The translations under genes were made by a program, and so were the position numbers. The notes under the pieces are model-generated. The model had not been told where the DNA came from and searched no databases. It worked only from the letters and a program-made list of their open reading frames with translations. Of a stretch of DNA of 64,000 nt, positions 1 to 64,000 are shown one piece after another. This stretch comes from Octopus sinensis (lineage: Eukaryota). Location of the stretch: positions 52,948,001 through 53,012,000 of the forward strand of contig NC_043008.1 in the NCBI RefSeq assembly GCF_006345805.1. The letters run 5' to 3'. Position 1 is the stretch's first letter, and each line of letters begins with the position of its first letter.

Positions 1-1521
1 GTAGGTGTATAAGTATATTTTTACCACCTGTTGATACATATACGCAGACATGCCTAAATATTTACAGGGTACAGTGAATAAACTAAATAATGTAAGACCA
101 AAATTACATAAAAATATCCTGAAATACTAGAGTAAGTTTATTCAATAAATTTCCCACCCTTTAGTGCCGGTACCATGATAAAATGCCTCAAGTATGTTCT
201 ATAGTGACTGGTTTTAGGAATAGCATCCAGTCAAAATCTCCTGAACGGTGTCTCCTTGTTTAACTTGGTGAATGCTACCATAATCCTTTGCCTTCAGTTC
301 ATACAGGCATCACACACACACACCAAGTATCCGTCATAGAAATCTTTTGGCGAAGGAATACCAGTATTTTAATGTTCCCTCCGTTGGGGGAGGGCATACG
401 TGTGCGTACACATGCAGGTTATATAGAAGGCATTTACCCATGTGCCATGTAGCGGGACTGAACCCGGAACCATGTAGTTGGGAAGCCAGCTTCTAACCAC
501 AGCAACGCCTATATTCCGTTTATAGCTAGATTATATCGTAGGATCGACCTAAGCCTTCTCAGTAGATGGAATTTGAATTTAGACCATACTCATACGCGTG
601 CATGTGTTGCAGACATCATTTCAATGTTTCTCCCTATTGTATTGATGGGCCATTTTCTAATAGAGAAGGATTTGACATGAGTATGCTAGTCCAGATATAT
701 ATTAACCCCACAGAATCTCCGTCTATTAAGCTTACACCGATAACTACTAGCGAACTTTTTTTTAAAACTATGTAGACCATTTTGGTACTTGTATCGCAGA
801 GTGGTCCCGGTTTGCGCACCTATAATTTTTACAAAATTTAGTTTTTATAAATAAAAATTTTCCAAAAAAAAATGTAGAATTTTTTTGTTACAAATTAAAT
901 ATCTCACGAAAATACAAGAGGTAGAATGCCTCAGGAGAGGTGGGTTTTTGGAGGTGCTTTTAGTCTTCGTACCTAACCGTTCCCCTGAAACTTTTACCCC
1001 TCTATCTAAAAATTTTGTTTGGTGGCATTTTCGAACGAATTGCAAGAACTGATATTTGCGTAAAAAAATTATATACATTTCCTTTTTAGAAAAAATCCCG
1101 TTTGTTTATAAAAATTAATTTATCGACTAACTAGCGGAGGGAAATTTAGTCTAAAAAAAAAAAAATATATATATGAAGCGGGAAAATGATTTCATGATAG
1201 CGGTTAAAAGCAGATTTTTAATAGTTCGTTCTGTAAGAAAATTCACCGGCAGGAAATTGCTCATACAGCATACTGTATAAAAATGTTTGCTTCGCAATTA
1301 AATCTGCAAAAGCTTTACTGAGCAATACATGCTGACAGTTACTATCTTCTAGCGGGAAAGCGAATAAAAGTAGGACTCCCAGGCAACGAATTATTAGCCG
1401 GGGAACAAAAGTTGCTAGGGTACTTCACTCATAGCATAGAAATATTTTGTACCCATAAATAAAGCTGTAATAAGTCGAAAATATCCACAAGCAGCGAGAA
1501 GACATTCCTGAAGAAAATATG

Positions 1522-1537
1522 GGCCCTGAAAAGGGCC
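1522..1537 (-). terminator. Histone 3' stem-loop of H3
   Basis: Minus strand reads GGCCCT-TTTC-AGGGCC (6-bp stem, 4-nt loop) 26 nt after the H3 stop, preceded by AACAAC. Confidence 0.97.
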
Positions 1538-1563
1538 GTTGTTGAAATATAGCAAAGTCTCAT

Positions 1564-2484
<921 letters not shown>

Positions 2485-2522
2485 TTTTCATCTCCAACTG
2501 CTGTTACGCTATTGACAAAACC

Positions 2523-2538
2523 GGCCCTTTTAAGGGCC
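2523..2538 (+). terminator. Histone 3' stem-loop of H4
   Basis: GGCCCT-TTTA-AGGGCC preceded by AAAACC, 38 nt after the stop. Confidence 0.97.
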
Positions 2539-2929
2539 ATAAAAATTTGCACGTAAGCCATCTCGTTGATTTACAAATATGCGTCACTAACCCGCTGTCT
2601 TAATATTTTGTTCTTCAAATTTTACTCAGTGACTTAGCGGAGGTAAAAAATATGTATACCACCCGTTTTCGGCGTAAAAAAAACGAAAAAACCTTTGCAT
2701 TGAACAGATTTATTTCTGTGGCTGTTTGTGTCGGGTTGTTTATTTGGCCACAAAACCAGAATATAAATTTCTCATCGTGGGTTTGTCTTAACGTTTATAT
2801 TATAGCATTGAGCTAAATTATTCCTAGTTACTTCCTTAAAGCACTCCTTTATTTCTAAAGGAAAATTTTTCTCTTTTTTTTTTTTTAGTGTATTTTGACA
2901 CCAGTGAGTGAATTACAACTACTTCCCCT

Positions 2930-3662
2930 CCCCCCACCCCGACTTTTCGTGTTTATATATCATGTAGATTCCCAGTCCACTTTAATTTGTTTTAGCTTTC
3001 AAGAAAATGGATATTTTTTAATGAAATTCTCGACAAATACACAGTAATTTTGGGAAAACAATTAGGGACTATTTCTGAGAACCGTTCCCCACTGGCGGGT
3101 GTTTCTGAACAAGTCCATATTTTAAATTTTCTCCGTTTTGTGCGTTTGTGCACCCGTACATTTCTATCAGACACGTAATTGAAAAAGTTCGTGTATATTC
3201 TGGTGTCTGCCTTTCTATTATAAACATTAAACTGGGAATTTACTTCAAATAAAAAAAAATCGTATTCAATAGATAAGCCGTCTTAATACCGAACCATTTG
3301 CTGTTATTTTTAGTATGAGTTTTCTGGTGAGGGCTTCATTTCCTGTTAGTCGCTGAAGTAATCTACGGGGGCATAAACGGGAGAAAATGAAACGTGCACT
3401 TGTTCCGAAACACCCTTGAGTGGGGAGCAATTCTCAAAGATGGCCCCCAACTGTTTTCCACCCCAATTCCTATGTCCTCGTTATCTGCATAGTCTGAGGT
3501 ATAATTGTAGAAAATATCGAAAAATATCCATTTTCTTGAAAGCTTCCTCCCTCCCCAAATTTTGTATATTCGGAATATATATATATGATGTAACACATTC
3601 GTAAAAGATTTCATATAAAAATATCCATTTTTCTGTAAGTTATCCAAAGTCGGGGGTCGGGG
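2930..3662. mobile_element. Degenerate long-inverted-repeat (foldback/MITE-like) element
   Basis: 2994-3018 is the exact reverse complement of 3520-3544 (25 bp); about 3045-3140 matches 3372-3468 inverted at roughly 75-80%; ends CCCCGACTTT / AAAGTCGGGG. Confidence 0.6.
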
Positions 3663-3844
3663 CAAAATTTATAATTATGCCATTGATCTGTTGGAATCAG
3701 GAATAACTTGTAATCCCGATTTCCCCGTCCAGACGTAATGTAGGATTGCGTTAGTATAGATTCTTTTCGGCGGTGGTGGACATAAGCCCTCACTCAATAC
3801 TTTTAGCTCTTTGTTTTTTAGAACGTGGAACCAAATTATTCAAA

Positions 3845-4070
3845 AGGATCTTTACCTTTTGACGTACAGATTTAAAAATAATTTTTTGTAACTAAATACT
3901 TTAAAATTTCGGACACTGGTAGAATGTGTCATAAAACCTGTTTTACTCTTAGCATTTTTGAGAAAAACTTATTTACGAAGTAATTTCAACCAATCAATGG
4001 CTTATTCACTTCCGGCGGTGTATTTTTCGTTTATCACTGTTATTTGTGACAACCTTAAAGCTAAAACCTG
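3845..4070. mobile_element. Non-autonomous DNA element, same family as 22424-22649
   Basis: Starts GGATCTTTACCTTTTGA like the 22424 TIR and shares ACTGGTAGAATGTGTCA with the reverse complement of the 22424 element interior. Confidence 0.45.
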
Positions 4071-4439
4071 TACAAACGCACGAACAATCAAGAGGGTGGT
4101 TGCTGGAAGACCCTATGTCTAAGAACAGGATTCTGCAACATGCCGGGGCTAGAGAAAATGTCTGTCAGAGTGCGTATTCAACAAGAGATGGATGCGTGTT
4201 GCACGGATGCTAGGTGTGAAAGACCTTGCATGATAACTTGCCAAAAGGTCTTAAAATAACAGGGCTCGGAGGGTCGGCTATCCCGTTTTCTTATTTAAAA
4301 AAATTTTTTTTTTTTACTTCATATGTCCCTTTTTGTTCGTTTGTTCTTGTAACTAATTCGATTTCATTGTAAATAATTCCATTTCATCCACATGACCCCA
4401 TATCAAGTATTGTCCCCATCTGTGTAAACCTTTATGGGT

Positions 4440-4730
4440 AATAAAGAAATTTCTGCACCATGCCACACAAGCAGGAGAACCCAGTCATGGCCATCAGACA
4501 ATTTCTGTGACCACATCACCCCTAACTCCCCAGACTGCAACCACCTTAATTATGTGTGAGGCGCAGTTGAGAGACCAACAAGCATCCTTTTATACCAAAG
4601 ATAAACTGAAGGCAATGATTATGGCACTATTGACCAACTTAAATAAGGAGAACGCCCAGAGTTGCAGGAGATTCTGAAGTCATCTGGAGGCCGTGGTTCA
4701 AGCGAAAGGCGATTTTATTGAATAAATTTA
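4440..4730 (+). mobile_element. Tc1/mariner transposase C-terminal remnant
   Basis: Frameshifted translation SAPCHTSRRTQSW..NFCDHITPNSPDCNHLNY..GAVER...RRF.SHLEAVVQAKGDFIE* matches DxAPxH / WPPNSPDxNPxD / RLEAVVxAxG motifs. Confidence 0.75.
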
Positions 4731-5063
4731 TACTTCAGTATTTCAAGATATTTTATGTAATTTTTGTAAATCTGTTAAAATGAGATGTCGGTGTTATTTC
4801 CAATTTTGAAAATTGCTGCCCTTGTGGGGGAAATTTGAAACTATTACTAGTACTGTTCTGAAGTTGCTGTTCATGTTGCAAAATTTGATACGGTTACCTT
4901 TACTGCTATGAAGTGGCGGCTCCAGTGGCAAAATGTGAGGTTGTCACTAGTGTTATGGAACTGCCAGCCCTGTGGCAAAATCTGCGACTAATGTAGTGTT
5001 ATGGAAGGGCTGCGACTGGTAATGAAGTGCTATGGATTGGGACTGCCCCTCTGACGAAATTTT

Positions 5064-5575
5064 CAAAGGATTTTGATGAAAGTCTTGAAAAACTATTCAA
5101 AGGATTTATAGACTATATAGGTATCCCTGGACCTATATAGCCTACACAGGCACCCCTGCACCTCTATAGCCTATATGGGCCTAGCAACTCCTGTGCCTAT
5201 ATAGGATTTTGGTGAATATTTTGAAAAACTATATAGGCACACTTGGGTCTATATAGCAACACCTGCACCTATATAGATTCTGGTGCACATTTAAAAAAAA
5301 TTTTCAAAGGTATTTGATTAAAATTTTGAAAAACATTTCAAAGGATTTTGAAATGCTTTTTAAAATTTTCATCAAAATTCTATATAGAGGCAGGAGTTGT
5401 TATATTGGCGCATTGTTGCCTATTTAGGCCATATAGGCCCAGGAGTGCCTATATAGGCTATACATTTTTTCAAAATTTTTATGAAAATCCTTTGAAAAGT
5501 TTTTCAAAAAGATCTTTTGAAAATTTTTCAATTTTTATCAAAATCTCTTGAAAAGATTTTCATCAAAATCCTTTG
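5064..5575. mobile_element. Foldback-like element with internally repetitive inverted arms
   Basis: Perfect 18-bp terminal IR CAAAGGATTTTGATGAAA (5064-5081 / 5558-5575). CTATATAGG- and TTTCAAAGG-type subrepeats point inward from both arms. Confidence 0.6.
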
Positions 5576-6149
5576 GAATGTTTTAAAACTTTCATAAAAA
5601 AAAACTGCGAATCCCTAACATGTCATGGATTGGGTCTGCTCTTTTGGCAAATCCATGTCAACAACAAATAAGATGAAAATTAAAGAACAGCATCAAAAGA
5701 TTTGTTCTGAGAATAAAGAACGAATGAGTTGCCAATATCTTTACATTGATCATCCCCCCCCCTCCCATCACTGAGACACCAAATTATCTCTCCACCTCCA
5801 CCACTACCATTACCATACATCTCTCAATTTCCTAGTCCACCCCTCTCGCCTCTTTCTTTCTCACTCCTGCAATCTACTCAACTGCCTACCATTTCTCTCT
5901 CATCCTTCCTCCATCTACCACTGTATCATCATCATTATCCTGCTGCTAAAGATGGTGAGCTGGCAGAATTGTTAATATGCTGGTATTTCATGTCATTAGG
6001 TTCCAGGGTCGACTTTGCCTTTGTGTATGTGTGTAGGGGGATCAATGCAATCGACCCACCCCCTGCTCAAAAGTTGCTGGCCTTGTGCCAAAATTTGAAA
6101 CCAGTTATTATCCCTGCACCACTTTTCTTCTGTAAGCCTCTACCTCCCC

Positions 6150-6400
6150 CAGGTCATGCATCATTGCTCACACCCCCACCATTCGATCGAAGGAGAGGAG
6201 CTTTCTCCGTCCGGGTTGCGGATCCGTGGAACAAGCTGCCAGACGAGATGGTGAAGATGCCGACGACCGCTTTGTTCAAAGTCTCCCTTGACCTCAAGTG
6301 GCCTGAACTCTTTACATGAACACCACTCTGTACTTAACTCCATGTCCCCCTACATGGCCTTGCTTTTTGCTTTTGAGCCAAAATTAACTAACATTCATTA
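6150..6400 (+). mobile_element. CR1/L2-type LINE 3' fragment
   Basis: Translation RRGAFSVRVADPWNKLPDEMV...LFKVSLD matches the FFSxRVVxxWNxLP ORF2 C-terminal motif; stop at 6317-6319. Confidence 0.75.
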
Positions 6401-6559
6401 CCTCCACCCTTCAACCCAACCAAATCTCAACTCTTTGTTGCCTACCCACCCTTGTCCCCTTCTCTCTCTTTCTCTCCCACTCATGAGTAATATGCAATAA
6501 TATACATATGGAAAACCCTAGAAGGGCTGGTACCTAACTTTGGCATTGAGTGTTATACA

Positions 6560-6940
6560 AATGGCAGAACTGGCTGCCATTGTATTGTACCAAAGGTACC
6601 GTCCACTCCATCTAAATTCAGGACCAGGTACTGCAATAGTCTAGGGTTTAAAGGACCACAACCCTTCAGTGGCCAACCACAATTAAGAAATCTGCATAAG
6701 GTGGAAGTAGATGTCTTCAAAAAGGAACTAGACATCCTCCTTTTCACAATACTGGATGAAGCGACAGCCTGACATGAAGTACAGACGAGGGCAGTTGGAC
6801 CAAACTCCCTTATACACCAAACAGCTGAGACAAAGGCACATACAAGAGTGGTGATGTGAAATACCCAGACTGAGGAAGTCAGAAAGACCATTGTGGTGCT
6901 CCAGCATGACCATGCCTGCATGGCTGAATAGTGTAATAGA
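6560..6940 (+). mobile_element. CR1/L2-type LINE 3' fragment (second family)
   Basis: HCIVPKVP..FRTRYCNSLGFKGPQ...LRNLHKVEVDVFKKELD...RAVGPNSL resembles the same ORF2 C-terminus as 60048-60580. Confidence 0.6.
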
Positions 6941-6967
6941 GTAAAATATATGTGTGTGAGTATATAT

Positions 6968-7326
6968 AGGCGCTAGAGTGGCTGTGTGGTAGGTAAGTAG
7001 CTTGCTTACGAACCACATGTTTCCGGGTTCATTCCCACTGCGTGGCACCTTGGGCAAGTGTCTTCTACTATAGCTTTGAGCCGACCAAAGCCTTGAGTGG
7101 ATTTGGTAGACGGAAACTGAAAGAAGCCCGTCGTATATATACATATATATACGTATACATATATATACATATGTATGTGTGTCCGTCCCCCCCCCCAACA
7201 TCGCTTGACAAGCGATGGTGGTGTGTTTACGTCCCCGTAACATAGCGGTTCGGCAAAAGAGAGCGATAGAATAAGTAATAGGCTTCCAAAGAATAAGTCC
7301 TGGGGTGCTTCAGCATGGCCGCAGTA
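6968..7326 (+). mobile_element. tRNA-derived SINE family A
   Basis: Head GAGTGGCTGTGTGGTAAGTAGCTTGCT...GGGTTCA(G/T)TCCCACTGCGTGGCACCTTGGGCAAGTG, internal (TA)n(TG)n, tail AGAATAAGTCCTGGGG. Many near-identical copies in the window. Confidence 0.85.
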
Positions 7327-7433
7327 AGAAATCTTTGCAGAAAGGTGAGTAGATAGATTACACTATGTTATCGCAGTTTTGTGAGATTTGGCTGTTATTT
7401 CTAGCATGTGGATAACCTGCTAGGTCTGAGGGC

Positions 7434-7464
<31 letters not shown>

Positions 7465-8764
7465 TTTATATAAGGATAAGATCGTTATTTAAAATACCGA
7501 TCAAGTGGCTAGCATGGGAATAAAAACCTCATAAGTATAATTATTCTGGTTTTTTTTCGTTCGTTTCTCCTTGTGTTCAACGTTCTTTTGATATACTGTA
7601 CCCATATGCATATATATATATATATACACATATGTAGGTATGTACATATACGTATGTATATATATATATTATTTTATATTTTCTGAAAAATTGAAACTTT
7701 ACAAACCAATCTTTTTCAGAATAGTAATCTTATTTTTCTACGTATTTCGGGAAAAAAAAATCAATATATATCCATTTTACCCGAAGTTATGACAGAAAAA
7801 TCAGAACTTGTGAATTTTCCGCAAGTCCTTACCCACCCCCTAGGGTCGTCAGCGTGCATTTTCTTCCATATTCGTTTTTCACACACTTAAATACCCTCAA
7901 GCTGGTTTTATTTGTTTTTGGTCCCGCGCGAAGGTCTTTATATTGAGCGGCTGCTATTTCTAGCAAGTTTCGTGGTCATACCTAATAACTTGTGTAATTA
8001 AAATTTTTATTTCAAGTATGACGAGTCAAGAACGGTGTAATGAATTAGAAGCGTGTGGGATAATTTCCTAACTGTGGTGAAATAATTGTGCATTTTCTGT
8101 GTTCAGTTGTGATAATTGCGTTCTTCCGGGTTAAATTTTTATGCTAGGCTTTGAATGCATGTAAAGATATGTACGCGAAAACTATGCATGTTCCCCTGAC
8201 GAGACTCGAACGTCCTAACAGCCTTTCATTACATGATGCAGTTCCAAGAACATCAGGCTATTTGGTTACTGACCTGGGGTGTTATTTGACCCCAGGTCAG
8301 TTGTAACCTAACTTCAGTGGGCGCTCTCCACTCGTTAAAAAACTGCGGCAATTCGTTCTGCAGTATTCTGTGCAAAATGATTAAGGTGATGACAGTTGTG
8401 AAAAATCCTTCGGAAGCGGTTTATTTTAGAGTGTACAACACGATATCAGACCTAGGAATCTCCTTGTTTCGAATATTTCCATATCTCGATATAATCAGAA
8501 CCTATGCTGACAGACTGTTTATTTACTTAGAATCATTTACCTAAATCGGGGTGGGGCCCCACAATATATGGCCAATTTACTAACCCGAAATCTTGCTTTA
8601 CAAATTTTCATTCTATGCCCTCAGACAAAAAAAAAACGTCTCCTAGGAAAGGCATAAAATTTCTTTCGAATTTCGGTATTGTGGAAAACACTGCAACTGA
8701 CTAAAAATTTCATAAAAATCGCAAGTACAGACAATCAACTAAAAGACTTCGTATATAATGTAGG

Positions 8765-8780
8765 GGCCCTGAAAAGGGCC
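8765..8780 (-). terminator. Histone 3' stem-loop of H2A
   Basis: Minus strand GGCCCT-TTTC-AGGGCC preceded by CCAAAC, 34 nt after the stop. Confidence 0.97.
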
Positions 8781-8814
8781 GTTTGGTAAACTGAACGCCT
8801 CGACAAAATGACGC

Positions 8815-9192
8815 TTATTTTGAAGGCTTCTGGGTCTTCTTGGGGAGAAGAACAGCCTGAATGTTGGGAAGAACACCACCCTGGGCAATGGTGACTCCTG
8901 ACAAAAATTTATTCAACTCTTCGTCATTACGGATGGCCAACTGTAAGTGACGGGGAATAATTCTGGATTTCTTGTTGTCTCTGGCAGCATTTCCTGCCAA
9001 TTCCAGCACTTCGGCAGCTAAATATTCCATTACAGCAGCCAAGTATACCGGAGCTCCGGCACCAACACGTTGGGCATAGTTACCCTTACGGAGAAGACGG
9101 TGGATACGGCCGACAGGGAACTGCAGTCCGGCACGAGATGAGCGAGTCTTGCTCTTTCCTTTCACCTTACCTCCTTTACCACGTCCAGTCAT
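8815..9192 (-). CDS. H2A: Histone H2A, intronless
   Basis: 125 aa with [14 protein letters not shown]-type N-terminus ([14 protein letters not shown]), [10 protein letters not shown] and [20 protein letters not shown]; no SQ(E/D) H2A.X tail; 3' stem-loop present. Confidence 0.99.
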
Positions 9193-9460
9193 AATTGCAG
9201 AGAGTAACTAATCAACAGTCAAACAGCAAATGTGATTCTCATTGACGGCTTTTCGGGTTTAAATACTATTCAAGTAGGCTCCAGCAGTCACCAGAATAGA
9301 AGTGAAAATGCGCGGGTTTTTATCACGTGGTTTGGCCATTCGTTAATTTAACCAATGAAAATCGAGAGTATAAATCTTCAACAAGAAGCTGCTGTGAGCC
9401 TACTTTCAACTATAAATAGAATAGCTGCCGCGCTGATTAACCAAGCTCGCTGTTTTCATT
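9193..9460. promoter_or_regulatory. Bidirectional H2A/H2B promoter
   Basis: 268-bp divergent intergenic. TATTTAAA on minus at 9258-9265, CACGTG at 9324-9329, CCAAT at 9352-9356, TATAAAT at 9369-9375 and 9411-9417. Confidence 0.75.
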
Positions 9461-9838
9461 ATGCCTCCAGCACCTGCCACCGCTTCGAAAGGAGCCAAGA
9501 AAGCTTCTAAGGCTAAGGCCTCTCGTCCTACTGGTGATAAGAAGCGCAAGAAGAAGAGGAAGGAAAGCTACTCCATCTACATCTACAAAGTGATGAAGCA
9601 AGTCCATCCGGATACTGGCATCTCCAGCAAAGCTATGTCCATTATGAACAGTTTCGTCAACGATCTGTTCGAAAGAATAGCTTCAGAAGCCAGCCGTTTG
9701 GCTCACTACAACAAACGATCGACCATCAGTAGCCGTGAGGTACAGACTGCTGTCCGTCTCCTACTCCCTGGTGAGTTGGCCAAGCATGCCGTGTCCGAGG
9801 GCACCAAGGCTGTCACTAAATACACCAGCAGCAAGTAA
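9461..9838 (+). CDS. H2B: Histone H2B, intronless
   Basis: 125 aa with [27 protein letters not shown] and [21 protein letters not shown]; 3' stem-loop present. Confidence 0.99.
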
Positions 9839-9866
9839 ACCAACGGACTATGTCCATCGAATAACC

Positions 9867-9882
9867 GGTCCTTTTCAGGACC
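9867..9882 (+). terminator. Histone 3' stem-loop of H2B
   Basis: GGTCCT-TTTC-AGGACC preceded by AATAACC. Confidence 0.97.
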
Positions 9883-10677
9883 ATCCATTTTCTACTGATA
9901 GTAATTTCAATCTATCGATATGCGCTTTAGATTTCTCTTCATCATAAATAATAACACTAAAGCGAATTTGGATTTTATTGTCTTCCTCGTTGTGGATGTT
10001 TCACTCTGAGTTTGTTATATACTAACGTTTCTTCCCATAAACATTGTAAGTCTTGCTGAGATGGACTCCTTCCTTATGTTTTAAGAAAATCATAAATGAA
10101 AAAAAAAAGACATTTGAATTATCGTGTGGTGCAGAATTTCGCTCAGTTCCCTTCTTCAACCTCACTTGAACAGACATTGACGCATTTCATATAAATTTTT
10201 TCCCCGACCCTTGTCATCGTAATCCGTTGATGAGCAAAAATGGATCAGATTTAATGTATTACAAGCGGTGTCTCTCACCAAATTTCCGATATAATTGTAA
10301 TCTGCATCTGAACAGTATTTGTATTAAATCTCATTAAAGAAATACTCTTCTGGGGCACGAAGTGTTTGATGCTAAAACGGAAAAATTCCGATTCCCAAAG
10401 TCCGCCTTAATTTCCTTCTTACCCGTCCGCCTTTTTGATAATTACATAAACAGGTACCGCAAAAGTAGGTATACACTATACAATTTATTTTAGTATAATT
10501 AATTTCGTAAATGATCGAACTGGTTTCCATTAAACTGCAACATTCCTTAAACCTGTTTGGTATTATTTTCTATTTTATTTTATACTGAGACTTGTAGTGT
10601 TTCATTTTTCTGTTAAATTGTAACGTATCTACCTACTTTTTGGGGCCACTCTGTAATTATATACATATACACGTGGG

Positions 10678-11685
10678 GTGGACCGCACCCCCTTTTGTAT
10701 TTTTTTCTTCTTTTTACTGAATCCCCCATTTTCCAGTACAGAGATTCTGATTATGAAAAACAATGGCATTTTAAAATTTCAATACCTCCCCCAATACTTC
10801 ACTTTTTTCAAGATTTATTTATTTATTTATTTTTTGGCGAAGTTTCGTATGCCTTTTTGGCGAAGTTTCGTATGTCGTAGATCAGATTTCCGTCGATTTC
10901 CGTAAAAAACTTTTATTTTTTTACATAAGTAATGAGAGCGAAAGAGACTAAGAGGAAGCGATTTTACGACGAGAAGGTTTCACTTTGAAATCGGCCTGTG
11001 TGCGTTTGATGGGGTGTGGGAGACAGACAGTATGTTGTGTAAGTGAAGTGCTTCTGTTAGTGTGTGTGAAGAGACAGAGAGAGTAATGTGTGAAAGAGAG
11101 AGATAACTGATTTTTTTACTCGGTGTATGTGTATATGTATGTATGCATGTATGTGTGTGTGTGTATGTATCTATGTATGTGTGTGTGTTTATGTATGTAT
11201 GTATGTATGTATGGCCGGCATAGACTTTTCACACAGAACATTACCAATCGGATTTTGTCACTTTTCCTTACACATTTTGTACTGTTCGTTCCTTTTGCTG
11301 CACAACACAATGTTTACACATGCATATATATACATGCTTGCACCCAGTTTCTGTGCACCTCTATAGTCTATTAACTTTTTTTTTCCTTTGAATGCAACTC
11401 TTTTCTCATGAGAAGAATATCTCCTCATTTTATAACTCTCCCATCTTTTTCTTACCATTTCACCATCGTCACATCAACAGAGACATTAAGGCTGCACAGT
11501 AGCAGTCGACAAGGCATGTATAACGATTAAATAAAAAAAATTTTGTCTATATCTTCGATCACTGTCATTATTCCATTGAGTCAACCTCATTATTTTCTAC
11601 ATAGCAGACTGTTACATAAACAGGCGCCGCAAGGTAATCTTTCGTTTTAATTCGAAATAATGTAAACACTGAATCGGCCATACAT

Positions 11686-11717
<32 letters not shown>

Positions 11718-12314
11718 GTACTTACACACACACACATACATGCAGACATACATATTCACATACACCGAGTAAAAAATTACGATGAATCGGCCATACATAC
11801 ATACATACATACATAAACACACACACATACATAGATACATACACACACACACACACATACATGCATACATACATATACACATACACCGAGTAAAAAAATC
11901 AGTTATCTCTCTCTTTCACCATTACTCTCTCTGTCTCTTCACACACACTAACAGAAGCACTTCACTTACACAACATACTGTCTGTCTCCCACACCCCATC
12001 AAACACACACAGGCCGATTTCAAAGAGAAACCATCTCGTCGTAAAATCGCTTCCTCTTAGTCTCTTTCGCTCTCATTACTTATGTAAAAAAATAAAAGTT
12101 TTTTACGGAAATCGACGGAAATCTGTGCTACTACAACCGAAACTATGCCTATTTTTTTTTTTTTGCGAAATGCGTAGAAAAATACGGAGATATTTTTCTC
12201 CTTATTTCGCGAAAACTTCTGAAAAGAGTGAAAATTGGAATTTTTTAGGTGGGGGGAATTAATTTTGGGATTCTGTAAAAAGAAAAAAAAAGACCAAAGG
12301 GGGTTGCGGTCTAC
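10678..12314. mobile_element. About 1.64-kb long-TIR (foldback-like) element
   Basis: Inner arms 10883-11217 and 11788-12125 are about 97% identical reverse complements; outer segments 10678-10732 and 12268-12314 also match in inverted orientation; 570-bp non-coding spacer. Confidence 0.75.
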
Positions 12315-13277
12315 ATTCTTTACGTCCGTCCACATGTGGCACAGGAATGAGAAAAACTTGAAAACTGAAGTTCTATTTCAACCTTGTAAATTGATTTGCA
12401 CCACTAAAATTAAATTAAAAATTTATATAAAATGTAGGTTGCATATAAGAAATTAACGAAGAAAAATCGGTACGCATTTTAATTATCCCACGATTATATA
12501 TATTTCAGAGATTATATAAAAAGATGTTATCAAAATATTTACAGCGGATACTGTTCCTTAACACATACAATAAAGTTTTCAAAATTTACAACGTTAAAGT
12601 AGGAAATAACCAAAGTATCTGCTTGGATGGTCGCAGAAGAATGTCACCATTGAACAAATTTACAAAAAATGGCCTGGCTTTGAGGAAATATTACTCTAAA
12701 TGGAAAAGTAAAGATTGATGTTAAGAAGGGCTTCAAATGGATGGTATAACACAAGGGAATAGAACAAATTCATTAATATAACTGACTTCAGTTTTCTCTT
12801 CCGCCTTAAAATCATAAATTCAGCGGTTCTGCATAATTGGTCAAGCTGGCATCACAAATGACTTGATTGCCAATTATTTTAGTGTTTTTAAACGTTAGGT
12901 TTTCAGTAAAAAAACATTTTTTCCGATTTATTAAACACTTCAATCTTATTCACACATACCTATGGTGACTCAATCAAGTATGACCACCACTGACAAATAA
13001 TTATGCTAGACAGTGGCTCTCAGCAATTCTTATGTTGAAACTTCAATAACAGCTTCAAAGTCAAATAATCTAAAACTAAGCTTTACGTTGATGTGGTTAT
13101 TTAGGTATTTCATATTAGAGAGATACTTAAACAAAGCCTGGGGGGGGGGAGGTCTTTCTCTCATCCATCCATTCATTTATTGCTACTGAGAAATTACTCA
13201 AATGGTTGATACCCAGTGAAAAACGAGAACAAACTTCCAAGCTAACACATTGATCCTCATTGTCATGATCACGTCTG

Positions 13278-13524
13278 GGCGATCTTACGGTATATGTACC
13301 GGTGTACTTCCGGAAGTACCGGATGTATTTCAAAAGTATTTTTTTAAAATATATATATATATGGGGGTTAGGGTATGTGGCGATGCTTCGGTATATGTAC
13401 ACACGTGACTTTGTTTATATTTCTGAAGATAAACCCTTTTTACTCCCAACCCTAACCCTAAGCCCCCTATTATAAAAAAAAAACTTTTTTGAAATGTATC
13501 CGGTACATATACCGTGAGATTGCC
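13278..13524. mobile_element. 247-bp MITE-like element with internal TTAGGG/CCCTAA motifs
   Basis: Ends GGCGATCTTACGGTATATGTACCGG / CCGGTACATATACCGTGAGATTGCC; inward-facing GGGGGTTAGGGT (13363-13374) and AACCCTAACCCTAAGCCCCC (13448-13467). Confidence 0.65.
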
Positions 13525-14339
13525 TCTCGTTTGGTTTCTATGTTGGCATGGGTTCGCTTGACAGGGACTGGCAAAGTTAGGGGGCCACATTAAGTTCCAT
13601 AGTCTGTTTTGGCTTGGTCCCTACAGCAGGATGCCTTTCCAACACTGACCACTCCAGAGTGCACTGGGTGCTTTTTGTATGGCAGCTTTTCATGTGGGTA
13701 CTATCACCAGTCCCTTTCATGTGGCACGAGTGTTTTTTTTTTCACCCCAGTAATTGGTTTTTCAATTTTGGAATATTTCAACAAACTAATTGAAGTCTTG
13801 TACTTTCCCTCATTATTTCACATCCTTTTGCCTTCTGTTAAGAAAACATACAAATATGTGTGTGGTGTGTATCTATATATAAATATTAGAAGGAAACCAC
13901 TATGTGGACACCCCTATGCTAGAAATAGATCCGCCATGGTCTTACCACTTAAAAATGTTCTCAAGAAAAATTTAGCAAAACAACCAAAACGTAATCGAGC
14001 AAGACAAAAGAAAAAGCAATAAAAATATGGATTATTCGTATACATGTTCATTCACTATTAACATATGTAATTTTACTTACTTTCAAGGCAGTGCCCCAGG
14101 ATGGTTGCAGTCTAATGAATGAAGCAAACAAAAGCTAAAAGATTTACTATGATATTGCATCTACAAAATTTAGTGTGCTTTAGATGACAGATCAGCAGGG
14201 AAAATCTATGTAAAGATTAGGGCTTCACACACCAAATTGTTAGATGTGGGCAAAAACAGGCCATTTCTTGGAGAATCAGTTTACCTTTTTAATGAGAAGA
14301 GTAACAACAGAAATAAGCATAATTTAAATCTTTTTTTTT

Positions 14340-14706
14340 CTCTTTTTACTTGTTTCAGTCATTTTGACTGCGGCCATGCTGGTGCACCGCCTTTAATCGA
14401 GCAACTCGACCCAGGACTTGTTCTATCGGTCTCTTTTGCCGAACCGCTAAGTGACGGGGACATAACCACACCATCGGTTGTCAAGCAATGCTAGGGGGAC
14501 AAACACAGACACACAAACATACACACACATACATACATATACGACGGGCTTCTTTCAGTTTCTGTCTACCAAATCCACCCACAAGGCTTTGGTCGACCCG
14601 AGGCTATAGTAGAAGACACCTGCCCAAGGTGCCACGCAGTGGGATTGAACCTGGAACCATGTGGTTGGTAAACAAGCTACTTACCACACAGCCACTCCTG
14701 TGCCTA
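14340..14706 (-). mobile_element. SINE family A
   Basis: Full reverse-complement copy of the family at 6968 and 55127. Confidence 0.85.
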
Positions 14707-14928
14707 CTATTGGTTACTATCTTTTATCTTTTCTTTGTTTCAGTCCTCGGACTGTGGCCATGTTGGGCTACCAGCTCAAGGGTTACTTGAACAAATCGAC
14801 CCCAGGGCTTATTTTATTTTAAAGTCTGGTAGGTATTTTTCAGTCTCTTTTGCTGAACGACAAAGTTAGTTGGATGTAAACAAGCCAGCACCAGATGTCA
14901 AGCAGTGAGAAAAACACACATGTATACC

Positions 14929-15330
14929 ATCATCATCATCATCGTTTAACATCCACTTTCCATGCTAGCATGGGTTGGACGAATGACTGAGGGGTGGCAA
15001 ACCAGATGGCTGCACCAGGCTTCAATCTTGATCTGGCAGAGTTTCTACAGCTGGATACCCTTCCTAACGCCAACCACTCCGAGAGTGTAGTGGGCGCTTT
15101 TTACATGCCACCGGCACGGGGCCAGTCAGGCGGTACTGGCAATGACCTCGCTCGAATCTTTTACACATGCCATCGGCACAGGTGCCAGTAAGGTGATGCT
15201 GGTAACGGATCACACTCGAATGGTGTCTTTTACGTGCCACCGGCACGGAGGCCAGATCGCCACTCAGGCAACAATCATGCTCGGATGGTGCTCTTTAAGG
15301 CGATGCTGGTAACGATCACGCTCGAATGTG
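14929..15330 (-). mobile_element. RTE-type 3'-end element with (GAT)n tail and internal tandem subrepeats
   Basis: Reverse complement of GGTTGGCGTTAGGAAGGG..CCAGCTGTAGAAAC...GTTAAACGATGATG. Related copies at about 15825-16240 (-), 19670-19845 (+) and 20160-20350 (+); the same motifs recur in the 3' end of the RTE at 16265-18295. Confidence 0.7.
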
Positions 15331-15399
15331 CATGTATAATAATAATTGATGAAGGAAATGGAAAATAGATTTAGCACTAGGCTTTATTCAGTACGATGA

Positions 15400-15606
15400 T
15401 TATTTCGACCCATCCTGCAACTGTCTGTTATGGGTAGGATTCTGTTCATCTAATAGTATTACATCAATCTGTGCAGTTTCATCCTGCCATCCTGCTGATT
15501 CAGTAATCTTTTCTTCACCATTGTTGAAATTATCTTGGAGTTTCTCGTAATTACTCAGCTCTGGGATGAATGTCACATCAGATATGTGCATAAAGAAGGG
15601 GATGTC
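15400..15606 (-). CDS. Possible terminal exon of an unidentified gene
   Basis: TAGCAG acceptor at 15612-15607, 68 open codons (DIPFFMHISD...LQDGSK), stop at 15400-15402, AATAAA 11 nt later (15383-15388). No recognisable homology. Confidence 0.25.
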   Translation of the reverse strand, partial: DIPFFMHISDVTFIPELSNYEKLQDNFNNGEEKITESAGWQDETAQIDVILLDEQNPTHNRQLQDGSK

Positions 15607-16264
15607 CTGCTAGATATACTGAAATGTCCTAGGTATGTTATCCGTGTCTGCTGTACTTTAGTTATGACCAGCTGTAGCTGTCTGTGGGTATATAACAAAA
15701 TTAAATCATGATCTTAAAATATAGAGGGTACAACCTATCAAAGAAAGATTACATTTAGGTTAACGGGGAGGGGTGTGCATTCGCAGTCATGAACACACAG
15801 AAATATATGTATAAATATGTTATATATATCATCATCATCGTTTAACGTCCACTTTCAATGCTAGCATGGGTTGGACGATTTGACTGAGGACTGGCGAACC
15901 AGACGGCTGCACCAGGCTCCAATCTGATCTGGCAGAGTTTTTACTAGTGGGTGCTTTTACGTACCACTGGCACTAGGGCCAGTCAGGTAGTACTAGCAAC
16001 GGCCACACTCAAGTTGTATTTTTTACGTGCCACCTGCACAGGAGCCAGTCCAGTGGCACTGGCAATGACCTCGCTCGAATGATTTTCACGTGTCACCTGC
16101 ACAACTGCCAGTAAGGCGACGCTGGTAATGATTACGTTTGAATGGTGCTTTTTACATGTCACCGGCATGGAAGCCAGTCAGCTGCTCTGGCAGTGATCAC
16201 GCTCAAATGGTGCTCTTAGTGCTCCACTGGTATGGGTGCCAGTCATACATATATACATCTATGT

Positions 16265-18295
16265 GTTAGGTAAATGGCCCTGCTTAATATATAGGAAAGG
16301 AGTTGGAAGAAATTCCATTCGCTACACCCACTGTAAGCTATGGTCACATAAGAGGTGTGGTGGAATCAGAGGTAGATTAACTGATATTTGTGTCTATACA
16401 TGGCAGATGTGCAGGAACAATAAGCACTAAGTAGATTCTCTCAAATGCCCAGGAGGCTCTCTTGAGGTTGTAGATAGTTTCTGTTACCTAGGTGACCAAA
16501 TTAGCAATGGTGGAGGATGCTCTGAAAGTATTGTTTCTAGAATAAGAATAGGATGGAGGAAGTTCAAAGGACTCTCTCAGAGTGAAAGGTAGACTATGAT
16601 GCTTGTGTGCCAATGGCTATACTCCCTGAATGCAGAAGACGTGAGTAGACTGGGGAGAAATGAAAGCAGTGTACTCTGTTGGCTGTACAACATCAGTGTT
16701 CATGTATGACAAAGTGCAAGTGTATTGAGAAAAGAGTCGGGCATGAGAGGAATCAAATGCAGCATGCAAGAGAGAAGACTACATTGGTTTGGACATGTGA
16801 TGCATATGAGTGGGGACAGCTGCATAAAGAAGTGCTGATCACTGAAAGTGGATGCTACCCCCAGGAAGATGAGACAAAGTGGTAAAGACTGCTCTCAGGA
16901 TGCTTGGCTTCACAGAAGATATGACAATGGTCTGTGATGTTGGGTGATATGAGGTTCTTGAGAAGACCCGCTCACATCACCGAAACTAAGTTCTAGTAGC
17001 GCTGTGTGTTTCACCCACATCTAACAAGGAAATCTTTCTCATGCCCTACCCCAACAAACCAAACTTCGTCTCTACATCTCTTTCTCACATTTCCTCTTTC
17101 ATGCACTATTCTTTCCGCTCACTCTCCAATCCTGTTCTCTTGGTCCCTTTTCACTGTATCATTGTTATCTGCTAGCCACTGACCTGTGTGTTCCACCCAC
17201 ATGTAACAAGAAAACTTTCACACACCCTACCAGAGCAAACCAAACTACATCTCTATGTCCCGTCTCTTCCCTTCTTTACATTTCCTCCTTCATGCGCTAT
17301 ACTCACCTCTAACTCTCCAATCCTGTCCTCACAGCCCCGTTTCTTTATCATTGCTATCTGGTAGCCCCACACCTCTATATACCCAGGTTTTCACCATTCA
17401 CTGCATTGCCCTTCCCCACTCCCTACTCACACTTCTTTAGCAATGTCCTGCCACTTATGACCTTCAAACCTCACAGGTATACCCTGGCACTTGCAACCAT
17501 CTCTCTCTCTCTCTTACTTGACAATCCCATTTATATTCTGATCCCTGTCCCTTATAAGTATGCCTGGCACTTTGCCACCATCTCTCTCCTGCTGTCTCCT
17601 AATCTCTCTCTTTTCTTCTGCTCTTCCCTCAAGTTGGATAACCATGTATCACCTTTACAGCAGCACACCTATTTCTGCCCTCATTCCTGATCTCTCTCTC
17701 TCTTCAGACAGGTAACCTTGTATCTCCTCTACTGCAAGACACCTGTCTCTCTGTCTCACTATAACCTTTCAACATCTGACACAAGATCACCTTCTCCAAT
17801 GCCCCCCCCCCCCAAAACCTCACAAATGATTTTTGTCTTGGAAGTTACTTGGTGACTCTGTCAGTGCAGGTGCCACATAAAAAGCATCCAGTCTACACTG
17901 TAAAGTGGTTGGCATTTGGAAGGGCATCCAGCTATAAAAAAAACTTGCAAAAACTGACCTCCTCTGTGTTTGTGCCATGTAGAAAGCACTCGGGCCACTC
18001 TGCAGAGTGGTTTGTGTTAGGAAGGGCATTCAGTTGTAAAAATCTTCAGGCATACAGGAAGGGCATTCAGCTGTAAAAATCTTCAGGCATACAGGAAAGG
18101 CATCCAGCTGTAAAAAACCTTGCAAAAACTGACTGCCTGTGCTAGTGCCACATAAAAAGCACTCTGTCCACTCTGCTGGGTGGTTGGTGTTAACAAGGGC
18201 ATTCAATCATAAAAAAACCCTGCCAGAAAGGACAGAAATCTGGTGCAGGCTTCTACCTGACTGGCTCCTGTCAAACTGTTCCGCTCGATGATGAT
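16265..18295 (+). mobile_element. Decayed RTE-clade LINE (RT 3' half, long 3' UTR, GAT tail)
   Basis: Frameshifted KWPC..RKGVGRNSI...CKLWSHKRC, LEVVDSFCYLGDQIS.GGGCSESI, RIRIGWRKF and LRVKGRL. 17001-17372 is a degenerate tandem pair of about 185 bp; ends GATGATGATG near 18295. Confidence 0.75.
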
Positions 18296-18299
18296 GACG

Positions 18300-18680
18300 G
18301 GCCTGGGCATGGATTCACTGAAGCTCCGGCGTCTGGCGATGGACTTGGTAAACACCCACAAAGTTATCAACTACCTCACCAACAACAACACTGAACACCT
18401 TTTTGATCTCCATGTGTCTAACACACGTGGACATGCCTACGAAGTCAGAAAACAACACAGCTCCCATGACTTTCGGAAACATTTTTTTCACACTCAGAGT
18501 TGCTGAAGCATGGAACAAACTGCCTGCGTCAGTTATTGACTGGCATGACACTGCATCCTTTAAGGCTCTCATGCTTTCCGAAATCCGCCGAAACTACACC
18601 TGATTATTCATACACTTTAGATGAGTTGTAGTGCACCTGAGCACTGTACACAATGTTTATTATTATTATTATTATTACGT
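18300..18680 (+). mobile_element. CR1 LINE 3' fragment with (ATT)n tail
   Basis: LRRLAMDLVNTHKVIN...TRGHAYEVRKQHSSHDFRKHFF (frameshift) TLRVAEAWNKLP, followed by TTATTATTATT. Confidence 0.8.
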
Positions 18681-18845
18681 GTGCACAAACATGACAAAGT
18701 TTTTGTCAACCAAATCTACACACAAGGCTTCAGTCGGCCTGTGGTTAAAGTAAATGACACTTGTCCAAGTTGCTGTACAATGGGACTGAACCCAAGGCTG
18801 CATGGTTGGATAACAGGCTTCTTAACTACACCTGTGCCTACATAC

Positions 18846-19038
18846 TCTTTTACTTGTTTCAGTCATTTGACTAGGGCCATGCTGGAGCACCGCCTTTAGT
18901 GGAGCACATCGACCCCAGGACTTATTCTTTGTAAGCCTAGTACTTATTCTATCGGTCCCTTTTGCCGAACTGCTAAGTTACAGGGATGTAACCACACACC
19001 ATCAGTTGTCAAGCGATGTTGGTGGGGGGGACAAACAT

Positions 19039-19077
<39 letters not shown>

Positions 19078-19243
19078 CATACGACAGGCTTCTTTCAGTT
19101 TCCGTCTCCCAAATCCACTCAAGGTTTTGGTTGGCCCGAGGCTACAGTAGAAGACACTTGTCCAAGGTGCCATGCAGTGGGACTGAACCTGGAACCATGT
19201 AGTTCGTAAGCAAGCTACTTACCAGACAGCTATTCTATGCCTA
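18846..19243 (-). mobile_element. SINE family A
   Basis: Full reverse-complement copy. Confidence 0.85.
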
Positions 19244-20364
19244 TGTTAGCCATTCAAAAAAAAAAAAAACAATCTGAAGGCATTCAGCCATATTTGTTAC
19301 TAGTCTTCATTTAGCATCTGTGAATATTTAGTAGATTTCTGCATGACACCTCAGAGTAAAACTATTTCTGTGCAAATATTATAACGAATGTATTTATTAG
19401 ACACGTTGAGAAAGTTGAATTTCTGATGATGAAACTGGATCATTTAGTTTTCTAATTAGGGAAATCCAATGATATCACATCTAACAAGCTTTCACCTGGT
19501 GTGCTAACGATTCTGCCAGCTCACCATCTTTTCTGAAATCAATAATAATAATGATGGTACTTTTTAATTTTGGCCCCAAGGTTAGTAATTTGGTAGGGAT
19601 GTGAAGTTAGTTGTATTGACTATACTGCTTAATTGGTATTTATTTGAACTTGCCAGTATTGCCTGACTGGCCCCCATGCCGGTGGCACGTAAAAAGCACC
19701 CACTACACTCCCAAAGTGGTTGGCATTAGGAAGGGCATCCAGCTGTAGAAACTCTGCCAGATCAGACTGGAACCTGGTGCAGCCATCAGTCAAAATCGTC
19801 CAACCCATGCTAGCATGGAAAGCGAACGTTAAACGATGATGATGAGGACATATAGAGCTGGACAAAATGCCACCATGCATTTTCTTAGATAATGGTTCTG
19901 TCACCTTGCCACCCCATCAGAGAAATGGATGGGGGGCTGAGGGAATATACAAAAAAAAAAAACTCATATTGAAAAGGTTGCAAGATGCAATGAAAATTTT
20001 AGAAAAATAAAAATGAAATAAGTGGAAATTTTACCGGAGAGCGTGTTAAATTATAAGGCACTAAAAGAGAATGACTCTCTCCAGACACAACAGAATAAAG
20101 AGTGGAGTTTTGCATAAACTTGAATAATTAAAAACAAAGCACAAAAAAAAAAAAAAAAAGAATGCCGGTGGCATGTAAAAAGCACCCACTACACTCTGAG
20201 TGGTTGGCATTAGGAAGGGCATCCAGCTGTAGAAACACTGCTAGATCAAGATTGGAACCTGGTGCAGCCATCTGGTTCGCCAGTCCTCTGTCAAAATCGT
20301 CCAACCCATGCTAGCATGGAAAGCAGACGTTAAACGATGATGATGATGAATGCAAGTATGTGGT

Positions 20365-20712
20365 TATGACGACGAGGGTTCCGGTTGATCCGACCAACGG
20401 AACAGCCTGCTCGTGAAATTAACGTGTAAGTGGCTGAGCACTCCACAGACACGTGTACCCTTAACGTAGTTCTCGGGGATATTCAGCGTGACACAGAGAG
20501 TGACAAGGCCGGCCCTTTGAAATACAAGAAGTAAGAGTGAGAGAAAGTTGTGGTGAAAGAGTACAGCAGGGATCACCACCATCCCCTGCCGGAGCCTCGG
20601 GGAGCTTTAGGTGTTTTCGCTCAATAAACACTCACAACGCCCGGTCTGGGAATCGAAACCGTGATCCTATGACCATGAGTCCGCTGCCCTAACCACTGGG
20701 CCATTGCGCATC
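20365..20712 (-). mobile_element. tRNA-derived SINE family C
   Basis: Reverse complement of GCGCAATGGCCCAGTGGTTAGGGCAGCGGACTC...GGTTTCGATTCCCAGACCGGGCGTTGTGAGTG. Other copies at about 41440-41625 (-), 53833-54125 (+), 56985-57250 (-) and 62659-62940 (+). Confidence 0.8.
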
Positions 20713-21160
20713 CTGAATGCAAGTATACACACTATATGATATTTACAAAATAGATGAAATATAAGCAATACTGGTATACAGCATTGACAAATAAGCATTA
20801 ATAATAATAATACTAACCCTTTCTAATATAGCCACAAGGCCTGAAATTTTGTGGGGAGGAGGCTAGTCGCTCACATTGGTCCCCAGCATTTCACTGGTAT
20901 TTAATTTATCGACTCCAAAAGGATGAAAGGTGAAGTTGACTTCGGCAGAATTTGAACTCAGGACATAGATGCAGACGAAAAACCGATAAGCGGTTCACCC
21001 GATGTGCTAACAATTTTGCCAGCTCGCCACCTTAAAAATAATAATAATAATACTTTCTTTATTCACCACTAAGGGGTCTTTAAAGAAAAATCCTTGGGAT
21101 GGTACTTGACAATACAATGTGGCGTTACACAAAGAAGCATGTAAAAAGTAGACCAACATA

Positions 21161-21558
21161 AGCGTAGGTGTGGCTGTATGGTAAGTAGCTTGCTTACGAA
21201 CCACATGGTTCTGGGTTCAGTCCCACTGCGTGGCACCTTGGGCAAGTGTCTTCTACTATAGTATCGGGCCAACCAAAGCCTTGTTGGATTTGATAGAAGG
21301 AAACTGAAAGAAGCCCGTCGTATATATATATATATATGTGTATGTGTGTATATGTATGTTTGTGTGTCCGTGTTTGTCCCCTCAACATCGCTTGACAACC
21401 GATGCTGGTGTGCCTACGTCCCCGTGAGTTAGTGGTTCGGCAAAAGAGACCGGTAGAATAAGTACTACGCTTACAAAGAATAAGTCCTAGGGTCGATTTG
21501 CTCAACTAAAGACGGTGCTCCAGCATGGCCACAGTCAAATGACTGAAACAAGTAAAAG
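21161..21558 (+). mobile_element. SINE family A
   Basis: Full copy with head, microsatellite core and tail. Confidence 0.85.
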
Positions 21559-21614
21559 TAGACAAACTATGATGATGATGATTCTCTTTTGTTAAAAGTA
21601 TAATAACAAAAGGG

Positions 21615-21800
21615 AAAAGCACTAAACAAATTCATCAACAAAACTGCCTGGGAACAGCCCTCATGTCCAGAAAGGTGTTCTTCATTAAATAGTAACAACA
21701 CATCCTTTTGTGTTCTAGAGCCATTGATTGGATCCCAGCAAGATTGGTTAAGGCAGGTACAGCAACAGGAATAATCAGATAATAATGATCATGATGATGA
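21615..21800 (+). mobile_element. Possible restriction-like-endonuclease LINE (NeSL/Utopia-like) 3' remnant
   Basis: With one frameshift reads KTA(L)GTALMSRKVF*, similar to the KTALLGTAHILRKVL C-terminal motif; AAT/GAT-rich tail follows. Confidence 0.3.
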
Positions 21801-22423
21801 TAATAAAAATAAAAATAAGAAATAAATAAAATTAAATTAAATAAAAATAAGAAATAAGTAGAAATTTTACTGGTGAGTGTGTTAAATTATAAGGTACAAA
21901 AAGAAAATGGCTCTCCCAGACACAACAGAATATGCTTCAATACACGAAGTCATATAAAGAATCTTGCAAACCAAATCCCAAAACGAAAAAATATATATAT
22001 ATATAAATGCTCTATGAACCATACGATTTAATAATAACAGTAATACAACGTTTAGCAACATAATTGCATTCTACACTTTCCAAAGCGTATCTCTGTAAAA
22101 TTTCATGAGAGAATATGCATTATTTAGAAAAGTTATAGGTGAAAGAAGACCTCATCAATAAACTGTAGCCATTCCCTGAACATCGGCAAACGACTGCAGG
22201 TAACTATACTAAAATAAAATATGGACCAAAAGACATAACACGATTCCTAGAAATTTCTGATCTCTAACGATAGAAACTGAGCAGCAGACTCAATGCACAC
22301 GTAAAATGAGAACATTGCTCCGAAACATTAAGAAATGCGAGTTGAATTATAAGTGAAGAAAGCTTTTTAACATTCCCCGCCATTTTCTACGTGTTCGTTT
22401 CTTTCAAAATTTATTCAATGAAA

Positions 22424-22649
22424 GGATCTTTTCCTTTTGAACGGCAAATGATTTTAGCTCAATTAGAGGCGATTCATTGGTTAAAATTCGAAAAATTAAA
22501 CTACGTTAAACAAACGAATTACAATTTTATCAAGAAAACCAAGAGAAAATAATGTTTTATTTTGACACATTCTACCAGTATACGAAGTTTTAAAGTGTTT
22601 AGTTAACTAGAAATTGTGTTGACATGTGCCGTTCAAAAGGAAAAGATCC
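22424..22649. mobile_element. 226-bp MITE with perfect 23-bp TIRs
   Basis: GGATCTTTTCCTTTTGAACGGCA (22424-22446) and its exact reverse complement (22627-22649); no TSD identified. Confidence 0.8.
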
Positions 22650-23904
22650 CAATGAAATGCACGATAAAACTATGTTAATTGATTGAAAAGTCATTGGTTC
22701 TGTCTCAGAAATATTTTTCGTAGAAATATTCACCGAGAAACTAAAAGACTGAAATAAAAATATTTTGTAAATAAATTAATGGAAATAGGAATATTAACGT
22801 CGTTTATGTCATTACAAATTTTGATAATTGTCAACTTTGGTTTCAGTTATTTCGAAATTATGCATATATCTCGTCCATAAAGTACGATCTAAAACTAAAA
22901 AAAAAACAAAAAAAGGATTTTTGTACTTAATTTTGTATTAATCTTTTATTTTGTTTACGAAATTAATATTTTTTAAAAGATGCGTAATTATATGAGATAT
23001 CAAATGAATAAAACTTGTTACAAAATCGTAGAAAATAATGTTTCACACAAACAATTATTAAATGTAAATTAGGACAGGTTATTACACCCAATTATATAAG
23101 TAACTTAAATTGAAATTTACGATTATATTTATAAGAAATATTTTTCACAAATTTTAGCAAAAATAACGATTTATGGTCAAGGGGAGAGCAATCCTGTCAG
23201 ATGAATTCTGAGTGATTCGTGAGTTATGTCCCATTACATGCTTTGCCGCCAGAATCTTCTACGATACAAAAAATTCCGTCTTAAAAAGATTTAAATTAAA
23301 ACCTAGAAAAATTTCAAGTAACTTTATGTTCCTAAAACACTAGCTGACTAACAGCAAAAATATTTTACTAGATTCTTAGCTATTTAAAAAAAAGAAAACG
23401 ATAATAAAAGAGTTAACTAAATTTCCAGTAAGATATAATTATGTACGCGGTATTTCTATTGCCCCCTTAACATGAGACTAGAATAGGGTTTCTTTTTTAC
23501 TAAGTATTACACGAGGCAAGTCTCTCTAATTACCCGTATAATCTATATGAAGGGTTTCCGCATAAATTCCATCTACCCAGTTTCACTCACAAGGCTTGGA
23601 GAAAAAACAAAACAAAAATCAAACACAAACAAACAAACAAAAATGCTTGGTCATGATACCATGCAATGAGATCGAACCCATGGTTTTATGGTTACGAAAC
23701 GAGCTTCTTGTCCACCCCGAACCATAACACATAACACTGAATAATCTTTTCTACTTTAGGTAGAAAATCTGAAATTTGGGGAAAGGGAGTCAATTTCATC
23801 GGCTGGTACTTTGCTCAGACTTGCTCTTCGGAGGGGGAATTTCAAGGGGAAATCCCACGGAGATCTTTACCCTTACAAATGTGTCCCAACTAAGTGCAAG
23901 CAAT

Positions 23905-24146
23905 CATTTCTTATTTCTTTATTGTCCACGACGGGCTAAACATAGAGGGGACATACAAAGACAGACAAACGGATTAAGCCGATTACATCGACCACAGTGC
24001 GTAACTGGTACTTAATTTATCGACCCCGAAAGGATGAAAGGCAAAGTCGACCTCAGCGGAATTTGAACTCAGAACGTAACGGCAGATGTAATACCGCTAA
24101 GCATTTCGCCCGGCGTGCTAACGTTTCTGCCAGCTCGCCGCCTTAA
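23905..24146 (-). mobile_element. tRNA-derived SINE family B
   Basis: Reverse complement of AGGCGGCGAGCTGGCAGAAACGTTAGCACGCCGGGCG...GAGTTCAAATTCCGCCGAGGTCGACTTTGCCTTTCATCCTTTCGGGGTCGATAAATTAAGTACC. More than 10 copies, e.g. about 28058-28292 (+), 29693-29912 (-), 43272-43600 (+, dimer), 55895-56322 (-, dimer), 59440-59640 (+). Confidence 0.85.
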
Positions 24147-25022
24147 GTCATTTGGCCTGTAGGCATTTATGTTTGTGATACATGGACTCTGGAGAATGTT
24201 ACGAGTCTCTTACAAGGACCATCGGAATGGGTGTTCCAAGTAGGTAGAAAATGACGACTATAAAACGTAGTGCAAAACAAAAGTTCGTCTATTCTGGCCA
24301 TATTCGAAGAAGCAGAGGAAAGCATTATCATGGAAGAGTAGAAAGGCAGACAAGGAATACAGTGAACGGACAAGAGGTAGTCGGAGTGATTAATCGAGAG
24401 GATATTTCGCTGTAATATCACTAATACATTTCATCAATTATTAATATACTAATGTACCCTCATCAATAAATTTGCAAGCGCAACATACATCACTGCGCTT
24501 AACGGTCAAAGGGAAAGAACTTTCTACATACTTTATAAGAGTTATTTCCCTTACATCACTAATAGATTGACTTCGTCTTTGTGTCTCCCCACCTCTCTCT
24601 CTCTCTATATATATACACGTATGTGTGCGTGAGTGCATGTGAATATTAAAACGCAACAGTTTTTAGATTAAAAAAAAAATTAACATCACCAAATAAAATA
24701 TATTAATAATAATAATCCTTTCTATTGGATTGTCCGGAAAGATCGTGCCGATTTTTGAAAGAAAGAAAATGGTTAATTAATAGACGAACTTTTGTTTTGC
24801 ACTACGTTTTGTAGCTGTCATTTTCTACCTACTTGGAACACCCATTCCGATGGTCCTTGTAAGAGACTCGTAACATTCTCCAGAGTCCAATGTATCACAA
24901 ACATAAATTCCTACTGGCAAAATGACTTAAGGCGGCGAGCTGGCAGGAACGTTAGCACGCCGGGCGAAATGCTTAGCCGTATTTCGTCTGCCGCTACGTT
25001 CTGAGTTCAAATTCCGCCGAGG
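24051..25022. repeat. Inverted duplication, arms 24051-24293 and 24779-25022
   Basis: Arms of about 243 bp, roughly 94% identical; each contains a SINE-B head plus the same adjoining 150-bp flank. Confidence 0.85.
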
Positions 25023-25334
25023 TAATTAATGTGCTTGGTACAACACCCAATCAGCAGAAAAGTATGGTGCTGTATTCTGTTATAAAGACTCTTGAGACTT
25101 GAGGAGACCTGTACCCAAACATAAAGATAAGATAGTCGCTAACTAAATTAGTATGCAGTCACGTAATAATAATTCTTTCTACTTGAGGCAGAAGGTCTGA
25201 AATATTTTCACGAGGAGGAATGGCGGGAGCAGTCGATTACATTTGCCTTAGTGCTCAATTGGTATTTATTTTCTTGATCCCGACTGAAAGGCAAAGTCGA
25301 CCTCGGAAGCATTTGAACTCAGAACGTACCTGCA

Positions 25335-25795
25335 TGCATCTATCCATCCATTTTCTCCTCCCACAACTCTTGGAATGGTTGTTGAGGCTGAGTCCCCAGA
25401 CACTTCTTCCACAGGGTTCTATTAGAACCGATCATCACTACACTTTCCGGCAGACATTCCAAGCGTGACCAACGGAGACAACGGATGTAATTCAAGCATC
25501 TCCTTCTTGGTCTATCCGTAGGTCTCCTGCCAGTTGGCTCGGCTTGAAGAAGCCGTCTTGCAATTCTTCCCAGAGACATTCTAATCACATATCCGTAGTA
25601 CCGGATCTGTTACTTCTCAATGTCTTTCCAATACGAGCGCCCCCCCCCCCCCCGCAAACCAACGACAGTGTACACAGTAAGATCCATGACGGTAGACCTC
25701 GAGAAATATAAAGTTTCAGTGGTAATCCGGATGGAGCGGTGGTACAGTCGTTCAGGTGAGGTAGCAAATGTCTGAGAGGACAGTTTGAAAGGATG
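25335..25795 (-). mobile_element. RTE-clade LINE 3' fragment
   Basis: MIRMSLGRIARRLLQAEPTGRRPTDRPRRRCL matches the RTE HVxRM...GxRPRGRPRxRW motif; GGAT-type tail. Confidence 0.7.
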
Positions 25796-26011
25796 GGTCG
25801 AAACAGCTGTAGTGATTAACAATCATTCTCGTGTCTTCCATCTCCCATCTCTGTCATTAATCAAATGTCCAACGAACACTGTGAAAGTGAACGTGCTTTA
25901 CCGATAAGCTACCAAGTGTATTATCTAATAAGTATTCATTATCTAATAATTATATATATTATAATATTACCACACCTATATATAATTATATATATTATAT
26001 ATATTACCACA

Positions 26012-26178
26012 CAGCAGGAGTGGCTGTATGGTAAGTAGCTTGTTTACCAACCGCATGGTTCTGGATTCAGTCCCACTGCGTGGCACCTTGGGCAAGTGTC
26101 TTCTACTATAGCCTCGAGCTGACCAAAGCCTTGTGAGTGGATTTGGTAGACGGAAACTGAAAGAACCCGTCGTATATT

Positions 26179-26219
<41 letters not shown>

Positions 26220-26449
26220 TATAGATATATGTATATATATGCGTGTGTGTGTTTGTGTGTCTTTGTCCCCCTAGCATTGCTTGACAACCGATGCTGGTGT
26301 GTTTATGTCCCCGTTACTTAGCGTTCGGCAAAAGAGACTGATAAAATAAGTACTGGGCTTACAAAAGAATAAGTCCCGGGGTCGAGTTGCTCGATTAAAG
26401 GCGGTGCTCCAGCATGGCTGCAGTCAAATGACTGAAACAAGTAAAAAGA
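26012..26449 (+). mobile_element. SINE family A
   Basis: Full copy. Confidence 0.85.
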
Positions 26450-26450
26450 G

Positions 26451-26500
<50 letters not shown>

Positions 26501-26835
26501 CATATATATATATATACACATACACACACACATATATAAAAAGAGCAGCAACAGGTTTCTTAGCTACATACCAAAAAATTAGAAATAGCAGGCTTAATCT
26601 GGGGAGTCTAGAGACGGTGATGGGGCGGTTACCTCACCCGTCAGTGTATATACATTGCGGTTTTCTTACAGCATTAAGAGTTAACCCCTTTTTCTAGCAA
26701 TGTAGGTCCTTTGGCACCTTTAGTCCTGCTTAGTGACGATTAAATTTTTCCTTTATGATATTACTTTGCGGCTAGCTGTTTATATCATATATTATATTAT
26801 ATTATATATATATATATATATATAATATATATATA

Positions 26836-27167
26836 TATATATACCAATTAAGGACTGAACACGAAAAGTGGACAGTCAACATGCTAGATATAGACGTCAA
26901 ATCGCCATTCACCACAAAAGATTATGTTCTCAGATCAAACTCAACACAAAACCATAGCAATAAACAAGTGAAAAATATACGAAATAAAATAATTATAAAA
27001 ATAAAAGTAATTATTTTATTTCGTATATTTTTCACTTGTTTATTGCTATGGTTTTGTGTTGAGTTTGATCTGAGAACATAATCTTTTGTGGTGAATGGCG
27101 ATTTGACGTCTATATCTAGCATGTTGACTGTCCACTTTTCGTGTTCAGTCCTTAATTGGTATATATA
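26836..27167. repeat. Perfect palindrome: 160-bp arms, 12-nt loop
   Basis: 26836-26995 is the reverse complement of 27008-27167. The track shows near-identical ORFs on both strands (26881-27081 + and 26922-27122 -). Confidence 0.97.
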
Positions 27168-27279
27168 AATATTTTAATCTTCGGATTCTTTTTTAATATG
27201 CTAGACCACTGGTCTTAATTGATAAATATCAATTTCTACCCTTAATTAATTTTATATATATATATAATATATAATATAT

Positions 27280-27313
<34 letters not shown>

Positions 27314-27606
27314 ATATATATATAGTTGCTCTTATGTTAAAATGTCGTTTCTTCAAATTTGGCCAAATGCATTTTTTCAATATTTATTTTTACTTGCAAT
27401 AGCCGATTCCTTTTGGTAAAACTATCGTATCTTCAGCTGCTTCAGATGCTAAGATATCAGAAATTTTGAAAGTGTAGTACAACGGTTTTGGTATGGAATG
27501 GTGAAACTATTATTTCGTTTTCTGCAAAAAAAGCAACGTTTTGGACTTATGATACGTTTGCATAATAGCAACGACACACACACACACACACACATTGTAT
27601 ATATAT

Positions 27607-27661
27607 ATTAGGGTATCTACGAGATACCACCATGCTTCTCGTATCTCGTAGATACCCTAAT
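27607..27661. repeat. Perfect hairpin: 21-bp arms, 13-nt loop
   Basis: ATTAGGGTATCTACGAGATAC - CACCATGCTTCTC - GTATCTCGTAGATACCCTAAT. Confidence 0.95.
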
Positions 27662-27767
27662 TTATAATTTTAATAATTATTACCTTTTAAGGTTATTTTT
27701 TTCCCATGCTGGCCACTTGATAAAATCGTTATTTTATTTTAAATTAACGATCTTATCCTTATTCACA

Positions 27768-27808
<41 letters not shown>

Positions 27809-28554
27809 AACTCATCAAATTCCCACCTAATACACGGAATTAAATCATTAGAGCTACTTCATACCAGATCGAAAAGCAGCACAAGAGGTAACGATAATTA
27901 CAAAATGTTATTGGTGTTGCATTTGTATCCATGGAGATTTACCTGTAAATGTCTAAATAGAGAATTATCTCAGACACTAGAAACCGCAAGTAAACGGCTG
28001 GTCACATTCCAGATGTCTTGTAGCTACTAGAAGATACACCAATGTATTTATGTAATTTAAGGCGGCGAGCTGGCAGAATTGTTAGCACGTCGGAGAATGG
28101 CGTAGCCGTATTTCGTCTGCCGTTACGTTCTGAGTTCAAATTCCGTCGAGGTCGACTTTGTCTTTCATCCTTTCGGGGTCGATAAATTAAGTACCAGTTA
28201 CGCACTGGGGGTCGAAATAACCGACTTAATCAGTTTGTCTGTCCTTGTTCGTCCCCTCTGTGTGTAGCCCCTTGTGGGCAGTAAAGAAATAAAAAAAAGT
28301 CCATGTGAATACAACCAATAAATTAAGCCCCAGTTACGCACTGGGGTCTATATAATCGACTTAATCCCTTTGTCTGTCCTTGTTTGTCGCTTCTGTGGAC
28401 AAATTTTAGCTGAATATGATGGATAAGGGTTGGATCTTTGTGGGGCTCATAAAGAAAAATATGTTCTCCAAGTTTTAGGTCGTAGTCGTAACCGGCGGAG
28501 TGCCACAAATATATAAATGTGTATAATGGTTACGTATATGTATTGAGTATGTGT

Positions 28555-28818
<264 letters not shown>

Positions 28819-29258
28819 TAAGGAGCATTGGGTGATAAGTTACGCATTATGAAAGAATTGCAAAGCAGAGGAATCCATCTTAATCTGTTATTATAAATTC
28901 TATATTTACTAATGGAACGAGACAATAAAGATTGGAAATAAAGATTAATAAATAAAATGTACTGGGGCGTGGTATGATTTCGTGACGTGAAATTGTTTCA
29001 TTTTCATTAGTAAATGTATAATAATTCGTTTCATCTCTCAGCCATGTCCGTATTCGTAACCTCACAAAAAACTTTTTCATAAACGATTTATTTACACAAA
29101 ATATAGGACAGAAAGAGATAAAACATATTGAATGTGTGATCAAAGGAAAATATGTAATCGTAGAGTTTCTGAACTGCGAATAAGCAATGACGGTTCGTAA
29201 GCACTGAAGCAAATTTGAAGCGCAAATCTGAGGAAAGGTTGGCTGCACACATTCTACT

Positions 29259-29669
29259 CTTTTACTCTTTTACTTGTTTCAGTCATTTGACTGTGGCCAT
29301 GCTGGGGCACCGCCATTAGTCGAGCAAATCGACTCCAGGACTTATTCTTTGTAAGCCTAGTACTTATTCTATCGGTTCTCTTTTGCCGAACTGCTAAGGT
29401 ACGGGGACGTATACACACCAGCATCGGTTGTCAAGCGATGTTGGGGATACAAACACAGACATACAAATATATACACACACATACATATATACATATATAC
29501 ATTATACGACGGGCTTCTTTCAGTTTCCGTCTACCAAATCCATTCTCAAGGCTTTGGTCGGCCCGAGGCTATAGTGGAAGACACTTGCCCAAGGTGCCAC
29601 GCAGTGGATCTGAACCCGGAACCATGTGGTTGGTAAGCAAGCTACTTACCACACAGCCACTCCTACGCT
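29259..29669 (-). mobile_element. SINE family A
   Basis: Full reverse-complement copy, followed directly by a SINE-B. Confidence 0.85.
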
Positions 29670-30994
29670 TACGTAAAGACAGAAGAAATACCTATTTCTT
29701 TACTACACACAAGGGGCTAAACACAGAGGGGACAAACAAGGACAGACAAACGGATTAAGTCGATTATATCGACCCCAGTGCGTAACTGGTACTTAATTTA
29801 TCGACCCCGAAAGGATGAAAGGCAAAGTTGACCTTGGAGGAATTTGAACTCAGAACGTAGCGGCAGACGAAATACCGCTAAGCATTTCACCCGGCGTGCT
29901 AACGATTCTGCCTGAAAACATCGTATAACATCGTAATATCGGCATTAGGTGGCGAGATGGCAGAATCGTTGGTATGTCGGACAAAATGCTCAATGGCATT
30001 TCTTCCGGCTCTTTATTTTCTGAGTTCAAGTCCCATGGAGACTAACTTGGCATTTAATCCCTTCTGGGTCGATAAAAGAAAATACTAGTCAAGTACTGGA
30101 GTCGATGTAATCGACTTGCCTCCTCCTTTCAAAATTGCTGGCATTGAACCCTGCAACAGACTGGTGTCCCTCTCAAGAGCAATGTCGTGATCCCAGTCAC
30201 TTATAAGCCATGGAAACCGGGTAACTGGTCTTATGAGTCCTTGGGCCCAAGAAAAACAAAAATATATTCTATATAAGTGCGTACAGAAGCATATAATGTG
30301 AATAAATATTTATATTTCAAAAATGCTTAAACATTTGGTTTTCACATACATACGTAGATACACTCGCACATCCATCCATCCGTTCATCTATCCATCCATA
30401 CACATATCTATCCATCCATACATAGATACTCTCACATACGCATACTTACTAGAACACCATTGCCAGACTTAGTGAAGTTATGAGATTTAATCTTAATATC
30501 ACAACCGATGTAGAAATATATGAAAGATAGCTTCAGGCTTTATCTGCTAAGTCAGTTCCCCTGCGTGGCCGTAAATGTTAGTAATTGGTAACAGGTTACA
30601 TGAACAATTACAAGACGCTTTACAAGGTTTCCCGTAGAAAATTTACAAGAATTCAAACACTTATAACAGTATGTTGTTTGAAATGGGATGATACCTTGGG
30701 GTGAGGCAAGCAACAAGAATGTATAAGGATAGGATCTCTAATATTGCATCAGTAAGAAATTATTATTAATTGTGCATAAAGACATTTAAGTTTAAATGTA
30801 GTATAGTAGTAATTGCAATAAGGTGTTAAAAAGGTATCTTGGATTTTAATTTTCAGGTACCGAGTATTCTCTTTCAAATACTCAAATGTTCCTTTTACAT
30901 TTGTTAATAGAATGCATTACTGTAAAATAATGTTAGGCATAAATGGCAGTAAGATGATACAATGTAGCTCAATTCAAATTATATGTATTCAAGA

Positions 30995-31270
30995 TCCACA
31001 GCCTACCAACGAAAGTCAGGAACCGTCATGGGAACCACAGTCGTCCCAACATATGCCAAATCTATAGCATGATACCATGAACTGGAAATCTATGAATAAT
31101 CCTCACAAATATGTGGGGATGAATTCAGCTGTTACGTGAAAGAGAACTTGAAGAGACTCTTACATGTCTGCTTCATTTTACGAAGGGAAAATCTCGATAA
31201 ACTGAACCTATTTCAAAATCCCATCAACAACATAACTATCACATTCAATTCTGTATGAAGTTCAGTAATT
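30995..31270 (+). mobile_element. Penelope-like reverse transcriptase remnant
   Basis: YQRKSGTVMGTTVVPTYA (from 31004) resembles the PLE motif YxQxxGTAMGxxxAPxYAN; downstream YVKENLKRLLHVCFIL resembles a decayed WKRYLDDCFI; stops and frameshifts present. Confidence 0.6.
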
Positions 31271-32407
31271 ATAAGCTCTCATTCTTAGATGCACTAATAG
31301 CAAAAAGAAACCCAGCAATACATATTTTAAGCCCGCTGACTCAATGCGATATCTCTTTTTTATCTCATGTCACGTCACTCGAAACATACTCGAAGTAATA
31401 TTAAGCACACTGAGCAAAATGCTTAATGGCATACGTTCCGAGTTCAAATTCTGCAGAGGTCGACTTTGCTTTTCATCCTTTCGGAGTATTCTGTTTTCAG
31501 GTATTTTGTTTTCCGACACTTTCCTGTAGTCCGGCAACGACTGGGTTCCAAATTTGCATTGGTTAAGATATCCAACCTGCTCCTCAGTTTAAACTTATTA
31601 CTAACTTATTTAATGTTGGGAATGAAAAAGAAAATACGTAGTAAGACAAAAAAAGTAATATTAATCAATGAATAACATTGCTTCGATTATTATATTATAG
31701 AATTATTTTAACAAGTAAGGGGGATAACACTGGGCACGTTTTGGTATAATTAGAACCTCATCTGCAGAGTATGTATATATGTCATTGTACTTTTCAAAGT
31801 TGAGGTGAGAGAATCATAAAGAAGATTTTCAATACTGTACATACAATGGTTACTATAGAAAAAACAAAGAACAATTGTTGAGAGAATAAATAACTCAGAT
31901 ATGCGATCTGCATATAAAACAATAACTAACAGAGTATTAAAACGTTAATTAAAGGCAATTAAAGTGTTTAACTTCTGTTAATTTTCTTCTAAGTTGAAAA
32001 TCTTTTACTCTTCACCAGTAACGTTCTACGTTTAATCAATTTACGTTCTACAGTTTGGTATAACAACCGTATAACAATCTCAATGTGATTAAGTATCGTA
32101 TTTGAAAATCTTCTTTATATCATACCTTACACTCTGGATTAAAAAAAAAATGTAAATAAACAGTTGATAATATAAACTTCCCAACTACATGGTTCAGAGT
32201 TCAGTCCCACTGCGTGGAATCTTCGGGAGGTATCTTCCACTACAGTCCCGGAATTGATGTTACCCGTGCTGCAGGTGGTGGCCACATTGAACACTTATAA
32301 GACAGGAAATGAAAGTTGATTGTGAATAAATACTTGTGACTTAGTTGGAGTTTTCTATTGCTTTTCTCTATTAAAATACTGCGTAATGAAATCGGTTTAT
32401 TGTTTTT

Positions 32408-32431
32408 GAATATATATGTATACATATGTAT

Positions 32432-32516
<85 letters not shown>

Positions 32517-32551
32517 ATATAATATAAATATAAATATATATATATATATAC

Positions 32552-32592
<41 letters not shown>

Positions 32593-32603
32593 TAAATATA
32601 TAT

Positions 32604-32686
<83 letters not shown>

Positions 32687-32731
32687 ACATAAATATATAT
32701 ATATATATACATACATACATACATTCATACA
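32408..32731. repeat. (TA)n-rich microsatellite
   Basis: About 320 bp of TA with interruptions. Confidence 0.95.
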
Positions 32732-33320
32732 CTATGGATGGGGTACATGTGCGTGTCAGTGTCCTTATGTTTGTTTCCTATCACTGTTTCACAACCAGTG
32801 TTAGTGTCTTTACATCCTCGTAACCTAGCGGTTCGGAAAAAAGAGACCGATAGAATAAGTAGCAGACATACAAAAAAAAAAATCGACTTAGGAAAAAAAA
32901 AAGGACTGGGGACGATTTACTCGTCTGAACCCTTCAAGGCAGCGTCCCATCAGGGTCGCAGTCTAATGATTGAAACAAGCAAAAACTTAAACGATAAATG
33001 ATTGTCTTTTGATTTTTTTAATCATTATATAAAACAGAAAACATCAAGAAAAAACGTCTTAAATAACAGCTGAGTGAATAAACTGGAAGCCTGGAGCGAC
33101 TTCCAGTTCATTTCTTTTTGTATTGTTCACAATATAAAATAATATAAAACACTAGGTATATGAAATGATGTATTATATGTAAATAATATAACGTTGTTTT
33201 AAACGTATGAGTCTGTTATAATGTTATTAATTATATATATATTATTATTATTTTTATTGTTATTTTTGTTATTATTTTGCGTCTCTCACTGATATTGTCT
33301 TTCTTTCTCTGTCACACCCT

Positions 33321-33366
<46 letters not shown>

Positions 33367-33467
33367 TCATCATCATCATCATCATCATCATGCTGAACCG
33401 TTAATCCCTACACTTGATTTCTCTCCCTGGTTACTTTTTCTTTCTCTCCATTTTTTCCCTCTCAACC

Positions 33468-33503
33468 CTTTCTGTAGAAGGGCGTAGGTTCGAAACGTCA
33501 AAG
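33468..33503 (+). ncRNA. Minimal type-I hammerhead-like motif in a Penelope-type repeat
   Basis: CTTT / CTGTAGA / A / GGGC-GTAG-GTTC / GAAA-CG-TC / AAAG: stem I 4 bp, stem II 4 bp (two G.U), palindromic ACGT helix III. Core has U at the usually invariant A6. Confidence 0.5.
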
Positions 33504-33592
33504 ACTTTTCCATTCTTCCCGAGCGTCAAACACATACACCTTCTTGTTGTTTCCACACTTGTCTGTCCTCGTCTTTTTTTCCAGTAAATTTG

Positions 33593-33596
33593 AGCT

Positions 33597-33641
<45 letters not shown>

Positions 33642-33642
33642 C

Positions 33643-33674
<32 letters not shown>

Positions 33675-33797
33675 CTCTCTCTATATATATATATATATAA
33701 TATGTTTTATATTATTAATTGCATATACTTATATATATTTATGAATTTATATGTGAGTGTATGTATATAGATATATATGTATATACATACATACATC

Positions 33798-33879
<82 letters not shown>

Positions 33880-33928
33880 GTACGTGTTTTATCTTTTTAT
33901 CTCTTTGCGTATGTGTGTTTCTATGTAT

Positions 33929-34002
<74 letters not shown>

Positions 34003-34026
34003 ATATATATTTGCATATGTATATGT
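33593..34026. repeat. Compound TA/TG/TC microsatellite block
   Basis: Seen directly. Confidence 0.95.
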
Positions 34027-34347
34027 ATACGTGTTGTGCGCGTGTTTGTAATCTTTTGTCTCATTGTTCTGAAGTCTTTTAATCTATCGTTCATTTATAA
34101 GTTCATCACATTAATGATACGAGATTGCTCAGTGTCTTTAGATTCGTACGTATTGTCTTAGCATCTCTCGAACTTATTATAAAATCCATTTGAATTTCTA
34201 TTTCCATTTCGCCTTGGAAATACATTCTCTCTCTTCATTTGAATAATTAAATGGGTTATCGTAAAATAGAATCTGCTGCCATCTTTTTTTGCCTTTGTTA
34301 TTGTTGCTTATCAAGTTGGCGAATTTCACAAATTGACTGAAAGATAT

Positions 34348-34405
34348 CTAGATTGTAATTTTCGTCGAAACTTCTGTCTGAAATTGCTCTCTGCTGCTGC
34401 TACTG

Positions 34406-34486
<81 letters not shown>

Positions 34487-37400
34487 TTGTTAGATGTTGT
34501 GTCTTCTAAATTAGAAATATCGTTTAAATCGTTTGACTGATAATTCTCCAAAGGGTCAGTTTTGTTCGTCAGGTATTTACTACTTAGCGTTGTCTCCATT
34601 GTCGTTCCATTATTTGCCATTTCTTCCATATAAATCATGGTGCTAATTGTTAAATTGCTGAACGAATTTCCTTTGAGATTTGGTTCTTCCAGAATTTTTG
34701 TCTCGGAGCTCGGAATTTTCGCTTCAGTTGATAATTCTAAATCGCTATTATTTCTGTTGATGCCTACACCGTTCGTCAGCGTTCCATTTGTGACAATATC
34801 ATTTATTATTTCTTCGTTCCATAGATTCCAATTTTTACTGAGATTTGCTGATATGCTTTGGTTAAAATTTGAATCATTGTAAACCCCAGAATTATTGGGG
34901 GCAAATTCTGTTATTCCTTTTTTAAACTCAGAATCTTGTCGGGATATTCCAATCGCTGTGTCAGGTGTTGTCGAATTGTCTTCGTTTGGAAGCGCAATTT
35001 TAAAAACCGAATTGCCCTCTTTATGCTCTAACGAACTTTGATTCTCTCTCGAGATATTTATTCGATTAAAGGTATCATTCCCTTTATACAAGAACTCATC
35101 CAAGGAATTATTAATGTTTAGAAAAGTTCTGTTCATCGACAAAAATGTTTTATTCAGTAGATTTTCTTCCGGATGGAGGGGTCTGTTTTTCATGTTTTGT
35201 TCAAAACTAGAATTGTGTTGACGATCGAAATGTGTGTTATTTCCTAAATCTGTTGAATTGTCGATAGTCTGTTGTACAATCTTCGAATTGTCGCTTTTAT
35301 CTACAGGTTTATAGTCCTCGGTAGATGTATCAATTTCTGTTTGTTTCTGTTGATTAAATTTAACACTATTAGCTGATTGTAAATTTAATGATGAATCAGT
35401 TATATTTTCTGTATCAGTATGAGAAACGTCTGATTCATTTCTTGTATGGTTTTGATAAATCATCAAATCCGAAGCAGACACGTCCGTGTGTCCTTGCTGG
35501 AATGTATCGATCTCTGAGGAAAATGATGAAAATACATTAGAAGAAGAGATAAAAGAGGTCACATTTTTGGTGATGCTTTCAGTAAAATTGTTATTCGAAT
35601 ATTTAATTTCATTTGGCGTGATTTGTGAATCAAGATCTGTAATATTATTCGATTCTGTTTCATTCAAGAATCCTAAAATGCTTTCAGTATCATCTAGGCT
35701 TTTGCTATCATTGGATTCGAAACTGAGGTAGTTCTCTGTTGTAGTGTCATTAGTCACGTAATCATTGGTCAATGGTTTGCTATCATTTGAAATTAAACTA
35801 ATGCTTGGAGTAGATTGTTCGTCAACCTTATGATTACCGCTTCTGTCTTTCATCTTTAACAACGGTGGCGCAACCAATTCGACCGAAGAGCTCTCATTAA
35901 TGATGTTCTCTGATCTACTTGGTTGCTGATCATAATTCGAAATTGCTTCTTTTGAATTATGCGAAACTTTTCTACTTTTATTTTTAGAGAATTCTGGATT
36001 TATCGAAGCATTTCGATCTGTGTTGATAACTTCACTGAAAGAAGAATTAAGTTCCGGATAAGCATCATTTTCACTTATGTTGTGAGAATTGTTGATTTTA
36101 CTTTCAAAGCCGAGTGAATTTATTTTTCCGATGTTAGAGCGATCAAACACAATATGTGGCAAGTAAGCGTTTATTGATTGCGACGTATTTGACTGTTGTA
36201 GCACTGAAACACTTTTATTGGAGATCATTAAACTTGGCTCATTTTCGCTTAGCTCTTTATCTGCTTCAAACTTTATATTTGCTGGACTCAGAGTTACGTC
36301 AACAAAGTCAGCTGTTGTGAAATTGGTATTTTTTATTGCCTTTTTAGAAATCATAGAATTATTCATTAAGTTTTCCACACTAACGCTCGTGTCTTCAGAA
36401 TAATAATTGTCATTATTAGTCACAGAAGTAATATTGTTTTCAGAATTCTGTCTCGGCAAGAGCCTAGTTTCATTAACACGGTTTGCTCTTTCGCCTGATT
36501 CTGTCAGTTTAAGTAATAATTTTAATTTACTTTTCAATGAAGCCTCATAGTCAATATCACCTCCTACAATAGAAATACTTTCGTCAGTTTTTATCACTGA
36601 ATCATGGCTATTTGGTTCACTTTGGTTGGTATTTAAATTTGTAATGTTATTATTTGGATTGGCATTTGTTGAATTTATTTCTGCTGACGTATTGCTTATT
36701 GATGTTTGTATTGGCTCTGAAGTTTCCGAAGTGTTAACGAAATGATCGATTTGGTCGAAAGAGTCAACAGTAAAATTTAAATTGTCCGTCTGCGTAAAGT
36801 TACTGTTATCTACAATAACCCTTGTTATGTTATCCCCGTCAGACACGTAAGCAGCTGTTGTTGGTTGTTCAAGAGATGTTATGGTCTCCTGTTCAGACAA
36901 ACTCGTAGCTTCTAAGAGGTTTTCTTCATTCGAAGAGTTCCCTCGATCTTCTTTGAGATTGTCCGGGCTTAAGTTTTCTTCGAGTGTACTATTTCTTTCA
37001 ACTGATTTCTGTAGTGACACCATATTACTTGTAACACCAGCAAATATCTGCGGATTTTCTCCAATTTCATCCAAATGCTTATCTTCATCTGCAATTCTCT
37101 TTTGTATTACTGTTTCACTCGTATCATTTAGACCTTCTACTCTGGGTTCGTCATATTTTCTAACTTCTTGTGAACTATTTTCGGAGGTATTATTATGGTG
37201 TATTATCCCCGTCGCGTTATTTTCGTCCAGTTCATCATCATTTATGGATTGCTTCGTGTCATTTATTTGCAACACAAAGTCACCTGAGTCCTGCAACTCA
37301 GCTTCACTTATAGATTTAGTAGAAAGATTTCCACCTTGAATACTAATAGAAACGGCCTTCGTCAAGTTCCTGTTATTGTAAGGCATGGGATAATCATTAG

Positions 37401-39854
37401 ATGACATAAAATCATTGATATAATTATTATTATTGTCATCATCTTCCACCGGATTGTCATTCTCTGGAAATATCAGTGATATTTGAGTAGGTAGCTGGTT
37501 ATAATTTTGATTCGAAGTAAATAATTGTTTTAGTATGTTTGTCGAAAGGACGGATTTTGCATTTGTTTGTAAGTTTCTCACCGGGTTTGAATTTACTAAA
37601 TTTTTTTCAAAAGATTTGTTATCACGATAATAATTTTCCCTTTGTGTGTCCCCTGAACCAACATTCTGGTAGTTCAGTCCTCCAGACTCTGGAAATAACT
37701 GTTTGTATTTCCTTTCCTTTGAATTATTTTCTCTCGGTAAAAGCAGCATCGGTAACTCATTTCTGACAGTATTTTTCGCGCTTTCCCTAAACCCTATTTT
37801 AGATGTTGTTGGGTGAAAATCATTTTTATACGAGTAAAGTTTATTTCCATCATTATAATTCAGAGAACTACTCTTTCTTTGTTGATTCAGAGACTGATCT
37901 AATCTATTCCTTTGTTCTAGTAAGGATTTGACCAAACTATTAGATTCGGAGTGGCTATCCTCTATATCATGTTTCAAAGAATTTCTGCTGATGTAATGAG
38001 TGGGATTTTTCTTTAAAATATTTTCGGAGTCATTACTCTTGAAAACAGGAGTGTTTGTTGTTAAATTATCTTCGAGGTGCGTATAATATTTCGAAAAGAT
38101 TTCCTTAGTTATTGCTCCATTGGAGTTCGAAGACATTTTTAACGATTTATCAAACTGTAAATGATTGCTAAGATTAGGATTTAATACTATTTCAGAGGAA
38201 TTCTCTGTCACAATCGAAGTTTGTTTAGAATCTTTCAAAGAATTTATAATTTTATTGCTATGATCTTTGACAATACCACTTAAGTGTGTTGTAGTTTCTG
38301 AATTTCCATAAGAAGAATGAGATTTTAATCCTCCAATTATTCCATTATTGTCTATTGTGTTATTTATATTAGGTAAGTATGTATTTTCAGAAAGGCTTGA
38401 ATTAACCAGTAACGCATTAGATTCATTGTATATTTTACAGTTCAGATCAGTATCGTTGCAACTTATTAAAGTCTGTACGTCTTCTATTTCCTTTTGAGTT
38501 TGGTTTGATATCAAAGGAAAAAGTTCACTACTAACTCGAGCATCTGTTGTGTTTCCTGAGATAAATCTGTGGTCATCAGATACAATACGATGGTCTGTGT
38601 TTGCTTGAGCTCCAGCTGAAGATTCGGAGTCATTTCCGTTATTTGATTTCACTGCATTACTTTTAGTTTTGGTTCTCTGTTCCCAGCGAATAATATCCTT
38701 TGCTATCAACGACGATAGTAACTCTGTCTGGTTTGGCAGGTTTGGTGGATATGTTTTATCGATTCTATCAAGTAATATCGATTCCCCAGTCTTTTGTAAG
38801 AGTTCGTCTGAAGTACTGTATAAGTTACCTGATGGCAACACATTTTCCTTATCGTCTTCAACATTCTTGATGCCATAATCAATGGTAGTCTTCGAACTAA
38901 AATACATCTTTGAATTTTTTTTGTTCCCAGGTAAAACCGTAATATAATTATTACCAGTTGTCGTTTTTTCAGTGTCACCGAATTGCCAGAGTTTGTCTTG
39001 GTTTTCTGATATTTGTTTGGTTACTTTTACATTCTGAATAGTCGTCTCATTGCCAGAATCGTTGCCTGAAGATCGTTCCCGTTTATTGAGATGCTTTTCA
39101 TATAAAGATTCTGTTGATTGATTGGGTGAGGAGTTTCTTACTTCTTCTTCATCATTTATCACATCCTTCATATCTAAAAAGATAATATCATTGACCCCAT
39201 GTAAATTCGTAGAAGATTTTGTCATTTCTTTCTGTAAACGTTCGGATTCTTGACCATGGATTTCTATTTCGGCCAATTTTGTCGTGTCGGAGTTTTGGTC
39301 GGCAATTTCCTTAGTGGATCTCACGACATTCCAACTGGTTGGAGTAAACGTTTTAATGTTTTCACGGGGCTTTGTTCGAGTGGTCGGACGAATATTATGG
39401 TTTGAAATTTTTGGAGCTTTAAATTGTGTGTAAGGGTTATTTATAATTTTTGTTTTCTTAACCATTTTTGGATATTTCCTTTCTTTAAAAGAATTGGATT
39501 CTGATAATTTAGTTTTCAGTTTATCGTCAGCAAGATTGTTCTCATTATTCCAATAAGTAATTTCGTTGTTTTTAACTTCCATTGGCAAATTCTGAACCTT
39601 TGATTGTTTTTGTCTGTATTTTGACTTCCTTTTAACTTTGATTTGATCAAATGTCATTTCTCGTTTGCCTTGTACACAATTAACCATTCGGGGCCAGTTA
39701 CAAACGAATGTAAAATGATCAAAGAAAAGGCCTTTTGGACAAATTTTCGGAAAAGGAACCCACATGTAGCAATGATAAAAAATATCGCAGTTGTACGGAT
39801 CACTCATAAAACCGAAAGCCGATTCACATTTTACCGTAGATTTCTGCACCACTC
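34348..39854 (-). CDS. Chitin-binding secreted protein, large 3' coding exon (second CBM14 plus N/S/T-rich tail)
   Basis: Poly-pyrimidine TTCTAG acceptor at 39856-39855; frame open for 1834 codons in AT-rich DNA; CESAFG...NCDIFYHC...ICPKGLFFD...CNWPRMVNC is a six-Cys peritrophin-A pattern (39676-39828); stop TAG at 34348-34350. An undetected splice donor before the stop cannot be excluded. Confidence 0.88.
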
Positions 39855-40407
39855 CTAGAATAAAAAACAAAAAACAAAACAAAACAATAATAACGTATTC
39901 AAAAATGAAGTAATTTATATGAAGATATTTTTATCTATAAATGATTATTTTTACTCGATCTTAAGTTGTTTACGTTGATTACGCTTTTAACGAACAGCTA
40001 CTTAACCAATTCTTGTGAGAAAATTATGTTACATTGTTAAGCTTTATCGATCTACAATAGAATTGATTTCTCGTATTAGCACAGTCTTTTTTAAATGGTT
40101 ATTTTTTTTTTAATGACTTAGTCGTACGAAGAAGCTTTTGCAGAGCTTCCAGGAATGGTGGCGGCGGCGGTGTAGAAAATGCCAACCTGAAATTAGAGAA
40201 CTGGCCGGAATGTTTCCCACAAGGTAAATTCCGCTAAAGACATCCAGTGACAAGGTGGTAGGGTTTAACCGGACGAGACTTCTTGAGGAGGTGAAGGGTG
40301 CAACCTCTGCTATTTAATTACTGACATTTGTGCAAAACTCAATAAATTAATTACCAAATTATAGATTATTGAATCATTAAAAGAAAAGAGAAACAAACGA
40401 TAATAAC

Positions 40408-40851
40408 CTTCATCCTGTTGATTTCCTTTCAACGAAGAAAATGTATCTGTGTCAACATCTCCGGAAAATTCAGCTCCCAACTGATTATCATCTTTGGAAA
40501 CGCCGCCGTTCGTGCGTTGAAGAACATCATTACTACTAAATGGTAACAGTTCTTCATTTTCATCTTGAAAGCTGTTGGATTTATAAGGTCTTATATCAAA
40601 TGGGTCTAAAACATTTCTATTGTCTTCAAATTGTAGATATTCACTGTCGACTTTGGAATTTTGGCAAGGAACCAAGGCAGGCCAGTTACATATCTTATGG
40701 CGAGGATCAAACCGGAGTTCAGGAGGACAGGACTTTGAATAATACCTTCCACCCGAAAGGCAGTGGAAATATCTTTTACAGTTGTTAGGGTCTGGAATAA
40801 GGGAGTTAAACACACCTGGGGGACAAACGAAAGCAGTAACATGTAGAAATC
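40408..40851 (-). CDS. Chitin-binding secreted protein, exon with signal-peptide end and first CBM14
   Basis: TTTCAG acceptor at 40853-40852; reads xFLHVTA-FVCPPG...NNCKRYFHCLSGG...SCPPELRFD...ICNWPALVPC (six Cys, 40664-40825); phase-1 donor GAAG|GTTATT at 40408/40407 joins the phase-1 acceptor at 39854 in frame (553-bp intron). Confidence 0.88.
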
Positions 40852-40963
40852 CTGAAATGAGAAAACAAATGTTTTGTTAGTAATAACGCAATTTAATTTC
40901 GCATTATTTTATTAAACTAGGAAAAAAGAGAGTAACGCCATTTTGCCTGGTTTAATAATTTAG

Positions 40964-41102
40964 ATTTGTAAAAATATTTTTGTTGCTTTGAGACCGCGAC
41001 CCGTTCACTGACAAAGCTTCGTGCTGCATCTCTGAGATGCAGCACGAAGTTTTGTCAGTGAACGGGTCGCGGTCTCAAAGCGACGAAAATATTTTGACAA
41101 AT
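40964..41102. repeat. Near-perfect palindrome with 1-nt centre
   Basis: 40985-41032 pairs with 41034-41081 (48 bp, one mismatch) around T41033; pairing extends to 69-bp arms with four mismatches. Confidence 0.95.
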
Positions 41103-42301
41103 TAAACTTAAATGTTGAAGTGAATCTAACGGTTTTTGTGTGTTTCCTAAATGACTTATAAACACCGTCCATGCGGCAATTGTTTTCGTTCCAGCACACG
41201 ATTTCAGATCAAGTCACTCGCTATGCAAGTACATCTCAATAATTTACAATGTTAAATCAAATCCTTTTGCATATTTAATTTAGTGTACCTAGGTTCCGAG
41301 TTCAAATATCAACGCAACTGATTTTGCCTTTCATTCGTTTGGTAGTGATAAAATAAATACTCTTTACTCGTTTCAGTCATGTGACTGTGGCCATGCTGGA
41401 GCACCGCCTTAAGTCGAGCAAATCGACACCAGGAAACAGGAAGAAAGAGTGAGAGAAAGTTGTAGCGAAAGAGTACAACAGGGGTCGCCACCACCCCTGC
41501 CGGAGCCTCGTGGAACTTTAGGTGTTTTCGCTCAATAATCACACACAACACCCGGTCTGGGAATCGAAACCGCGATCCTCCGACAGCGAGTCCGCTGCCC
41601 TAACCATTGGGCCATTGTGCCTCCACGCTGCTGGTGCCTATAGTAAAACGGATAATTATCATCAGTATTATGAAGGTGAGATAGGTCAATCGTTATTACG
41701 TCGGTTAAGTTGCTTATCTGCATTATTCCCAGCTCTTTACATTCCGAATTCAAATACCGCCGAGGTGACCTTTGCCCTTTAACCTTTCGGGAGTCAATAA
41801 AACAAGTACCAGTGGAGCATACATTTATCCTTCTCACCTTTAAATTTGCTGACCTTGAACCAAAATTAGAAGGGATTATTGTATTACTTTTTATAATTTA
41901 CTTGTTTCTCTCACTGGACTACAGCCATGTCGGAGCACCGTCTTGAGGGGTCGAGTCGAGCACATCGACTTTTTTTAACGCTTAGTACTTATTCCATCAG
42001 TCTCTTTTTGCTAAATCGCTAAGTTACTGGAGCGCAAACAAACATGTTACGATTGTCAAGCAGTGGTGGTGGTGGTGGTGGTGGTGGTGGTGGTGGGGCA
42101 AACACAAAGTCACACAGACGCGCCCCACCCATCCACATACACACACACACACACACACAGATATTCGACGGGCTTCTTTCAGTTTCCGCCTGCCAAATCT
42201 ACTCGTAAGGTTTTGGTCAACCTGGAGCTGCAGTAGAGGACACTTGTGCAAGGTGCCATGCAGTGGGACTGAACCCGGAACCATGTGGCTGAGAAGCAAA
42301 C

Positions 42302-42394
<93 letters not shown>

Positions 42395-42396
42395 TG

Positions 42397-42860
42397 TAAG
42401 GCGGCGAGCTGGCAGAATCGTATCGTCGTCAGCAAGCTGGACGAAATGCTTGGTATTTCGTCTGCCGCTACGTTCTGAGTTCAAATTCCGCCGAGGTCGA
42501 CTTTGCCTGTCATCCTTTCGGAGTCGATAGATTAAGTACCTATTTCTTTATTACCCACAAAGGGCTAAACACAGAGGGGACAAACAAGGACAGACATAGG
42601 TATTAAGTCGATTACATCGACCCCAGTGCGTAACTGGTACTTAATTTATCGACCCCGAAAGGATGAAAGGCAAAGTCGACCTCGGCGGAATTTGAACTCA
42701 GAACGTAATGGCAGACGAAATACGGCTACGCATTTCACCCGACGTGCTACCGTTTCTGCCAGTTCGCCGCCCTTAGATTAAGTGCCAGTTACGCACTGGG
42801 GTCGACGCAATCGACTTACTCGTTCCTCGAAATTGCTGGCCTTGTGCCAAAAATTGAAAT
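42397..42860. mobile_element. SINE-B (minus, 42541-42774) nested in SINE-B (plus)
   Basis: The plus copy is interrupted after AGATTAAGTACC (42529-42540) and resumes at AGATTAAGTGCC (42775-42786), a 12-bp TSD with one mismatch. Confidence 0.8.
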
Positions 42861-43171
42861 AATAATAATTATTATTATCTGTATTCCACGGCCAATGTCA
42901 TCAAAATGTCAGTGAAAGTGTTTTTCCACAGAAACTGGAAACGTTAATTGTATAATTACTTAACATTCTCCTTGAAAAAAAAAACAAAACAAAAAAACTA
43001 GCCAGACATTTTGATTGATAAAAATCATTATTGTATTTTATCAATAGACGTTCTAGACATTTATGATTGATCTGAGAATTTAAGTAGGTAAGTTTCTTAA
43101 TTCTCTCACGTAAAGTATTTGGTCGTAATGAGGAAACCTTCTATGTCGAGTCGTGCAAAGTAGTTTCAAGT

Positions 43172-43271
43172 NNNNNNNNNNNNNNNNNNNNNNNNNNNNN
43201 NNNNNNNNNNNNNNNNNNNNNNNNNNNNNNNNNNNNNNNNNNNNNNNNNNNNNNNNNNNNNNNNNNNNNNN
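43172..43271. other. Assembly gap (100 N)
   Basis: Run of N; true length unknown. Confidence 1.
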
Positions 43272-43941
43272 AGTTCAAATTCCGCCGAGGTTGACTTTGC
43301 CTTTCATCCTTTCGGGGTCGATTAAATAAGTGCCAGTTACGCAGCGGGGTCGATACAATCGGCTTAATCTGTTTGTCTGTCCTTGTTTGTCCTCTCTGTG
43401 TTTAGCCCCTTGTGGGTAGTAAAGAAACAGGTATCTCGTCTGCCGCTCCGTTCTGAGTTCAAATTCCGCTGAGGTTGACTTTGCTTTTCATTCTTTCGGG
43501 GGTCGATAAGTACCAGTTACGTACAGGGGTCAATGTAATCGACTTAATCCCTTTGTCTGTCCTTGTTTGTCCACTCCGTGTTTATCCCCCTTATGGGCAA
43601 TAAATAAATAACATATTTATCCGAGTTAATGTTTCCGTCATACTCCACCAACTCTATTTCCATCATGCTCCCCAGACCATCACAGAATAGCCGCTTTGTT
43701 TCATTGTTGGCAGTAATTTGTAGAAAGCAGGATCTCAAGGTTTTCTGTGATTTTACGCTAAGTCCGCCTTCAGATTGACACACAATACGGGCTTTTTAAA
43801 ATTTGGGAAAATTACAAGGCTTCTTTTGTACGTGGCATGTTTAAAAGGCGGTGCTCCAGCATGGCCACAGTCAGATGACTGAAACAAGTAAAAGAATGAA
43901 AGAGTAAACAGTCACATATTAACCTGAAACGTAATATTATT

Positions 43942-44025
<84 letters not shown>

Positions 44026-44114
44026 TAGGGAGAATTCATTAAAAAACAAGACGAAGGCAGGTGGTGTAGACAACAAACAGATGTATTAGTATAACGCTCG
44101 GGAAGTGAGAAACT

Positions 44115-44150
44115 CTTTTACGTTTCGAGCCGACGCTCTTCCACATAAAG
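44115..44150 (-). ncRNA. Minimal type-I hammerhead-like motif, same family as 33468
   Basis: Minus strand CTTT / ATGTGGA / A / GAGC-GTCG-GCTC / GAAA-CG-TA / AAAG. The downstream 90 nt align with 33504-33595, and both end at a (TA)n tract. Confidence 0.45.
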
Positions 44151-44534
44151 GAATGCAAATATGATGGAATCTCCCATTTCAGCTTTTGCTGAATGACTAC
44201 AATTGATTTCTTTACAATTATCGAATATGTGTGTTGCCCATTGGTTCACTCCCGTCATCAAATCGTTGTGTAAACAGGTGCACGGAGTCAAACGTCAGAT
44301 GTTGAAGTGATCGCAGATTAGCGTGAAATGAAGTGTTTTGCTCAAGAACGCAATACACCACCCAGTTCAGGAATTGAAACTGCAACCTTGCCATCGTGAG
44401 TGCAATACTCTAAATACTAGTCCAAGCGCCGTCACACATACATATAGAGACACACGCGTGTGTGTAATAATGCGCTTATCTTATAGAATACTAAGATGCC
44501 CTATATTGTGCTAATATGCAAAAAAAAATAACTA

Positions 44535-44866
44535 TGAAGTCGCATGGCTCAGTGGTTAGATCATCAGGGTACAATCATGAGTTAGTAAGTTCGATTCTCG
44601 CACCGGGCTGTACGTTATGTTCTTGAGCAAGACACTTTATTTTGCGTTGCTCCAGTTCACTCAGCTGTAGAAATTAGTTGCGACGTCACAGGTGCCAAGC
44701 TGTATCGGCCCCTTTGCTTTTCCTTTGGATAACATCAGTGGCATGGACAGAGGGAGTCTGGTATGCATGGGCGATTGCTGATCTTCCATAACCAATCTTG
44801 CCCGGACTTGTGCCTCAGAGGGGAACTTTCTATGTCCAATCTCATAGTCAGTCATTACCGAATGGT
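44535..44866 (+). mobile_element. tRNA-derived SINE (additional family)
   Basis: A-box-like TGGCTCAGTGGTTAG, B-box-like AGTTCGATTCTC, then TTCTTGAGCAAGACACTT core-like segment. Confidence 0.65.
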
Positions 44867-45246
44867 GACGTCCTGTACCCATATATGTATGTATATATGT
44901 GTGGGGGTGTAGGTGTGTGTGTATTATATATTTTTCTTATATATGTGTGCGTGTGTGTGTGTGTGTTGTGTGTGTGTGTGTGTGTGTGTGTATGTTTATA
45001 CGTTGTAACCAGTTAATAAAGCAAGCGAGGCCACATCTCAGTAAGTGGTGAGGGGAGCAATAATGCCGTCTAGCGGAACGCCCCGAAACTGCGCGCACTC
45101 TCCTGGTGACCCCATAAGCTTGCTCGCATCTGATATGCGGAGCTTTCAACTGCTAACATTTGCATCTGTAAGTTGCTTCCAAAAAAAATAATAATAATGA
45201 TAATAATAATATACACATAAATCCGTATATGTGTATACATGTGCAG

Positions 45247-46430
<1,184 letters not shown>

Positions 46431-47139
46431 ATCTCTATGTTCCTATATATCTCTTCATTTCGCTATCTAACTATATGTATGTATGTGTGTGTGTGTGTGT
46501 GTGTGTGCATTCTCTTGGTTATCTAGCTATCTATTTTTATATATCAATGCAGTGATTATTTAGGCGGCGAGCTGGCAGAAATGTTAGCAGGCCGGTCGAA
46601 ATGTTTAGCGACATTTCTGAGTTCTGTGTTCAAATTCCGCCGGGGTCTACTTTTCCTTGCATCATTTCTGGGTCGATAAATTAAGTACCAGTTGCTCCCC
46701 TCCCCTAAAATTTCCGGCCTTGTGCCTAGAGAAGAAAAGAATATAGTGATTACAACTATCTATAAGTATATCTCCTCTCAATCGATTTACTCTGCGCCTC
46801 CCTCCCCCTCCTTACTCTTACACTCTATTGATTCTTTTTCTCTTTTCCTTTCTCTCTTTCACTTAACTTCCAATGTCTCTCTCGCTTTCTCCTCGCGTCT
46901 TTCTCCCTCTCTCTTCCTCCTCTCTCTCCCCTGCCTCCCCCCCTCTCTCTCTCTCACCAATATGCCACACGTGCATAATGCTTTCTGTATAAAAGCACAT
47001 AATACTCAGACGAATACAGGTGTTTGTCTTCTTGTGGGAAAGAGAGCGATGTGAGTTTGCGAGTTTGCGTTCATTAGTATTTGCTTCTATTGTTGAGTTG
47101 AGTTGGGTTGGGTTGAGTTGTGACTCCCCCCTTCGGTCA

Positions 47140-47712
47140 TAAATGACCATCATCATCATCATTGTTCGACCGTGGTCGAGACAATGGAATTTACCATGTT
47201 GCGCCAGACTTCACGGTCCATCATAGCATTACGGAGGACCTGTTGCTGGATGCCTGTATCCCTGGAGATTACATCAGAGTAGGAGAGTGTGCGCCCTCTG
47301 GTGTTGCGAGTAGATGGCTTCCAGAGGAGAAGAGTAGAAATTACTTCTTTTTCAGCTCTACAACAATGTCCAGCAAACTGGACTCTCCTACCTTTCACAA
47401 GAGATGACACAGGTGGTAATTTCCCATATATTTGCATTTTAGTTGGATGGCGCCTCCACGAGAGATTTTGAGCTCTCATAAGGAGGCGAGTGTAGGTTCC
47501 ATCCAACCGCCTCTCAAGCTTCTTTGATAACGTCCAGGTTTCTGAGCCATATAGTAGGATTGGTTCGACTGTGGCTTTGAATATTTCAAGTTTGAAGTCT
47601 CTACTTAGATTTGATGGGATTGCACCTAGAAAGTTCCCCTCCGAGGCACATGTCCGGGCAAGGTTGTGTATGGAAGACCAACAATCGCCCATGCATACCA
47701 GCCTCTGAGATA
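47140..47712 (-). mobile_element. RTE/RTE-X-type LINE 3' fragment with (TGA)n tail
   Basis: 177-codon open frame KLEIFKATVEPILLYGSETWTLSKKLERRLDGTYTRLL...VQFAGHC...MMDREVWR, then stop and TGATGATGA. Confidence 0.85.
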
Positions 47713-48130
47713 AATTTGGTTGCTCTTTCTAGCAAATCTAGCAAACTGGCACAAAAAAGAACACAGTAAACTTCCATTGAGCAGTGAAAGATCTAACGTT
47801 TCGGTCAGAGTTCTTCTTCAAGGAGAGGTTGATAGAAGTCCGAACGTTGAAGTTTCCAATACTCACAACAAAGACACTGTTCGCTTTTTCGTCGTTATCA
47901 CCACACACTCATACACGCACACACACATGTGGGGAGTAGGGTGAGTGTGTGTGTGCGCGTGCGTGCGTATGTGTGTATGCGTGTGCGTGTCTCCGTGGGC
48001 GCGTTCCCCCAAAGTTTGTGCTATTCAGTTCGATCGCATTGTAGAAGTGTTCAGATTTCAAAAGCCTGTTATTGTATTTACAAGGCAAAAACCTCAACGG
48101 AATGGAAATCACATCAGCCGAGTGTAACCG

Positions 48131-48141
48131 ATAATAATAAC

Positions 48142-48184
<43 letters not shown>

Positions 48185-48343
48185 TAATAATAATAATAAT
48201 AATGATGATGATGATGATGATGATGATAATAATAATAATAATAATAATAATAATATAATAATAATGATAATGATGATGATGATGATAATAATAATAAAAT
48301 AATAATAATAATATAATAATAATATAATATAATAATGATGATG

Positions 48344-48377
<34 letters not shown>

Positions 48378-48472
48378 TGATGATGATGAGATGATGATGA
48401 TAATAATAATAATAATAATAATAATAATAGCAATAATAATAACAATAATAACAATAATATAATAATAGTAGC

Positions 48473-48504
<32 letters not shown>

Positions 48505-48615
48505 TAATAATAATAATAATAACAATAATAACAATAATATAATAATAATAATAATAACAATAACAATAATAATAATAATAATAACAATAATAACAATAAT
48601 AATAATAATAATAAC

Positions 48616-48651
<36 letters not shown>

Positions 48652-48676
48652 GATAATAACGATGATGATGATGATG

Positions 48677-48737
<61 letters not shown>

Positions 48738-48917
48738 TGATGATAATAATGATGATGAAGATGATGATAATAATAATAATAATAATAATAATGATAATAA
48801 TGATGATGAAGATGATGATAATAATAATAATAATAATAATAATGATGATAATAATAATGATAATAATAATAACAACAACAACAACAACAACAACAACAAC
48901 CACAACAACAATAATAA
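48131..48917. repeat. About 790-bp compound (AAT)n/(GAT)n/(AAC)n trinucleotide tract
   Basis: Seen directly; produces poly-I/L/N artefact ORFs. Confidence 0.95.
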
Positions 48918-50019
48918 TTCTATTGGAAATCGTTTACTTCCATTTTAAAACATTGAACTAAATTGATTTACGTTTAATTTTATAAGTAAACAGAAAGACA
49001 AATGAAATGAGGTTGCTGTCTTGTAAACTTGCAATTAACTAAAATGCAATTTAACTGTAGTAAGTTAAATTAAGGAGTTGTTTATGGAGTTGGTGTTTTT
49101 TTGTATCCGTTTTATATTTTCCATTTTTCTTAATTTTTGTTTTTTGTTTTTTGGTATCATGTGGAGGCGGTCGTGTTTCCCCAGTTTTCCGCGGAAATGA
49201 ATTTCAATTCATTGACCGCAAAGATGAGCTTCTTCCGTTCCTTTTATCGTTGCCATCTTGTGAAGCCGCGCGGTTGAGTGATTAGGGTATACGTCTCACG
49301 ATCGTGTGATCGTCAGCTCGATTCCTGGTGACGAGTTGTGTCTTAACGGAAATAAACCAAAAAAAACACCAAACCTTGTGAATGAAGTAAAGTAGACGGA
49401 AAGCATATTTTGCTTCAAACTCTGTATGGAATTTACATGATCTAGGTTAGTTGAGCTAAACCATCATTACGGTAAATACCACCACTTGACGTTAGGTTGT
49501 GGTTAGTGAAGATTACAAGGGTACGCCGCCTTCTTTAACTCCATTACATGATACTTGTGTATTTCACAGAGTTCACAAGATAGGCATAAAACCACTATTC
49601 AGTTTAACATATCACCTGGCCCTTGGGTACCAGTAAGACAGGCCACTTTGTAGCAAATATTCAAACTATGTCACCGGTCAGAGGGTTCCTTCTAACCGTT
49701 CTCCTTACTAAACGCTATTTTATAATAATGGGTGCTATCATTTCTACTTTAAACTACTATAAAATTATAAATTTATTGCTGTTCTTTAGTTTATACTATG
49801 CAGAAAATATAACGATTGGTACCACTGCTTGGCATCTTACGCAAGTGAATTTTTCCTTAGACACGACTCCTTTCAGACGAGTCCCTAACCGATGAACTGC
49901 AACATAGAACGTGACCTCAGTAGCTTTCACAAGCAGTAACGTTTCTTCAAAATACTCAGCAGGTCTTCAGATGATGCTTAAGAAGGTCATTGCGGTTTTG
50001 GCCCTATCATCGTCATCAT

Positions 50020-50052
50020 TACTACAACCAATAGTGATGGTGGTGGTTGTGA

Positions 50053-50094
<42 letters not shown>

Positions 50095-50237
50095 ACAACA
50101 ACTACTATTACTATTACTACTACTACTACTACTATTACTACTACTACTACTACTACTACTATTACTATTACTACTACTACAACTACTATTACTATTACTA
50201 CTACTACTACTACTACTAATAATAATAATAATAATGC

Positions 50238-50269
<32 letters not shown>

Positions 50270-50474
50270 TTGATGTTATATAATTGAACTTTCATTACAT
50301 TCGTATTAACCTTTAAAAGAAATCAATAATAACCCTGTATAAACACTACTTTATACATACATTAATGGTGTATGTAAGTATATGTGTGTAGAAACGTATG
50401 TATATATATATATATATGTATGTAAGTAAGTATATATATATATGTATGTAAGTATACACATGTATGTATGTATG

Positions 50475-50572
<98 letters not shown>

Positions 50573-50590
50573 TATAAATACGTATACATG
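50020..50590. repeat. (TAC)n/(AAT)n/(GAT)n and (TA)n microsatellites
   Basis: Seen directly. Confidence 0.9.
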
Positions 50591-51600
50591 CTAGAATACA
50601 TGTATACATAAACGTATGAGTGTGTGTGTGCATGTGTCTGAGTGTGTGTTTACGTATGTGCATGTGGATATCTCTAAAAGAGATTACCTGGAGTACAGAC
50701 AAATTAACAATGCAAGATTTAAGCAAAATTGTGATTTCTCAGCAAAATATATAAAGTGGCGTACAGTTGTCTCCCCTGCAAAACAAAATATTTTTGTGGC
50801 CATTTTTCTGTAGAATTTCTTTAGTTATGAAATACTGCCAATTGCACGTGTTAACCCGTGAAACACTCAAGTCCCTACACTATATTACATAAAAACGCAT
50901 GTTTTTCGTTTTTCTTTACAAATCATCAAAACCTGAGTAGTAGCATAAGACTTCGTGAGAGGAAATATAATCATACTCCACACCATGTATTGAGTACAAT
51001 TGCACTGTTAAATAATTTATGGACGCACATTCATACACTCACGCACGCATGCACAGATACGCTAACTCATACTCAATATTGTACTGTATATTGTGTCATA
51101 TATCGTAAATTTTAAATTCAACGCAAATTTTCCTTTGCGTTTTTGAGAAGATAATTTGTTGCAATTCTGTAAAAGGAAGGGAGATAATTTCAAGAAAGCA
51201 AGTCTTCTACGATTTCATTAATATATTTACGGGGAAAGACGAGATGGCAGATTATTTAGAACGCTGGGCAAAAGTTATTAACGTTTCGTCCGGCTTTACT
51301 TTCTGAGTTCAAATTCCATCGAGTTCGACTTTGCCTTTTATCTTTCGGTGGTCGATAAAATAAATACTAGTTGAACACAGGGGTCGAATAATTGATTTTC
51401 TCCCCCCCCCCGCCAAAAAAAAATGCTGGCCTTGTACTAAAATATAAATTCAATATATTTAAGAGAAAAAAATAGTGGTCAATATTTCGCGTGGGAACAG
51501 CGATGGGCAACTGTTTTCGTTCCATTTTGGTGTCATCAGGTTTTCTGAAGAAACGCAATCACGAAAGAAAGTAGGACTAAACACTAGACAAACCATAAAC

Positions 51601-52098
51601 TAGCATGGCCTGCTAGTTAGAGATGCCTGTCTAGCCTTTGTAAATATATAAGAATTGTAGTGAAATAAATCCACTGATTACAAAAATAGAAATATTATAT
51701 TTCTAAATATCTCAGAGAGATTTATGCAGTAGTGGTACTATACAGTAGTTGTATATTGTCACATTAAGTTGACAGTATACAACTACTCTATCGTACTATT
51801 TCTATTTTTGTAATCAGTGAATTTATTTCACTAGAATTCTTATATGTTTACAAAGGGTAGACAGGCATCTCCAACTAGCAGGCCATGTTACTCCTGACTG
51901 ATGACGAGCAAAGAATCAGAAACTAGTCTCTGGATACAGGCTTAGCTGGGTGGAGGTGCTTGTCTCCCCCTTGTAAACATAAGGATACAGGAAATGTGTC
52001 AAGGCCGACAGGAACCATTGATGCTTCCTAGGGCTAAATAGCAGTGCTGTGATTCCCTTCATGGAACTGTCACATTAAGTTGACAGTATACAACTACT
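51601..52098 (+). mobile_element. Short Penelope-pLTR/retrozyme-like element: inverted arm, direct terminal repeat and hammerhead
   Basis: IR 51601-51694 / 51797-51890 (6 mismatches in 94); 31-bp exact direct repeat at 51757-51787 and 52068-52098; hammerhead-like fold at 51892-51934; (TA)n follows. Confidence 0.6.
51892..51934 (+). ncRNA. Type-I hammerhead ribozyme-like motif with canonical core
   Basis: TCCTGA / CTGATGA / CGA-GCAAAGAA-TCA / GAAA-CTAG-TC / TCTGGA: intact CUGAUGA, GAAA and GUC; palindromic ACTAGT helix III; stems I and II each have one mismatch. Confidence 0.6.
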
Positions 52099-52100
52099 AT

Positions 52101-52133
<33 letters not shown>

Positions 52134-52506
52134 GTATATATATATGTATATATATATACACACCTTATACACGTACATATGAGTTATACATTATTGCATA
52201 TATGTAGGTGTATAAATACACACACAGAGGGAGAGAGATAGAATTTACAACATGCAAAACATAGATTTGTTATTTAATGCTTTATAAAACATACACGAGT
52301 TTCGCCAAATTAAATTACCTTTATAATTACATAACCATTGTAGAAACATTATATAATGTTGCAAAGCACCTCTTCAGTGTTCTACGATAAACATTGAGCC
52401 CGATCGTCGGTTATGTACCACGCTTCACTGCGCATATCTTCAAAACTATCAACATATATCTGTGTGTATTTGTGTATGTATATATGAACATGTAAGTATT
52501 GTGTGT

Positions 52507-52547
<41 letters not shown>

Positions 52548-52877
52548 TGTGTCTGTGTATGTGTGTGTGAGTGCAAGGAGCGCTTACAGGTCAGAAGTTT
52601 GCTTTCCAATGTGTATGTACGCGTATGTGCATCTGTTGGTATGCTTACCTCCCTGTAACATTGCGATTCGCCAGAAGAAACCGATAGAATAACTAGCAGG
52701 CGTAAGAAAATAAGTACTGGCAGGGTAGTGCTCTAGCATGGCCGCACTCCAAAGGCTGAAACACATAAAAATAGATGCGTATGAGTGTGTGTGTGTGTGT
52801 GTGTGTGTATGTTTGCATGTGTGTGATTGCATATAAATATATACATACATACACACACGAACATGCACACACATACA

Positions 52878-52908
<31 letters not shown>

Positions 52909-53681
52909 CATACATACATACATACATACATACATACGTATTATAGTGTGAAGTGGCGTACAGCTGTATTCTCGTGCATACATGCAGATATACATGCTTT
53001 CATATACATACATGCGTATAAAATATATATCCAAATGTATACATATATGTGGGTATGTATGCATTTATGTCTGTATGTACGTATGTCGACTTTGCTTCCG
53101 TCCTTTCAGGATCGATAAATTAAGTACCAGTCAAGTACTGGAGTCGATGTGATCGACCATCCCCCCCCCAACAAGATCCAGGCCTTGTGCCTATAGTAGA
53201 AAGAATTAAAATAGATACCAGCTGAGCACTGGGGTTCGATCCAATCCACCTACCCGCCCTCCCCAGCTTCCACATAATTGCTGGCCTTGTGCCAAAATTT
53301 AAAATCAATATATTTATTCCTGAAATTTTTCAGTGTCCAAACTGTGAGTCTATTCTAATTAAGGCAACTGGTTTACAGATATATTCTGAATCACATTAGT
53401 TAACCTGACCCTCAGATCATCCATAGAACGAGATTTAGCTGAATACATTAATCTCTTTACATGTGTCCTCGTAAAATATATTTGATGTAGTTATTAATTA
53501 TTTTTAATGAATGCTTTGATCGATGGCGTTGAAATAGATGCAGCTTTCTTTTAAATGTCCTTAACAAATTAATTCTTCGTCTACAGAACAGAATTTATAA
53601 CGATTTGATATTGCATAAGAATTTTATAATGAAGCTTTGTTGAGTGAATGTATGCGTATATATATATGTGTGTGTGCGTGT

Positions 53682-53733
<52 letters not shown>

Positions 53734-54137
53734 TTTGTGAGTGTGTATATATATATATATATATATATGCATCCGTGTGTGTGTGGGAGTGTATATACAT
53801 ATACATATATATGTGTGTGAGACAGTGTATGTGGAAGCGCAATGGCCCAGTGGTTAGGGCTTGCGGTTGTAGGATCGCAGTTTCGATTCTCAGACCGGGC
53901 GTTGTGAGTGTTTATTGAGCGAAAACACCTAAAGCTCCACGAAGCTCCGGCAGTGGGGGGTGGGTGGCGATCTCTGCTGTACTCTTTCACTACAACTTTC
54001 TCTCAGTCTTTCTTCTGTTGGCCTGCTCGCTTAGCCAGCGGGGTGGCGTTATTTGAAGGCTAAAACAATGCGAAGCGCATTGTGAACAGCGATGTTTAAC
54101 AACATCTGTTAGCCTAGTCGGTCACGGTGATAACGGT

Positions 54138-54192
<55 letters not shown>

Positions 54193-55126
54193 CAAAATCA
54201 CGACTATGTTCAAGTTTGATCTGTTTGATAAAAACATGCACACACATACACACACGTGTATGTAAATACATACACGCACATACACACGCATAAACTTATA
54301 TATGTATAAACACATAGGAACATATATATGTGTATATATATATATATATGTACCAGTGTATGTAAACGGGGGAGTTATAAATAATGGTATATTGGCTTTA
54401 TTTTTTTGGCAAAAGGCCAGCAATTTCTGGGTGTAAGTGACGAATTGCATTACATTGTATGCTATACCTGCCACATTCTAATCTTTCATCTTGTGGACTT
54501 TAATCATTTCAAAGGGGTAGCTACAGGTTTTTAACATGGGTGGAGATTTATAATCATTTCTGGTACTTATTTTATCGAACCCCCAGGATGAAAGGATGAA
54601 AAGCAAAATGGACCTCGGCGGAATTTGAACTCTGAACGTAAAGATGGACGAAATGCGGCAAAGCATTTTGCCAGGCGTGCTAACCATCCTGCCTTCTCGC
54701 AGCCCTAAATAATGGCATGATATTAAGAACAAATTAATATTATTATAGAACGATATAAAATTGATATAAACATGAAAGTCAACAGTTGTTATTTCGACAT
54801 CACAGATGCCATGTTCATAGTTTGTAAAACCACAAATAAATGTCAGTAATTTTGATAGCAAATTCTGATACATCGAGATTATTTTCTTAGTTGAGAATAG
54901 AGAAGGGTGGAAACGTTGTTCACCTTATTTCTTTATTGCCCACAAGGGGCTAAACATAGAGGGGACAAACAAGGACTTAACTAGTTGTATACACAATGAA
55001 CCCGAATGGCTGTTGATTATCTGCAATTTAATTAACCCTTTAGAATTTAGATTACACTGTCAAATATAATGCTTATTTATTCATAATGTTTTGAATTAAT
55101 CATGCATTGTGTCACAATCTTGTTTT

Positions 55127-55289
55127 AGGTGTAGGAGTGGCTGTGTGGTAAGTAGCTTGCTTACCAACCACATGGTTCCGGGTTCAGTCCCACTGCGTGG
55201 CACCTTGGGCAACTGTCTTCTACTATAGCCTCGGGCCGAGCAAAGCCTTGTGAGTGGATTTGGTAGACGGAAACTGAAAGAAGCCCATC

Positions 55290-55368
<79 letters not shown>

Positions 55369-55570
55369 TGTTTGTGTGTCTGTGTTTGTCCCCCCAACAT
55401 CGCTTGATAACCGATGGTGGTGTGTTTACGTCCCTGTAACTTAGCGGTTCGGCAAAAAGAGACCGATAGAATAAGTACTAGGCTTACAAAGAATAAGTCC
55501 TGAGGTCGATTTGCTCGACTAAAGGCGGTGCTCCTGCATGGCCGCAGTCAAATGACTGAAACAAGTAAAA
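55127..55570 (+). mobile_element. SINE family A (well-preserved)
   Basis: Complete head, (TA)(TG) core and tail ending TGACTGAAACAAGTAAAA. Confidence 0.9.
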
Positions 55571-56573
55571 GCTCCAACATTTCAATGATATGATTGTATA
55601 TTCTCAAAATTACCTTTTTAGGTTCAGTGTGAGAGCATAAAGGAGGTAGAATATTTGTGTCTGATTTGGCCTGTTTAAATACTAAAGGGCTGAACCACCC
55701 TAAAATACTTACCTACTAACAAAAAAGTAACTACATATTCATAATCTGAATCGCATCAAACGGGTATTTCTAGGGTATTAACGCTAAAATTATTTCACTA
55801 TTTTCCAAACTGTCCTTTTCAGTCTACTTATCGTTGCACCATTGCTGGAATAACCTCTGTTTTTCTTAATTTTGTGGATATATATATATTTCTTTACTAA
55901 ACACAGAGGGGACAAACAAGGACAGACAAAGGGATTAAGTCGATTATATCGACCCCAGTGCGTAACTGGTACTTAATTTATCGACCCCTAAAGGATGAAA
56001 GGCAAAAGTCGACCTCGGCGGAATTTGAACTCGGAACGCAACGGCAGACGAAATACGGCTACGCATTTCGCCTGGCGTGCTAACGTTTCTTATTTCTTTA
56101 TTGCCCACAAGGGGCTAAATGTAGAGGGGACAAACAAGGACAGACAAACGGATTAAGTCGATTACATCGATCCCAGTGCGTAACTGGTACTTAATTTATC
56201 GATCCCGAAAGGATGAAAGGCAAAAGTCGACCTCGGCGGAATTTGAACTCGGAACGTAACGACAGACGAAATACGGCTACGCATTTCGTCCGGCGTGCTA
56301 ACGTTTCTGCCAGCTCGCCGCTTTATTTTGTGGAAATATATAATCTCCATCTAAAATCGACTGCCTCATACATCTCCTCGTTTCGTCACACCACACTATT
56401 CTATGTCGCCTCTTAAGTATTTCATAGTTTTACAAAATCTTCCACTGCACAACTGTTATTTATTGGCTGTTTCTAGCTATTTATACTTCCATCAATCTTC
56501 CATCAATCTATAGACTTGCAAACATCAAACACAGCAGTAATCGTATTAATCTCGCACAAACGTCCTTACTCTT

Positions 56574-56770
56574 TTGTCGATCGCTATTACTGCCTGTTCG
56601 ATATTATTGCAGCTGTTGTCTTCCAGCAAAGTCCACTGCAGCTGACACTGATGCAATATAGCGACATATTGTGGCATTGCATTGCATGATTGAATGATTA
56701 GGAAGCAAACACAAGGTCACGCGTTGGATTCCACTGTGTGGCATCTTGGGTAATGACAATTATTTCAGTC
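56574..56770 (+). repeat. Direct duplication, copy 1 (copy 2 at 63804-64000)
   Basis: 197 bp ungapped, 5 mismatches, offset 7230 bp; copy 2 runs off the window. Confidence 0.95.
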
Positions 56771-58042
56771 TAGGGTCGACGGAAGCCTTGTGGGTTAATT
56801 TGGGTTGATGGAAACTGTATAGAGGGCCATCGGATGGACTGTACTAGTGAGGCGAATGTCTAGCCCTTGTCACACTGCGTCAAGACGATTCTATCTGAGA
56901 ATTACGTTAAGGGAACACGCAACTATGAAATACTCGGCCACATTAATGCAGAGAATTGTTTGTTCTTTCTCGAGCCACGCCTGGTTCATAAGTGCCGGTT
57001 TCCCGGTTTTCTTGGAGTATAGGTTTCCCACCTGGACGGGACGGCGGTCCATCGCAGGTGAGCTGTTAGATGCAGGAGGAAAGAGTGGGAGAAAGTTGTG
57101 GCGAAAGAGCCAGCAGAAGTTCGCCATTACCCTCTGCCGGAGCCGCGTGGAGCTCAGGTGTTTCGCTCATAAATACACACATCGCCCGTTCTAAGATTCG
57201 AATCCGCGCTCCCTCGACCGCGATTCCGCTGCTCAAACCACTAGGCCTCCACTAATGTAGAGAATAAATTGTTTAATTGGCTGAGCACTGGAAGCTGACA
57301 TGTTGAAGTCAACGTGATAATTCATCATTGTAAAATTCGCAATCGCAATATTTTCTCCTAAGCAATGTAGATGTGGATGGTTAGTGTGTGGCACTAAGCC
57401 GTAGTTGAAGAATCAGATGTCTTTTAGTAGGTATTTATCAGAATATCGACATGAACCAAAGTTCCAAACCACCGATTTTTGGACTTTCTATAATTCCCTT
57501 TTTTTTCGGTACAAAAACTGTGTGTATCTTCTCATAGTAAGAGTGCTTATGTGTGTATAAGAATATGTGAGTGTATGTTTGGTAAGTTTACACTGCTTAA
57601 AATCGTTAAGCAACTTCTAGAGATGTAGGGTGTCACAAAAAAACATTCAATATTAACCATTTTTTCTAAACGTTTCGAAAGAAAAGGCGTCCTTGCACTG
57701 GTGATGGTAACTGAAAAAATACGATAAGCCATTAGCGAAATGAGGAAACCATTTACACTTGCCTAACTTCTCTAATGCCACACCAATGGCCGTGTAAGAG
57801 GAAGAAGGGTTTTCTGCCGTACTCTGTATATGTTAATGTTCCTTGCAGATGTTATTTAGTCTTGAAATTGAGACATAGTATTTTAAGTGCTGTCGTGATC
57901 CTGGGACAGGAGTGATAACTGGGACGTTGTGTCTATCGATATAGGGTATTCTCTTCCACAACAACCCTGATCGAGCATAACTCACGTGACATGGACAGTG
58001 ACGAAAGACGCGTTGTAATTGATCCATATAACTATTTTCTTT

Positions 58043-58043
<1 letters not shown>

Positions 58044-58115
<72 letters not shown>

Positions 58116-59246
58116 TGTACATGCATGCATGCATGCATACATAACATACATACATACATACATGCATACATGCATACATACATACATACAATACATACAT
58201 ACATACATGCATACTTCATACATACATACATACATAACATACATACATACATACATACATGCATACATTCATACATAATACATACATGCATACATTCATA
58301 CATACATACATACATACATACATACATAATGCATACATTCATACATACATACATACATACATGCATACATGCATGCATACATACATACATACTACATACA
58401 TACATACATACATACATCATACATACATACATACATTCATACATACATACATACATTCATACATACATACATACATACATACATGCATACATTCATACAT
58501 ACATACATACATGCATACATTCATACATACATACATACATACATACATACATACATGCATACATTCATACATACATACATACATACATACATACATACAT
58601 ACATACATACATACATGCATACATTCATACATACATACATACATACATACATACATACATACATTCATACATACATACATACATGCATACATTCATACAT
58701 ACATACATACATTCATACATACATACATACATACATGCATACATTCATACATACATACATACATGCATACATTCATACATACATACATACATTCATACAT
58801 ACATACATTCATACATTCATACATACATACATACATTCATACATACATACATGCATACATTCATACATACATACATGCATACATACATACATGCATACAT
58901 TCATACATACATACATACATTCATACATACATACATACATACATACATGCATACATTCATACATACATACATGCATACATTCATACATACATACATACAT
59001 ACATACATACATACATACATACATACATAATGCATACATGCATGCATACATACATACATACATACATACATGCATACATGCATACATACATAATGCATAC
59101 ATGCATACATACATACATACATACATACATACATAATACATACATGCATACATGCATACATACATAATGCATACATGCATACATACATACATACATGCAT
59201 ACATACATACATACATACATACATACATACATACATACATACATAC
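58044..59246. repeat. About 1.2-kb (TA)(GATA)(CATA)n microsatellite with recurring CATG/CATT variants
   Basis: Seen directly; source of the HTYI/MYVC artefact ORFs. Confidence 0.97.
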
Positions 59247-60047
59247 AGGGAGGGTTTCCTGCAGCATTCTATATGTTACCTAGTCTTGAAATTGAGACAC
59301 AGTTTTTGAAGTGTTTTCATGATCCTGGGATAGATGTGTAATCGCCATGAGTGATAACTGGAAATTTGTGTCTAATATGTATTAGGAATGTGACATTTTC
59401 AAATGAGGGTTGCTCGAACCTTGATAAGAGTTGTAATATTTTAGGCGGCAAGCTGTCAAAATCATTAGCACACCGGATAAAATGCTTAGTAGTATTTCGT
59501 CCGGCTCTACGTTCTGAGATCAAATTCCACCATGGTCGTCTTTGCCTTTCATCGTTCCTGGATCGATAATATAAGTACCAGCTGATTACTCTAGTCGATG
59601 TAATCGACTTACTCCCCCCCCCTCCTAAATTCCTGGCTTTTCAGAGACTTTTTATGGATTTATAATGTCGCCTTCCAAATGTTAAAAGCCATTGCTTACA
59701 GTCTTAATATTTTTTCTTCTACATTGTATCTTTTCTTTGGCTTTTTTAACATATAAATATACTGAGCCAGAGTAAATATCTTAGCTAAAGGTCTTAGTCA
59801 TGAACACAACTCAATGTCCGTTAGGACAACTCGGTTTATGATCCAACACGGTTTGAATCTGTAAACAGAAAATAGAATTGTTTGTCAATTTCAAGGTTGA
59901 TACACATCAATGTTTCTTCTCTAAGGTGAGCCTTTGTGCGCGCGCATACATATTTTTCAACAGCAAGAGCACAGAGGGACAAAAGACAATAAATGTACGC
60001 ACATATTTTCAAGATGAAATCGAATATATTCTCATACTGAAGATATT

Positions 60048-60580
60048 TAACTTAGATAACTTAGACATGTTTCGACCAAAGATTGGTCCAGGCCATGTCT
60101 AACTTAATAGCACCACCTGATAGGATTATTCGAATCCTGTTTAAGTCAAGTTTTGTTCAAGTAGTAAGTTCTTGTTGGGTGAGTTGTATCAAGTTTTGTT
60201 CAAGTAGTGAGTTCTTGTTGGGTGAGTTGTATCCAATTATGGGTGGCTTATCTAGTATTCTTTGAAGGAATCTATCCAGATTCCGTTTAAAGTTGATGGG
60301 ATCCTTTTCCTCTTTGATCTCCCTCGGGGAAATGTTAAATAGGGCAGGGCCTGTTGAGGAAAAGAAATTATGTTGCAGTGTACATGTATGTTGTGATCTT
60401 GAATTGGGCAGGGGACGTATGGCCCGTGGTCCCAGTCTTGGATGAACCTTGAAGCTAATGTTAAGGTCGTTTGGGCAAAGTTGGTGGTATATTCTCCACA
60501 TCGTACAAATGATGTACCGCTCACGGCGACGCTGGAGGGAGTAAAGTTTCAAGGCTTTAAGGCGATCCCAATAATATTTA
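60048..60580 (-). mobile_element. CR1/L2-type LINE 3' end with terminal stem-loop and short repeat tail
   Basis: WDRLKALKLYSLQRRRERY...NFFSSTGPALFN...FKRNLDRFL...NKNSLL; 3' hairpin TTAGACATG..GACCAA-TCT-TTGGTC..CATGTCTAA (60061-60102), then TCTAAGTTA repeats. Confidence 0.85.
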
Positions 60581-61547
60581 TATAATTTTATACAAAAACC
60601 TTAAATAATGCATGCATAAAAATGGTGTACATTTGCTTAAAAGATTATTATGGTTGCTTGCATTGATGTATATATATTTAGCAAAGTAAACAAAATTTGC
60701 ACACCAGTAAATTTTTGTGCACATCTACAGCAAAAAAATCGAGTGAAGATTACTGCTCACACGGTTCTACATAAAACTCAGACAAGTTTTAGATCTAAAG
60801 AATAGTTTACAATGTTATATTTATATAAAGTTCATTTTTAGGCCTTCCTATCTGTTGAGGTCGTCTGGTTGTTGCCACTCGACCTCATCGATTCCTTCGT
60901 GTTCCACAATAAGAAAATATCTCTTAAATGATAATCAACCATCCATTAACAGATTGAACATGATTATTTTGTACATGCCACACCTATTAGTAGGAGCTGA
61001 AATGAATATAGCAAGAAAAATGGAACACTTGTGTCGCTGTTATCGATATTGGGTGTTCTCTTCTACAAAAACCCTTATCGAGCATAACTAACGTGACGTA
61101 CACAGTCGATTGAAAGACGCGTTGTGATTGATCCATATAACTATTTTCCCATATATATATACACATAGACACATATACATACATATGTGTGTGTATGTGT
61201 GTATGTATGTATGTATGTATGTATGTATGTATGTATGTATGTATGTATATATGTATGTATGTATGCATGTATGTATGTGTGTCTGTATCTGTTCCCCACC
61301 ACTGCCTGACAACAGGTTTTGGAGTGTTTATGTCCATGTAACGTAGCGTTTCGGCATTAGTGACCGATAAAATAAGCCCCAGGCTTTAAAAATCATAAGT
61401 ATATTTCAGTCCGTTCACTCGACTAAAAATTCTTCTAAACGGTGTCCCAGCTTGGTCGCAGTCTAGTGACTGAAACAATATAAGATAAAAGATATGTATT
61501 TCTATATATGTATATTTACGTGTGTGAGTGAGTGTGTGTGTGTGTGT

Positions 61548-61597
<50 letters not shown>

Positions 61598-61730
61598 TGT
61601 GTGGCGGTGTGAAAATAGAGAAAGTGAGAAATATACCTGTGTAGAAGTAGTTGTTTGCATAGACACACCTATAAGCAAAGTAATTGCAGTCACACATCAT
61701 TATTTTAATGTTTTCCCCATTCTTGTCTGA

Positions 61731-61764
61731 TTTTGATGAACGACCATTGTCTGAAACGTCAAAA
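61731..61764 (+). ncRNA. Degenerate hammerhead-like remnant
   Basis: TT / TTGATGA / AC-GAC-CATT-GTC-T / GAAA-CG-TC / AAAA; C3 changed to U and only 2 bp of stem I. Confidence 0.3.
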
Positions 61765-62439
61765 ACTTTATTTAATTTTTCCTTCCTCTAAACTGAACTT
61801 ATTCAGAATGTATACATTTCTCCATTGTTCTGTCGTTTCTTTCTTTTTTTATTGCATTATTTGCTTTGTTCCACCCCGTTATTCCACTCGGACATTCTGC
61901 TCTCATCTCGACAATGGCTTCTCCAATTATGACCGTATTTATCTAAGTCGTAACATCACTGATAACCTATGCTACGTACAATCATAAACACTCACACACA
62001 GACACGCACAAACGCATGCAGAGAGAAAGAAAGGTGGGGGTATAGAAATAGAGAGAGTAAGAATGAGAGCTGCTAGTTATATATTTGTCTGCTCGGTTTG
62101 TTTTTTTTTTTGTTTTACGTCTTTGATTTAATAGCTTTATATGTTTTCGCCTTTCAATTCTCATAATAAACTGATTAATCAATAAGAAACTTCATTAAGC
62201 AATATATTATAAGTCCTTCATTAAAATTTAAGCATCTTTTATTGTACTTTTAACCTGTTGAACTTCAGAATCGTTTCACAAACTATTACAGTCCCCTGGC
62301 GGACGTTATTGTATTTAGCATCACACTTGAGACTTTCTGACATTTCAAAGATTTCTCCTTATTTCCGTGTATGCGTAGGTGTATATGCATGTGTCTGTAC
62401 GGATGTATTTATGTACGTTCGTCCGTCCATATGTATATA

Positions 62440-62566
62440 TCGCATGTATGTATGTATGTATGCATGTATGTATGTATGTATGTATGTATGTATGTATGTA
62501 TGTATGTATGTATGTATGTATGTATGTATGTATATAAGCATGTATGTATGTATGTATGTATGTATG

Positions 62567-62597
<31 letters not shown>

Positions 62598-62610
62598 GCA
62601 TGCATGTATG
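62440..62610. repeat. (TATG)n microsatellite
   Basis: Seen directly. Confidence 0.95.
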
Positions 62611-62658
62611 TGTGTATTCATTTATGAATGAAAAGATGTTTACATGTATATGTTATGA

Positions 62659-62940
62659 GGAGGCGCAATGGCCCAGTGGTTAGGGCAGCGGACTCGCGGT
62701 CGGAGGATCGCGGTTTCGATTCCCAGACCGGGCGTTGTGCGTGTTTATTGAGCGAAAGCACCTCAAAGCTCCACGAGGCTCCGGCAGGGGGTGGTGGCGA
62801 CCCATGTTGTACTCTTTCGCCACAACTTTCTCTCACTCTCTCTTCCTGTTTCTTGAGTAACGCTGTGATGGACTGGCGTCCCGTCCTGCTGGAGGGAACA
62901 CATTCGCCACAGAAACCGGGAAACCGGGCCCATTAGCCTG
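62659..62940 (+). mobile_element. SINE family C (well-preserved)
   Basis: tRNA-like head GGAGGCGCAATGGCCCAGTGGTTAGGGCAGCGGACTCGCGG...GGTTTCGATTCC followed by the family body; not a tRNA gene. Confidence 0.85.
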
Positions 62941-63180
62941 GTTATAATTGAGAAGGGCGACGTTTATCGTTTATATGTTATGAATTATGAGTATATGTAA
63001 ATACCTACGTCTGGGTGTATGTTTTTGAATGTATGTATACATATTTGTTTGTATGTATATATATATTTATCTCTATGAGTATAAATTAATGTACGTATAT
63101 AATTATTACGATTTGCATTCTTACATGTGCATAATCATATATCTGAGTAAATGTTTGTACTCATGTTGTCTGTACTTATG

Positions 63181-63214
<34 letters not shown>

Positions 63215-63226
63215 TTAATAATAATG

Positions 63227-63788
63227 CCCTGATGCAGTACCAGGCAGTGGCTCTCATGGCTTCTGATCTAACTGATTAGAAATGTTATCATGTACATAGT
63301 TTTGTCTTGGGATAAAAGATGGGCTACAGCAAATATTCTGCTCAATACCACAGATTTGCTTGTCATTGTTTGACCTTAACAGTTGAGCATGTCCCTTAGT
63401 GGCTGACGATGTGCATCTCTGATCACGAGCAGAAGTAGTGGGGGAGCATCAAGCCATGTGTTGAGAGGGATTCTTTGGGGTTTGAATAATTCACCTCTGG
63501 AAAAACATGGGTGGTTCTTTCAACATCCTTAAACAACCTTATTCAGGGACTTTTGAGCGGGATGGGCTACTCAACCTAAGAAAATTCTAACTGGGCCCCA
63601 CCTGCAAGTTCATGTCTGTTTATCTTGATATGAGATCACCATGTCGCGCACATATGGTTGTGATGCATGTGCCTGGTGTACCCTTATCAGACGGGTAGTC
63701 ATGATGGGTATATTGGGCTTCGTATATTTTACCCCATTGTCACTTTGATGGCATGCACTGCTCTCTCACTCAATAATAATAATAATAA
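63227..63788 (+). mobile_element. Unclassified interspersed-type element between two (AAT)n runs
   Basis: GC-richer non-coding block with (AAT)n at 63182-63226 and 63771-63788; resembles a LINE 3' UTR, not confirmed. Confidence 0.35.
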
Positions 63789-63803
63789 GGACCTTCCTAT
63801 CTG

Positions 63804-64000
63804 TTGTCGATCGCTATTACTGCCTGTTCGATGTTATTGCAGCTGTTGTCTTCCAGCAAAGTCCACTGCAGCTGACACTGATGCAATATAGCGACATATT
63901 GTGGCATTGCATTGCATGATTGAATGATTAGGAAGCAAACACAAGGTCACGCGTTGGATCCCACTGCGTGGCATCTTGGGTATTGACAATTACTTCAGTC
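63804..64000 (+). repeat. Direct duplication, copy 2 (copy 1 at 56574-56770)
   Basis: See copy 1. Confidence 0.95.

What the first reader, a model, noticed from the sequence alone, without database searches (positions are those of the whole stretch)
34348..40851. About 2000-aa chitin-binding protein with a single 5.5-kb exon encoding a dense N-glycosylation tail
Seen: signal-peptide end, CBM14, acidic linker, CBM14, a K/R-rich patch, then about 1650 aa of acidic Asn/Ser/Thr-rich non-repetitive sequence with roughly 80 N-x-S/T sequons (hand count) and only two Cys. Established: peritrophin-A domains bind chitin, and their mucin-like partners are usually PTS-rich and O-glycosylated. Inference: an N-glycan-based mucin-like or matrix protein for a chitinous structure (beak, radula, sucker cuticle, gut lining), possibly related to shell-matrix proteins. 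I do not recognise a named gene.
Basis: partly seen in the sequence, partly recalled or inferred. Interest (0 to 1): 0.7.

Follow-up and report, generated by a model that had tools for sequence, protein, structure and literature searches.

The report
Octopus chitin-binding protein with N-glycan-site-rich tail
This is a real, uncharacterised octopus gene for a roughly 2000-residue secreted protein: two chitin-gripping domains followed by a long floppy acidic tail with more conserved N-glycan attachment sites than chance gives, so it probably coats a chitinous surface with sugar chains.

Summary
On the minus strand, a 444-nt exon (40851-40408) and a 5,507-nt exon (39854-34348) join in phase to give 1,982 residues. 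The order is end of signal peptide, CBM14, acidic linker (pI 4.1), CBM14, K/R patch (pI 10.1), then a 1,767-residue non-repetitive acidic Ser/Asn/Thr-rich tail with exactly 80 sequons, two Cys and a 31-Ser run.

The tail is coding:
- The ORF is intact in the window and in O. bimaculoides.
- All indels against O. bimaculoides preserve the frame.
- Tail dN/dS is 0.40.

The sequons look selected:
- There are 78 against 48.8 +/- 5.7 expected from composition. N-x-T is doubled, and reversed or shifted motifs are not enriched.
- 74 of 80 are conserved in O. bimaculoides.
- Key sequon positions change about five times less often than other Asn/Ser/Thr.

An exhaustive HMMER search with the first 1,200 tail residues found only the O. 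bimaculoides orthologue.

Both public models found are incomplete and carry composition-driven automatic names. The start-codon exon lies outside the window.

Verdict: a lineage-restricted peritrophin-like protein whose mucin-type domain is replaced by an N-glycan-site-rich disordered tail. Tissue, glycan occupancy and chitin binding are untested. I found no evidence of a link to shell-matrix Pif/BMSP proteins.

The parts
40408..40851 (-). Exon 2 of the gene (444 nt). It encodes the end of the signal peptide, CBM14 number 1 and most of the acidic linker.
   Evidence: Acceptor ttcag|G and donor GAAG|gttatt read. Phase-1 join to the next exon gives an open frame. The O. vulgaris model CAI9731322.1 uses the same junctions.
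40664..40825 (-). CBM14 (peritrophin-A) chitin-binding domain 1, with six Cys and a C-N-W-P motif.
   Evidence: Pfam PF01607, E 5.3e-11, 42.9 bits against a cut-off of 22.1. PDB match to the chitin-binding module of chitinase 6g9c, E 1.4e-8, and to chitotriosidase 6so0. Coordinates.
39855..40407 (-). Intron of 553 nt between the two coding exons, with gt..ag ends.
34348..39854 (-). Exon 3 (5,507 nt including the TAG stop at 34348-34350). It encodes the end of the linker, CBM14 number 2, the K/R patch and the whole tail.
   Evidence: ORF and exon boundary. The ORF is intact in O. bimaculoides, L002:9557-15064. All indels against O. bimaculoides preserve the frame. dN/dS is 0.37.
39676..39828 (-). 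CBM14 chitin-binding domain 2, with six Cys and a C-N-W-P motif.
   Evidence: Pfam PF01607, E 2.7e-8, 34.2 bits. PDB match to tachycitin 1dqc, E 2.5e-5. dN/dS 0.03 against O. bimaculoides.
39397..39675 (-). Basic K/R-rich patch of 93 aa (23 K/R against 9 D/E, pI 10.1) with no sequons.
34486..39396 (-). Main tail of 1,637 aa. It is acidic (pI 4.8), Ser/Asn/Thr-rich and non-repetitive, and is predicted to be disordered. It carries nearly all of the 80 sequons, whose density rises to about 6 per 100 aa over the last 1,000 residues of the protein. It also holds a conserved C-x6-C pair.
   Evidence: Composition and sequon count. Enrichment against shuffles. Conservation. No self-similarity. AlphaFold2 mean pLDDT 32-33. 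Only the O. bimaculoides orthologue was found among 1.84 billion representatives.
34393..34485 (-). Run of 31 Ser (AGC/AGT repeat) near the C-terminus. Its length differs between species.
   Evidence: The run is 30 nt shorter in O. bimaculoides and 15 nt longer in O. vulgaris.
34351..34392 (-). Conserved C-terminal 14 residues, REQFQTEVSTKITI.
   Evidence: The O. bimaculoides ORF ends ...REQFQTEVSTKITV.

Best explanation
The region holds exons 2 and 3 of a three-exon Octopus gene. The product is a secreted protein of about 2,000 residues.

**Proposed mechanism.** The N-terminal pair of disulfide-knotted CBM14 domains, set apart by a roughly 90-residue acidic linker, anchors the protein to chitin fibrils. 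A short basic patch follows. The remaining 1,700 or so residues form an intrinsically disordered, net-acidic chain that carries up to about 80 N-glycans. That is 4.5 sites per 100 residues overall and about 6 per 100 over the last 1,000 residues. The tail would project from the chitin as a hydrated, protease-shielded, lubricating or anti-fouling glycan brush.

**Functional analogy.** This is the job done by the O-glycosylated mucin domains of insect peritrophic-matrix mucins, but built on N-linked sites.

**Shown here**
- The gene structure.
- Coding constraint over the whole tail.
- CBM14 identity.
- Statistical enrichment and preferential conservation of the sequons.
- Lack of any detectable fold, repeat or homologue in the tail.

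**Inferred, not shown**
- Secretion. The signal-peptide start is seen only in the two orthologous loci.
- Chitin binding.
- Glycan occupancy.
- The brush function and the tissue.
For: **Gene structure and domains**
- Splice junctions and an open joined frame.
- Both CBM14 domains score above the Pfam gathering threshold, and the PDB matches are to chitin-binding modules.
- Exon 1, MHSN(I/V)LHQLFVLTTG, is conserved in O. vulgaris and O. bimaculoides at 97% nucleotide identity. With the start of exon 2 it forms a hydrophobic stretch, mean Kyte-Doolittle 1.6, ending V-T-A|F.

**The tail is coding**
- Chance probability of the ORF is about 1e-63.
- Indels against O. bimaculoides are +3, -3, -3 and -30 nt.
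- dN/dS is 0.40 for the tail and 0.03 for CBM14 number 2.

**The sequons look selected**
- 78 observed against 48.8 +/- 5.7 expected, z 5.2, reached by 0 of 2,000 shuffles.
- N-x-T is 38 against 19, z 4.9.
- Controls are not enriched: [ST]-x-N 54 against 48.8, N-[ST] 49 against 50.6, N-x-x-[ST] 40 against 50.4, D-x-[ST] 24 against 23.5.
- The same enrichment appears in O. bimaculoides, 78 against 51.6.
- 74 of 80 sequons are conserved.
- Key sequon positions changed at 2 of 155 sites. The rest of the tail changed at 163 of 1,596 (p 3.5e-5), and non-sequon N/S/T at 29 of 470 (p 0.017).

**Disorder**
- The charge-hydropathy plot places the tail on the disordered side.
- AlphaFold2 gives mean pLDDT 32-33 with no residue at 70 or above.
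Against: - No expression, proteomic or glycoproteomic data could be consulted, so occupancy of the sequons, the tissue and the chitin partner are unknown.
- The signal-peptide exon is not in the window. The h-region contains His, Gln and Thr, and no signal-peptide predictor was available.
- The AlphaFold runs used a single sequence, which gives low confidence for many real folds too.
- Ser and Thr make up 23% of the tail, so O-glycosylation or phosphorylation may matter as much as N-glycans.
- The conservation test against other N/S/T sites is only modestly significant (p 0.017). It rests on one species pair at dS 0.10.
- The O. vulgaris assembly carries a 1-nt insertion that breaks the ORF in mid-tail. 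If it is real, it shows that the distal half can be lost in at least one genome.
Confidence: 0.55

Rival explanations
1. The protein is an acidic phosphoprotein or calcium-binding matrix protein of a mineralised chitinous structure, such as the stylet, the statolith or another shell-field derivative. In this reading the tail's Asp/Glu, scattered Ser and the 31-Ser run act as a polyanion that controls mineral, and the glycans are secondary.
For: - The tail is net acidic, 249 D+E against 175 K+R, pI about 4.9.
- There is a poly-Ser run near the C-terminus.
- The architecture of chitin binder followed by an acidic region recalls Pif97/Pif80 as described in PMC11291548.
Against: - There is no VWA domain and no RX[KR]R processing site.
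- S-x-E, the Golgi-kinase motif, is not enriched: 24 against 19.5, z 1.1.
- Acidity is moderate, at 14% D+E, far below typical Asp-rich shell proteins (the comparison value is my background knowledge).
- The poly-Ser length drifts between species like a microsatellite.
- This reading leaves the specific N-x-T enrichment unexplained.
Confidence: 0.13
2. Only the CBM14 pair is functional, for example as a chitin-recognising lectin or a simple cuticle protein. The tail is then a fast-evolving, largely neutral disordered spacer, and its sequon excess is a by-product of passing through the secretory pathway rather than the basis of function.
For: - Tail dN/dS of 0.40 is more than ten times that of CBM14 number 2.
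- No homologue of the tail exists outside Octopus.
- The tail has no fold and no repeats.
- The O. vulgaris assembly tolerates, or appears to tolerate, a mid-tail frameshift.
Against: - dN/dS is below 1 in all six blocks, and every indel against O. bimaculoides preserves the frame across 5.5 kb.
- Sequons are 60% above the composition expectation, with the efficient N-x-T form doubled.
- Key sequon positions are the slowest-evolving sites of the tail.
- The C-terminal 14 residues and the C-x6-C pair are conserved.
Confidence: 0.17
3. The protein is a secreted immune or anti-microbial factor. It would use the CBM14 domains to bind chitin of fungi, parasites or crustacean prey rather than the animal's own chitin.
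For: The best solved-structure matches of the two domains include tachycitin, an antimicrobial chitin-binding peptide, and the chitin-binding module of a chitinase deposited as 'immunomodulatory active chitinase'. Fast evolution of the tail is compatible with a host-pathogen interface.
Against: - These matches reflect only the shared CBM14 fold.
- There is no catalytic or effector domain.
- No block of the tail has dN/dS above 1.
- A 1,700-residue glycan-site-rich tail is unusual for a recognition lectin (inference).
Confidence: 0.1
4. The long ORF is not a real coding exon. It would be a pseudogene, a chance ORF, or an artefact of joining unrelated exons.
For: The two public gene models disagree with each other and with the model proposed here. 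The O. vulgaris assembly has a frameshift.
Against: - Chance probability of the ORF is about 1e-63.
- The ORF is intact in two species, and in the third it is broken only by a single inserted base.
- Indels are frame-preserving and dN/dS is 0.37.
- The exon region is more conserved than its flanks, about 94-95% against 85-89% identity with O. bimaculoides.
- Splice phases match.
Confidence: 0.02

Closest known systems
Invertebrate intestinal mucins and peritrophins of insect peritrophic matrix (CBM14 domains plus mucin domains)
   Same: Both are secreted proteins with six-Cys peritrophin-A (CBM14) chitin anchors joined to a long, disordered, heavily glycosylatable region. Both are presumed to form a hydrated protective layer on a chitin scaffold. 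The insect proteins are cited from background knowledge and the CBM14 identity was tested here.
   Different: - The tail is not Pro/Thr/Ser-rich. Pro is 3.2% and [ST]P is 8 against 12.7 expected.
- It is instead Asn/Ser-rich, with an excess of conserved N-x-S/T sites.
- It is non-repetitive.
- It has only two CBM14 domains, both at the N-terminus.
- No sequence relationship beyond the CBM14 fold was detected.
Pif/BMSP shell-matrix proteins of molluscs (PMC11291548)
   Same: These are molluscan secreted proteins that combine CBM14 chitin binding with a long, compositionally biased acidic C-terminal part.
   Different: There is no VWA domain, which defines the family in PMC11291548. There is no RX[KR]R cleavage site, no laminin-G domain and no homologue among bivalves or gastropods.
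Squid beak chitin-binding proteins (the CBPs described with the His-rich beak proteins; reviewed in PMC11931252)
   Same: They are cephalopod proteins that bind the chitin scaffold of a hard tissue.
   Different: As far as I know those are short proteins without a 1,700-residue glycan-site-rich tail.
Public models XP_014775964.1 (O. bimaculoides, 'putative uncharacterized protein DDB_G0282133') and CAI9731322.1 (O. vulgaris, 'serine-rich adhesin for platelets-like')
   Same: They are true orthologues, at 90% and 98% identity, from syntenic loci.
   Different: - Both models are incomplete.
- The O. bimaculoides model starts inside the tail, so it lacks both CBM14 domains, and it ends in a different 3' exon.
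- The O. vulgaris model stops at residue 1,055 because of a 1-nt insertion in that assembly, and the remainder is called as a separate 896-aa gene.
- The names reflect composition, not homology. An exhaustive search found no relative in Dictyostelium or bacteria.

Membership tests
CBM14 / peritrophin-A chitin-binding proteins | A domain matching Pfam PF01607 above the gathering score | tested here: met
   Two domains, 42.9 and 34.2 bits against a cut-off of 22.1.
CBM14 / peritrophin-A chitin-binding proteins | Six-cysteine register (three disulfides) and a conserved aromatic residue in the C-x-W/Y-P motif | tested here: met
   Cys at 9, 24, 30, 41, 54, 62 and at 157, 170, 176, 186, 199, 207. 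CNWP is present in both domains.
CBM14 / peritrophin-A chitin-binding proteins | Secretion by way of an N-terminal signal peptide | tested here: inconclusive
   Exon 1 is absent from the window. The orthologous exon 1 plus the start of exon 2 gives a hydrophobic leader ending VTA|F. No predictor was available.
CBM14 / peritrophin-A chitin-binding proteins | Binds chitin | not testable with these tools
   This needs a pull-down with recombinant domains.
Mucin-type peritrophins (invertebrate intestinal mucin) | Pro/Thr/Ser-rich, usually repetitive, O-glycosylated mucin domain | tested here: not met
   Pro is 3.2% and [ST]P is 8 against 12.7 expected. There are no internal repeats.
Pif/BMSP shell-matrix family | A VWA domain N-terminal to the CBM14 domain or domains | tested here: not met
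   Pfam finds only CBM_14 in the window-encoded 1,982 residues. Exon 1 of the orthologues encodes only 14 residues.
Pif/BMSP shell-matrix family | Furin-type RX[KR]R site that separates the chitin-binding part from the acidic part | tested here: not met
   No RX[KR]R motif is present.
Gel-forming mucins | VWD, C8, TIL or cystine-knot oligomerisation domains | tested here: not met
   No such Pfam hits. The tail has only two Cys.
Serine-rich adhesin for platelets (SraP) and Dictyostelium DDB_G0282133, the names given to the public models | Detectable sequence homology | tested here: not met
   phmmer of 1,200 tail residues against 1.84 billion representatives returned only the O. bimaculoides orthologue.

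The most novel reading that the evidence does not exclude
This would be a previously undescribed class of extracellular matrix protein: a chitin-anchored 'N-mucin'. Its hydrated glycan brush would be built from about 80 N-linked glycans on a non-repetitive disordered chain instead of O-glycans on Pro/Thr/Ser repeats. The tail would have arisen within octopods and be specific to an octopus chitinous lining such as the shed sucker cuticle or the foregut cuticle.
Probability: 0.3. Interest if true: 0.6.

Novelty: new variant of a known kind. Interest (0 to 1): 0.45.

Why it matters
Cephalopod chitinous materials (beak, radula, sucker lining, gut cuticle, stylets) are models for bio-inspired materials. 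For octopus, none of my seven literature searches turned up a characterised protein partner of chitin or any mention of this gene.

This gene gives a concrete candidate with an unusual design: a standard chitin anchor fused to a very long disordered chain whose conserved feature is its set of N-glycosylation sites. If the sites are occupied, their density would be comparable to known glycan shields, which I put at roughly 4-5 sites per 100 residues from background knowledge. That would show that a mucin-like function can be built on N-glycans.

It is also a clear case of a taxonomically restricted, fast-evolving coding region under measurable constraint. The analysis further shows that both public gene models found here are incomplete, which matters for anyone using those proteomes in mass spectrometry.

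Tried and rejected
- **Signal-peptide exon.** I looked for it in the window by exact peptide words, blastn, blastn-short, tblastn and a 3-mismatch pattern search. It is absent, although it is 97% conserved between the other two species. It must therefore lie more than 23 kb upstream or be missing from this assembly.
- **Word-indexed search with the N-terminal 283 residues.** It returned nothing, not even the near-identical O. vulgaris protein. I treat this as a failed search, not as evidence of absence. Orthologues of the CBM14 pair in other cephalopods therefore remain unexamined.
- **Literature searches.** I searched by accession, by the automatic names and by topic. Nothing on this gene turned up.
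- **Internal repeats, furin sites, RGD and S-x-E enrichment.** None found.
- **Pfam on the tail and on the O. vulgaris distal ORF.** No domain found.
- **Rfam on 30000-45000, both strands.** Nothing found.
- **Plus-strand ORFs across the region.** They are at most 152 aa. I judged them to be antisense by-products of the composition and did not test them against Pfam.
- **Chance ORF or pseudogene.** Rejected (see rival 4).
Full report
**What is there**

The finding lies on the minus strand. An acceptor (ttcag|G) at 40851 and a donor (GAAG|gttatt) after 40408 bound a 444-nt exon. After a 553-nt intron, an acceptor (ttctag|GA) at 39854 opens a 5,507-nt exon that runs without a stop to the TAG at 34350-34348. 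Both junctions are in phase 1 and create a Gly codon. The joined product is 1,982 residues.

The O. vulgaris protein model CAI9731322.1 uses exactly these junctions. It adds a 14-residue first exon, MHSNILHQLFVLTT. That exon is 97% conserved in O. bimaculoides, 7.6 kb upstream of exon 2 there and 19 kb upstream in O. vulgaris. It is not in the window. The full protein is therefore about 1,997 residues, and the window holds exons 2 and 3.

The window is 98.4-98.8% identical to O. vulgaris OX597825.1 across the gene. It is about 95% identical to O. bimaculoides CM046612.1. It therefore comes from a member of the O. vulgaris species complex, possibly O. sinensis. That last point is an inference.

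**Anatomy of the protein**

| Residues | Feature | Evidence |
|---|---|---|
| 1-8 | End of the leader...FLHVTAF | |
| 9-62 | CBM14 number 1, Pfam E 5e-11 | |
| 63-155 | Acidic linker, 19 D/E against 8 K/R, pI 4.1 | |
| 157-207 | CBM14 number 2, Pfam E 3e-8 | |
| 208-300 | Basic patch, 23 K/R, pI 10.1 | |
| 301-1937 | Main tail, pI 4.8 | |
| 1938-1968 | Run of 31 Ser | |
| 1969-1982 | Conserved C-terminus | |

- Each CBM14 has six Cys and a C-N-W-P motif.
- The closest solved structures by sequence are chitin-binding modules: a GH18 chitinase (6g9c, E 1.4e-8), chitotriosidase (6so0) and tachycitin (1dqc).
- The 1,767-residue tail, counted from residue 216, is S 14.5%, N 13.4%, T 8.3%, E 7.6%, D 6.5% and P 3.2%.
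- The tail has two Cys in a conserved C-x6-C.
- The tail has no internal repeat detectable by self-BLASTP and no Pfam domain.
- Overall it sits on the disordered side of the charge-hydropathy boundary. Two of its 100-residue blocks score as folded-like.
- AlphaFold2 in single-sequence mode gives mean pLDDT 32 and 33 for the two halves, with no residue at 70 or above. Single-sequence predictions are weak evidence, but they agree with the composition.

**Is the tail really coding?**

Yes.
- In this composition (A 39%, T 26%), a codon is a stop with probability 0.076. An 1,844-codon open frame therefore has probability about 1e-63. The other two frames of the same strand hold 122 and 254 stops.
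- The next-longest ORFs in the window are about 300 aa and are translations of simple repeats.
- The orthologous ORF is intact in O. bimaculoides at 1,835 codons.
- Its indels relative to the window are +3, -3 and -3 nt, plus -30 nt in the Ser run, so all preserve the frame.
- Nei-Gojobori dN/dS against O. bimaculoides is 0.03 for CBM14 number 2 and 0.40 for the tail. The six 300-codon blocks range from 0.24 to 0.60, with dS about 0.10.
- The exon is more conserved than its flanks, at about 94-95% against 85-89% identity with O. bimaculoides.

It cannot be tested directly without RNA data. It is, however, hard to reconcile with constraint that extends to the last 14 residues, which are identical but for one residue in O. 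bimaculoides.

**Are the sequons more than composition?**

The hand count of about 80 is exact.

| Motif (poly-Ser run excluded) | Observed | Expected from shuffles |
|---|---|---|
| N-x(not P)-S/T | 78 | 48.8 +/- 5.7 (z 5.2, 0 of 2,000 shuffles reach it) |
| N-x-T | 38 | 19.0 (z 4.9) |
| N-x-S | 40 | 29.7 (z 2.2) |
| [ST]-x-N (control) | 54 | 48.8 |
| N-[ST] (control) | 49 | 50.6 |
| N-x-x-[ST] (control) | 40 | 50.4 |
| D-x-[ST] (control) | 24 | 23.5 |
| Q-x-[ST] (control) | 19 | 14.6 |

- The excess lies mainly in N-x-T, the form that established glycobiology says is more efficiently glycosylated.
- O. bimaculoides shows the same excess, 78 against 51.6.
- 74 of the 80 sites are sequons in O. 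bimaculoides too.
- The Asn and Ser/Thr of sequons changed at 2 of 155 positions.
- The rest of the tail changed at 163 of 1,596 positions (Fisher p 3.5e-5).
- Asn/Ser/Thr outside sequons changed at 29 of 470 positions (p 0.017).
- S-x-E is not enriched, and there is no furin-type site or RGD.

The one feature of the tail that stands out statistically and evolutionarily is therefore the N-glycosylation motif.

**Relatives**

- A word-indexed search of 5.8 billion proteins with the whole ORF found only the two Octopus orthologues.
- An exhaustive phmmer of tail residues 216-1415 against 1.84 billion cluster representatives found only the O. bimaculoides protein.
- The automatic names of the public models are 'putative uncharacterized protein DDB_G0282133' and 'serine-rich adhesin for platelets-like'. 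They reflect composition, not homology.
- The O. bimaculoides RefSeq model starts inside the tail, lacks both CBM14 domains and ends in a different 3' exon.
- The O. vulgaris model ends at residue 1,055, and the rest is called as a separate 896-aa gene. The cause is a single inserted T in that assembly, AATAATA[T]CCTCC at exon-3 nucleotide 2667.
- I cannot tell whether that base is an assembly error or a real allele. The downstream 913-codon frame is still open, so any disruption is recent.
- A search with the N-terminal 283 residues failed its own positive control. Orthologues of the CBM14 pair in other cephalopods therefore remain unexamined.

**How it most likely works**

- Shown: two bona fide CBM14 modules, a leader compatible with secretion, and a long constrained chain without a detectable fold whose conserved motif is N-x-S/T.
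- Inferred: the CBM14 pair pins the protein to chitin. The tail, carrying up to about 80 N-glycans plus a net negative charge, forms a hydrated, protease-resistant brush over the chitin surface. Its density is about 6 sites per 100 residues over the last 1,000 residues.
- This is the role that O-glycosylated mucin domains play in insect peritrophic-matrix mucins (background knowledge).
- Candidate sites in an octopus are the sucker lining, the foregut cuticle, the beak/radula complex and the stylets (background knowledge). Nothing here discriminates among them.
- I put about 0.55 on this explanation as a whole. The components score higher: real gene about 0.97, chitin binding about 0.8, substantial N-glycosylation about 0.7.

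**Rivals**

- A phospho-Ser/Ca-binding matrix protein of a mineralised structure (0.13). The acidity and poly-Ser run fit. There is no VWA domain, no cleavage site and no S-x-E excess, and the N-x-T excess goes unexplained.
- A functional CBM14 pair with an essentially neutral spacer tail (0.17). The high dN/dS and lineage restriction fit. The frame preservation, the sequon excess and the sequon conservation do not.
- A secreted chitin-recognising immune factor (0.10).
- A non-coding artefact (0.02).

**Comparison with known families**

- It is a member of the CBM14/peritrophin-A superfamily, because the domain and Cys-register tests are met.
- It is not a classical mucin-type peritrophin (no PTS repeats) and not a gel-forming mucin.
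- It is not a Pif/BMSP protein, because it has no VWA domain and no furin site. The family definition comes from PMC11291548.
- It works like a peritrophic mucin in outline, but with a different glycan chemistry implied.
- I file it as a new variant of a known kind.

**Surroundings**

- The gene is not part of a CBM14 cluster within the window.
- Downstream of it, at lower coordinates, lies a histone H3/H4/H2A/H2B cluster at 1564-9838.
- The upstream 23 kb is repeat-rich and not collinear with O. vulgaris beyond 43171.
- Rfam finds nothing at 30000-45000.

**Limits**

There are no transcript, proteome or glycan data and no signal-peptide predictor. Other cephalopod genomes were not available. 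The evolutionary tests rest on three closely related species.

Noticed in passing
window 1564-9838: A core histone gene cluster. H3 is at 1564-1974 (-), H4 lies within 2017-2484 (+), H2A is at 8815-9192 (-) and H2B is at 9461-9838 (+). It lies about 25 kb downstream of the chitin-binding gene.
   Followed up: partly
window 40956-41110: A near-perfect 155-nt palindrome with 77-nt arms, 91% complementary, and 1 nt between the arms. It sits in intron 1, about 105 nt upstream of the exon-2 acceptor. It is single-copy in the window. One arm matches exactly in O. vulgaris, and there is no exact match in O. bimaculoides. It could be a small hairpin element or a MITE remnant. Its function is unknown.
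   Followed up: partly
L001 (O. vulgaris OX597825.1) about 32.7 kb, equivalent to window about 37188: A single inserted T (AATAATA[T]CCTCC) splits the orthologous 5.5-kb ORF into ORFs of 902 and 913 codons. The public annotation therefore has two genes, of 1,055 aa and 896 aa. Whether it is an assembly error or a real truncating allele is undecided.
   Followed up: partly
L002 (O. bimaculoides CM046612.1) 10001-16997: RefSeq model XP_014775964.1 starts at an internal Met within the tail, so it lacks both CBM14 domains. It replaces the last 100 or so residues, including the poly-Ser run, with a different 3' exon. Yet exon 1, exon 2 and the full ORF with the conserved C-terminus are all present in that locus.
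   Followed up: partly
window 34393-34485: The AGC/AGT poly-Ser tract of 31 codons varies in length between species. It is 30 nt shorter in O. bimaculoides and 15 nt longer in O. vulgaris, so it behaves like a coding microsatellite.
   Followed up: yes
window beyond 43171 up to 64000, against L001 10001-26250: Intron 1 differs greatly in length and content between species: 7.6 kb in O. bimaculoides, 19 kb in O. vulgaris and more than 23 kb here. Collinearity with O. vulgaris stops at window 43171, and only dispersed repeats match beyond that point.
   Followed up: partly
window about 23912-24144, 28059-28291, 29685-29912, 42531-42771, 43272-43611, 56091-56324 and others: A dispersed repeat of about 230 bp, SINE-like, is present in many copies on both strands of the window and of the O. 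vulgaris locus at 75-93% identity. Long microsatellite blocks (TA, CA, GA, ATAC-type) flank the gene at about 33720-34050. Others lie at 45000-48900 and 57800-59300.
   Followed up: no
protein residues 613-620 (window about 38438-38461): The only two Cys of the tail form a C-x6-C motif (SCNDTDLNCK) that overlaps two sequons. It is conserved in all three species. It may be a small disulfide loop.
   Followed up: no
tool behaviour: The word-indexed protein search with the N-terminal 283 residues did not return the near-identical O. vulgaris protein that one search had found. Negative results from that tool for short queries should not be read as absence.
   Followed up: no
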